34,590 bases of DNA, taken from positions 1 through 34,590 of the forward strand of contig JAURMD010000058.1 of NCBI GenBank assembly GCA_030830875.1. Reading direction: 5' to 3'. The position numbers and the translations under genes were made by a program. Within the stretch, counting starts at the first letter, position 1. Every line of letters starts with the position of its first letter. A model generated the notes under the pieces. The model ran no database searches. It saw only the letters and a list, made by a program, of their open reading frames with translations, and had not been told where the DNA came from. Shown in pieces: positions 1 through 34,590 of this stretch. This DNA comes from Thermoplasmatota archaeon. GTDB lineage: Archaea > Thermoplasmatota > Poseidoniia > Poseidoniales > Poseidoniaceae.

Positions 1-36
1 GTTGGAGATGGACACCGCATGACGCAATCCGGTGTG

Positions 37-43
37 TTTATAT
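37..43 (+). promoter_or_regulatory. TATA-box-like element (TTTATAT) upstream of the L7Ae gene string
   Basis: This is the only AT-rich heptamer in the GC-rich leader. It lies about 46 nt upstream of the ATG at 89 and is followed by the Shine-Dalgarno-like GAGGAGG at 75-81. The spacing fits an archaeal TATA at about -26 with a short 5' UTR. Confidence 0.4.
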
Positions 44-88
44 CCGCGCCACGGTGCGCTCGGCCTGCGAACACGAGGAGGCTATCCG

Positions 89-460
89 ATGAGTGTGCAT
101 ATCCGATACGAGACCCCTGAGGACCTGAGCAACAAAATCTACGAGCTGGTGCAGGCCTGCAACGGCACGCGCATCAAGCGCGGTTCCAATGAGGTGACCA
201 AGGTCGCGCTCCGAAAGACCGCCGCGTTCGTGGTCATCGCGGAGGACGTGAACCCCCCCGAACTTGTGAACCACATCCCGCTCATCTGCGAAGACAACGG
301 CATCGCCTACGGATACGTCCCCTCGCAGGAGTTCCTCGCGAAGGAAGCGGGCATGGAGCCCGGCGTCAAAGCAGCGAGCTTGGCCCTCATGGAGGTCCCC
401 AAGGCCGCGCAAGAGATGCTTGACGAGGTTCTTGAGACGATCAAGGGCCTGAAGGCCTGA
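89..460 (+). CDS. rpl7ae: 50S ribosomal protein L7Ae (k-turn binding)
   Basis: The translation [21 protein letters not shown]...[50 protein letters not shown] is a typical L7Ae/L30e fold signature. I trimmed the track ORF (32-460) to the ATG preceded by GAGGAGG. It is the first gene of the conserved L7Ae-S28e-L24e cluster. Confidence 0.93.
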
Positions 461-473
461 AGGAGTGATTTCA

Positions 474-698
474 ATGAGCGAAGAGCTCGGAGGATGGCCC
501 GCTGAGGTCGTTGAAGTCGTCGGTCGAACCGGCATGACCGGGGAAGCCACGCAGGTCAAAGTTCGTGTCAATGACGCACCTAACCCTCGAGACGTTGGTC
601 GAATCATCACGCGAAACGTCCTCGGTCCGGTCCGGGTCGGGGACATCCTGATGCTCAAGGACACGGGCCGTGAAGCCCGCAAGTTGAACGCGAGGTGA
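474..698 (+). CDS. rps28e: 30S ribosomal protein S28e
   Basis: The motifs [24 protein letters not shown]...[28 protein letters not shown] match S28e. The ATG at 474 follows GAAGGAG, whereas the track start at 465 is a GTG. Confidence 0.92.
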
Positions 699-703
699 AC
701 CTG

Positions 704-895
704 ATGCCTGAGCGACGAGTTTGCAGCTTCTCCGGCGATGAGATCGAACCCGGAACCGGGACGATGTATGTCCGACGTGACGGAAGCATCCTTTGGTTCA
801 AGAACTCAAAGGCCCGGAAGAATATGGTTCAACTGAAGCGCAACGCACGTCGCGTGAAGTGGACCCGCCATTACGTCAAGGGCGGCATCCAGTGA
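704..895 (+). CDS. rpl24e: 50S ribosomal protein L24e
   Basis: [57 protein letters not shown] is the L24e signature (GTG..Y.R.DG, KRNPR-like, KWT). I chose the ATG at 704 rather than the GTG at 695, which overlaps the S28e stop. Confidence 0.9.
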
Positions 896-955
896 GGCTT
901 CGGCCTGACGGATGCTTCTTGAAGGACCTTCCTGACCACCCAACAGGTGAGCAAC

Positions 956-1402
956 ATGCAAACAACGTACATTATGATCAAGCCCGACGGAGTGCAACGC
1001 GGTCTTGTTGGGGAAATCATCGGACGGTTTGAGCGAAAGGGACTCCAACTTGTCGCCATGAAATCCGTCGTGCCCGATGAGGCAACGGCCCGCGCACACT
1101 ACGCTGTGCACGCTGAGCGGCCATTCTTTGAAGGCCTCATTTCCTTCGTTACCTCCGGCCCCGTGGTGTGCATGGCGTGGCAAGGCGTGGACGCCATCGC
1201 GGTGGCGAGGCGCCTGATTGGCTCCACCAACGGCCGCGAAGCGTCTCCAGGCACCATCCGTGGTGACTTTGGCATGGACATGGGATACAACATGATTCAC
1301 GGTTCGGACGCCGAAGAGACCGCAGCCAGCGAACTGGCCTTATGGTTCCCTGATGGCATGATGACGTGGACGCAGGACGCCCAACGCTGGGTCTACGAGT
1401 GA
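956..1402 (+). CDS. ndk: nucleoside diphosphate kinase
   Basis: [33 protein letters not shown]...GTIRGDFG...NMIHGSD includes the catalytic His motif NxxHGSD. The ATG at 956 is in frame with the GTG at 947. Confidence 0.93.
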
Positions 1403-1415
1403 CCCCACCGACGAG

Positions 1416-3257
1416 GTGGTGAGCGTGGCTGACGACGCTCCTTCCGAGGAGGGCGGCGAACAGATCCCGCTGCGTGGTGAGAATCGTCAGCCAATTGTCA
1501 GCGTTCTTGGACACGTCGATCATGGCAAAACAAGCCTTCTCGACTTGGTTCGCTCCATCGGGGTGGATCGACAGGCCTCGGTGATGGACCGAGAGGCCGG
1601 TGGAATCACCCAACACATCGGAGCCACCGAAGTGCCAGCGAAGGTGCTGAACGAGACATGCGCATCGATGATGGGTGGACGGCCCTTCAAATCCCCTGGG
1701 TTGCTCTTCATTGACACGCCCGGGCACCACTCCTTCGCGTCCCTCCGGTCACGCGGCGGTCAGTTGGCGGACATCGCCATCCTTGTGGTCGACGTGATGG
1801 AGGGCCTTCAACCACAAACGGTCGAGAGCCTTGAGATCTTGAAACGAACACGGACGCCTTTTGTCGTGGCTGGGAACAAAGTCGACCGCTTGCATGGCTG
1901 GACGTCAGAACGGGGCCGCTCCTTTGCTGCGTCCTTCCGCGAGCAGCGGAAGGACGTTCAAGCCTTGTTCGATGAACGCTTTTGGAAACTCGTCAGCATG
2001 TTCGCTGAGCACGGATTCAACCTTGAGCGGTACGACCGAATCAAGAATTTCCGACAGGACGTGGCGCTTGTACCGATGTCCGCCAAAGAAGGCGAAGGCC
2101 TTCAGGACCTGCTCACCGTCACTGTTGGCCTTGCGGAACGTTTCCTAGAGGACCGCTTGACGGACACGCTTGGGGATGCGGAGGGCACCATTCTCGAGAT
2201 GAAAGACGAAGTAGGCATGAGCAAAACCATCGATGTGATCCTCTCCCGCGGTGTGCTTGCCACGGGTGATACCATCGTGTTTGCCACCTCGGATGGACCT
2301 GCCACGACGCGCATCAAGGGCTTGAAGCGACCAAGAGGCATGTCGGAGATGCGTGATGCTGGTGACCGTTGGGAAAGCGTTGACGTCGTCGAAGCAGCGT
2401 GTGGCGTCAAAATCGTTGCACAAGGCCTTGAACGGGCGCTGGCTGGAAGCACGGTGCGATTGGCTGTTGGTGAGGAAGGGCTCGCTCGTGCCCTTGCGGC
2501 ATGCCAACAAGAATGCCGCGTGGACATTGCACTGGCCGAAGAAGGCGTGGTCATCAAGGCCGATACCATCGGCGGATTGGAGGCCTTGGCCTACGAACTC
2601 AAACAACTCCATGTCCCCATCCGTATGGCGACGGTCGGCCCGGTCAACAAGCGCGACATCATGACGGCTGAATCGGCCAAGGACCCCCTCAATCGGATGA
2701 TTTTGGCGTTCGCTGTCGGACCAAATCGAGAGGTGGCCGAACGTCTGGAGAGCGAGGAGGCCCCTGTTGAGTTCGTTCAAGGGGACATCATCTACCACAT
2801 CATCGACCGGACCGAATCATGGCGCGCCGAGACGAAACAAGCCATGGAAGCAGCAGCACGGGAGGACCTTGTCCACCCTGGACGCTTGTTGTACCTCAAG
2901 GACCACACCTTCAGGGGTCGGGACCCTGCGATCGTTGGCGTTCGTGTGCTCGGGGGACGTGTCCACATCGGCCAGCGTCTCATGCGCGTGGACGGAACCC
3001 CGGTCGGCCAAGTCAAATCGTTGCGGACACGCTCCAGCGAGGACGTCAAAGAGGCCAAGCAAGGGGATGAGGTGGCTTGTGCCATCCAAGGCCCCACCGT
3101 TGGCAGGCACATCGATGAGGGTGATGAGTTCTTGGTTGACGTTCCAGAATCGCATGCTCGTCGACTTCGAAAGGTCGAGTTGACGGCTGTTGAGCAGGAA
3201 ATTTTGGACGAAATTGTTCGCTTGCACCGAAAAGAAAACCACTTCTGGGCTCGCTGA
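1416..3257 (+). CDS. infB: translation initiation factor aIF5B (IF-2 family GTPase)
   Basis: G-domain motifs GHVDHGKTSLLD, DTPGH and NKVD are present. The length of about 610 aa and the position after ndk match the conserved archaeal cluster. The motifs are contiguous, so there is no intein. The start is GTG and its exact position is uncertain. Confidence 0.93.
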   Translation: MVSVADDAPSEEGGEQIPLRGENRQPIVSVLGHVDHGKTSLLDLVRSIGVDRQASVMDREAGGITQHIGATEVPAKVLNETCASMMGGRPFKSPGLLFIDTPGHHSFASLRSRGGQLADIAILVVDVMEGLQPQTVESLEILKRTRTPFVVAGNKVDRLHGWTSERGRSFAASFREQRKDVQALFDERFWKLVSMFAEHGFNLERYDRIKNFRQDVALVPMSAKEGEGLQDLLTVTVGLAERFLEDRLTDTLGDAEGTILEMKDEVGMSKTIDVILSRGVLATGDTIVFATSDGPATTRIKGLKRPRGMSEMRDAGDRWESVDVVEAACGVKIVAQGLERALAGSTVRLAVGEEGLARALAACQQECRVDIALAEEGVVIKADTIGGLEALAYELKQLHVPIRMATVGPVNKRDIMTAESAKDPLNRMILAFAVGPNREVAERLESEEAPVEFVQGDIIYHIIDRTESWRAETKQAMEAAAREDLVHPGRLLYLKDHTFRGRDPAIVGVRVLGGRVHIGQRLMRVDGTPVGQVKSLRTRSSEDVKEAKQGDEVACAIQGPTVGRHIDEGDEFLVDVPESHARRLRKVELTAVEQEILDEIVRLHRKENHFWAR

Positions 3258-3291
3258 GGGCGACGAGCGCTTGACGTGTGAGGCACGCACG

Positions 3292-3299
3292 TTCAAATA
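3292..3299 (+). promoter_or_regulatory. TATA-box-like TTCAAATA upstream of the MoxR gene
   Basis: This AT-rich octamer lies about 42 nt upstream of the ATG at 3341, with GGAGGGTGA between them. The same octamer occurs upstream of the EF-1alpha gene. Confidence 0.3.
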
Positions 3300-3340
3300 C
3301 GGTATCACACGCCTGAATGGCTTGTAGGAGGGTGACTTCG

Positions 3341-4324
3341 ATGCACGCAGCAGATGCGAACACCGCCAAAATCATCAGCACAGTCTCCCAAATTTCCAAC
3401 GACCTCATGAGCGAGGTTGCGAAGGTCATCATCGGGAAGGAAGAAAACCTCCGGAGGGTAACCGTCGGGATCCTTTCCAACGGCAACATGTTGCTTGAGG
3501 ACTTCCCCGGCCTCGCAAAGACCCTCCTTGCGAACACCTTCGCGCGCGCGCTTGGTTGCAAGTTCAAGCGGGTGCAATTCACGCCTGACTTGCTTCCCTC
3601 AGACATCATGGGGACCTACATGTACGACCAGAAATCGGGGGAATTCAAACTCCGTGCAGGTCCCCTTTTCTCCAACGTTCTGTTGGCTGACGAGATCAAC
3701 CGGGCACCGCCTAAGACACAGGCCGCTTTGCTTGAGGCGATGGAAGAAAAACAGGTGACGATTGAAGGCATCACGCACAAACTTCCTGCTCCGTTCGTGG
3801 TGCTCGCGACCCAGAACCCGATTGAGCAAGAAGGAACATACCCGCTCCCGGAAGCGCAAATGGACCGTTTCTTGATGAAAATGAGCATGGGGTACCCCGA
3901 CCGTGCAGAAGAGAAGGCCATTTTGGCCCGCCGGAAGATGCGGGGCCAAGACGACCACGAAGTTGCGCAGGTGACCGAGCCGAAGAAGGTCGTCGCTATG
4001 CAGCGCGCCCTCGAAGGCGTCCACGTTGACCCGTCCATCCTCGCGTACATCGTCGAAATCGTGCAGCGCACCCGTGAAGACCATCGCGTTGTCAACGGGG
4101 CCTCCCCTCGCGCCTCACAAGCCCTGTTCAAGACTGGTCGTGCCTCCGCTGCCATTGCAGGCCGCACCTATGTGGTGCCCGACGACATCAAGTCGGTGGC
4201 TTTGCAAGTCATCGGCCACAGGATTGTCATGAAGCCTGAAGCAAAGATTCGAGGCATCACTGGCGGTCACATCGTTCGGAAGATCCTCTCCGAGGTGCCC
4301 GTTCCTGTTGTTCAACCCGTCTGA
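3341..4324 (+). CDS. MoxR-family AAA+ ATPase
   Basis: It has Walker A LLEDFPGLAKT and Walker B plus sensor LLADEINRAPPKTQAALLEAMEE, followed by VLATQNPIEQEGTYPLPEAQMDRF. This is the classic MoxR/RavA-like signature. The start was trimmed to the ATG after GTAGGAGGGTGA. Confidence 0.88.
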   Translation: MHAADANTAKIISTVSQISNDLMSEVAKVIIGKEENLRRVTVGILSNGNMLLEDFPGLAKTLLANTFARALGCKFKRVQFTPDLLPSDIMGTYMYDQKSGEFKLRAGPLFSNVLLADEINRAPPKTQAALLEAMEEKQVTIEGITHKLPAPFVVLATQNPIEQEGTYPLPEAQMDRFLMKMSMGYPDRAEEKAILARRKMRGQDDHEVAQVTEPKKVVAMQRALEGVHVDPSILAYIVEIVQRTREDHRVVNGASPRASQALFKTGRASAAIAGRTYVVPDDIKSVALQVIGHRIVMKPEAKIRGITGGHIVRKILSEVPVPVVQPV

Positions 4325-4388
4325 GCCCAGCACAGGCCGAGGTTGATAGAGGAGGAGGCACTCCTTCCGAGAGGAGGTGGACGAAGGC

Positions 4389-5351
4389 ATGGACCCCTAC
4401 AAGATGGTCATCGCTGTGACCAATCAGAAGGGTGGTTGTGCCAAGACCACCACAGCGGTGAACCTGGCCGCGGCGCTCGCTCGTGGCTACGAGCGAATGG
4501 GGCTTCCTCCTGCCAAGGTGCTCCTCATCGACCTTGACCCGCAAGGGAATTGCGCGACATCGTTCGGTATTGAGAAAAAGCGCATCAAAAAGACAGCCTA
4601 CGATCTTTTGACCAACGATCTGGGTGAAGCGTTGCCGTTGATGGAGGATTACCTGCTCGACCCACAGGACCTCACGAACGCAATGAGGAACGCGTTCATG
4701 CTACGAAATGAAAAGCAGCGCCCACCGACCTCACTCACCACGGAGAACCTCTGGCTTCTTCCGAGCGACATCCACCTCTCCGGTGCAGAAATCGAACTTT
4801 CCCATAAGATTGGACGGGAAACCCGCCTACGTGAGGCCCTCGCACCGATTGTTGACAAGTTCGACTACATCATCATCGATACCCCTCCCTCGCTCGGCCT
4901 GCTTTCCATCAACGCCTTGAGTGCCGCAAACTGGGTGGTCGCACCTGTTCAGGCAGAATACTATTCTTTGGAAGGCTTCAGCATGATGATGAACTCGATT
5001 CAAATGATTCAACGAAGGATCAACCGCAACCTGAAATTCTTCGGGGTCGTGATGACGATGGTTGATGCTCGGTCTAAACTTTCAAGGCACGTCGTAGATC
5101 AAGTGACCCTCAAAATGCCCAACACCTTGTTCAACACATCCATTCGAAGGCTGGTGAACGTCGCTGAAGCGCCTTGGTCAGGAGCCCCTACCGTCCTGCT
5201 GAACAAGCCAAGCCCCAATGGCGCCGGTGCAGGATCGTTGGAATATTGGACCCTCGCAAAAGAGTTCCACGATCGGGTCCTCGCAATGCGGAACCAATTC
5301 GGCGTGACCGAACCGAATCGAGTGCTGCTGGAATCCCAAGGTCGCCGGTGA
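4389..5351 (+). CDS. ParA/Soj-family deviant Walker-A ATPase (long form with internal insert and C-terminal extension)
   Basis: Motifs VIAVTNQKGGCAKTTTAVNLAAALA (KGGxxKT), LLIDLDPQGN, LLPSDIHLSGAEIEL, YIIIDTPPSLG and PVQAEYYSLEG are present. The region between DLDPQGN and LLPS is about 25 aa longer than in typical Soj. The start could be 4377 (GTG), 4389 or 4404. Confidence 0.85.
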   Translation: MDPYKMVIAVTNQKGGCAKTTTAVNLAAALARGYERMGLPPAKVLLIDLDPQGNCATSFGIEKKRIKKTAYDLLTNDLGEALPLMEDYLLDPQDLTNAMRNAFMLRNEKQRPPTSLTTENLWLLPSDIHLSGAEIELSHKIGRETRLREALAPIVDKFDYIIIDTPPSLGLLSINALSAANWVVAPVQAEYYSLEGFSMMMNSIQMIQRRINRNLKFFGVVMTMVDARSKLSRHVVDQVTLKMPNTLFNTSIRRLVNVAEAPWSGAPTVLLNKPSPNGAGAGSLEYWTLAKEFHDRVLAMRNQFGVTEPNRVLLESQGRR

Positions 5352-5441
5352 CTGGATTGGCATCGGCGAATGCCTCTGAAACGGGCACCTCCCCACGCGC
5401 GGCTTAAGTAGCCTAGATGAAAGGCGAGAGTGGGATGCACG

Positions 5442-5684
5442 ATGACAGCCAAGGGGATGACCTCCGTTAGCGTAAGCTACGAAGTACGACGCCAGTTGAA
5501 CACCTTACGAACACACGGAGGGTACCGCAGCGTCGATGAGCTGCTGCAGGACCTCATCCGTCAGCACCGGATGGCGCGCATGGACGGCAGCCTTGGAACA
5601 CTTCGTGCTCGCGCAAAGGACGCTGCGGATGTGGACGTTGACCATCTGGTCGAGCGGCTGAAGTTGGCTCCGTTCCGGGTGTGA
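5442..5684 (+). CDS. small ribbon-helix-helix (CopG/Arc/MetJ-like) DNA-binding protein
   Basis: The N-terminus MTSVSVSYEVRRQLNTLRTHGGYRSVDELLQDLIRQH fits a beta-strand, helix, G-turn, helix pattern. The gene sits about 90 nt downstream of parA, with a weak TATA-like TTAAGTA at 5404-5410. The call rests on pattern only, without a homology search. Confidence 0.5.
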   Translation: MTAKGMTSVSVSYEVRRQLNTLRTHGGYRSVDELLQDLIRQHRMARMDGSLGTLRARAKDAADVDVDHLVERLKLAPFRV

Positions 5685-5944
5685 TTCACGTGATGAGTTG
5701 GAAGCCACCTCAGGTGGCCTTTGATGCAAAACACCTCGTGCGAGCCTTGTTTGACTCATCCACAGAAGAAGCTCGCCTCCTTGAAGTCGCGGCCCGAGGG
5801 GACATCGATATTGTCGCTAGCCGCGGAGCATGGAACGGTGTTCTTTGGCTGATTCAAAGCACGGTGAAGGACGGAGGGCGTCCGGTGTACAGTGGCGATG
5901 AACTGGCGAAATTGCGTGAGGATCTGCCCATCACCTGGACCTGA
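5681..5944 (+). CDS. hypothetical 87-aa protein, start overlapping the RHH gene stop (GTGA)
   Basis: The 4-nt start/stop overlap is typical of coupled pairs. The N-terminus VAFDAKHLVRAL...TEEARLLE...IDIVAS weakly resembles the first half of a PIN domain, but the protein is too short for a full one. The gene ends 8 nt from the convergent 795-aa gene. Confidence 0.4.
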   Translation: MIHVMSWKPPQVAFDAKHLVRALFDSSTEEARLLEVAARGDIDIVASRGAWNGVLWLIQSTVKDGGRPVYSGDELAKLREDLPITWT

Positions 5945-5952
5945 CCTGTCGC

Positions 5953-8340
5953 TCAGTCCTCGGCCTGCTTTGCCAGCCATTGGTGTCCGTAGTGTACCCA
6001 CTGCTCCTCGGTCCAGCCCTCGGGAAGTCCTGACTCCGGAACGGGTGGAGCGCTCGAGGGTGTTGCTTCCTCCTCAGGTAGGGGGGACGGCTCAGCAGGC
6101 GCTCGTTCCTCCTCAGCTTCGATCGCGGAGAACGCTTCTGTAGCCTCATCCTCGGGTGGGGTCGAGGGTGATTCAGGATCGCCGACGGGTTTCGATGCCT
6201 CTGACTCCATCGGGTCATCTTGCCAAAGGGCGTCCTCCTCCACACCGCCTCGTGCGGAGAGGCCTGCATGCCCGGTCAACGCTTCATCGGCGATGCTGTC
6301 GCCCTCGCCAAATCCAACGAAGGTCTTCTGCACCGCTGAGGCGGATAAGGCCCGCTTCTTGGACGTGGCAGACACCGTCAAGATCGCCGCGGTCATCCCA
6401 ACAAAAACGAGACCTGCAAGCATCGCAACCTGTTTGACTAGGCGAACGTCGAAGCCGCGAGCCCCTGCACCGTTGGCCACAGTGGCGTTCCAGTACGTGT
6501 ATGTCATTCGGCCGCGTTCTGATTCGTTTAGGGTTGAGAGGTAGTCCTGATACTCGACGCTGCGGATGCCAAGGCAGATGTCCCTGACATCGTCGAAGGC
6601 AAGTCGGCAATGGTCCTCGATGGTGGCGACCAAGGCGTTTGTATCGTTGTAATCCGTGCGTTGGCCGACCCCGTCTCCGTCTTGATCAAGGTGCTCGGTG
6701 GGATTGTCTGCCATGCCGTCGCCGACTTCGGATGCATCGGCCCACCCATCTCCGTCTTCATCTGGGCAACCAAACATGGCTTCAGACGTGTAGGTCGTGA
6801 CCTCCGCAATCACGGGAACCAAGGCCTGAATCGAAGCACCGGGCACCGTTGGACACGCATCAGGACGAACGCCATCCTGTGCATCACCATAGCCGTCACC
6901 GTCGCTGTCCGTCCACTGCGTACGCTCGTTGGGGAAGGCATCTGCGCCGTTGGCGACCGTCCATCCCTCATCTGGATCAGACCACCCGTCGAGGTCGCGG
7001 TCCGTGCAACCGCGTCGATCGTTTGTTGAGAATCCATTTGACGTGGGGCAATCGTCCGGCCGGTACCCAGCCGGGTTGTCGCCGTATCCATCACGGTCCT
7101 CGTCGGCCCATTGCGTTGGGTCTTCTGGAAAGACGTCCCCTTCAGGATCGTCGTCGTTGTCACCAACACCATCGCCGTCTGCATCCAACCATTGGTTTGG
7201 ATCGTCGGGGAAGGCATCGGGCATCGTTCCATCGGCTTCATCGCCGTAACCGTCCCCGTCACGGTCGGACCACTGCGAAGGATCATTCGGGAAAGCGTCC
7301 CCGTCGGTCGCGTCAGCATTGTCGCCGTATCCGTCTCCATCACCATCGGAGGATTGGTCAGCGTTGTTCGGGAACGCATCTTGGGCATCGGCGATTCCAT
7401 CGCCGTCCGAGTCAACGTCAAGCAGCCGAACACGTGTGCTTGAGGACGTGGTGCTTACGAGGTAGAGGCTCCCGTCTTCGTTGACGGTCACGGCAAGCAC
7501 GGAGCCCGTGGCTTGGAACGAGCCGATGATGCTGAGGGAACTGTCCACATGCCTCACGTGTCCATTCTGGTGACCTACATACGCTCCAAATCCTCCATCG
7601 AGGGAAATCGAAGTCACCGGCGTCGTGCTGCTCGACACGAAACCCCCCTGCCACGTCGTCGTGCTGTAGCGATGAACGGTACCGTCAGCGAGCCCAATCC
7701 AGAGGATCAGGCCATCCTCAACAAGGACCTTTACGGCCCCGCCCAGTCCAGTGATAAGGTCGTCCTGTGTTCCGTCGTCAGCGTGGATGAGCACGGTTCC
7801 GTCAAAGCCTCCCGTGAGGATTCGTCCATCGTCAAGCACGAGGAAGGAGGCCACCCCCCCGTTCATGACCGTCGTTCGCGCCCCTGAGGCTCCGAATTGG
7901 TCGTATTCGACGGCCTGACGGACACCGCCGTTGTGAACCAACCACAGGTCACCACCCGCGTCCCAATCGATGTGCTCGACGGGGTCAACCGTTGGGATGT
8001 CACGAACCACTTCATTGGAAGCGACCGAGAGGACCGTCGCGCCGTCGTCGTGGCCGACTGCTACGAGGCCCGCCGCAGCGTCAAAGCGTATGGTGTTCAC
8101 GCTCACGTTCGCATCGAGTTGTTTGGCCTTCTGGAGCACTCCAGCGACCCATTGATGCTCAACGATGGTACCAGAAGCATCGACGGTCAGCACGCCACCA
8201 TCGCCAAGGTCGTACCAAGCCATGACGCGGCTGTCGTTGTGAATTTCTCCTCCGTCAATCAAAGAGGCGGTGGCGGTCGAGGTCAACAACAGAAGCAGCA
8301 CGAAGCCCGCCACAAGCGAACGACGGTGAACCATGTCCAT
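5953..8340 (-). CDS. type-I membrane protein: signal peptide, DG-rich beta-propeller, thrombospondin-type-3 (DxDxDGxxD) Ca-binding repeats, one TM helix, acidic cytoplasmic tail
   Basis: The signal peptide is MDMVHRRSLVAGFVLLLLLTSTATA. At least six blade-like units carry G..DG(T/H)V motifs (res ~30-305). Nine DxDGDG(Y/V/W)(G/A)D units span res 308-565. The TM helix is VAMLAGLVFVGMTAAILTVSA (res 637-657). A 138-aa D/E/P-rich tail follows. Confidence 0.85.
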   Translation of the reverse strand: MDMVHRRSLVAGFVLLLLLTSTATASLIDGGEIHNDSRVMAWYDLGDGGVLTVDASGTIVEHQWVAGVLQKAKQLDANVSVNTIRFDAAAGLVAVGHDDGATVLSVASNEVVRDIPTVDPVEHIDWDAGGDLWLVHNGGVRQAVEYDQFGASGARTTVMNGGVASFLVLDDGRILTGGFDGTVLIHADDGTQDDLITGLGGAVKVLVEDGLILWIGLADGTVHRYSTTTWQGGFVSSSTTPVTSISLDGGFGAYVGHQNGHVRHVDSSLSIIGSFQATGSVLAVTVNEDGSLYLVSTTSSSTRVRLLDVDSDGDGIADAQDAFPNNADQSSDGDGDGYGDNADATDGDAFPNDPSQWSDRDGDGYGDEADGTMPDAFPDDPNQWLDADGDGVGDNDDDPEGDVFPEDPTQWADEDRDGYGDNPAGYRPDDCPTSNGFSTNDRRGCTDRDLDGWSDPDEGWTVANGADAFPNERTQWTDSDGDGYGDAQDGVRPDACPTVPGASIQALVPVIAEVTTYTSEAMFGCPDEDGDGWADASEVGDGMADNPTEHLDQDGDGVGQRTDYNDTNALVATIEDHCRLAFDDVRDICLGIRSVEYQDYLSTLNESERGRMTYTYWNATVANGAGARGFDVRLVKQVAMLAGLVFVGMTAAILTVSATSKKRALSASAVQKTFVGFGEGDSIADEALTGHAGLSARGGVEEDALWQDDPMESEASKPVGDPESPSTPPEDEATEAFSAIEAEEERAPAEPSPLPEEEATPSSAPPVPESGLPEGWTEEQWVHYGHQWLAKQAED
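6646..7419 (-). repeat. in-frame tandem coding repeats (TSP3-like D-A-F-P-x-D-P-x-Q-W-x-D-x-D-G-D-G-Y-G-D units)
   Basis: Five copies of the (D)(A/V)FPxxxxQWxD linker and nine DxDGDG loops are visible in the translation. This produces an obvious periodicity of GAYGG/GTCNCC strings in the DNA. Confidence 0.8.
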
Positions 8341-8352
8341 TGGTGCGTGCTT

Positions 8353-8370
8353 CGAGCCTTCAAAGGCTCG
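8353..8370 (-). other. perfect 6-bp/6-nt-loop hairpin in the 33-nt spacer between the coiled-coil gene stop and the membrane-protein start
   Basis: The sequence is CGAGCC-TTCAAA-GGCTCG on the plus strand, and the same stem forms on the mRNA strand. It lies 12 nt upstream of the ATG at 8340. No Shine-Dalgarno sequence is visible between the hairpin and the ATG. Confidence 0.35.
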
Positions 8371-8373
8371 TCC

Positions 8374-10935
8374 TCAGGCGTCGTCCGATGGTTCCTCGGA
8401 GGTCGCAGAGGGGAGGCGCAGGGGGCGCAGTGTGTGCACCGGTTGCAAGACCGTCGGAACCTGATCGGCGGCGACGCCGAGCACTGGCATGGCGGGCTTC
8501 AACCGTGCCGTGGCGGCGGGACCTCCAGCGGGCTGCATGGTTCGGATGGGTTGCAGGACTGGAGCATCAATCGGGATCGCATCGATGGTCGCATCGGGTT
8601 GAACCTTTGCTTCTTGGATGTCAACCTCAACGGTCGAATCAAGAACGCCTTGGACTTCCTCCATCATGTCCTCAAGCAGTTCCGCTTCAAGTTCGTCGGA
8701 CACCGCCATCATCTGGTCTTCAATGGAACCAGGAACTTCGGGTTCGGCCACAAGCTCGACCACGTCGACCTCGGTCTCGGATGTTTCAACGTCTGAAACC
8801 TCCACCTCAGGCTCGGGCATGTGAACGTCTGGAACCTCCACCTCAAGCACGGAGGCAGGGGGATCGAGTTCCGTCGCATGCTCCAAGGTTTCGAGGGCGT
8901 TCCCGACCGGTTCGCGCACAGGAGCGACGACCGGTGACTTGACCTGCTTCACGGGCTTGAAGATCGGTACCGGAGCAGAGGGGGCAAGGGTGCGAACCGT
9001 TGAGGTGGGGGCGCGCATTCCGGCGAGGCCCATCCGCGCAGGTTGCGCTTCGGCCGCCTGAGCAAGGGCCGTTAACGACGAACGACCAGCCGATGCGCCA
9101 AGGGCGTCGGGCCGTGCTCCGAGCGTACTGGCGTCTGCGGTTGCACCGAGGCCACCAACGCTTTGACCGGATATCGAGGAGAGCCACTGCTGCCTCTTGT
9201 CCATGCGTGCATCCGTGTCCTGAAGGCGAGCGAACTCGGCCTCTCGCTCTGCAAGGCGATCCTCTTCGCTGGCGACTTCACCTTCCACTTGCGAGGTGAT
9301 GCTCTCGCGCATGCGTTCCTCGGCCATGGCCTTGAATTCGTCCATCTTCTTGGAGAGCCCGGCTATACGGTCGCGTATTTCTGCACGCTTCAGCCCAAGT
9401 TGGCCCTCGATTTCTGCACGGATCCGTGCTTCCTTTCGACGCACGTCGATAAGCGCCTTGTTGCGCATGATTTCCTCACGCTTGTCCAACTGGCGCTCAA
9501 GTTGCGTGGCCACCTCGTCCATCTTCCGTTCTCGGAACGCGTTGAGACGTTCCTCCATGTCGAGTTCGAGTTCAAGCACCGTTTCCTCCTTGAGCAGGTC
9601 AAGGTCGGTGTCCCACGACAGCCGTTCATTGCGAAGGCTCGAATCCACCTCGGAGAGGATCGCTTTGCGTGCTGCAGCTTCACGGCTCTGGAATTCGAGT
9701 TCAAGTCGTTCGGTCCATTCCGTTCGCTTCGCCGCGTACTGCTCTTCGAGTTCAGCACGAATCTCTGCTTCTCGCTCGTAGCGGAACCGGGCCAACCGAT
9801 TCTGAATCTCGGATTCTCGCGCTGCTTGATAACGAGCGTAATCGTCCTCGTTCCGCTGTTCGAGGTCGGCTTCAACCTGAAGACGGAGCGCTTGCTCTAC
9901 CTCCTCCACTGCGTTGCCGTAGGTCAAATCGTAGCGCTCACGGAGGCGTGATTTTCGGTCCGCCAGTCGTTCGGAGAACTGCTGTTGGAGTTGAACCTCC
10001 ACCTCCCTTCGAAGTTCGTCGCGTCGACGTGCGATGGAGAGTTCAACGTCTTCTCGCATTCGAGCCTCAAGCGCCTCGGTCTCCCGGCGAAGGCGCTGTT
10101 CAAGTTCCTCCTGAATTTCGACCGCCAGGTTCGCCTCAAGCCGTTGGCTCCGGCGAGCGTATTCGGCACGAAGCGCCGCTTCACGCAGGCTCAGGCGCTG
10201 GCGAAGTTGTTGTTCAAGCCTCGTGCGGATGCCATGCCGCAGTTGGGATTCGCGCTCCGCAAGTTGCGCGTCTTGCTCATCCCGAAGGCGGGTGAGTTCG
10301 GCATCTTCCAAGGCAACAAAGCGCTGATTCATCTCCTCCTGAAGTTCCTCTTCGAAGGCCTGAATCCGTCGATGGAGGCGCTGGCGGTGCTCAAGATCAA
10401 GGCGTTGCCGCATCAGCTCCACACGCTGCTGATGCTCCTGCTCGAGCTGTTGGCGAAGGTCTTCGGCGAGTCGGTCGCGCTCCTCTTGCATTCGTCGATC
10501 GGTTTCCACTTCGAAACGCTGACGAAGGACCTCCAGTTCTCGTGAGAGCCGAGCCTCATATTCGTCACGCAAACGTGCTTCTTCGCGGGCAAAGGCCTCA
10601 CGACCTTCCTGAGCAAGCTCGGTCTCCATCGCTTCACGAAGTTCACGTTCAACCTCGGTGAGGGTTCGCTCACGATGCAGTTCCAAACTCGTCGCGAGGT
10701 TGGCTTGTTGGGCCTGCACGCGTTCTCGTAGTTCCGAATACCGAAGGCGACGTTCTCGCTTGAGATCGGAACGTAGGCGGTCTTCCGCACGGTAGCGCGC
10801 ACTCACACCAGCCTCGTCGTCGGTCGTCGTCGACGCCGCCCGAGTGAATTGGCCGCGAAGGGCGGCGAGGCTTCGCCGATCGTCCCCAGAAGCGAGGCGC
10901 CGGGGGAAAGGGCCCTCTGCATCGTTCACGACCAT
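8374..10935 (-). CDS. 853-aa charged coiled-coil / single-alpha-helix-like protein with A/G/S/P linker and acidic C-terminal region
   Basis: Residues ~46-585 are almost exclusively E/R/Q/L/A/D with no Pro and rare Gly (for example ELEQRLRRETEALEARMREDVELSIARRRDELRREVEVQLQQQF). Residues 586-685 are rich in A/G/S/P. Residues 686-775 are acidic, followed by a P/V/Q-rich end. There is no TM helix, signal peptide or enzymatic motif. The call is by composition only. Confidence 0.8.
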   Translation of the reverse strand: MVVNDAEGPFPRRLASGDDRRSLAALRGQFTRAASTTTDDEAGVSARYRAEDRLRSDLKRERRLRYSELRERVQAQQANLATSLELHRERTLTEVERELREAMETELAQEGREAFAREEARLRDEYEARLSRELEVLRQRFEVETDRRMQEERDRLAEDLRQQLEQEHQQRVELMRQRLDLEHRQRLHRRIQAFEEELQEEMNQRFVALEDAELTRLRDEQDAQLAERESQLRHGIRTRLEQQLRQRLSLREAALRAEYARRSQRLEANLAVEIQEELEQRLRRETEALEARMREDVELSIARRRDELRREVEVQLQQQFSERLADRKSRLRERYDLTYGNAVEEVEQALRLQVEADLEQRNEDDYARYQAARESEIQNRLARFRYEREAEIRAELEEQYAAKRTEWTERLELEFQSREAAARKAILSEVDSSLRNERLSWDTDLDLLKEETVLELELDMEERLNAFRERKMDEVATQLERQLDKREEIMRNKALIDVRRKEARIRAEIEGQLGLKRAEIRDRIAGLSKKMDEFKAMAEERMRESITSQVEGEVASEEDRLAEREAEFARLQDTDARMDKRQQWLSSISGQSVGGLGATADASTLGARPDALGASAGRSSLTALAQAAEAQPARMGLAGMRAPTSTVRTLAPSAPVPIFKPVKQVKSPVVAPVREPVGNALETLEHATELDPPASVLEVEVPDVHMPEPEVEVSDVETSETEVDVVELVAEPEVPGSIEDQMMAVSDELEAELLEDMMEEVQGVLDSTVEVDIQEAKVQPDATIDAIPIDAPVLQPIRTMQPAGGPAATARLKPAMPVLGVAADQVPTVLQPVHTLRPLRLPSATSEEPSDDA

Positions 10936-10978
10936 CCCATCCCAGCGGCAAAGCCGCTAATGACGCCACATCCGCGTC

Positions 10979-10991
10979 TTTTCATACATAA
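10979..10991 (-). promoter_or_regulatory. TATA-box-like TTATGTATGAAAA upstream of the coiled-coil gene
   Basis: This is the only AT-rich stretch in the 116-nt spacer, about 44 nt upstream of the ATG at 10935. A 6-bp hairpin AGCGGC-AAA-GCCGCT (10944-10958) lies between it and the start codon. Confidence 0.3.
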
Positions 10992-11051
10992 GGTGAACGA
11001 TGACGAAGGCCCCGCAGCCCTCCGGTTTGAAAGGGCCGCTTTCGAGCCGGT

Positions 11052-11444
11052 TCAGAAATTGATGGCAAATCCAGTGTCGCAGGCAGGGCAGGAGATTTCC
11101 CTTCGTCCCGGCCGGCGGTTCATGCGCAGGCGACGGTCGCAACTCGGGCAAGCCACTTCGATCTTCGCCTGCTTCGGCGTGATGAGAAACTCTTCGCTGC
11201 AGGAGCCGCATCGGAGCAGGGCAGGGCGGTCTTCAACACCGGCAACCAAGACTTTGCTGCAACCTGGACAGGCGACCTTCTCTTCAGCCCACGCCCGGCG
11301 CGTCCCGGGATGATCAACACGCACCCGCGCATCGCACAACACACACGTCAGCTCACCCAAACCCATGGGAAGCATCCCCTTGCATCGGGGACAACTGAGG
11401 ACAGGGGCCTCAACGGAGGATTCGACCTCCTTTCGCTCGTCCAT
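11052..11444 (-). CDS. triplicated zinc-ribbon protein (six CxxC pairs)
   Basis: From the ATG at 11444 the CxxC pairs are C18/C21, C34/C37, C59/C62, C79/C82, C99/C102 and C119/C122. That gives three ribbon units spaced about 40 residues apart. The longer track ORF (start 11522) would overlap the ATPase 3' end by 47 nt. Confidence 0.7.
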   Translation of the reverse strand: MDERKEVESSVEAPVLSCPRCKGMLPMGLGELTCVLCDARVRVDHPGTRRAWAEEKVACPGCSKVLVAGVEDRPALLRCGSCSEEFLITPKQAKIEVACPSCDRRLRMNRRPGRREISCPACDTGFAINF

Positions 11445-11475
11445 GCAGAGAGCATGAGGTTCCCCCTCTTGGAGT

Positions 11476-14118
11476 TCACGACGACCAACGCGCAGCAACG
11501 AGGCGCAACGAGATTCGAACATCGTCCATCAAGGCCTTGAACGTGCCTCGAAGGAGGTCGGCCCACCCGTCCGAACCTGCAAGGCGGGCTCCGTTCAGGA
11601 TGACGACGATCACCGACATCTCGTGCACAAGGACGCCGACCCACAATTGATCGTACCACCCGTTGATCACTGCGAAGACGAGCACGACGGTCACGCCGAT
11701 GGAGAACATCAGGTTGAATGCTAACGTACGCTGAGCGGATCGTGCCATCTGAACGAGGGTCGAGATCATCCGGGGATCATCGCCGGGGATGAGCACGTCC
11801 GCCGCATCGAGGTTGACTTGTTCCCCTGTGCCGACCGCTACCCCGACGTCTGCCCTTGCGAGGGCTCCAGCATCGTTGAAGCCGTCACCTACCATCATGG
11901 TGACGTGGGTCTGACCACGCTCTTCCACGAAGCGAACCTTTTGTTCAGGAGATAGTCCGCCGTGCGCCGCTCCCGCCGGCATTCCAACTTTCTTCGCAAA
12001 AGCGTCGACGGCCGATTGGAGGTCGCCAGAGAGGATTTCGACGTTCACGCCTTGCCGATACAGCGCCTGAACGAGGCCATCTGCTCCTTCCCGGCCATCG
12101 TCATGAACGAAGGTCAGGAGAGCGTGTGCCTCCGTCCCTCGGCACAGCACGCTCACGCCGTGACCGGATTCGCTCGCTTTCCGAAGGCCCTCTTCTAATT
12201 CGTCGCACAAACTCACGCCCTTCGGCAAGGAATCGGGTCGATGCAAACCCACGTCATCACCGCGGTATCGCCCAACCACGCCAGCGTTCACGTCGCGTAG
12301 GTCACTCACTGTTGTGGGATCGATGCCTTCGGAGGCAAGCAGGTCCTGTACGGCCAGCGCATAGGGATGCGACGAGCCCGCTTCCAATCCACCTACGAGG
12401 CGAAGCACGGCCTCACGTCGCCTTCCCTTCGCAAGGTGGACTTCGCCTACGGTTGGCCTTCCGCTCGTCAACGTCCCTGTTTTGTCCAGCAGCACGTGGT
12501 CCACCTTGGCCATCCGTTCCATCGCCTGTCCACCGGTCACAATGGCGCCGAGATGCGCAGACCGGGCGAGCACGGCGGCGTGCGGCACAGGCGCAGCCAG
12601 CAGCAACGCACAGGGGCAGGCAACCACCCAAAGCAGGAGCATCAATTTCCAGTTCGTGCGGTCGACGAACCACCAGATGGCGACGCTTCCGAACAGCACC
12701 AGGGGGACCCAGATGGCGGTGAAGCGCTCGATGGACCCTTGCAGTCGAGGTGGCTCCTCTCGGAAGGTGTGCACGGCCTCAATGAGGCCAGCGAGACGGG
12801 TGCCGTCTCCCGTTGCTGTCACCTCAACCTCGACGGGACCCCTGTGGAGCACAAGTCCGGCGCTGAGGTCATCGCCAACCTGAACGTCGACAGGCACGGA
12901 TTCGCCCGTCAGTGGTGCCGTGTCAAGGCTCCCGCTACCTTCGACAATCCGACCGTCGGCTGGGATCAACTCACCAGAGCGAATCTGGAGCCGGTCCCCG
13001 ACACGCACCGCATCGATGGGAACGTCTTCCCAGTCATGAGGGGAAGCAAGGTGAGGCGTCGTCATGGTGGGGGCGGATTCCGTAGCGAGCGTGAGCCGAA
13101 CGCCCTTCCCGATGCGCTTGGGCGGGGCCGTCGACCGCCGCGCCGTTCGTGGAAGGCGGTCGAGGCCCCCTTGCATGGCTTCGCGGGCACGAACAAGGGC
13201 ATCCCCCTCGAGGTGTTGGGTGAACGCCACAAGAATCACAACGATGAGCGCCTCTTCCCACATCCCGAGGATGACCGCCCCGAACACAGCCAACGAGGTC
13301 AGCACCTGAAATCCGACCTGACGTTGACGAAGCCCTGCAACGGCCTCAGACACCATTTCAGCACCTCCTGCTACGACCCCCATCAACGAAACAACAGCCA
13401 CGAACAGCGGACCTGCTCCCACCGCCTCTAGCAAGAGCACCAACGGAAGGATCAACGTCGCGACCGTGCCTCCTACGAGGCGCCGCTGGTCGGGGCGAAG
13501 GCGCTCTGAAGACGTCGCCCGATACACAGCAGAACGCCCAAGCAAACGGCTGATTGCTTCGTCTCGGTCACGGATGAGACCGGAGGGGGCGTCAGGCACG
13601 AGTTGGAGCAGCACACGATCATCGCGCGTCACCTCTGCGTCGAGCACTCCGGGTTGACGACGAAGCAAACGATCGACTCGGGACACGGGAATTCCGTGCC
13701 TGGTCGCCAATTCCCGTGCGGATACACCCTTCAACTCCTGATGCCTCACGTCAGGCGCGTGCCCAAGCGACCTCAGCACACGAGCAACCTCAGCCACCGA
13801 GCCAAGAGCGAGGTCGACCTCAACCCGAACTTCACCGCTTGTCGGAGAAACGATGGTGGACCCCACCTGCTCAAGGTGTCCGAGTGCGCGCGTAGCTTTG
13901 GAGGCGCAATCGGGACAATCCATACCGACCAGAGGCCATGCCATGATGTGGGTGCCCGATGCGTCGAGCAAAATTTCAGCGTCCAGCACGTCCATGGGAA
14001 CGGATGGCGTTTCGCTCGGTGCGCTGGATACGGCATGGGGAGCAAGAGAAGGCCCAGGTTCAATCGCCGGGCCGGTGGACGTTCCAATGGCGATGAAGAC
14101 CTCGTTTTCCTCGCCCAT
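11476..14118 (-). CDS. P1B-type heavy-metal-translocating P-type ATPase
   Basis: It has an N-terminal HMA domain GMDCPDCASKATRAL, a TM CPC motif (VVACPCALLLA), the phosphorylation site DKTGTLT, the SSHPYA (HP) motif and the hinge MVGDGFNDAGALARADVGVAVG. Confidence 0.92.
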   Translation of the reverse strand: MGEENEVFIAIGTSTGPAIEPGPSLAPHAVSSAPSETPSVPMDVLDAEILLDASGTHIMAWPLVGMDCPDCASKATRALGHLEQVGSTIVSPTSGEVRVEVDLALGSVAEVARVLRSLGHAPDVRHQELKGVSARELATRHGIPVSRVDRLLRRQPGVLDAEVTRDDRVLLQLVPDAPSGLIRDRDEAISRLLGRSAVYRATSSERLRPDQRRLVGGTVATLILPLVLLLEAVGAGPLFVAVVSLMGVVAGGAEMVSEAVAGLRQRQVGFQVLTSLAVFGAVILGMWEEALIVVILVAFTQHLEGDALVRAREAMQGGLDRLPRTARRSTAPPKRIGKGVRLTLATESAPTMTTPHLASPHDWEDVPIDAVRVGDRLQIRSGELIPADGRIVEGSGSLDTAPLTGESVPVDVQVGDDLSAGLVLHRGPVEVEVTATGDGTRLAGLIEAVHTFREEPPRLQGSIERFTAIWVPLVLFGSVAIWWFVDRTNWKLMLLLWVVACPCALLLAAPVPHAAVLARSAHLGAIVTGGQAMERMAKVDHVLLDKTGTLTSGRPTVGEVHLAKGRRREAVLRLVGGLEAGSSHPYALAVQDLLASEGIDPTTVSDLRDVNAGVVGRYRGDDVGLHRPDSLPKGVSLCDELEEGLRKASESGHGVSVLCRGTEAHALLTFVHDDGREGADGLVQALYRQGVNVEILSGDLQSAVDAFAKKVGMPAGAAHGGLSPEQKVRFVEERGQTHVTMMVGDGFNDAGALARADVGVAVGTGEQVNLDAADVLIPGDDPRMISTLVQMARSAQRTLAFNLMFSIGVTVVLVFAVINGWYDQLWVGVLVHEMSVIVVILNGARLAGSDGWADLLRGTFKALMDDVRISLRLVAARWSS

Positions 14119-14214
14119 GCCTTCTCCTTCCGTTCGGGCCTCATCAATACTCGCTCAACCGTGATGAGTCAACGGCACCGAAGGGGCCAAGGAGGACCGG
14201 TGTAAGGTGAGTCC

Positions 14215-14928
14215 ATGAAGTGGCTCCCGGACGGTTGGGTTCCACGCCTCGTCGCCGTCGACATTGATGGCACGTTGACCGATGAACAGAAGCGACTCGA
14301 TTTATCTGCAGTAGCGGCGTTGCGTGACCTCGAGGCGGCGGGCATTCCCGTTGTGCTGTGTACCGGGAACACCCGAGCCATTGCCTACGGGCTTTGGCGC
14401 TTCATCGGGCTCAGCGGTCCAATGGTCTGCGAGAACGGCGGCGTGGTGTGGTTCAGCGACGACGACGTCGTGCTGCGCGCTGATGCAGGTGAAGCACGCG
14501 AGGCGTGCGAGTGGCTGTCCTCACGCATCGATGGTCTCGACCCGGCTGGAATCACAACCAACGCATGGCGCGAATCGGAATGGTGCCTCAAAACGGAAGA
14601 AGACGTTGATGCCATCACAACGGCGTTGAAGACCTCGCCATGGCCTCACCTCCAAGTGGTTCGAACAGGGTTCGCTATTCACGTGATGGATCCTTGCCTG
14701 TCGAAGGGGGCGGGCTTGGAGGTTGTGCTTGAGCGGCTCGGACTTCAGGCCGAAGACCTCCTCGTCGCTGGAGATGCTCCGAATGACCTCTCCATGTTCG
14801 CGTTGGCACGCTGGTCCGTCGCCGTCGGCGGTGCGTTCCCCCAAGTGCAAGCTGCCGCCTCCGTGGTTTCTCCCCATCTGCATGGCTCAACCTTCTCGCC
14901 GCTGGTGGCGGAGATCTTGGCGCAGTGA
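14215..14928 (+). CDS. HAD-superfamily phosphatase, archaeal phosphoglycolate-phosphatase-like (Cof/IIB type)
   Basis: Motifs VAVDIDGTLTD (motif I), LCTGN, ENGG and GDAPNDLSMF (motif IV) are present. The size of about 237 aa fits. It is transcribed divergently from the ATPase. Confidence 0.8.
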   Translation: MKWLPDGWVPRLVAVDIDGTLTDEQKRLDLSAVAALRDLEAAGIPVVLCTGNTRAIAYGLWRFIGLSGPMVCENGGVVWFSDDDVVLRADAGEAREACEWLSSRIDGLDPAGITTNAWRESEWCLKTEEDVDAITTALKTSPWPHLQVVRTGFAIHVMDPCLSKGAGLEVVLERLGLQAEDLLVAGDAPNDLSMFALARWSVAVGGAFPQVQAAASVVSPHLHGSTFSPLVAEILAQ

Positions 14929-14977
14929 TGCCCGAGGGGTGACTTGATAACGCATCGGCACCGCCCCCGGCTCGCAC

Positions 14978-15061
14978 GCGGGGATCGCCAAGCTTGGTCA
15001 ACGGCGCTGCGTTCAGGTCGCAGTCCTCAACGGTTCGCAGGTTCGAATCCTGCTCCCCGCA
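14978..15061 (+). tRNA. tRNA-Leu (anticodon CAG), class II with long variable arm
   Basis: The hand fold gives acceptor GCGGGGA/TCCCCGC, D stem GCC/GGC, anticodon stem CTGCG/CGCAG, loop TTCAGGT (CAG, G37), a 13-nt variable arm, T arm GCAGG-TTCGAAT-CCTGC and discriminator A. A TATA-like TTGATAA sits at 14944-14950. Confidence 0.85.
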
Positions 15062-15141
15062 CTCCCTGAACTTCAGAGCCTCTTCGCAGGCTCGATACCT
15101 CTCCTCCGACGAACGTGCTCCCGCTCACCTCACGCGATAGG

Positions 15142-15223
15142 TGCCGGGAGCAGGATTCGAACCTGCGAAGGCGTAGCCAGCGGATCTTGAGTCCGACCCC
15201 TTTGACCGCTCGGGAATCCCGGC
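15142..15223 (-). tRNA. tRNA-Leu (anticodon CAA), class II with long variable arm
   Basis: The reverse complement folds with acceptor GCCGGGA/TCCCGGC, D stem CCC/GGG and anticodon loop CTCAAGA (CAA, G37). The variable arm is GGC-TAC-GCC and the T arm is GCAGG-TTCGAAT-CCTGC. There is one U:C mismatch at the top of the anticodon stem. Confidence 0.8.
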
Positions 15224-15250
15224 CCGTTCCTGCGGTAGACCACCTCGTTT

Positions 15251-18200
15251 TCATTCTTCCTCGGAGAACGGAGGTGGCGCTGGTCGAGATGGCGGGGTGT
15301 CCGATGGGCGTTGAGCGTTGGCGAGCCAGAGGCTGACCACCGCCAGCACGACCGCGATCGCCCCAAGCCCTACCCATGCAGCGCCTTGCCCTTCGCGGGA
15401 GGTGGAGGCTACGGACACGTCAGCCAATGGAACCGGAACGTCAACGGCACCGACATCGAGCGTCATTCGAAGGCCAAGGTCGCCTTCACGCCACGCTTCC
15501 GCACTCCAAACCAGACGCTGGCGCTCGCCCGGTTCCAACCAGACTGAAGCCTCATTGAGCAACTGACCATCGTCGTCAAACATGCGGACGGTCACGTTTC
15601 CTGCCAGCACGCCTGCATTTGCCACTTCGAAGGCCACATCGATCATATCACCGACCTGAGGCCGGTAGGGTGCGGCCACCAGGGAACTCAAGACCGGTTC
15701 AAACGCCACCCAACGCATCGTAACAGGAATCGGTTCAATGGATGTACCTTGCCCGACAAGGGGCCTTCCTGAGGCATCGGCCGCACTGAACCATAGCTGC
15801 CATGCATCGCCGCTCCGAAGGTCGAATTCGACGGTGGGGGTCATGTTCAACATCGCAGCGTGACGAGTTGAGGCGCCATCGATGGTGACGAACTCAAGCG
15901 CTTGGAATCCCTTCGCTGCGTCCATCGCCCGTCCCTGCCGAAGCAAGACCCAATGGGCGACCACGCCTTCAACAATGAGGGACTCGATGTCCGTGACCGT
16001 CACCTCCACGGGGACGGCATCGAGGGCATCGCTGTCCACAGCGAGCGACCGGACACCACCTAGGTCAAGACGAGGGGCGTGTACATCGATGCTGACGTTC
16101 CACGACAAGGTCAGGTTGCCAAAGGACCATCCGTCGATCATCACCTCAAACTGGCCCGTGGTTCGAACCCATACGGAAGGGTCGAAGGCGATTCGGAGTT
16201 CTGGAGTTCCATCATCAGGTACGTCGATACTTCCGCCAGTTACCCGGGCGCCATCGGTCATCGACCATTCAAGGTTCACTGCACCAGGCAATTTCTGGGC
16301 TGGGAGCGTCGTCCCCTCATGGAACAGAGCCAAGCGAACATTCACCACATCACCTCGGTCGACATGGATCACGTCCTGCACAACGCCACCTGTCGGTGCG
16401 GTCGTGTCCACGATGTCCTCCAAGGAGAGCGTCACTTCGGGTCGGGCAGTCCATGCGAGTGGGGCAATTCGGCGCAAACCAAGGCCGAGGTCCTGCCCTT
16501 CGTCTCGCACCTGCAGGGACGGCTGGAAGGTGCCGTCCTCCAACCCGGCGACGAGGTCCCAACGAAGACGGAAGCCGACTTCAACCTCCCATGTCGAAGG
16601 ACGGGTCTGCAGGATGGTGACGTCGGGAGCTCCATGGAAGCAACCCGCATCGGCAGTCGTTTCGTTCGCTCGAGGGCGATGCACAACGACGCAGGATGCT
16701 TCATCGGCCCCAAGAAGGCCGAATTCGAAAGCATCGAGGCTTTCGATTCCGTTGGCGTCCACGAGGTCGAATCCAAAGACGTGCCTTGAGCCGGGGAAGA
16801 GGCGCCCGTTCACCGAATCCATTCGAAGGCGCTCGGTCGGCACCGACGTGGGGTACCGAGGTTCAAGACGCACTTCTGCAAGAGGGAGACCTGTTTTGCT
16901 GCCACCTCCGACGAGGGCTTGTCCTGCGATGTCTTCGCCGTTCACGACGAGACGGATTCGGCCAAGTGCACCGCCGTCCTCGATGACGTCTTCCGCGTCA
17001 ATCAACGGCAAGTCGAGTTCCACGACGGTGCGGCCTTCGGCGACGGGAACAACAACCGCAACCCACTCATTCTCGTCGCTCAATCCATCCCTGTTGGCGT
17101 CGTCCCTCGCCTCAAGCCACGTCCATACCGTCAGGGGTGAAGCGAATCCAAGATCGTCCTCCGCCATCAACACCAGCGCGACGTCGCTGTCCGCTGGCGC
17201 GACGTGCCCATCTGCAGGTTGGCGACCTCCCGGGTCAAGCACTTCAACGGACATCAACGTTGGAGGCGAAGCGTCATGCACGAGGGTGACGTTGGGCACT
17301 TGGCCGCGCAATTCGCACGTCAACGAAGGTGAGGCAATCGGCCCACAACGCTGCACTTCAATGCCAACCTGGAGGGAGGCGCCTCCAGCCACAGCAGTGG
17401 CTGCAGGAGACGTCAGGTTGGCGGTGAACCAACCCTCATCTTGCACGTCCACCGTCGAGCTGTCGCTCCACCCGCTTCCTTCGAGACGAACGAGAAGGCT
17501 CGCATCGTGGGCAGAAGGGAAGCGCTGAGCCAATCCTTCCATCCGGAGTCGACCCGTCACAGTGAGCGGTGTTTCAGGGGCCACTTCGAACGGCCACAAG
17601 GGCGAAGTCCAATCATGCAGTTGGCGCCCTCTGTCGTCCACCACGATGAGCACGTCAACCTCGAGGTCGTTTTCGACGTCGTTTCCGGTGACCGTCATTG
17701 AACGCTGCACCGGACCGGTGGCGAAACCGTCCTCATCCTGAGCCTCGGTCCACCAGATCAACTTCGCCACGTCATCAAAGGCCCAGGTGGAGGTCAACCG
17801 CCACTCGATCCGGCATGACGTTCTGTCGCACGACGAGGTGGACGTGGCCTCGAGTGCAGCGAAGCCTGCCCCTGCGTCCTGCCTGAAGACTGGCGTTGCC
17901 TCGTTCAGACGTTCCACATGAACGGTGCCGACCGCCGTTCCAACGTTGGGCCCAAAACTGAGCATCGCGGTGCGAAGGGCAGGCACCGAGGCGGCAGCAT
18001 CGCGTGGATCTTCCCGTCGATGCTCAGTGACCACCGTCACCGTTTGACCGGGGGTCCAACTTGTGACCGGTACCGCCACAATCTGTTCGTACAATCGGCT
18101 TTGGCTCTCAAGGTGGAGCGCGACGTCCACAGCACCTCGGTCGGTGCTGACCCACAGTTCAAGCGAATGCTGGGCCGATGGGAGAAGGGAACGCCTCGCC

Positions 18201-21200
18201 TCGATGGCCGCATCCACAACATCCAACGGAACTGGAATGTCCCGGGAGTCTGAAGCGTCCAGTGAAAGAAGGGCCGATGCCCCTACAATGCTGGCTGTGG
18301 TAGGCGACAGAGCGATGGTGCATTGTCGCGCACCGGCATGAGGCGCATTGACTGCTTGGATGCACTGCGCTGTTCCATCCACCAACACGGTCCCGTTCCG
18401 CATGGCTGTCATTGAACGCGAACCAAGGTGGTCCTCCACCTCCAACGTTGCGCCCTCACTGCTGAGATGGACCAAGGTTCTGTACGGTACCAACACGGCG
18501 TTTGATGACGGTGCTGCGTGCACCCACCACGCCAGAGCCACCGCTTCGGCATCGAGCTCCGATGAGGTCAACGTGTCCGAGGAGCCGTTCCACAGGAGGG
18601 ACGCGTCGGTCGCGTTGATGACGGCCGTGTACATCGTGGAGGCTCCCAAGTGCGGCCCATACCCAAGCGTGGTCGCGTCCAACAAAAGGTGGCTTTGGGC
18701 ATCGATACCGACTCGGAGCTCTTCAGCGGAGGCAAGGCAATCGACCTCCATTCGAACCTCACGAAGGGCATCGCCGGGAGCGAGGCGAGCGGCGACCGTA
18801 GGTCGAAGACGTAGGTCACTCCATGCCACATCGTAAACGCGCATGTCCGTTCCGTTGACCACGAGCGTTTCGACGCCACCGAAGGTCTGCAACGCACCTC
18901 CAACACCTTCGACAACAACACGCACAGCACGATGCGGGCAACGTGGATGCTCAAGGAAGTCGATGTCATGGTAGGCTCCGATGCCCAACGTCAGTCTCCC
19001 GTCCTGCGTGACCACCACAGCCGAAGGGGGATTTGTTCCAAGGTGCTGAGCGTCAATATGAACCACGCTACCGATGGTCAACCGCTCAAGGATGGGCGTG
19101 GTTTTCTCGTCAGCAGTGGTCATGTTCACACGCAGTTGCAACCATGGATAGGCCTGCGTGCCGAGGGTCACATGGACCGGGAGGCTGAGGTTCTGCCATC
19201 CTTCAATGTCGGCACCGGTAGCATCGAGGAGGTCGACACGTAACGTCGAAGAAGGGGGTATGCTGGCGTGCCCGTCGAGAACGCCCCAAAGGTCACCAAC
19301 AGGAGCACGAAGCAGGGACGAGCGCCACGTGCCTTGCTCAAGGAATCGGTCCACCTCGACGCCGACGTCGTCGAGGTACCATCCATCCTTTTCGATCCAC
19401 GTGTCGGAGAAGAACACGAAACGTGCTCGGAAATCTTGACCAGAGAGGTTGGAGACGTCCAGGGACGGTGCGTCAAAGGCCTGGCTTCGTGATGGGCAAC
19501 CACCAGAATGAATCGAACCATCAAAGAGCCCCTGGGTGTGGAGCGGTGAATAGGGGTTCAGGGTTGAACGGCCGTGGTGAAAAAGGGCGTTGTATGGAGG
19601 AAACCACCAGGTTGCCCCGTCGTCAATGGACAACTGCACAGCGCCTCCGTCCCAATCCGTTTCGGTGCAGACCCACGACCTGAAGGTGAACCGTGCACTC
19701 GCGTTCTCCGGGAGGCTGTAGGTCGGGGTGATAAGGTAGCCGAGGCTTTCCGCGGCATAGTCGCCGTCAAGCACGATGCCAACGCCTGAAGACCCGGATG
19801 CCCACGACATCGGACCTGACCCGGACGTTGTGTTGAGGCTGCCAACGGTCCATCCTGAACCACGGACGTGTTCAATCGACCAACCCCGAGGCACCATTTG
19901 ACCAGATTCGAACGAAGCGTTCCACCAGGTCGGGCCATGGGCACCGAGGGCGGTGGTCCACGTCCACTCGTTCGTCACGTTTCCTCCGCTGAGGTTGAAC
20001 CCAACGCCAAGCACAGGGGGAGATGTGAAGTTGCTCAGCCGACGCACGGTTTGGTTGGCTTGACCGGGGAGGGAGGTCACCTGAAGGTTGTCAATGGCCA
20101 TCCCCTCCCATCCGTCCGTCACACCTCCACCATGGTTCACGTTGGCATCGGTCAGGACACGGAAGGCAAGGATGGCGTTTGATGCGTTGGCCGAGGTAAA
20201 GGTCGCTGGAGGAAGGCTGTACGCGATGTCCACCCATTCGTTGGAGACTTGACTCAGCCAGGATCCTTGCCATACGAGACCATTCCCCGGAAGGCCTGGC
20301 GCCGCTGAAAGCAACGTCCAATTGGACCCTCCGTCAAGGCTCAGCAGGGTGGTCATGCCATCGTTCCAGCCACCCTCAAGGTCCCAATGTGCCAGAAATC
20401 CAACCTCTGCCGGAGCGGTGAGGTTGGACAGGTCGACATCCATGAGGAGCCAGCCGTCCGCGTTCGGGGCATAGTCCCCTGACAGATTGCCGTGAAACCA
20501 TGCACCGCTGGGGTCTCCTTGGTTGCTGATCCGAACATCGTCGAGGAGCCATGCGGACCTGTTTCCACTCGTGACTGAGGTTGCGAAACAAAATCGAAGT
20601 TGATACCATGACTCTCCACCGGTGAGCCGACCGTCCAATCGAAGGCTCTCCGAGACCCACGCCGAGGAGTCTGACGTCCAGCCAGCGGCCACCGTCGAAG
20701 GGTCAGGATCAAGGCCGTTGGCAAAGGTCCCATTGTTGAGGTCAGGGTAACCGTCGGTCGGAGGCAACACCAGCCATCCGGTGCTCTGGCTGGAGCGCCA
20801 TTCCATCCAACGAAGGTCGCCATCGAGCAAGTCGGCGGCGTGAGAGAACGAGACAGTATGGTTTCGAACCACGGCTGGGGCATCGATCTGAGGCGTGGCA
20901 TAGCACCCTGACATGTTGGCAACAAGTGGAACTTGACCGCCACCAAGCAAAAGAACCCGATCACCATCAATTGGCAAACTTGGAAGCGATGCTGCCACCG
21001 ATGAAGCGCTCAGGTTGTGGGACGACCACACCCGGTCGTGGGAGCCACCGGTCAACCATCCCGTCGGCATCAACACAGGTGTTTCGAAATCCTCCATGTC
21101 TTCGTCTGCACCCGGGGAAGCGAGGCTGAGTCGACCGCCTCGCAACAATCCATTGGTGGCTTCATGAAAGCCTGAAGAGAAACCGTTGCCGACATCGTTC

Positions 21201-21478
21201 GCGTACTGGCTTCCGTTGTCACCGATGGAGGTCCACACCGTGCCCACCTCCAGCACGCCTGAAGTCACGGTGTGGTTGTCGAGCACCGTCACCGTGGTGA
21301 CGTTGCTCGCGCTCACGCCCCCACCCCCTCCAAGGGGTGCGACCGTGACCACCGGAGAAGATGTGGTCGTGGTAGGGCCCATCGAGGCCGCGACCATCGG
21401 TGAGAAGGCCGGGAGGAGCAACAGGAACAGCATCACAGGGGCATGAGGACGTTGCAACATGGCCCTCACCAACCCCAC
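15251..21478 (-). CDS. giant (2075-aa) sequon-rich cell-surface protein with N-terminal signal peptide and C-terminal TM anchor
   Basis: The signal peptide is MLFLLLLPAFSPMVAASMG. Three jelly-roll-like modules end in GW-LDDV-type strands (SAWLLDDVRIS, GWEGMAIDNLQV, DGWYLDDVGVEV) and carry Asp-box-like SLDGGSNW and SIDDGATW. A long beta-rich middle section follows. A CARDB-like module (VAFEVANAGVLAGNVTVRMFDD...) precedes the TM helix AAWVGLGAIAVVLAVVSLWLA. The alternative start is 21460. Confidence 0.85.
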   Translation of the reverse strand: MGLVRAMLQRPHAPVMLFLLLLPAFSPMVAASMGPTTTTSSPVVTVAPLGGGGGVSASNVTTVTVLDNHTVTSGVLEVGTVWTSIGDNGSQYANDVGNGFSSGFHEATNGLLRGGRLSLASPGADEDMEDFETPVLMPTGWLTGGSHDRVWSSHNLSASSVAASLPSLPIDGDRVLLLGGGQVPLVANMSGCYATPQIDAPAVVRNHTVSFSHAADLLDGDLRWMEWRSSQSTGWLVLPPTDGYPDLNNGTFANGLDPDPSTVAAGWTSDSSAWVSESLRLDGRLTGGESWYQLRFCFATSVTSGNRSAWLLDDVRISNQGDPSGAWFHGNLSGDYAPNADGWLLMDVDLSNLTAPAEVGFLAHWDLEGGWNDGMTTLLSLDGGSNWTLLSAAPGLPGNGLVWQGSWLSQVSNEWVDIAYSLPPATFTSANASNAILAFRVLTDANVNHGGGVTDGWEGMAIDNLQVTSLPGQANQTVRRLSNFTSPPVLGVGFNLSGGNVTNEWTWTTALGAHGPTWWNASFESGQMVPRGWSIEHVRGSGWTVGSLNTTSGSGPMSWASGSSGVGIVLDGDYAAESLGYLITPTYSLPENASARFTFRSWVCTETDWDGGAVQLSIDDGATWWFPPYNALFHHGRSTLNPYSPLHTQGLFDGSIHSGGCPSRSQAFDAPSLDVSNLSGQDFRARFVFFSDTWIEKDGWYLDDVGVEVDRFLEQGTWRSSLLRAPVGDLWGVLDGHASIPPSSTLRVDLLDATGADIEGWQNLSLPVHVTLGTQAYPWLQLRVNMTTADEKTTPILERLTIGSVVHIDAQHLGTNPPSAVVVTQDGRLTLGIGAYHDIDFLEHPRCPHRAVRVVVEGVGGALQTFGGVETLVVNGTDMRVYDVAWSDLRLRPTVAARLAPGDALREVRMEVDCLASAEELRVGIDAQSHLLLDATTLGYGPHLGASTMYTAVINATDASLLWNGSSDTLTSSELDAEAVALAWWVHAAPSSNAVLVPYRTLVHLSSEGATLEVEDHLGSRSMTAMRNGTVLVDGTAQCIQAVNAPHAGARQCTIALSPTTASIVGASALLSLDASDSRDIPVPLDVVDAAIEARRSLLPSAQHSLELWVSTDRGAVDVALHLESQSRLYEQIVAVPVTSWTPGQTVTVVTEHRREDPRDAAASVPALRTAMLSFGPNVGTAVGTVHVERLNEATPVFRQDAGAGFAALEATSTSSCDRTSCRIEWRLTSTWAFDDVAKLIWWTEAQDEDGFATGPVQRSMTVTGNDVENDLEVDVLIVVDDRGRQLHDWTSPLWPFEVAPETPLTVTGRLRMEGLAQRFPSAHDASLLVRLEGSGWSDSSTVDVQDEGWFTANLTSPAATAVAGGASLQVGIEVQRCGPIASPSLTCELRGQVPNVTLVHDASPPTLMSVEVLDPGGRQPADGHVAPADSDVALVLMAEDDLGFASPLTVWTWLEARDDANRDGLSDENEWVAVVVPVAEGRTVVELDLPLIDAEDVIEDGGALGRIRLVVNGEDIAGQALVGGGSKTGLPLAEVRLEPRYPTSVPTERLRMDSVNGRLFPGSRHVFGFDLVDANGIESLDAFEFGLLGADEASCVVVHRPRANETTADAGCFHGAPDVTILQTRPSTWEVEVGFRLRWDLVAGLEDGTFQPSLQVRDEGQDLGLGLRRIAPLAWTARPEVTLSLEDIVDTTAPTGGVVQDVIHVDRGDVVNVRLALFHEGTTLPAQKLPGAVNLEWSMTDGARVTGGSIDVPDDGTPELRIAFDPSVWVRTTGQFEVMIDGWSFGNLTLSWNVSIDVHAPRLDLGGVRSLAVDSDALDAVPVEVTVTDIESLIVEGVVAHWVLLRQGRAMDAAKGFQALEFVTIDGASTRHAAMLNMTPTVEFDLRSGDAWQLWFSAADASGRPLVGQGTSIEPIPVTMRWVAFEPVLSSLVAAPYRPQVGDMIDVAFEVANAGVLAGNVTVRMFDDDGQLLNEASVWLEPGERQRLVWSAEAWREGDLGLRMTLDVGAVDVPVPLADVSVASTSREGQGAAWVGLGAIAVVLAVVSLWLANAQRPSDTPPSRPAPPPFSEEE

Positions 21479-21566
21479 CGTGGCGGAGGTCAGGCTTGAA
21501 CGCTCGTTCCGCCTGTGCAGTACCCTGCATGAAGGTTTGAAGTGTCCTCGTCACGAGGGTGCAGGC

Positions 21567-22568
21567 ATGAGCGCGAGAGGCCCCCTCGATGAGGCCTCTG
21601 CGCGTGAGATTGAGGAGCAGTTGACCACGACGCATCGGACGCAGGTCAGCAGAAAAATTCCCGTGCCGCTGCCCCGGCCCGATTTTTGGAACGCTGTGAG
21701 TGACCTGCTCCGTTCCATCGACCTTCAGTTGCACGAAGCCGTACGCAAGCATGGCTTCGACCTGCGCGTCCAAAACCTCCAGCGACGCCAAGCCACCATT
21801 CGACGGGTGGCCAGCGAACTTGCACGTCGGCGATTGGTCGCGATGATCCAACATGCTTCCAGTCAATCCCTTCGCACCCCGTCCTCCATCGCCCAGCCAA
21901 CCGAACTCGCGTCGCTTGACTGGAGTCGACATGACCCGGCTGAGCGAGAATTCTACACAGCGATGATGCAGCAGATGGACCGGTTCAAACTGGCCGTTGA
22001 CTGGGCGGCGATGCAGAACGGCCTGCCTGCAGAAGTTGCTTCCGCCAAAGGAGGCCAGGCCACGCCTGTAGCACCCTCTGGGACCACCCAACTCGATGCG
22101 TGGTCGGACGGTCCCGGCGGGCTTACAGGGCGCGAGCCGCCAGCGCTCGCCTTCATCGATGCAGGTCCAGGTCCTGCTGACATCGAGTTGGATGAAGAAG
22201 AAATGCTGCTTGCTGACCGGATTGATGCATGGAATGAGGAAGATTACCTCATGGAGCATGTCGAAGCCGACACGACCCCCGTCGTCGCTTCAGCCGGTCG
22301 ACATGCAGCCGCTCTGGAACTTGCACCGACGACGCAGGCTCCCAGCCATCATCCAGACCCACAGGTGAAGGTGATTGGAGCGTCCACGCCTACCGAGGGA
22401 GACGGTCCTCTGTTGGCACGTGTTCGCGTCGTGGCCTCAATGGAAGACGCCATCGTCGGGCCGGACGGAGCGTCTTTGTTGCTGGCGGCTGGCGACGTTC
22501 ATCTGCTCGACGCTGACGTAGCGTCGATCCTCATCGAATCGGGCATCGCTGAGGCCGCAGACCTCTGA
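21567..22568 (+). CDS. GINS51-like (GINS A-domain + B-domain) replication protein with ~135-aa inter-domain insert
   Basis: The N-terminal helical part is PDFWNAVSDLLRSIDLQLHEAV...LQRRQATIRRVASELARRRLVAMIQHA...DPAEREFYTAMMQQMDRF. The C-terminus ARVRVVASMEDAIVGPDGASLLLAAGDVHLLDADVASILIESGIAEA fits the GINS B-domain pattern (V.V..d.p.ivG.DG....L..GDV..L....A..Li..G.A). The match is by pattern recognition only. The start was trimmed from 21459 to avoid overlap with the divergent giant gene. Confidence 0.55.
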   Translation: MSARGPLDEASAREIEEQLTTTHRTQVSRKIPVPLPRPDFWNAVSDLLRSIDLQLHEAVRKHGFDLRVQNLQRRQATIRRVASELARRRLVAMIQHASSQSLRTPSSIAQPTELASLDWSRHDPAEREFYTAMMQQMDRFKLAVDWAAMQNGLPAEVASAKGGQATPVAPSGTTQLDAWSDGPGGLTGREPPALAFIDAGPGPADIELDEEEMLLADRIDAWNEEDYLMEHVEADTTPVVASAGRHAAALELAPTTQAPSHHPDPQVKVIGASTPTEGDGPLLARVRVVASMEDAIVGPDGASLLLAAGDVHLLDADVASILIESGIAEAADL

Positions 22569-22642
22569 ACGAAGCGCTATCAAACCGTCGGTGCCGACAC
22601 TGGAAGCACGTTTGGCTCCGCTGAGGCGACTCGGCCATTGCT

Positions 22643-22972
22643 TCAGTTGACGCTGCGCATCGAAATTTCGATGCTGACCGTGTCGGGGATGTCGATCCGC
22701 GCAACGTTGCGGAGGGCAGATTCGTCCTTCCCTGAGGTGATGTCCATTTCCAACAAGCGCTTGTGAACGCGCATCTCGAAGTGGTCGTAGGTCTCGCTGC
22801 CTTCACCACATGGGGTCCGGCGGACCGGGACCACGAGGCGGCGGGTCGGCAGGGGGATTGGGCCACGCAATTTCACACCACCTTGGTCGCAGATCATTCG
22901 AATCTGCTTCGCAACGGTGTCGATGTCACGGTGGTTTTCACCGGTCAATTTGATGACGGTGACCGCAGCCAT
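22643..22972 (-). CDS. rps10: 30S ribosomal protein S10
   Basis: The translation VIKLTGENHRDIDTVAKQIRMICDQGGVKLRGPIPLPTRRLVVPVRRTPCGEGSETYDHFEMRVHKRLLEM matches S10. The gene lies immediately downstream of EF-1alpha, as in the conserved archaeal tuf-rps10 pair. Alternative starts are 22978 and 22990. Confidence 0.92.
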   Translation of the reverse strand: MAAVTVIKLTGENHRDIDTVAKQIRMICDQGGVKLRGPIPLPTRRLVVPVRRTPCGEGSETYDHFEMRVHKRLLEMDITSGKDESALRNVARIDIPDTVSIEISMRSVN

Positions 22973-23008
22973 GAACATCCAACCTTTCATTCAGCCTCGA
23001 AGGAAGGC

Positions 23009-24307
23009 TCACGCCTTCTTCTCGATTTTCAAGCAGACGCCGGCAGCGACGGTCTTGCCCATGTCACGGATGGCGAAGCGGGAGAGTTCGGGGAAGGTCT
23101 CCATCGCCTCGATGGCCATCGGCTTGGTCGGAGCGAAGCGAATGAGGCAGGCGTCACCGGTCTTCAAGAAGGAGGGGTTGGCCTCCTTGCCGGCCTTGTT
23201 GGTCTTCTCGAGGAGTTCCTGGAAGCGCACGGCCACCTGAGCGGTGTGAGCGTGGAACACCGGGGTGTAGCCGACGGAGACCGCCTTCGGGATGTCCATG
23301 AGCTGAATCTGGCCGACGAAGGTCTCGTCGTGGCGGACAAAGGTCGGGGCGCTGTCGGCGTAGCCGGCAACGTCGCCACGGCGAATGTCGGTCGCCGCCA
23401 GACCACGAACGTTGAAACCGACGTTGTCGCCGGGCTCAGCCTTCTGGACCATGGTGTGGTGCATCTCGATGGACTTGACCTCAGCCGACTTCTGGCTGGG
23501 GTTGAAGACCACGGTCTTGCCCACGTTCAGGGTGCCGGTCTCGACCTTGCCAACGGGCACGGTGCCGATGCCGCCGATCTTGTAGACGTCCTGAATGGGG
23601 AGGCGGAGCGGCTTGTCGACGGGCTTGTCGGGCATCGCCGTGGCGTCGATGGCTTCGAAGAGGGTCGGGCCGCTGTACCACGGGGTGTTGCCGGACTTCT
23701 CGAACACGTTGTCGCCGTTCAGGCTGGAGGCAGGGATGAAGGGGATGCGGTCGAGTTGACCACCAAAGCCCGCCATCTTGAGGAGGTCGGACACTTCCTT
23801 CACCGCGGCGTTGTACTTGTCTTGGGACCAGTCGACACCGGAGATGTCCATCTTGTTGACGTGCACGATCAATTCCTTCACACCGAGAACACGAGCCAGG
23901 AAGGCGTGCTCCTTGGTTTGGGCGTTGACACCGTCGTTGGCGGCGCAAAGGAGCACCGCGGTGTCGGCCTGGGAGGCACCGGTGATCATGTTCTTGACGA
24001 AGTCACGGTGACCGGGGGCGTCGATAATCGTCCAGTAGTACTTCGGGGTGAAGAACTCCTTGTGGGCGACGTCGATGGTGATGCCACGCTCTTGCTCTTC
24101 CTTGAGCCCGTCCATCACGTAGGCGAGACCGAACCCGGCCTTGCCGTTCTCAGCCGCTTTCTTCTCGTTCTTCTCGACGACGTGCTTCTCAATGTGACCG
24201 CTGTCCAAAAGGAGGCGACCAACGGTCGTCGACTTGCCGTGGTCAACGTGACCAACGAACACGATGTTGCGGTGCGGCTTGCTCTTGTCTTCCCACTGCG
24301 AAGGCAT
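23009..24307 (-). CDS. tuf: translation elongation factor EF-1alpha
   Basis: Motifs GHVDHGKSTTVGRLL, DAPGHRDF and NKMD are present. The full length of 432 aa is collinear with aEF-1alpha. Confidence 0.95.
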   Translation of the reverse strand: MPSQWEDKSKPHRNIVFVGHVDHGKSTTVGRLLLDSGHIEKHVVEKNEKKAAENGKAGFGLAYVMDGLKEEQERGITIDVAHKEFFTPKYYWTIIDAPGHRDFVKNMITGASQADTAVLLCAANDGVNAQTKEHAFLARVLGVKELIVHVNKMDISGVDWSQDKYNAAVKEVSDLLKMAGFGGQLDRIPFIPASSLNGDNVFEKSGNTPWYSGPTLFEAIDATAMPDKPVDKPLRLPIQDVYKIGGIGTVPVGKVETGTLNVGKTVVFNPSQKSAEVKSIEMHHTMVQKAEPGDNVGFNVRGLAATDIRRGDVAGYADSAPTFVRHDETFVGQIQLMDIPKAVSVGYTPVFHAHTAQVAVRFQELLEKTNKAGKEANPSFLKTGDACLIRFAPTKPMAIEAMETFPELSRFAIRDMGKTVAAGVCLKIEKKA

Positions 24308-24346
24308 GATGATACACTCCTGTGTGGGCTGCCGACTGAACTCCCC

Positions 24347-24354
24347 TATTTGAA
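24347..24354 (-). promoter_or_regulatory. TATA-box-like TTCAAATA upstream of tuf
   Basis: On the minus strand the sequence reads CTTCAAATAGGGG, about 40 nt upstream of the ATG at 24307, with AGGAG between them. It is the only AT-rich element in the 85-nt spacer. Confidence 0.35.
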
Positions 24355-24392
24355 GGCGACGGAGTCGACGATGGACGTCGTTCTCCCGTCCC

Positions 24393-25574
24393 TTAGGTCT
24401 TGTAGTACAGGATGATTCGGAATCGCTCGACTTTGATGTCGTTCCACCGGTCGTTGTGGATCACGATGGTCCAATCACCGTCTCCATGCGTTGATTCACC
24501 CATTTGGTAGGAGGAGATGGGGAGCTCCAAGCAGTAGTCTTCGTCGTCGTTGCAGTCGTCGCCGTCGGTGCGCTGGTCGTCACCGATGCTCGACGAGTTG
24601 AGCACTTCATCGTCGTCTTCGTCGTACACATAAAGTTCCAACCGGTTGTTGTTCTGGTTGCCCGTGCCCGGCACCCAATCGTCGTCTTGTTGAGGGTAGG
24701 TGAGGTGACCAACCGCCTTGCTGATCGTGTTGCCGCTGTCACGGTCGTACACCACAGGCATGTCAAACGTGATTTCCGCTGAACCTGACGTGCTGTTGCC
24801 ACCGATCTCAAAATCAAGCCAAGTGCCAACGTAGTTGACGTACACTTTGGTCTCATCGGTTTCCTTCATGCCTTTCCCGCTGGTAACGGTCAACACAATC
24901 TCGTATTCCCCAGGCATCACGTTCTGCCATTCGACCTCCTCCCCCTCAAGGTCGGCGTCGTTCTCAGGGTCGCCGTCCCCATCGCTGTCGTCGTTGGGGT
25001 CAAGGTCCCACACCCACGACGAAATCCAATCATCGCTTGACCCTGGTGAGGAATCAGAGGCGTCGAGACGAACGTTGGCGCTTGCTTCGATGCGTCGGTC
25101 AGAGAGGTCCTTGTCGTCCTCGCACAACCACACCAGAATGAAGGTGCCCGTGTTGCCGTCCTCACCGAAGTAGTCCCACTCCGAGGAGTACGTGGTGATG
25201 CTTGCTTGTGGGGGCTCTGCTGATGCTTCGTACACGATGATGGTACGTGTGGCTTCAGCGGTTCGAACGCCGTCGGTGATGGTCAGGGTGACTGTTGATT
25301 CGCCAACCGTTGGAAAACGCCATTCTGCCGAGCGCCCGATTTCGTCCACTGCCCCATCTCCATCGAAGTCCCATCGGTAGGTGAGGGAACCGTCCGAAGG
25401 CAAGGATCCTGAGGCGTCGAAGAAGACCACCTCCCCCTCGTTGATGTTGGAGGCCGGGGAGAAGGTGAACACCGCGTCAAGCACGAGGTCATCGTCGCCT
25501 GAGCCGAGGCAGCCAACCAACGTGGAGGTGAGCATGAGAAGGACGAGCCCACCTGCGACGACGATACGGGCCAT
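24393..25574 (-). CDS. secreted lipoprotein-like protein with PKD-type Ig modules and very acidic C-terminal beta domain
   Basis: MARIVVAGGLVLLMLTSTLVGC is a signal peptide with a lipobox-like LVGC. The PKD signature is FTFSPASNINEGEVVFFDASGS...YRWDFDGDG...TVTLTITD. A second Ig-like unit reads EYEIVLTVTSGKG. D-rich stretches follow. The start was trimmed from 25694, which would overlap polB. Confidence 0.8.
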   Translation of the reverse strand: MARIVVAGGLVLLMLTSTLVGCLGSGDDDLVLDAVFTFSPASNINEGEVVFFDASGSLPSDGSLTYRWDFDGDGAVDEIGRSAEWRFPTVGESTVTLTITDGVRTAEATRTIIVYEASAEPPQASITTYSSEWDYFGEDGNTGTFILVWLCEDDKDLSDRRIEASANVRLDASDSSPGSSDDWISSWVWDLDPNDDSDGDGDPENDADLEGEEVEWQNVMPGEYEIVLTVTSGKGMKETDETKVYVNYVGTWLDFEIGGNSTSGSAEITFDMPVVYDRDSGNTISKAVGHLTYPQQDDDWVPGTGNQNNNRLELYVYDEDDDEVLNSSSIGDDQRTDGDDCNDDEDYCLELPISSYQMGESTHGDGDWTIVIHNDRWNDIKVERFRIILYYKT

Positions 25575-25632
25575 GTCAGTAGGGGGGGCACCTATCGTCA
25601 TGAACCCTGTGCATCCATGCACCCGTTGACCT

Positions 25633-28302
25633 TCAGAAGGAGAACAGCGACGTTTGACGGCTGCCACGCATGAGGTCTTCAGCAGACCAGCCAAACGCTT
25701 CCGTGATGCGTCCTACCGCGGCCGCCAACCGTTCAGCGTAGAAGCGCCCATCGTAACTTTCGACGCCTCCGTTGTCTTGTTCTTCCAACCACGCTGCAAC
25801 CTGCATCGGCCGGTGGCCGGCATCCGTGACCACAAAAGACACTTTCATTCCCGAGGTGAAAGGGAGGCCTAAGGCCATCCGTTGGCGTGCTGCACGTACT
25901 TGGGCCATGCTGTCAGGATTGGTGTACGCCTCGGAGAAATCCACGGAGCCGTCCTTCCGTACCTTTCCCTTGCAGGATTTGGCCAAAATCAGTCGATGCG
26001 CTTCCACACGACCCTCTTTGAGGGCAGCGACTTGCGCTATGGCGTGGGCGATGAGGGACTCACCCTCGTCAGCGAGGGCGTGCTCAAGGATGGTGTGCAT
26101 CGTGTCCACCAGGAACGCGAATGAATCCGTTCGCTGCGTTTCGTATCCTCGAATCAGCATCTCGTCCGATGGCCACACCACTTGACCAACGTAGCGTTTT
26201 TTTGCTCCGTGAGAAAAGAACACGCTGAGGCCTTTTTCAAACTCCAACACGGCCGATTCCTTGCTGTAGCGACGCGCGAGGTCATGACCGAAGGTCACCA
26301 TGGCGTCCTTGGCCCCCTCCCATGCTTTCACAGATCGTTGGGCGTCGACATCGCCGGAGGCAGCGATTGCTCGAACATGGTGCGGTAACGCACCTGGCAC
26401 ATCTTCGTCAACGGGGGCCCGAACGAAGATGGAGTCGGTGTCGGAATAGACCACGGGGTGTCCTTCCGCTTCAAGTTCACCAATGACTCCCTTGATGTTG
26501 TGGCGGGCCCAAGCAGTGATGGATGAACCGAGGTCGCGATGTGTGAATCGGTAGAAGCCAGATGCAAACACTCCGTAGAAGGAATTCATCAAGATCTTCA
26601 CCGCGTATTGCATGTCGTCATGGAAGGCACGTGCGGCCTCATTGTCCACCGCGTCACGCATCCCTGCTTTGTGCAGGTCGCGTTGTGCCATCAGGTCCCT
26701 CAACAGGTGGGGAACGAGCCCAACCCTGTGGTTCTCGCCCCAGAAGCGCACTCCGGTGGGGGCGACGTTCAACGAGTCACCCTCTCCCGGCTGGTCAGGA
26801 TGCGCGGGGTCAACCCTAGTCGTGTAGCAAATGTTGTGACCTATCATGATGCTTGGGTACATGCTCTTGAAGTCCAAAACGGCGATCCATGGATGCAATC
26901 CTGCTTCCACATCATGAACATAGCCGCCCGTAATTTGCCCCTCTTTGGGTTCCGCACTGCCCGTCATTGGAACGGCAACGCTGCTTCGGTCGGCGTGACG
27001 AATGACGAGGGAATCGATGAGTTGGCTCGTGCTGCCGTTGGCCGCGACCTCGAACGGGACTTTGCCGACGGCTGCGACGGCTTCCTTGCGTCGAACGACC
27101 TGGAGGGTGTCGAGGATGTCGAGCGGCAGGGCCGCGTCCCTTCGGCAATACTCGACGACAACGTCAGGTCTCGTCGCCCATTCCTCGTCCATTTTCGAGG
27201 CATCAACGTCCATTTTTCGCAGCTCTGCATCGTCAGGAAAAAGCAAGGCGCTCACGAAACCGAGGGTTTCTCGTTGGGGCCTGAGCGCCATTCGAGCCTG
27301 CCACCACGTGTCCATGATGCAGCGACCTCCCAAGGTCCACGCCCGGTTCCCTGAGCGGCGGGGGACCACCGCATCGCGTTGACGACGAAGGTCGTTGGCG
27401 TCTCGAGGTGTTCGCCCCCATCCGATCAGAGCAAGCCGCGCCGTTGCATCGCCGCGTTGGCCAAGAACGTCGGCACGGTCGACCAGTCGAGGAAGGTCGA
27501 AGTTGTCGATGTTGTATCCAGTGATGATGTCCGGGTCGGAGTCCAAGACGAGGGACGTCAGACCTTCGAGGATGCTGCGCTCGTCTCCTCGCCAATCGTA
27601 CACGTGACGGTTTCCGGTACCAAGGTCCTCCACTACTGCGGCGGCACAGAGGACCCTTTCGTGAGTGATGCTGGTCTCCAGGTCAAACGACAGCACGCGG
27701 AGCGGGACAGGAAACGGGTCCGCCGGAAGGAGCTGCTCCGCATCGCAGCGCAACGTAAGGTCGACCGAATACCGTCCTCCACCCCCTGCGTTGCTGACAA
27801 GGGTGGCTGCGGACTCCTCGTCCACTTCGTCCCGCCGGTCGACCACTTCTGCATTAACGTGAACGTGCATCCCTAGGTCGAGGTCAAGCAACAAGCGGTT
27901 GGCAAATGGAACATCGGCCGCAAACAGCGACCATGCTCCTGAGAGGGTCCGGCGAAGGTCTGGGACCACGTGAGGTTGAAGCACCTCAACCGTCCACACC
28001 GGCTTCCAACCGAGATCGGTCCACTTCAACTGAGGGCCTGTGACGCTTCGGACGTCATCCTTGGTCGCCAAGCGTTCCGCTGCTTCTTGAAGGGAGGCCG
28101 GGACATCCAGTCCGTTGGACCACCTCCCGATTGGGCCCACCTCGATGTGCGGCCTGAGGCCGTGCACGAGCAGGCAGAGGCTTTCACCGCTTTCCGCGCG
28201 GCCAAAGACTTCGAGCACGGTGGCAGAGGCGTCTCCCTCGCCAAGGGACCGGTACCTCACGGTGAGGATTCCGAACCGGCCCGACCACCGCTCAGGGTCC
28301 AT
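25633..28302 (-). CDS. polB: family-B DNA polymerase
   Basis: Exonuclease motifs are Exo I LSFDLETS, Exo II YNIDNFDLPRL and Exo III YCRRDAALPLDI. Polymerase motifs are DFKSMYPSIMIGHNI, KILMNSFYGV and YSDTDSIFV. All are intact and contiguous, so there is no intein. Confidence 0.93.
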   Translation of the reverse strand: MDPERWSGRFGILTVRYRSLGEGDASATVLEVFGRAESGESLCLLVHGLRPHIEVGPIGRWSNGLDVPASLQEAAERLATKDDVRSVTGPQLKWTDLGWKPVWTVEVLQPHVVPDLRRTLSGAWSLFAADVPFANRLLLDLDLGMHVHVNAEVVDRRDEVDEESAATLVSNAGGGGRYSVDLTLRCDAEQLLPADPFPVPLRVLSFDLETSITHERVLCAAAVVEDLGTGNRHVYDWRGDERSILEGLTSLVLDSDPDIITGYNIDNFDLPRLVDRADVLGQRGDATARLALIGWGRTPRDANDLRRQRDAVVPRRSGNRAWTLGGRCIMDTWWQARMALRPQRETLGFVSALLFPDDAELRKMDVDASKMDEEWATRPDVVVEYCRRDAALPLDILDTLQVVRRKEAVAAVGKVPFEVAANGSTSQLIDSLVIRHADRSSVAVPMTGSAEPKEGQITGGYVHDVEAGLHPWIAVLDFKSMYPSIMIGHNICYTTRVDPAHPDQPGEGDSLNVAPTGVRFWGENHRVGLVPHLLRDLMAQRDLHKAGMRDAVDNEAARAFHDDMQYAVKILMNSFYGVFASGFYRFTHRDLGSSITAWARHNIKGVIGELEAEGHPVVYSDTDSIFVRAPVDEDVPGALPHHVRAIAASGDVDAQRSVKAWEGAKDAMVTFGHDLARRYSKESAVLEFEKGLSVFFSHGAKKRYVGQVVWPSDEMLIRGYETQRTDSFAFLVDTMHTILEHALADEGESLIAHAIAQVAALKEGRVEAHRLILAKSCKGKVRKDGSVDFSEAYTNPDSMAQVRAARQRMALGLPFTSGMKVSFVVTDAGHRPMQVAAWLEEQDNGGVESYDGRFYAERLAAAVGRITEAFGWSAEDLMRGSRQTSLFSF

Positions 28303-28406
28303 GCCGCAAGGTCCGCGTCGCGCCCCCTTCAGGGCTTCGCAGGGCTCACAGAAAGTCTTGATACCCCGCCGAAGAATCGCCCAAGCATCGCATTGGAGGT
28401 GAGGAG

Positions 28407-29429
28407 GTGAAGGACATCAATTGGGACGACCTCAGTTTCTCGCTCACGCCTACGGATTGGATGTACGTGACAGAAGCCTCCGGAGTGGAGGCTTGGATGC
28501 CCGGCTCCCTTCGGCCCTACGGGGACTTCAGCATCTCACCGGCCGCTGGTGTGCTGAACTACGGCCAAGGTCTGTTTGAAGGCATGAAAGCCTACAGGAC
28601 CGTTGAAGGACGGCTCGTCTTCTTCAGGCCTGAGGAAAACGCTCGAAGAATGCAGGCTGGAGCAGACCGACTGAAGATGCCACCGGTCCCTGAGTCGATC
28701 TTCATCGATGCTGTGGAACAGGTCGTCGATGCGAACCGGGACTGGGTCCCACCGGTCGGAAAAGGGGCGATGTACGTGCGACCGATCCTCTTTGGATCGG
28801 GTCCAATCCTTGGTGTTGCGCCGGCCCCTTCGTTTACCTTCATGGTGTACTGTACGCCGGTCGGCCCGTATTTCAAGGGGGGAATGACGGCCATTGACCT
28901 GCTCATTTCCGAAGATCACCATCGGGCGGCCCCCGGAGGTTCGGGCGGCGTGAAAGCCATCGGCAACTATGCCCCAGGTATGTTGCCCTCAAAAGCGGCC
29001 AAAGCAGCAGGCTTCGCTGAAGTGATCTACCTCGACGCCAAAACCCACTCTTCGATTGAGGAAGTGGGGGCTGCGAACTTTTTCTCCGTCCGCGATGGAG
29101 TGCTCTCTACGCCATCCCTGACAGGAACCATCCTCCCCGGCATCACCCGTGCCTCGGTGATCGAACTTGCACGGAGTCGAGGCTACGACGTGCGGGAAGA
29201 GCGCGTGTCCGTTGAGGCGGCACTTGACGCCGATGAGGCCTTTTGCTGCGGCACGGCCGCGGTGATTTCGCCGATTGGCTCCATCACCCACCTCGGCGAA
29301 CGGCATGCCTATGGAGACGGCACGCCCGGACCCGTGACGGTTGAGTTGTACGAGGCCCTGACGGCCATCCAATCAGAGCGTGCCCCGGACACCTTTGGTT
29401 GGCTTCACGAGGTCCCACTGCTCACGTGA
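28407..29429 (+). CDS. ilvE: branched-chain amino acid aminotransferase (fold-type IV)
   Basis: Motifs LNYGQGLFEGMKAYR, MYVRPILFGSG, the catalytic Lys context GGVKAIGNYA and EEVGAANFF are present. The start is GTG, preceded by GGAGGTGAGGAG. Confidence 0.9.
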   Translation: MKDINWDDLSFSLTPTDWMYVTEASGVEAWMPGSLRPYGDFSISPAAGVLNYGQGLFEGMKAYRTVEGRLVFFRPEENARRMQAGADRLKMPPVPESIFIDAVEQVVDANRDWVPPVGKGAMYVRPILFGSGPILGVAPAPSFTFMVYCTPVGPYFKGGMTAIDLLISEDHHRAAPGGSGGVKAIGNYAPGMLPSKAAKAAGFAEVIYLDAKTHSSIEEVGAANFFSVRDGVLSTPSLTGTILPGITRASVIELARSRGYDVREERVSVEAALDADEAFCCGTAAVISPIGSITHLGERHAYGDGTPGPVTVELYEALTAIQSERAPDTFGWLHEVPLLT

Positions 29430-30575
29430 TCACGCGCTGCTCGGTCGCGGAACGTCAGCCAAAATCGCTGCAAATTCGTCACGAATGGCGGCAATGTCCA
29501 CTTTGATGGAAGCGATCGCATCCTCAAGTTCTTTTCTTCTCGCGTCGTGCTTTGCCTTGCGAGCCTCTTTTCGCTCCAACGTTAAGCGGTCGAGGTCTCG
29601 GCACCTGGTCTTGAACGAAGTCCGTGCGTTCTCCATGCGTGTCCGCAGGGAGACAATCACGCCAGGGTCTCGCTCGACGACAGGAGCCACAGCGGTTTCG
29701 AAGGTGTGGTTACGTCGCTTGTCTTCGATGTGCCAATCCGGCGTCGACTTCAAGCCACGCTTCAGGCGAAGCATCGCAAAGAATTGGATCCACCACTTCG
29801 ACGGGTCGAAATGGAACCACTTGTGGCCGTTCCGGTAGTCGGCTTGGAAGGTGTGATGGAAGTTGTGGTATCCCTCGCCAAACGTGAGGAAGGCGAGGGC
29901 TGGGGAGTCACGGCTGCTGTTGGCATCGCCGTAAGGCTGCGTGCCCCAAATGTGAGCGGCTGAGTTGATCAAGAAGGTGCCATGGTGCGTGAATACGGTA
30001 CGCGCAAGGCCAGCCCAAACGAAGCCCCCGACAGCGCCGGGAACGCCGCCGAAGGCGTATCCGACAAGTGCGGGAAGCCCCATACCAATGCCAATGGCGA
30101 CGAGCACGTACCAGCGGTGCTGCCACGCCAAGATGGGGTCGGCTTGGAGGTCTTTCACCTGCGAGAGGTCGTGTGACCGCGGACCGCCCTCATCGATCAT
30201 CACCCAGAGGATGTGGCTCCACCAAAAGCCACGGTTCGCCGAGTAGGGGTCCGCCGCATCGTCGGTATGGCGGTGATGGATGCGATGGTCTGCGCACCAA
30301 TTGAGCACGCTGTTTTCGAAGGCTCCAGCACCAAACAGCGCGTAGAACAGCCGAAGGGGCCACGATGCTTCGTGACTCCGGTGGCTGAACAAGCGGTGGT
30401 AGCCTACGGTGATCGACAAACCGCAGGCGAGGTACCAGATGACGAACAGCACGGGTTCAAGCAGCGTGACGCCCATCGTGGTGGCGTGCCACCAAATCCC
30501 CGCGACCGCCGCGATGGGGGTCAGCAGCAGAAAGAGGGAATTGACCACGTTGATCTGTCGTGACACCTGCTCCAT
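29430..30575 (-). CDS. membrane acyl-CoA/acyl-lipid Delta9-type fatty acid desaturase
   Basis: Three histidine boxes are present: HRLFSH, HRIHHRH and HNFHH (GEGYHNFHHTF). N-terminal TM helices precede them. The last ~95 aa are a charged helical tail. Confidence 0.88.
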   Translation of the reverse strand: MEQVSRQINVVNSLFLLLTPIAAVAGIWWHATTMGVTLLEPVLFVIWYLACGLSITVGYHRLFSHRSHEASWPLRLFYALFGAGAFENSVLNWCADHRIHHRHTDDAADPYSANRGFWWSHILWVMIDEGGPRSHDLSQVKDLQADPILAWQHRWYVLVAIGIGMGLPALVGYAFGGVPGAVGGFVWAGLARTVFTHHGTFLINSAAHIWGTQPYGDANSSRDSPALAFLTFGEGYHNFHHTFQADYRNGHKWFHFDPSKWWIQFFAMLRLKRGLKSTPDWHIEDKRRNHTFETAVAPVVERDPGVIVSLRTRMENARTSFKTRCRDLDRLTLERKEARKAKHDARRKELEDAIASIKVDIAAIRDEFAAILADVPRPSSA

Positions 30576-30642
30576 GTGGTGCGGGGGGCCACACCGGCTA
30601 CTAAGCGGTTCCCATTCAAAGGGCTGTCAGGCGGCCTCATCT

Positions 30643-31071
30643 TCAGCGCTTGAATCCTCGCCGCTTGAAGGAACGCCCTTTGCTCGAGGACCCGTCCCTT
30701 CCGGAGGAGCTTTGCTGTTGCTTGGATGCCTGCTGCTTGGTTTCAGCCTCGTGGTCAATGCGACGTTGCTCACGCCAGGTGCCCCCGATCATCTGCATGA
30801 TTTCCTCTTTCGAGGCGGAGCCCGCATCTTCCAAGGCACCTGCACGGCTCACAATCAATCGCCCTTCCTTGGCGTTTGGGGCCGATGGTCGCGACACGTT
30901 TGCTTCACGCTTGATTTTTCGAAGGCCGACAGCGCGTGCTGCGGCGTACAAACCGTCCAAATCTGGTTTCTTGACGGCCGCATCCTTCGCCACTCGCCTT
31001 CCCGACCTGCGGGAGCGTCGGGCATCGAAGTAGGAGGGCCACAGCACCAATCGGTCTGGGTCGTGGTCCAT
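30643..31071 (-). CDS. srp19: signal recognition particle protein SRP19 (with K/R/Q/S-rich C-terminal tail)
   Basis: LVLWPSYFDARRSRRSGRRVAKDAAVKKP is the SRP19 N-terminal signature (iWP.YfD...sR.eGRRv.k). The gene lies 40 nt downstream of rps8e. Confidence 0.85.
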   Translation of the reverse strand: MDHDPDRLVLWPSYFDARRSRRSGRRVAKDAAVKKPDLDGLYAAARAVGLRKIKREANVSRPSAPNAKEGRLIVSRAGALEDAGSASKEEIMQMIGGTWREQRRIDHEAETKQQASKQQQSSSGRDGSSSKGRSFKRRGFKR

Positions 31072-31111
31072 GTGTGCCGCTTCCCGTCGTGTGGTCCGGC
31101 CGTGCCGGGGC

Positions 31112-31492
31112 TCACTCGACCAGGACGCCGTTGATGACCCCGTCCTTTCCAGGGCGGGATGTGATGCGAACGCGACCCTTGTCGGTGTCGATGATGGCGC
31201 CCTTCACGAGGATGTTTCGTCGGACGTAGTTCGGATCGGATTCGTTCTCGACCACGCTGAGGATCGTGCCCATCGAGGTCTTGCCCTTGGCCGGGTCAGC
31301 CACCGCCACGCGGTTCTCGGCCATGACGCGGACCATCGTGTTGCCGCCAGCCTTTCGGTAGATCTTCCGCTTGGGTTCACCGACCAGCGCGAATTGCTTC
31401 TCGCTCGAAATCTCGGTCTTGCGCTTGCCGCGGGCCTGAACCCGTCGTCCGCCTGTTGTCTTTCGTCGAGAGATGCCGTGCCATTGGGCCAT
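31112..31492 (-). CDS. rps8e: 30S ribosomal protein S8e
   Basis: MAQWHGISRRKTTGGRRVQARGKRK...NYVRRNILVKGAIIDTDKGRVRITSRPGKDGVINGVLV matches the S8e signature. Confidence 0.92.
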   Translation of the reverse strand: MAQWHGISRRKTTGGRRVQARGKRKTEISSEKQFALVGEPKRKIYRKAGGNTMVRVMAENRVAVADPAKGKTSMGTILSVVENESDPNYVRRNILVKGAIIDTDKGRVRITSRPGKDGVINGVLVE

Positions 31493-31530
31493 GGAATGCT
31501 CACCTCGCAGCCACGCCGACTTGCACGGCG

Positions 31531-31539
31531 TATATGAAA
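31531..31539 (-). promoter_or_regulatory. TATA-box-like TTTCATATA upstream of rps8e
   Basis: The element lies about 39 nt upstream of the ATG at 31492, with GAGGTGAGC between them. It sits directly after the stop codon of the FAH-family gene. Confidence 0.35.
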
Positions 31540-31546
31540 GCCACCC

Positions 31547-32140
31547 TCAGGCACATTCGACCTCAAGAAGGGAGAGGACCTTGCCCGCCGACGAGGCCAG
31601 CACGGCCTTCACATGCTCGCCCGGATGCAAGCGACCAACACCGGCAGGGGTGCCCGTGAACAACAGGTCACCTTCGACCAACGGCGCCCACGCTCGCAAG
31701 TCTTCAAGGAGTGCACGCGGGGAGAGGCTCATGCTGCTCAAGGGCGCAGATTGCCGAAGTTCGCCGTCCACGCTCAGTTCGAGGTGAAGGTCGAGAAGGT
31801 CGTCGAGGGGCTTGTCCCATGCCACCCATGGCCCAACACGCGCCGCGCCTCGGAACGCCTTTCCACGAGCCCAGGGGAGGCCTTCAGGACGGGCAGCGGC
31901 CTGTGCAGCACGGTCGGTGAGGTCCAGGCCTACGGCGATGTGGGAGACCACGAGGTTGGCGTCAAGCCGGAGCACCAACTCGACTTCATGGTGCACTTCT
32001 CCGTCGTGCCCGGTGACGTCGATTGGGCCTTCGATGAGGCACGATGCGGGTTTTAGAAACACGATTGGCGCCTTGGGCAGGGAATTCCCAAGTTCTTCGG
32101 CATGCGCTGCAAACGTCCGAATGGCGCACCACAGCGTCAT
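31547..32140 (-). CDS. fumarylacetoacetate hydrolase (FAH) family protein
   Basis: MTLWCAIRTFAAHAEELGNSLPKAPIVFLKPASCL...HHEVELV...LLFTGTPAGVG matches small FAH-family hydratases/isomerases. The start was trimmed from 32182 to the Met that aligns with the usual family N-terminus. Confidence 0.8.
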   Translation of the reverse strand: MTLWCAIRTFAAHAEELGNSLPKAPIVFLKPASCLIEGPIDVTGHDGEVHHEVELVLRLDANLVVSHIAVGLDLTDRAAQAAARPEGLPWARGKAFRGAARVGPWVAWDKPLDDLLDLHLELSVDGELRQSAPLSSMSLSPRALLEDLRAWAPLVEGDLLFTGTPAGVGRLHPGEHVKAVLASSAGKVLSLLEVECA

Positions 32141-32213
32141 GGGTGCTGCAGAAGCGCACGGGTCTTGGACCCTCCCGCGCAACCGTCAAGGAGGGGAGCA
32201 TGAAGGAGGGGGT

Positions 32214-32720
32214 ATGGTGAAGGACTGGACCATTCGAAAGCGCCGGCCCGTCCGACGAAAGGCCATCGCACCGCTCCTCAAAGAACTGGAGCGGGTGTTG
32301 GGGATCGATTTGAACGTGGATGGAGCCTTTCTGGAGCAGGCGGAATACGGACCTTGGGACCTCGTGTTCGTCGACAAAACGCCGAAGGCGGTTCGCATCA
32401 CCAACCCTGACGAGGATTCGATTGCAGCCTTGACCTTGCGAGGCCTCATCGAGCACCCTGATGCGAAACGCTGGGTGTCGGTGGACCACGGAGCCATCAG
32501 TTTCCTCATGAACGGAGCCGACTGCATGGTCGCAGGCGTCAGCGACGCGGACCCTGACATCCGGGAAGGGGACTTAGTGTGGGTCCGCGACGAAACCCAC
32601 CACAGGCCCCTCGCCCTTGGATGGGCGATGATGGATGGAGCCTTGATGAGCGATGCAACTTCAGGAAAGGCGGTCAAAACCGTCCATTGGGTGGGCGACG
32701 AATTATGGGAGATGGAATGA
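32214..32720 (+). CDS. PUA-domain RNA-binding protein (pre-PUA + PUA, MCT-1/Tma20-like)
   Basis: The PUA pattern is VSVDHGAISFLMNGADCMVAGV...IREGDLVWVRDETHHRPLALGWAMM...GKAVKTVHWVGDELWE. The ATG at 32214 is preceded by GAAGGAGGGGG. The upstream part of the track ORF (31812-) is antisense to the FAH gene. Confidence 0.8.
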   Translation: MVKDWTIRKRRPVRRKAIAPLLKELERVLGIDLNVDGAFLEQAEYGPWDLVFVDKTPKAVRITNPDEDSIAALTLRGLIEHPDAKRWVSVDHGAISFLMNGADCMVAGVSDADPDIREGDLVWVRDETHHRPLALGWAMMDGALMSDATSGKAVKTVHWVGDELWEME

Positions 32721-32761
32721 GGCACCCACACCTTCATTCCTGACCACTGTGAGGGTATACC

Positions 32762-33334
32762 ATGGCGAATCGAACATGGCTGGGCCTTTGCCTCATCGTA
32801 CTGCTCAGCACCGCATCGGCTGGCGGGACAGGTGGCAACGACGAGGGGCCTGACCCTGAGATGACGCCGTTTGCGGCCCATGACGCGACTTCCCCCTCCG
32901 TCTCCGGCTCCGTGTGGAGCCTGAAACTTGTGCTTGACGACGAGGTCGTCGCCAACGGATCGACCGTCGCCATCACCACCCAGATTTGTACGAACGATGG
33001 GGTCTGCGACCCTCCTGTTGCTCAGGAATCGACGGTCTCCGACGACGGCTCCACCTACACGATCAGCCTCACACCAAAGGACGACCACACCTACGTCAAC
33101 TGGCGGGTTCGAGTGACATGGGCTGACGGCAGTACGGAGGACTTCCCTGACGCAGATTGGTACAAGGTGTGGTCTTCGTGCTGGTTCGACGGCACGTCAT
33201 GGGGAGGTCCCGAGGCCGACGCAACCGGTTGCACCGAGGCCGACGAAGACGCCCCCGGACTGGGACTTCTGCTGACGGTTGGGGCCCTGACTGGTGCTGC
33301 GTTGACGGTCCATTTGGTTTCACGCCGAACCTGA
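32762..33334 (+). CDS. small secreted, C-terminally anchored surface protein (PGF-CTERM-like tail)
   Basis: The signal peptide is MANRTWLGLCLIVLLSTASAGG. It has a beta-rich body with four Cys. The C-terminus is EDAPGLGLLLTVGALTGAALTVHLVSRRT. Confidence 0.65.
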   Translation: MANRTWLGLCLIVLLSTASAGGTGGNDEGPDPEMTPFAAHDATSPSVSGSVWSLKLVLDDEVVANGSTVAITTQICTNDGVCDPPVAQESTVSDDGSTYTISLTPKDDHTYVNWRVRVTWADGSTEDFPDADWYKVWSSCWFDGTSWGGPEADATGCTEADEDAPGLGLLLTVGALTGAALTVHLVSRRT

Positions 33335-33715
33335 ACCCTCGTGCTCGACAGCGCGATCGAAAAAGCGACGCACTTCATGCGTCCAACCAACAACCACGAC
33401 GTTGGCGTTGTTCCTTTCCTTGTTGAGGCGTCCCTCCCTCATCCCGGGTTGTTCGAGGTCGCTCGGCACAAGGGGCAACCTCGCCGAGGCCCATGTTAGG
33501 TGGCACCCGTCGGACTTGGCCACAACGTGCAATCCACATGCGCGAACCTCACGCTCGCTCACGCGAGCGTCGAGGCGGCGGAGCCGTCGAGCGATTTCCT
33601 CCAGCACAAGTTCGGGCGCTTCGTCCCGTGCTCCATAGGCATCGAGGAATGCAAGCTCCGTTGCGTTCTGCTCAATGAGGTGGTCAAGACCACGCCCTCC
33701 GTTCGGGTCCGACAC
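33320..33715 (-). CDS. hypothetical 131-aa protein translationally coupled to the upstream ParA/Soj gene
   Basis: A GTG start lies 4 nt after the parA stop, with GAAGGGGTGA as a likely Shine-Dalgarno sequence. I recognise no motif. The 3' end overlaps the convergent 190-aa gene by 15 nt. Confidence 0.5.
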   Translation of the reverse strand: MSDPNGGRGLDHLIEQNATELAFLDAYGARDEAPELVLEEIARRLRRLDARVSEREVRACGLHVVAKSDGCHLTWASARLPLVPSDLEQPGMREGRLNKERNNANVVVVGWTHEVRRFFDRAVEHEGSGSA

Positions 33716-33719
33716 TCCG

Positions 33720-34514
33720 TCACCCCTTCGTCAATCCCCAGCGGCGGCCGAGGGTTTGGGCGATTCTGAGGTGGTCTTGACCACCGTTCGACCGTGGCGC
33801 ATGCACATGGATCGGTTCACCTTCGCTTGTGGCTTCAGCGAGCCGGATGTTCCGACGGATGGGGGGTTCGATCACGGCGTCACCAAGGTGCTCTCGGAGT
33901 TGCCCGGCAATCTGGTTGTTGAGGAGGGTGGGGGCGTGCATGGTCATCAGGACACCGTCCACACCAAGCCTTGGGTTCAATCTCAACCGAACCTGCTCGA
34001 TGGTCCTCAGGAGCATCGCGATGCCCTCCAACGCGAAGTATTCCGTCTGCACGGGGATGACCACCCCATCGGCGGCGCACATGGCGTTCACGGCGAGCAA
34101 GCCTAGGTTGGGAGGGGTATCGACCAGCACGATGTCGTAATGTGGAAGCAACGGCGCCAATCCTTCTGCAAGCCTGGATTCGCGACCGAGTTCAGCAATG
34201 AGCACATCATCAATCCCGACCAATCGACGGTCCCCGACGATGAGGTGCAGGTTGGCGACCGACGTCGCATACCTGCATGCACCGGCCGATTCAGGTTCAA
34301 GCAAGAGGTCCCGCGTGCTGCGCACGACGTCGGCCTTTCGGATGCCGAGGCCTGTTGCACAATTTCCTTGGGCATCAAGGTCGACAATCAACACACGGCT
34401 GCCGGCCTGTGCGAGGGCGGCAGCCACGTTGATCACCGTGGTGGTTTTTCCCACACCGCCCTTCTGATTCATCACGGCCACCACACGTGCGCGCTCACGC
34501 GTGAGAGGAGCCAT
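33720..34514 (-). CDS. ParA/Soj-family ATPase (canonical ~260-aa form)
   Basis: Motifs VVAVMNQKGGVGKTTTVINVAAALA, LIVDLDAQGN, IVLVDTPPNLG and PVQTEYFALEG are present. Confidence 0.88.
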   Translation of the reverse strand: MAPLTRERARVVAVMNQKGGVGKTTTVINVAAALAQAGSRVLIVDLDAQGNCATGLGIRKADVVRSTRDLLLEPESAGACRYATSVANLHLIVGDRRLVGIDDVLIAELGRESRLAEGLAPLLPHYDIVLVDTPPNLGLLAVNAMCAADGVVIPVQTEYFALEGIAMLLRTIEQVRLRLNPRLGVDGVLMTMHAPTLLNNQIAGQLREHLGDAVIEPPIRRNIRLAEATSEGEPIHVHAPRSNGGQDHLRIAQTLGRRWGLTKG

Positions 34515-34525
34515 CGGGGGGAGGG

Positions 34526-34590
34526 TCAGCGGCGTTCGAGGCCTCGCTGCACCATGATGCTCGTCGTGTTGAAGGTGGCCACGGGGTGCA
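34526..34590 (-). CDS. 3' end of an unidentified gene running off the window edge (partial)
   Basis: The open frame ...HPVATFNTTSIMVQRGLERR ends at the TGA (34526-34528), 11 nt upstream of the parA start. It is too short to identify. Confidence 0.25.
   Translation of the reverse strand, partial: HPVATFNTTSIMVQRGLERR

What the first reader, a model, noticed from the sequence alone, without database searches (positions are those of the whole stretch)
5953..10935. Tightly linked pair of a giant cytoplasmic charged coiled coil and a beta-propeller/TSP3 type-I membrane protein: candidate trans-envelope scaffold with no described counterpart
Seen in sequence: the 853-aa coiled-coil gene (8374-10935) and the 795-aa membrane-protein gene (5953-8340) are co-directional and only 33 nt apart. 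That spacer holds a perfect hairpin and no obvious promoter. The only TATA-like element lies upstream of the coiled-coil gene (10979-10991). The membrane protein exposes a propeller and a Ca-binding repeat array outside the cell. Inside, it has only a 138-aa acidic tail with a Trp-rich end. The coiled-coil protein has no signal peptide, TM helix or enzymatic motif. It consists of about 540 residues of charged helix, a flexible A/G/S/P linker and an acidic/Pro-rich tail with duplicated short motifs. Inference: the pair could form a membrane-spanning assembly in which an extracellular Ca-dependent binding module is coupled to a long cytoplasmic rod acting as cytoskeletal tether, ruler or envelope organiser. 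I know of no characterised archaeal system with this architecture. The upstream triple zinc-ribbon gene may belong to it. However, the spacing (31 nt to the ATPase versus 116 nt plus a TATA to the coiled-coil gene) suggests it is transcribed with the ATPase instead.
Basis: partly seen in the sequence, partly recalled or inferred. Interest (0 to 1): 0.75.

Follow-up and report, generated by a model that had tools for sequence, protein, structure and literature searches.

The report
Conserved archaeal rod and membrane-receptor gene pair
Marine Group II archaea, among the most abundant microbes in the surface ocean, all keep the same two undescribed genes side by side: one for a cell-surface protein with a short, almost invariant tail inside the cell, and one for a fixed-length rod about 80 nm long built on a rare 19-residue helical repeat; the two probably form an envelope-anchored internal scaffold, but that is inferred, not shown.

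Summary

The genes stay adjacent in every related genome tested: 71 of 71 Poseidoniales loci with enough flank. This covers 37-100% identity and 35-60% GC, and it holds where the flanking genes are rearranged.

The rod protein matches no Pfam, NCBIfam, PADLOC or PDB entry. A profile search of 1.84 billion proteins found only its own family, so SMC and Rad50 are excluded.

Two claims need correcting:
- **The rod is not a heptad coiled coil.** About 400 residues follow an unbroken 19-residue (19/5 = 3.80) repeat with a 76-residue super-repeat, and 21 orthologues show no indels across about 570 residues.
- **The spacer is not promoter-free.** The hairpin sits on a position-locked TATA-like box found 24-31 nt upstream of the membrane gene in 68 loci. 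That gene probably has its own leaderless promoter.

A new lead: in at least three divergent lineages (one carries a Thalassarchaeaceae, MGIIb, annotation) the membrane protein's cytoplasmic tail carries a true SAP (DNA-binding) domain.

The best reading is an envelope-anchored cytoplasmic scaffold or hub. Physical contact between the two proteins is untested.

The parts
8374..10935 (-). Rod protein (CC) gene, 853 aa; an undescribed family specific to Poseidoniales
   Evidence: ORF. It has 58 homologues, all annotated hypothetical. The profile search found only its own family. There are no Pfam, NCBIfam, PADLOC or PDB matches.
10982..10991 (-). TATA box of the CC gene (TTATGTATGA); an SD-like GGGATGGGA lies just before the ATG, at about 10936-10944
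   Evidence: Conserved as cgcgctccTTAT(C/G)TATGA plus GGATGGGAT in nearly all related loci; L084 is the one exception.
10843..10869 (-). Conserved N-terminal short motif LxxLRxQFT (CC residues 23-31) within an otherwise disordered N-terminus
   Evidence: L23, L26, R27 and T31 are invariant. AF2 pLDDT is below 50 for residues 1-44.
9436..10746 (-). Nonadecad (19/5) repeat rod, CC residues about 64-500; hydrophobic positions 2, 6, 10, 14 and 17 of each 19-mer; 76-residue super-repeat
   Evidence: Fourier peak at 3.80 with power 5.8-8.5, against a shuffle maximum of 1.9. Autocorrelation peaks at every multiple of 19. The family profile shows no indels.
9346..9606 (-). Most conserved helical core of CC (residues 444-530; DLDLLKEET...QLERQLDKREEIMRNKALIDVR...); candidate docking surface
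   Evidence: Dense run of invariant columns. The periodicity changes after about residue 480.
8377..9171 (-). Disordered, acidic C-terminal region of CC (residues 589-853) with repeated [LIM]xP[VIL] short motifs and an acidic end
   Evidence: AF2 pLDDT below 50. Motif enrichment of 3-7 per orthologue against about 1 expected. Net charge -29.
8341..8373 (-). CC-MP spacer; hairpin at 8353-8370, whose centre (TTTGAAGG, 8357-8364) is the positional homologue of the conserved TATA-like box of the MP gene
   Evidence: The homologous start is probably the second Met (ATG at 8334, MVHRR...), which places the box at -30 to -23.
5953..8340 (-). Type I membrane protein (MP) gene, 795 aa
   Evidence: ORF. 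Thousands of orthologues of about 800 aa in Poseidoniales.
7420..8247 (-). Extracellular 7-bladed WD40-type beta-propeller (MP residues 32-307), preceded by a signal peptide (residues 1-26, 8263-8340)
   Evidence: AF2 pLDDT about 90. PDB profile hits to WD40 and PQQ propellers. Foldseek E about 1e-14 to WD40 propellers.
6646..7419 (-). Array of nine DxDxDG (TSP3-like) Ca-binding-type motifs with invariant Cys pairs (MP residues 308-565)
   Evidence: Motif and Cys positions. Invariant D/G columns. No Pfam TSP_3 hit.
6361..6429 (-). Transmembrane helix (MP residues 638-660), followed by KKR on the cytoplasmic side
   Evidence: Hydropathy and sequence. AF2 helix 632-667.
6223..6285 (-). Conserved juxtamembrane cytoplasmic motif EALxGxxGLSAxGG..D..W (MP residues 686-706)
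   Evidence: Invariant columns E686-W706.
5974..6048 (-). Near-invariant C-terminal cytoplasmic motif PPxPxxGLPxGWTxxQWxxYGxxWL (MP residues 765-789); predicted amphipathic aromatic helix
   Evidence: Invariant columns. Present once per locus, at the MP C-terminus, in every locus that contains the MP 3' end, 74 loci in all. AF2 helix 778-793 with pLDDT about 83.

Best explanation
The two genes form a conserved module specific to Poseidoniales (Marine Group II).

**MP, the membrane protein (shown).** It is a type I surface protein. A WD40-type propeller and an array of Ca-binding-type DxDxDG repeats face outward. A single TM helix leads to an acidic cytoplasmic tail of about 135 aa. The two short motifs in that tail are the most conserved parts of the protein.

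**CC, the rod protein (shown).** It is cytoplasmic. A helical rod of about 540 residues (about 80 nm) has a strictly conserved length. Roughly 400 of those residues follow an uninterrupted 19-residue (19/5) repeat of the kind that gives right-handed supercoiling, with a 76-residue super-repeat. The rod is capped by a short conserved N-terminal motif and a disordered C-terminal region holding several LxPV-type short motifs.

**Proposed mechanism (inferred).** MP acts as an envelope-anchored landmark. Its invariant tail motifs recruit cytoplasmic partners, and CC is the prime candidate. CC oligomerises into a fixed-length rod or filament that serves as a sub-membrane tether or scaffold.

In several MP lineages (one carries a Thalassarchaeaceae annotation) the same tail carries a SAP (DNA-binding) domain. 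A conserved ParA gene also lies close by. The scaffold's job is therefore most likely spatial organisation of cytoplasmic contents, nucleoid included, relative to the envelope. This would resemble HubP/FimV or Scy in bacteria.

The two genes are probably started from separate promoters, with possible read-through.
For: **Adjacency**
- MP lies directly downstream on the same strand in 71 of 71 Poseidoniales loci with more than 2.6 kb of flank (69 under a strict gap rule, and the other 2 are alignment truncations).
- The same holds in the most divergent lineages L003, L086, L088 and L089.
- Spacers range from -11 to 84 nt, median 57.
- The pair persists where ParA/MoxR are inverted (L004, L005, L029). 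It also persists where 2.5 to at least 5.8 kb of other genes separate CC from the zinc-ribbon/ATPase genes (L022, L026, L035).
- The family spans 35-60% GC.

**Cytoplasmic partner expected**
- The MP tail motifs are invariant (P765, P766, P768, G771, L772, P773, G775, W776, Q780, W781, Y784, G785, L789).
- The motif is found in every locus that contains the MP 3' end.
- Its C-terminal part is predicted to be a helix with pLDDT about 83.

**Rod properties**
- The hydrophobic period is exactly 3.80 in all 21 orthologues, and the strongest lags are 76, 152 and 38.
- Positions 2, 6, 10, 14 and 17 are 86, 65, 71, 42 and 60% hydrophobic.
- Across residues 45-590 there is one insertion column (a single residue in one sequence), and none across 20-44.
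- AF2 gives helices 51-288, 296-438 and 445-588.

**SAP lead**
- PF02037 scores E = 1.5e-13 (50.5 bits, cutoff 23.9) in the tail of the L086 MP.
- PF02037 is also precomputed for P0364-P0368, P0387, P0388 and P0412, which are 37-84% identical to the L086 MP.
- Each such MP has a CC orthologue with 3.80 periodicity directly upstream.

**Precedent**
- ParA binds the non-canonical CC51 coiled coil of Scy (PMC3718342).
Against: - There is no direct evidence that the MP tail binds CC.
- Distance-matrix co-evolution gave a CC-MP partial r of 0.45. That is no higher than CC-ParA (0.64) or MP-ATPase (0.72).
- The whole neighbourhood, from the ATPase to NDK, is syntenic in this order. Adjacency alone therefore carries limited weight.
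- Each gene has its own promoter-like element.
- The MP tail (-26), the CC rod (-23) and the CC tail (-29) are all strongly acidic. Any contact must be motif-specific rather than electrostatic.
- SAP occurs only in some lineages and is absent from the window's protein.
- The two small ORFs next to ParA gave no DNA-binding or SegB match.
- AF2 pTM for CC is 0.24. The oligomeric state and handedness are inferred from sequence only.
Confidence: 0.4

Rival explanations
1. The genes are neighbours by inheritance only. MP is a stand-alone surface adhesin or receptor, one of the 'thrombospondin' adhesion genes reported for Poseidoniales. Its tail motifs serve sorting, turnover or another partner. CC has an unrelated cytoplasmic role. 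Adjacency would simply reflect the strongly conserved gene order of this genomic region.
For: - The whole block (ATPase ... CC, MP, two small ORFs, ParA, MoxR, aIF5B, NDK) is syntenic across the order.
- Each gene has a separate promoter-like element.
- The mirror-tree signal is not specific to the pair.
- Rinke et al. list widespread thrombospondin genes as adhesion factors in Poseidoniales (PMC6461757).
Against: - CC-MP is the only junction in the block that no insertion or inversion has broken in more than 70 species-level genomes. Both flanks are rearranged in some of them.
- Spacers are short, and some predicted ORFs overlap.
- The cytoplasmic motifs are more conserved than the ectodomain, which argues for a conserved intracellular partner.
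Confidence: 0.3
2. CC is mainly a ParA-associated nucleoid or segregation scaffold, analogous to Scy, TipN or PopZ. It would work with the neighbouring ParA. MP would be at most its membrane or pole anchor, or a SAP-bearing DNA tether in some lineages.
For: - A ParA gene lies about 600 nt beyond the MP stop in nearly all loci.
- A SAP domain is present in the MP tails of at least three lineages.
- Scy's non-canonical coiled coil binds ParA (PMC3718342).
Against: - ParA/MoxR are inverted as a unit in L004, L005 and L029, and ParA is separated from MoxR by an inserted gene in L088. ParA is therefore not tightly coupled to the pair.
- The two small ORFs between MP and ParA match no ParB, SegB or RHH family.
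- No DNA-binding motif was detected in CC. The HTH_34 hit has E = 0.021 and scores below its cutoff.
Confidence: 0.2
3. CC is a divergent member of a known long coiled-coil ATPase family (SMC, Rad50 or Sph-like), or of a known cytoskeletal family.
For: Only the general look of a long charged helix.
Against: - There is no Walker or ABC head, and the N- and C-termini are disordered.
- There are zero Pfam or NCBIfam hits above cutoff.
- There are zero PDB sequence hits at E <= 1 and zero Foldseek hits.
- The profile search of 1.84 billion proteins returned only the family itself and its fragments.
Confidence: 0.02

Closest known systems
Scy / FilP (Streptomyces coiled-coil cytoskeletal proteins with the non-canonical CC51 repeat)
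   Same: Each is a long prokaryotic rod protein whose helix follows a regular non-heptad repeat over hundreds of residues. Scy's non-canonical domain binds ParA and organises polarity (PMC3718342). Here a ParA gene is a conserved neighbour.
   Different: Scy uses 51 residues per 14 turns (about 3.64). This rod uses 19 residues per 5 turns (3.80), which is far more right-handed. There is no sequence similarity. The lineage is archaeal. A dedicated membrane-protein gene is a conserved partner.
HubP / FimV-type polar landmark proteins of Vibrio and Pseudomonas (comparison from my own knowledge, not tested here)
   Same: Each has an extracytoplasmic anchoring domain, a single TM helix, a highly acidic cytoplasmic region and a conserved C-terminal motif that recruits ParA-like ATPases and other clients.
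   Different: HubP has a LysM domain and long cytoplasmic repeats. MP has a WD40 propeller, DxDxDG repeats and a tail of only about 135 aa. No homology was detected.
Right-handed coiled coils with non-heptad periodicity (tetrabrachion stalk 11/3, YadA/SadA 15/4 segments, A/V-ATPase peripheral stalk)
   Same: The hydrophobic periodicity is above 3.63, which implies right-handed supercoiling. The coiled-coil library paper lists 19/5 = 3.8 as a recognised 'nonadecad' periodicity (PMC8016460).
   Different: The examples named in that paper for such periodicities are fragments or short stretches. Here the 19/5 register runs in phase for about 21 repeats (about 400 residues) and is conserved without indels. 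No structure exists for it.
Thrombospondin type 3 repeat / WD40-propeller surface proteins of Poseidoniales ('thrombospondin genes' in Rinke et al. 2019)
   Same: There are DxDxDG Ca-binding-type repeats on an exported protein. A presumed adhesion role has been proposed for the group (PMC6461757).
   Different: That paper does not describe this architecture, its invariant cytoplasmic tail motifs, the SAP variants or the linked rod gene. The Pfam TSP_3 model itself does not hit the window protein.

Membership tests
SMC / Rad50-like coiled-coil ATPases | N- and C-terminal ABC-type ATPase head halves (Walker A/B, signature motif) flanking the coiled coil | tested here: not met
   No Pfam or NCBIfam hit. 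The termini are disordered and carry only short motifs. There are no PDB sequence hits at E <= 1.
Canonical (heptad) coiled coil | Hydrophobic periodicity of 3.5 residues (a/d positions of a 7-residue repeat) | tested here: not met
   Power at 3.5 is about 0.03-0.28, against 6.7-8.5 at 3.80, in all 21 orthologues.
Right-handed nonadecad (19/5) coiled coil | Hydrophobic core positions recurring every 19 residues over 5 turns (period 3.80), in register | tested here: met
   Positions 2, 6, 10, 14 and 17 are 86, 65, 71, 42 and 60% hydrophobic over 24 repeats in 21 sequences. Autocorrelation peaks at all multiples of 19.
Right-handed nonadecad (19/5) coiled coil | Actual oligomeric, right-handed supercoiled bundle structure | not testable with these tools
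   Only a monomer AF2 model was possible (pTM 0.24). This needs a multimer prediction, a crystal or cryo-EM structure, CD, or SEC-MALS.
Single alpha-helix (ER/K SAH) domain | Charged E/K/R helix essentially lacking a regular hydrophobic seam | tested here: not met
   Residues 45-585 are 12.8% Leu, and hydrophobic residues sit at fixed positions forming an arc of about 76 degrees.
WD40-type beta-propeller | Seven four-stranded blades; profile and fold similarity to WD40 propellers | tested here: met
   AF2 gives 28 strands over residues 32-307 with pLDDT about 90. PDB profile hits reach 3e-14. Foldseek E is about 1e-14 with TM-score (target) 0.6-0.74. Individual Pfam WD40 models score below their cutoffs.
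Thrombospondin type 3 (TSP_3) repeats | Match to PF02412; DxDxDGxxDxxD Ca-binding loops | tested here: inconclusive
   Nine DxDxDG motifs with invariant D/G columns, but no PF02412 hit at E <= 0.1 for the window protein. PF02412 is precomputed only for some longer TSP3-rich paralogues.
Type I membrane protein | Cleavable N-terminal signal peptide, one TM helix, N-out/C-in topology | tested here: met
   Hydrophobic N-terminus ending ATA|SL. Single TM at 638-660 followed by KKR. Six invariant Cys and the Ca-type repeats lie on the N-terminal side. No dedicated signal-peptide predictor was available.
SAP-domain (HeH) DNA-binding proteins | Match to PF02037 above the gathering score | tested here: not met
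   The window MP tail has no hit even at E <= 10. The feature is met only in orthologues: L086 scores E = 1.5e-13 and 50.5 bits against a cutoff of 23.9, and PF02037 is precomputed for P0364-P0368, P0387, P0388 and P0412.
Operon (co-transcribed pair) | Single promoter upstream of the first gene, none in the spacer | tested here: not met
   A position-locked TATA-like box lies at -31 to -24 from the MP start in 68 loci. The same motif is the MoxR TATA.
Anti-phage defence systems (PADLOC) | Match to any PADLOC model | tested here: not met
   No hits for CC, MP, the zinc-ribbon protein or the two small ORFs.

The most novel reading that the evidence does not exclude
MP and CC together form an archaeal envelope-to-nucleoid linkage. 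The MP tail motifs dock a fixed-length (about 80 nm), right-handed 19/5 coiled-coil rod. The rod's 76-residue super-repeat (about one supercoil turn) would present periodic binding sites. In the lineages whose MP tail carries SAP, the tail would also bind DNA directly. This would give Marine Group II cells a surface-anchored hub that positions the chromosome and ParA-type ATPases. It would be a functional analogue of HubP/Scy, or loosely of LINC/HeH membrane-chromatin tethers, built from entirely new parts, and CC would be the longest natural nonadecad coiled coil.
Probability: 0.15. Interest if true: 0.85.

Novelty: new variant of a known kind. Interest (0 to 1): 0.62.

Why it matters
Poseidoniales are among the most abundant archaea in the surface ocean and none is cultured, so nothing is known of their cell architecture.

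A near-universal, order-specific pair of this kind is a concrete candidate for a cell-organising structure in this lineage. One partner is an exposed surface receptor with an invariant cytoplasmic docking tail. The other is a length-conserved internal rod.

The rod also matters to structural biologists. A 400-residue, indel-free 19/5 repeat would test how much right-handed supercoiling a natural coiled coil can sustain.

The SAP-bearing tails give a directly testable hypothesis of membrane-DNA tethering in an archaeon.

Tried and rejected
- **SMC, Rad50 or any known family for CC.** Pfam, NCBIfam, PADLOC, PDB sequence profile, Foldseek against PDB, and a HMMER profile search of 1.84 billion proteins all found nothing outside the family.
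- **Hairpin as terminator or regulatory stem.** It is not significant against shuffles, no T-run follows it, and it is not conserved.
- **Mirror-tree co-evolution of CC and MP.** The partial correlation of 0.45 is no higher than that of other gene pairs, so the test is uninformative.
- **MP tail or CC tail as known domains.** There is no Pfam hit even at E <= 10.
- **Other genes near the pair carrying the GWTxxQWxxYG motif.** In the window the motif occurs only at the MP C-terminus. In the related loci it occurs once per locus, at the MP C-terminus.
- **The two small ORFs between MP and ParA as SegB-, ParB- or RHH-type proteins.** They are conserved families, but they have no Pfam or PDB profile match. 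The RHH-like and PIN-like look of their N-termini is only my reading.
- **Sigma-70 promoter scan.** It is irrelevant for an archaeon and found nothing.
- **Literature.** No paper in the library links Poseidoniales to this rod protein. Only general mentions of thrombospondin adhesion genes were found.


Full report
**1. What is in the sequence**

The window is from a high-GC (60%) member of Candidatus Poseidoniaceae (Marine Group II archaea). The closest genome loci, at 83-84% protein identity, are Poseidoniaceae MAGs.

The two ORFs lie on the minus strand as reported: 8374-10935 (853 aa, 'CC') and 5953-8340 (795 aa, 'MP'). They are separated by 33 nt. Upstream lie a triple zinc-ribbon gene (11052-11522) and a P-type ATPase gene (11476-14118); the two overlap by 47 nt. 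Immediately downstream of MP, on the opposite strand, are two small ORFs, then ParA, MoxR and aIF5B.

**2. The membrane protein (MP)**

- AlphaFold2 with a 24-sequence alignment gives a confident 7-bladed propeller at residues 32-307 (pLDDT about 90).
- It also gives a low-confidence repeat region, a small helical domain (574-625), a TM helix, and a C-terminal helix at 778-793 with pLDDT about 83.
- The propeller is of the generic WD40/PQQ type. PDB profile hits reach 3e-14 and Foldseek E is about 1e-14.
- Residues 308-565 hold nine DxDxDG motifs and six invariant Cys. The TM helix is 638-660, followed by KKR. The ectodomain has net charge -89 and the tail -26.
Pfam's TSP_3 model does not hit, so 'TSP3-like' is the accurate wording.

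The most conserved parts of the protein are cytoplasmic. One is a juxtamembrane motif, EALxGxxGLSAxGG..D..W. The other is a C-terminal motif, PPxPxxGLPxGWTxxQWxxYGxxWL, with 13 invariant positions across 24 orthologues that are 40-78% identical. That motif occurs once per locus, at the MP C-terminus, in every locus that contains the MP 3' end (74 loci).

**3. The rod protein (CC)**

CC has no hydrophobic segment (maximum KD19 of 1.03). It has no Pfam, NCBIfam or PADLOC hit above cutoff. It has no PDB sequence hit even at E <= 1 and no Foldseek hit.

A HMMER profile search of 1.84 billion representative proteins returned 174 hits. All are the same family or fragments of it. The family is confined to Poseidoniales as far as HMMER can see.

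AF2 predicts helices 51-288, 296-438 and 445-588 and a disordered 590-853.

The helix is not a heptad coiled coil:
- The hydrophobic Fourier spectrum has one sharp peak at 3.80 residues, with power 5.8 against a shuffle maximum of 1.9. There is nothing at 3.5.
- BLOSUM autocorrelation peaks at every multiple of 19, and is strongest at 76 and 38.
- Written in rows of 19, hydrophobic residues fall at positions 2, 6, 10, 14 and 17. At family level these are 86, 65, 71, 42 and 60% hydrophobic. The register holds from about residue 83 to 481 and continues across both helix breaks that AF2 predicts.
- All 21 orthologues give exactly 3.80, with 76 or 152 among the top lags. So do the divergent L086, L088 and L089 proteins.

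19/5 = 3.8 is the recognised 'nonadecad' periodicity, which implies tight right-handed supercoiling (PMC8016460). The term occurs in only four papers of the library.

The hydrophobic seam would drift through one full turn in roughly 70-80 residues. The 76-residue super-repeat plausibly equals one supercoil turn; this is my inference.

Across residues 45-590 the 21 orthologues, at 38-50% identity, contain a single one-residue insertion in one sequence, and across 20-44 none. The C-terminal region, by contrast, is riddled with indels. Rod length (about 80 nm) is therefore under strict selection.

Residues 444-530 are nearly invariant. The disordered tail carries 3-7 [LIM]xP[VIL] motifs per protein, against about 1 expected, and ends in acidic residues.

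**4. Synteny**

- A genome-collection scan found CC relatives in 294 species-level genomes. The best 80 are essentially all labelled Poseidoniales, Poseidoniaceae or a broader archaeal rank. One record, titled Salinimicrobium sp., is probably mis-binned.
- MP lies directly downstream on the same strand in all 71 loci with enough flank.
- The same holds in the most divergent lineages: L003 (35% GC), L086 (its MP carries a Thalassarchaeaceae annotation), L088 and L089.
- The whole region is syntenic, which weakens adjacency as evidence.
- The CC-MP junction is nevertheless the one that never breaks. ParA/MoxR are inverted in L004, L005 and L029. Five unrelated genes sit upstream of CC in L022 and L026, and 2.5 kb is inserted between the zinc-ribbon gene and CC in L035.

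**5. Transcription signals**

The spacer is not promoter-free. Sixty-eight unique loci were aligned on the signal-peptide Met. They carry TTCATAT(T/C), TTGATAA or TTCAAGG at a fixed -31 to -24, and the A+T fraction there reaches 0.9-1.0 against 0.1-0.3 in the flanks. The same TTCATATA motif is the TATA box upstream of the unrelated MoxR gene in relatives. That spacing is what a leaderless archaeal transcript needs.

In the window, the centre of the 'perfect hairpin' (TTTGAAGG, 8357-8364) is the positional homologue of this box. The homologous start codon is probably the second ATG (8334, MVHRR...).

The hairpin itself is unremarkable. It folds at -14.2 kcal/mol with z = -1.67, and 13 of 200 shuffles fold as well. 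No T-run follows it. It is conserved only in L006 and L007.

The pair is therefore best described as two tandem genes with separate promoters and possible read-through.

**6. A new lead: SAP domains in the tail**

In L086 the MP tail contains a SAP domain, with PF02037 at E = 1.5e-13 and 50.5 bits against a cutoff of 23.9 (residues 751-783). It sits between the acidic linker and the invariant C-terminal motif.

PF02037 is also recorded for P0364-P0368, P0387, P0388 and P0412. These share only 37-40% identity with the L086 MP, and one of them has the other type of juxtamembrane motif. All have a CC orthologue directly upstream.

A nucleic-acid-binding module recurs at the same position of a cytoplasmic tail. 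This indicates that the tail operates next to DNA or the nucleoid in at least part of the order.

**7. Interpretation**

Shown:
- the architectures of both proteins;
- their restriction to one order;
- invariant adjacency;
- the invariant cytoplasmic motifs;
- the fixed-length 19/5 rod;
- separate promoter-like elements;
- the SAP variants.

Inferred: the MP tail recruits CC, and the assembly is an envelope-anchored scaffold or hub that organises cytoplasmic contents, possibly the nucleoid and ParA.

Evidence against a direct link:
- the uninformative mirror-tree test;
- the acidity of all the candidate surfaces;
- the general synteny of the region.

I put about 0.4 on a physically coupled scaffold. 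I put about 0.3 on inherited adjacency of functionally separate genes. I put about 0.2 on a ParA- or nucleoid-centred role for CC, which overlaps with the first.

**8. Comparison with known systems and novelty**

The nearest functional analogues are Scy/FilP, which have a regular non-heptad CC51 repeat, and Scy binds ParA (PMC3718342). HubP/FimV-type landmarks also resemble MP in having an extracytoplasmic anchor, one TM helix, an acidic tail and a C-terminal motif; that comparison rests on my own knowledge. Neither is homologous to the proteins here.

MP probably falls among the 'thrombospondin' adhesion genes noted for Poseidoniales (PMC6461757). The pair, the tail motifs, the SAP variants and the rod are not described in any paper I could find.

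I rate it a new variant of a known kind: a long coiled-coil scaffold with a membrane landmark. It is built from two undescribed families, and the rod is structurally unusual.

Noticed in passing
window 5430-5684 (+) and 5681-5944 (+): Two small overlapping ORFs (84 and 87 aa) converge on the MP stop, 8 nt away. Both are conserved at this position across Poseidoniales, and they stay put even where ParA/MoxR are inverted. The first begins with a strand-then-helix pattern (MTSVSVSYEVRRQL) that looks RHH-like. The second resembles the N-terminal half of a PIN domain in some orthologues (YVVDASIIVKGL). No Pfam or PDB profile match was found.
   Followed up: partly
window 10992-11010 and equivalent positions in loci L001-L085: The DNA around the CC promoter (gtcgcgctccTTATCTATGAtgaga) is conserved at nucleotide level across genomes whose CC proteins are only about 47% identical. 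That is more than a TATA box alone would need, so it may include a BRE or a regulator site.
   Followed up: no
window 11476-11522: The zinc-ribbon ORF start overlaps the 3' end of the P-type ATPase ORF by 47 nt. In relatives an ArsR-type HTH gene and/or a CDP-alcohol phosphatidyltransferase gene can sit between the ATPase, the zinc-ribbon gene and CC (L001, L003, L088).
   Followed up: partly
window 14978-15062 (+) and 15140-15223 (-): Two convergent tRNA-Leu genes (CAG and CAA anticodons) lie between the HAD-hydrolase gene and a 2075-aa ORF (15251-21478, minus strand). The orthologue of that ORF in L001 carries a faint InhA-like MAM hit, so it is probably a giant surface protein.
   Followed up: no
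window 4377-5351 (+): The ParA-type ATPase is 324 aa, longer than typical Soj/ParA. It appears to carry an internal insertion and a C-terminal extension (my reading of the sequence), and its length is conserved at about 314-321 aa across the order.
   Followed up: no
L012 (CAXRAI010000058.1): A contig with the full Poseidoniales CC-MP block is deposited under the bacterial name 'Salinimicrobium sp.'. It is probably a mis-binned contig.
   Followed up: no
L088 11513-12199: In this lineage, whose MP tail carries SAP, an AIM24-family gene is inserted between ParA and MoxR. This shows that the ParA-MoxR junction is also breakable.
   Followed up: no

Follow-up and report, generated by a model that had tools for sequence, protein, structure and literature searches.

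The window, i.e., the whole stretch of 34,590 nucleotides analysed here, carries on the same strand three consecutive genes, coding for a zinc-ribbon protein, a very long helical protein (hereafter the rod protein) and a membrane protein (Table 1). The original prediction, made from the letters alone, had placed this DNA in an archaeon, and it indeed belongs to a member of the Poseidoniales, which are among the most abundant archaea of the plankton and are still uncultured. The product of the central gene is best read as a soluble, cytoplasmic protein with a head, a rod and a tail; a scan for transmembrane (TM) segments and signal peptides found neither of them. As had been claimed, the segment from residue 46 to 585, which maps exactly to nt 9181–10800, is dominated by a few amino acids (E 19.3%, R 18.1%, L 12.8%, A 10.4%, Q 8.0%, D 5.7%) and contains only 7 Gly, while Pro is absent throughout residues 12–608. 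Among the homologues, L23, L26, R27 and T31 of the head show no or almost no variation. The tail measures between 152 and 313 aa in the relatives, the [TVI]L.P[VI] motifs are present at the C-termini of the homologues, and a 36-nt tandem repeat is found at 8768–8853, inside the tail-coding DNA. The list of open reading frames also bears out the long ORFs expected in the other frames: several of them, all spurious, overlap the rod gene.

Table 1. Features of the rod locus, in the order in which the genes are read; positions are those of the window.
Feature	Position	Strand	Basis
Zinc-ribbon gene, 156-aa triple zinc-ribbon protein, upstream of the rod gene	11052..11522	(-)	Pfam Zn_ribbon_6 and DZR matches
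Rod protein gene, whole	8374..10935	(-)	ORF and translation: 853 aa plus stop; head, rod, tail
Head, residues 1–45, non-helical, motif SLAALR.QFT	10801..10935	(-)	Conserved motif; AlphaFold2 (AF2) pLDDT below 50 for residues 1–40
Helical rod, residues 46–585	9181..10800	(-)	Composition, AF2 helices, fixed length in alignments
Strict nonadecad array, residues 84–501, 22 consecutive 19-residue repeats	9433..10686	(-)	Row table, constant phase, family profile
Top-conserved block, C-terminal end of the array, residues 483–545, KREEIMRNKALIDVR...AEIE.QLG.KRAEIRDR	9301..9489	(-)	Column entropy, invariant run
Tail, residues 586–853, acidic, A/V/P/E-rich, predicted disordered, repeated [TVI]L.P[VI] motifs	8377..9180	(-)	Composition; pLDDT below 50
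Membrane-protein gene, 795 aa, downstream of the rod gene	5953..8340	(-)	Begins 33 nt past the rod stop; Pfam WD40-like match, TM scan
Trp-rich tail module at the C-terminus of the membrane protein, PP.P..GLP.GWT.EQW..YG..WL	5956..6051	(-)	Conserved in 9 long-form orthologues

The rod family is single-copy, and our searches returned 58 close homologues and 91 cluster representatives, none of which bears a name. The gene was found in 38 of 41 relatives; of the remaining three, two (G006 and G038) yielded neither the rod gene nor the adjoining zinc-ribbon gene. Across a sample of the phylum, it is present in 61 of the 63 genomes of its own order and in none of about 238 other Thermoplasmatota. 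Pfam and NCBIfam gave no meaningful match for the rod protein, and 43 family members run against Pfam (E <= 1) gave chance matches only. A sequence profile search of the PDB hit nothing other than the low-complexity tail, again by chance, and a Foldseek comparison of the AF2 model with the PDB gave no match. The original prediction had allowed for an embedded globular domain, such as an ATPase head, that might have been overlooked; none was found in Pfam, NCBIfam or the PDB. The matches in the ESM Atlas are the protein's own Thermoplasmatota clusters, all without names, and a search of its named clusters with residues 420–600 found nothing. The sequencing runs listed as containing the rod gene, all of DNA and none of RNA, come from estuary, marine and lagoon metagenomes (13 studies). 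Finally, literature searches returned general mentions only of nonadecad or 19-residue-repeat coiled coils, with no long natural array, and nothing relevant on coiled-coil proteins of the Poseidoniales.

The hydrophobic residues of the rod recur with a period of 3.80 residues. The power at this period is 5.8, compared with 1.45 at the 95th percentile of shuffled sequences, and of the genome's 1667 ORFs with 200 aa or more, the rod gene stands out most for its periodicity (runner-up 2.87). When the sequence is written in rows of 19 residues, the hydrophobics fall at positions 1, 5, 9, 13 and 16 (19/5, "nonadecads"), forming a seam that runs in phase and without interruption through about 22 repeats, its phase being constant across residues 58–440. 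The seam positions are filled in 78 of 110 cases in the rod protein, and the hydrophobic fraction in the family is 0.94 at position 1, 0.67 at position 5, 0.73 at position 9, 0.45 at position 13 and 0.62 at position 16. The same period is seen in 20 of 20 aligned homologues, as well as in short forms of the protein and in one form at 28% identity; the power at 3.80, that of the rod protein itself included, is 5.8–8.3. The recurrent aromatic residues that had been pointed out beforehand are real and find their explanation here, since they sit on the seam positions of the 19-residue repeat: 15 of the 18 F/Y/W within residues 84–501 occupy one of the five (binomial p = 7e-7), and the strings LRDEY, LRAEY and LRERY are spaced by 7x19 and 4x19 residues. 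Conservation follows the same geometry, with a conserved face made of the seam and its flanks (positions 4, 8, 12, 16, 1, 5, 9, 13 and 17, entropy 0.58–0.90) and a variable opposite face (positions 3, 14, 15 and 18, entropy 1.6–1.8). The 19-residue register stops in the block of residues 483–545. At the DNA level, no 57-nt repeat was found in the rod-coding region, and a tandem-repeat origin at this level was rejected on that account. Furthermore, we did not find among the 1667 ORFs a second protein with a 3.8 seam that could act as a hetero-partner.

The length of the rod is kept constant across the Poseidoniales. The 78 further species representatives are all free of indels, and an alignment of 43 sequences contains one 19-residue deletion only; overall, more than 120 homologues, with identities down to 36%, have the same rod length except for this single exact deletion, which sits at about residues 326–344, in the centre of the rod. 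One low-coverage assembly (L071) was left out of the indel count, the ORF picked there being not the rod (14% identity). Natural short forms of about 365 aa also exist, which keep the seam and the head motif SLAALR.QFT and are devoid of the tail. They lack 156 residues (209–364), corresponding to 41 x 3.8, and the seam phase is unbroken across the deletion; as this deletion aligns as 156 residues, which is no multiple of 19, and the repeat boundaries are ambiguous, we relied on the seam phase instead. As for selection, the nonsynonymous difference (pN) calculated against the nearest orthologues is 0.035–0.041 for the rod and 0.15–0.22 for head and tail. The most conserved blocks of the family are the N-terminal motif and residues 483–545: column entropy is at its minimum for the whole protein (0.23) at residues 483–501, and a run of invariant residues extends from K485 to R523.

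The AF2 models, which are of single chains only, predict for the long form (853 aa) two helices, at residues 45–269 and 346–553, separated by a segment (270–345) of low confidence and without helix. For the natural short form, a single helix is predicted from residue 18 to 322 (pLDDT 80–96), which breaks at the point equivalent to the block of residues 483–545. Taken at the level of these predictions, the rod (about residues 45–553/585) is shown to be a continuous alpha-helix, apart from the low confidence of segment 270–345 in the long form, in agreement with the exceptionally long and essentially unbroken helix proposed at the outset. A seam at 3.80 residues can stay buried only if the helices are wound around each other right-handedly, hence the predicted right-handed supercoil. 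The supercoil would twist by about 4.4 degrees per residue, approximately 20% more tightly than left-handed heptad coils, with a pitch of about 81 residues (~12 nm). Given the seam and the calculated twist, the protein most probably forms a parallel homo-oligomer, a right-handed nonadecad coiled coil of about 65–80 nm, whose handedness, strand number and orientation we infer from the periodicity of the sequence. The large Leu, Ile and Met residues of the core speak for three or four strands no less than for two. Knobs-to-knobs cores favour higher oligomers (PMC9858780).

The composition of the rod had been taken as typical of ER/K single alpha-helices (SAHs) or trichohyalin-like charged helices, i.e., of a monomer stabilised by i/i+4 salt bridges, or else of a long coiled coil. 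The rod shares with SAHs and trichohyalin a high content of Glu and Arg (46% of its residues are charged) and some i/i+4 pairing: the opposite-charge pairs are only modestly enriched over shuffles (z ~2.5–2.7). However, SAHs and trichohyalin have no hydrophobic seam, whereas the rod has one in every repeat. LIVMFYW account for 25% of its residues, the longest gap between them is 10 residues, and they form one coherent seam, which every homologue retains; moreover, neither TPH (Pfam PF13868) nor any other Pfam profile was matched. The single-helix reading is contradicted by these features and is very improbable. The E/R/L/Q composition would in general fit also a left-handed heptad coiled coil of the SMC, Rad50 or myosin type, long coiled coils being common, or an amphipathic 11-mer helix bound to a surface, like those of apolipoproteins, perilipins or LEA proteins. 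Yet the power at 3.5 is 0.02–0.37 across all sequences and is near zero at 3.67 too, in every window and every homologue, while the SMC protein of the same genome shows 3.53. No ATPase head or hinge was found in Pfam or NCBIfam, and the termini are predicted to be disordered. In addition, by calculation, over the array a 3.8 seam would turn about 5 full times round a straight helix and so cannot stay on a flat surface. The periodicity analysis contradicts both the heptad and the 11-mer forms, to which we give practically no credit. The outcome that the original prediction had itself named as refuting it, neither a heptad nor an SAH signal, has literally come about, and what emerges in their place is a 19/5 seam, a rarer form of coiled coil; of the coiled coil originally envisaged, the heptad version is lost and a non-heptad one is retained.

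Two further arrangements accept the 3.8 seam and differ from the parallel homo-oligomer in what the seam packs against. An intramolecular fold-back at about residues 300–345 would generate an antiparallel two-helix rod of ~35–40 nm, similar to SMC arms or to fold-back hendecad rods, and would place the head next to the conserved C-terminal block. The AF2 model of the long form, whose break at 270–345 leaves two arms of similar size (225 and 208 residues), speaks in favour of this possibility, and both the sole indel of the family and the gap of the short forms lie in the middle of the rod. On the other hand, the rod centre retains a full-strength 3.8 seam, Gly and Pro are below 3% there family-wide and G340 is not conserved. 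The natural short form is modelled as one 305-residue helix with no turn, the pTM of the long form (0.24) indicates no confident packing of arm against arm, and the continuity of the seam phase over the array and the short-form deletion is something that a loop would not need. We therefore regard the fold-back as unlikely. Alternatively, the seam could wrap right-handedly along another polymer or partner, as rulers of the tropomyosin or nebulin type do, each partner subunit being matched by a single 19-residue repeat (~2.8 nm). The strict repeat number and invariant length, the conservation of the surface along the entire rod and the lack of a second 3.8-seam protein in the genome would suit such a ruler; however, the locus has no link to any polymer that could play this part, the narrow conserved face is rich in leucine, like that of coiled coils which associate with themselves, and the idea is purely inferential, so that it appears quite improbable.

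The proposed right-handed coiled coil can be compared with several known systems. A 19/5 periodicity has a name but is extreme: the literature consulted places it near the upper limit of periodicity and reports it only locally, in the trimeric autotransporter adhesin YadA, which is cited as the most extreme natural case (PMC4786415; PMC8016460). The YadA stalk (15/4, locally 19/5) and the Poseidoniales rod share a periodicity of 3.75–3.8, which forces strong right-handed supercoiling. However, YadA is a secreted proteobacterial trimer anchored in the outer membrane with 19/5 as a local feature, whereas the archaeal, presumably cytoplasmic rod extends over ~22 repeats (~420 residues) and lacks the signal peptide, anchor, TM segment and Pfam YadA domains of the former, as well as any sequence relation to it. 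Scy, FilP and crescentin, which are intermediate-filament-like and rich in coiled coil, resemble the rod protein in their head-rod-tail layout, very long non-heptad rod, conserved ends and a structural function presumed for the cytoplasm (PMC9858780), but these proteins are bacterial, while the rod is archaeal and order-restricted. Furthermore, Scy and FilP are built on hendecads, which have a period of 3.67 and hardly any twist, their cores are rich in Ala and they have a DivIVA-like N-terminal motif, whereas the rod has a period of 3.80 and Leu/Ile/Met cores; a relation to intermediate-filament (IF) rods or to DivIVA found no match in Pfam, NCBIfam or the PDB. In tetrabrachion, a tetramer of the S-layer outside the cell, the repeats are 11 residues long. 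Its stalk, from Staphylothermus marinus, is likewise an archaeal, right-handed, non-heptad rod tens of nanometres long, the handedness on the Poseidoniales side being deduced from sequence; unlike it, our protein is predicted to be cytoplasmic, has 19-residue repeats and shows no sequence relation. Tetrabrachion has been listed as a right-handed bundle with x-layers (PMC8016460).

The zinc-ribbon gene adjoins the rod gene in every locus examined, including those of the short-form lineages; all 24 Poseidoniales genomes sampled for it carry it, against 0 of 126 other Thermoplasmatota. On the other side lies the gene for a predicted type-I membrane protein, with a signal peptide, a propeller-like region, Asp-rich Ca-type repeats, a TM segment near residue 638 and, after it, a tail in the cytoplasm. 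The block formed by the three genes is conserved; in particular, all 9 long-form loci keep the rod and membrane-protein genes in the same order and on the same strand, -4 to 84 nt apart, and 4-nt overlaps occur in two loci. The Trp-rich module is found at the end of 7 single-pass proteins of this genome, and its DNA pattern is present in each of 64 Poseidoniales genomes, as opposed to 0 of 237 other Thermoplasmatota. The range of both the zinc-ribbon gene and the Trp-rich module matches that of the rod. A shared phyletic pattern is expected for any order-specific protein. In the short-form lineage, where the rod has no tail, the adjoining membrane protein is devoid of the Trp module, and 2–3 proteins tagged with this module persist elsewhere in the genome, so that the rod tail cannot be its sole partner.

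Concerning function, the reading to which we lean, by a small measure, is that of a fixed-length, right-handed nonadecad coiled-coil scaffold located below the Poseidoniales membrane. A position beneath the membrane would follow from the constant pairing with the zinc-ribbon gene and the usual translational coupling to the surface protein bearing the Trp module. Contacts along the whole rod may lead to higher-order assembly or to a ruler role, as suggested by the invariant rod length, the very strong purifying selection on both surface and core of the rod, and its conserved ends. By analogy, these properties suggest a resemblance to intermediate-filament-like proteins. The rod is also a candidate intracellular partner of the Trp-rich tail module, the functional link between rod and membrane protein resting on gene order in related, non-independent genomes. 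More speculatively, the rod and its zinc-ribbon partner could together be the intracellular partner of this module, with which many unrelated surface proteins end, and form beneath the membrane a right-handed nonadecad lattice organising the surface of Marine Group II cells, a proposal that we put forward as possible but doubtful.

Nearly all the Poseidoniales genomes searched encode this single-copy signature protein, which has no annotation. Being constant in length, extremely conserved and linked to surface proteins, it is a candidate cytoskeletal or envelope-organising element. Its rod would be by far the longest natural 19/5 array and, as such, a natural test bed for strong right-handed supercoiling and for predictors trained on heptads. 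If the proposed lattice were true, it would represent a new kind of archaeal cortical cytoskeleton, with a coiled-coil geometry so far reported in short stretches only.

The rod-protein gene encodes a product in which a short head (residues 1-45) and a tail (586-853) flank the rod (46-585). The rod contains E (19.3%), R (18.1%), L (12.8%), A (10.4%), Q (8.0%) and seven Gly, and Pro is absent between residues 12 and 608; this composition confirms the long Pro-free, Gly-poor stretch rich in E, R, Q and L proposed in the original prediction. A signal peptide and a TM segment were looked for in the rod protein and neither was found. Six ORFs of 129-262 aa overlie the gene in other frames; as already proposed, they are by-products of the GAR/CGN/CTS codon bias, and their annotation is unwarranted.

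Features of the window discussed in the text (aa, amino acids)
Feature	Position	Strand	Remark
ParA/MinD-type ATPase	4377-5351	+	followed by two small ORFs (84 and 87 aa)
Membrane-protein gene	5953-8340	-	795 aa
Tail module of membrane protein	5956-6051	-	PP.P..GLP.GWT.EQW..YG..WL
Rod-protein gene	8374-10935	-	ORF, 853 aa
36-nt tandem repeat	8768-8853		2.4 copies, 78% match
ORFs overlying the rod gene	9163-10802	both	six
Rod, residues 46-585	9181-10800	-	coordinates identical to those originally predicted
Triple zinc-ribbon gene	11052-11522	-	156 aa, immediately upstream of rod gene
InhA-like MAM domain protein	15251-21478	-	2075 aa
ParA/MinD-type ATPase paralogue	33720-34514	-	

Fourier analysis of the large hydrophobic residues (LIVMFYW) of the rod yields one sharp peak at 3.80 residues, with a power of 5.8 versus 1.45 for the 95th percentile of shuffled sequences, and essentially nil power at 3.5, 3.6 and 3.67. 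This is the periodicity of the nonadecad, a 19-residue repeat (19/5 = 3.80 residues per turn), and the resulting hydrophobic stripe of the helix, the seam, keeps a constant phase from residue ~58 to 440. When residues 84 to 501 are written in rows of 19, they form 22 repeats without insertion or deletion, hydrophobics recurring at positions 1, 5, 9, (13) and 16 and occupying 78 of the 110 seam positions. In a genome-wide control covering all 1667 ORFs that reach 200 aa, the rod protein is an extreme outlier (5.4 vs 2.9 for the next), and the SMC protein of the same genome peaks at the expected 3.53.

The periodicity is shared by the family. Each of the 20 full-length homologues aligned (36-50% identity) has its peak at 3.80, with a power of 6.6-8.3, and the peak persists, at 3.81, in a homologue of 28% identity. 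In the family 19-mer profile the hydrophobic fraction is 0.94, 0.67, 0.73, 0.45 and 0.62 at positions 1, 5, 9, 13 and 16, respectively, and at most 0.27 at each remaining position; the strongest self-similarity lags are without exception multiples of 19 (top 76, 133 and 38). Column entropy is 0.58-0.90 on or beside the seam versus 1.6-1.8 on the opposite face, and this conservation of the seam and its flanks is the mark of a helix packing against other helices. A 57-nt DNA repeat was sought in the rod-coding DNA and is absent: it is the structure of the 19-residue repeat that has been preserved, rather than any recent repetition of DNA. At the DNA level the gene has a single repeat, the 36-nt tandem, which sits in the tail-coding part and encodes the duplicated motifs EVEVPDV and EVEVSDV.

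The length of the rod is also fixed. An alignment of 43 sequences is indel-free over the rod, save one sequence from which exactly 19 residues are missing, and residues 46-585 are free of indels in another 78 species representatives (rod identity 55-95%), whose tails span 152 to 313 residues. A group of small-genome genera carries a natural short form (363-367 aa), in which ~156 rod residues (equivalent to 41 turns of 3.8) and the whole tail are absent. The head motif is retained, as are the conserved C-terminal block to residue 525 and a seam of unbroken phase at 3.79.

Two architectures had been put forward for such a helix, a single alpha-helix and a long coiled coil. The opposite-charge pairing at i/i+4 that would speak for the former is indeed enriched, but modestly (z ~2.6), and large hydrophobics make up 25% of the rod and are never more than 10 residues apart, so that a single alpha-helix is rejected. 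A long coiled coil is likely, with a 19/5 seam and not of the heptad type, since the rod has essentially no power at 3.5. The "aromatic punctuation" described earlier is real and belongs to the seam pattern, 15 of the 18 aromatics lying at seam positions (p = 7e-7).

The main rival to a continuous rod is a hairpin in which the rod folds back on itself, and it fits the position of the sole family indel and of the short-form deletion, each at the centre of the rod. For the long form, AF2 predicts helices at 45-269 and 346-553 (pLDDT 80-94), low confidence for residues 270-345, and disordered head and tail. However, residues 270-345 keep the seam at full strength with less than 3% Gly/Pro across the family, and the short form is predicted as a single unbroken helix of 305 residues (pLDDT 80-96), followed by a brief break at the invariant KREEIMRNKALIDVR block. 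For these reasons we favour a continuous rod. A Foldseek search of the PDB with the AF2 model gave no match.

The right-handedness of pentadecads (3.75) equals the left-handedness of heptads, the upper periodicity limit has been put near 3.9, and a 19/5 stretch in YadA is the most extreme case on record (Hartmann et al., 2016, PMC4786415). In YadA this stretch is only local, whereas the rod protein has 22 consecutive repeats. The nonadecad has been named with only fragments as examples (Szczepaniak et al., 2020, PMC8016460), and our literature searches found no long natural 19/5 array; the rod is an exceptionally long one. The computed seam drift (3.63 vs 3.80) is 4.4 degrees per residue (heptads, 3.7), and the computed superhelix pitch is ~81 residues, so that the array makes ~5 superhelical turns. 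With knobs-to-knobs layers, repeats of this kind tend to form higher oligomers, except where their cores are rich in alanine (PMC9858780); the rod cores consist of Leu/Ile/Met. For the rod, oligomer state, orientation and handedness are properties that we infer.

Sequence searches returned 58 close relatives and 91 cluster representatives (most of the latter fragments), all unnamed, and searches of Pfam, NCBIfam and PDB gave no relative. The homologues belong to Candidatus Poseidoniales/Poseidoniaceae (Marine Group II), including the MG-II genome record CM001443.1, and the ESM Atlas clusters are assigned to Thermoplasmatota. The gene is single-copy per whole genome and present in 38 of 41 relatives. 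A profile search detects it in both main families (41/41 and 20/22 genomes); a sister family in the same class (0/8 genomes) and the ~230 further Thermoplasmatota searched gave no match. The initially unmatched relative G030 has a divergent 367-aa form beside the zinc-ribbon gene; in the other two unmatched relatives, G006 and G038, searches recovered neither the rod gene nor its zinc-ribbon neighbour, and therefore the locus is probably missing from these assemblies. In a comparison with the nearest orthologues, in which synonymous sites are saturated, the rod shows a nonsynonymous difference of 0.035-0.041, as against 0.15-0.22 for head and tail. The rod protein is a real, strongly constrained, unannotated family. 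A full-length copy (64% identity) also occurs in CAXRAI010000058.1, a record labelled as the bacterium "Salinimicrobium sp."; this metagenome-assembled genome was probably mis-binned or mislabelled.

In 9/9 long-form loci, drawn from three families, the genes for the P-type ATPase, the triple zinc-ribbon protein, the rod protein and the membrane protein follow one another in this order, with rod-to-membrane-gene gaps of -4 to 84 nt. The most constant neighbour is the zinc-ribbon gene, which adjoins the rod gene at every locus examined, short-form lineages included, and is order-restricted (24/24 Poseidoniales genomes sampled vs 0/126 others); its product is likely a partner of the rod protein. 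The membrane protein combines a signal peptide with a propeller-like region, Asp-rich repeats, a single TM helix and a cytoplasmic tail. In the short-form lineages of the small-genome genera (L012:7308-9609 and L018:7223-9537), two additional genes lie between the short rod and membrane-protein genes, encoding a 388-aa lipoprotein-like product that has pentapeptide-like repeats and a helical region rich in Q/S/L, and a ~375-aa product with Asp-rich Ca-type repeats, a TM helix and a winged-helix-like C-terminal part. Elsewhere in the window, the plus-strand ParA/MinD-type ATPase stands in synteny with the rod block at all 10 related loci checked, and its paralogue matches the same orthologues at 33-39% identity; distant relatives (24-26% identity) of the 2075-aa protein occupy the equivalent position in three related loci.

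The membrane protein's cytoplasmic tail terminates in a Trp-rich module that this genome uses at the C-ends of seven single-pass proteins (142-1840 aa) with no other relationship, encoded in the window and on contigs C37, C54, C103, C137, C141 and C149. All seven carry the module 17-38 residues from the C-end, downstream of their last predicted TM helix and a linker rich in Pro and Ala. The DNA pattern of the module is present in 64/64 Poseidoniales genomes, 1-10 times per genome, and in 0/237 other Thermoplasmatota, and the reversed-pattern control gave no match at all. Given this order-wide module and the several [TVI]L.P[VI] motifs of the rod tails, the rod, alone or with the zinc-ribbon protein, is a candidate partner of the module. 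The link is circumstantial, and it is weakened by the short-form lineage, in which the rod lacks its tail and the adjacent membrane protein its module, and other tagged proteins are still present.

The structural reading alone we hold with good confidence, and structure and function taken together have somewhat better than even chances; a scaffold or hub function, which we infer, is proposed tentatively. Most likely, the rod protein is a fixed-length right-handed coiled-coil scaffold associated with the Poseidoniales cell envelope.
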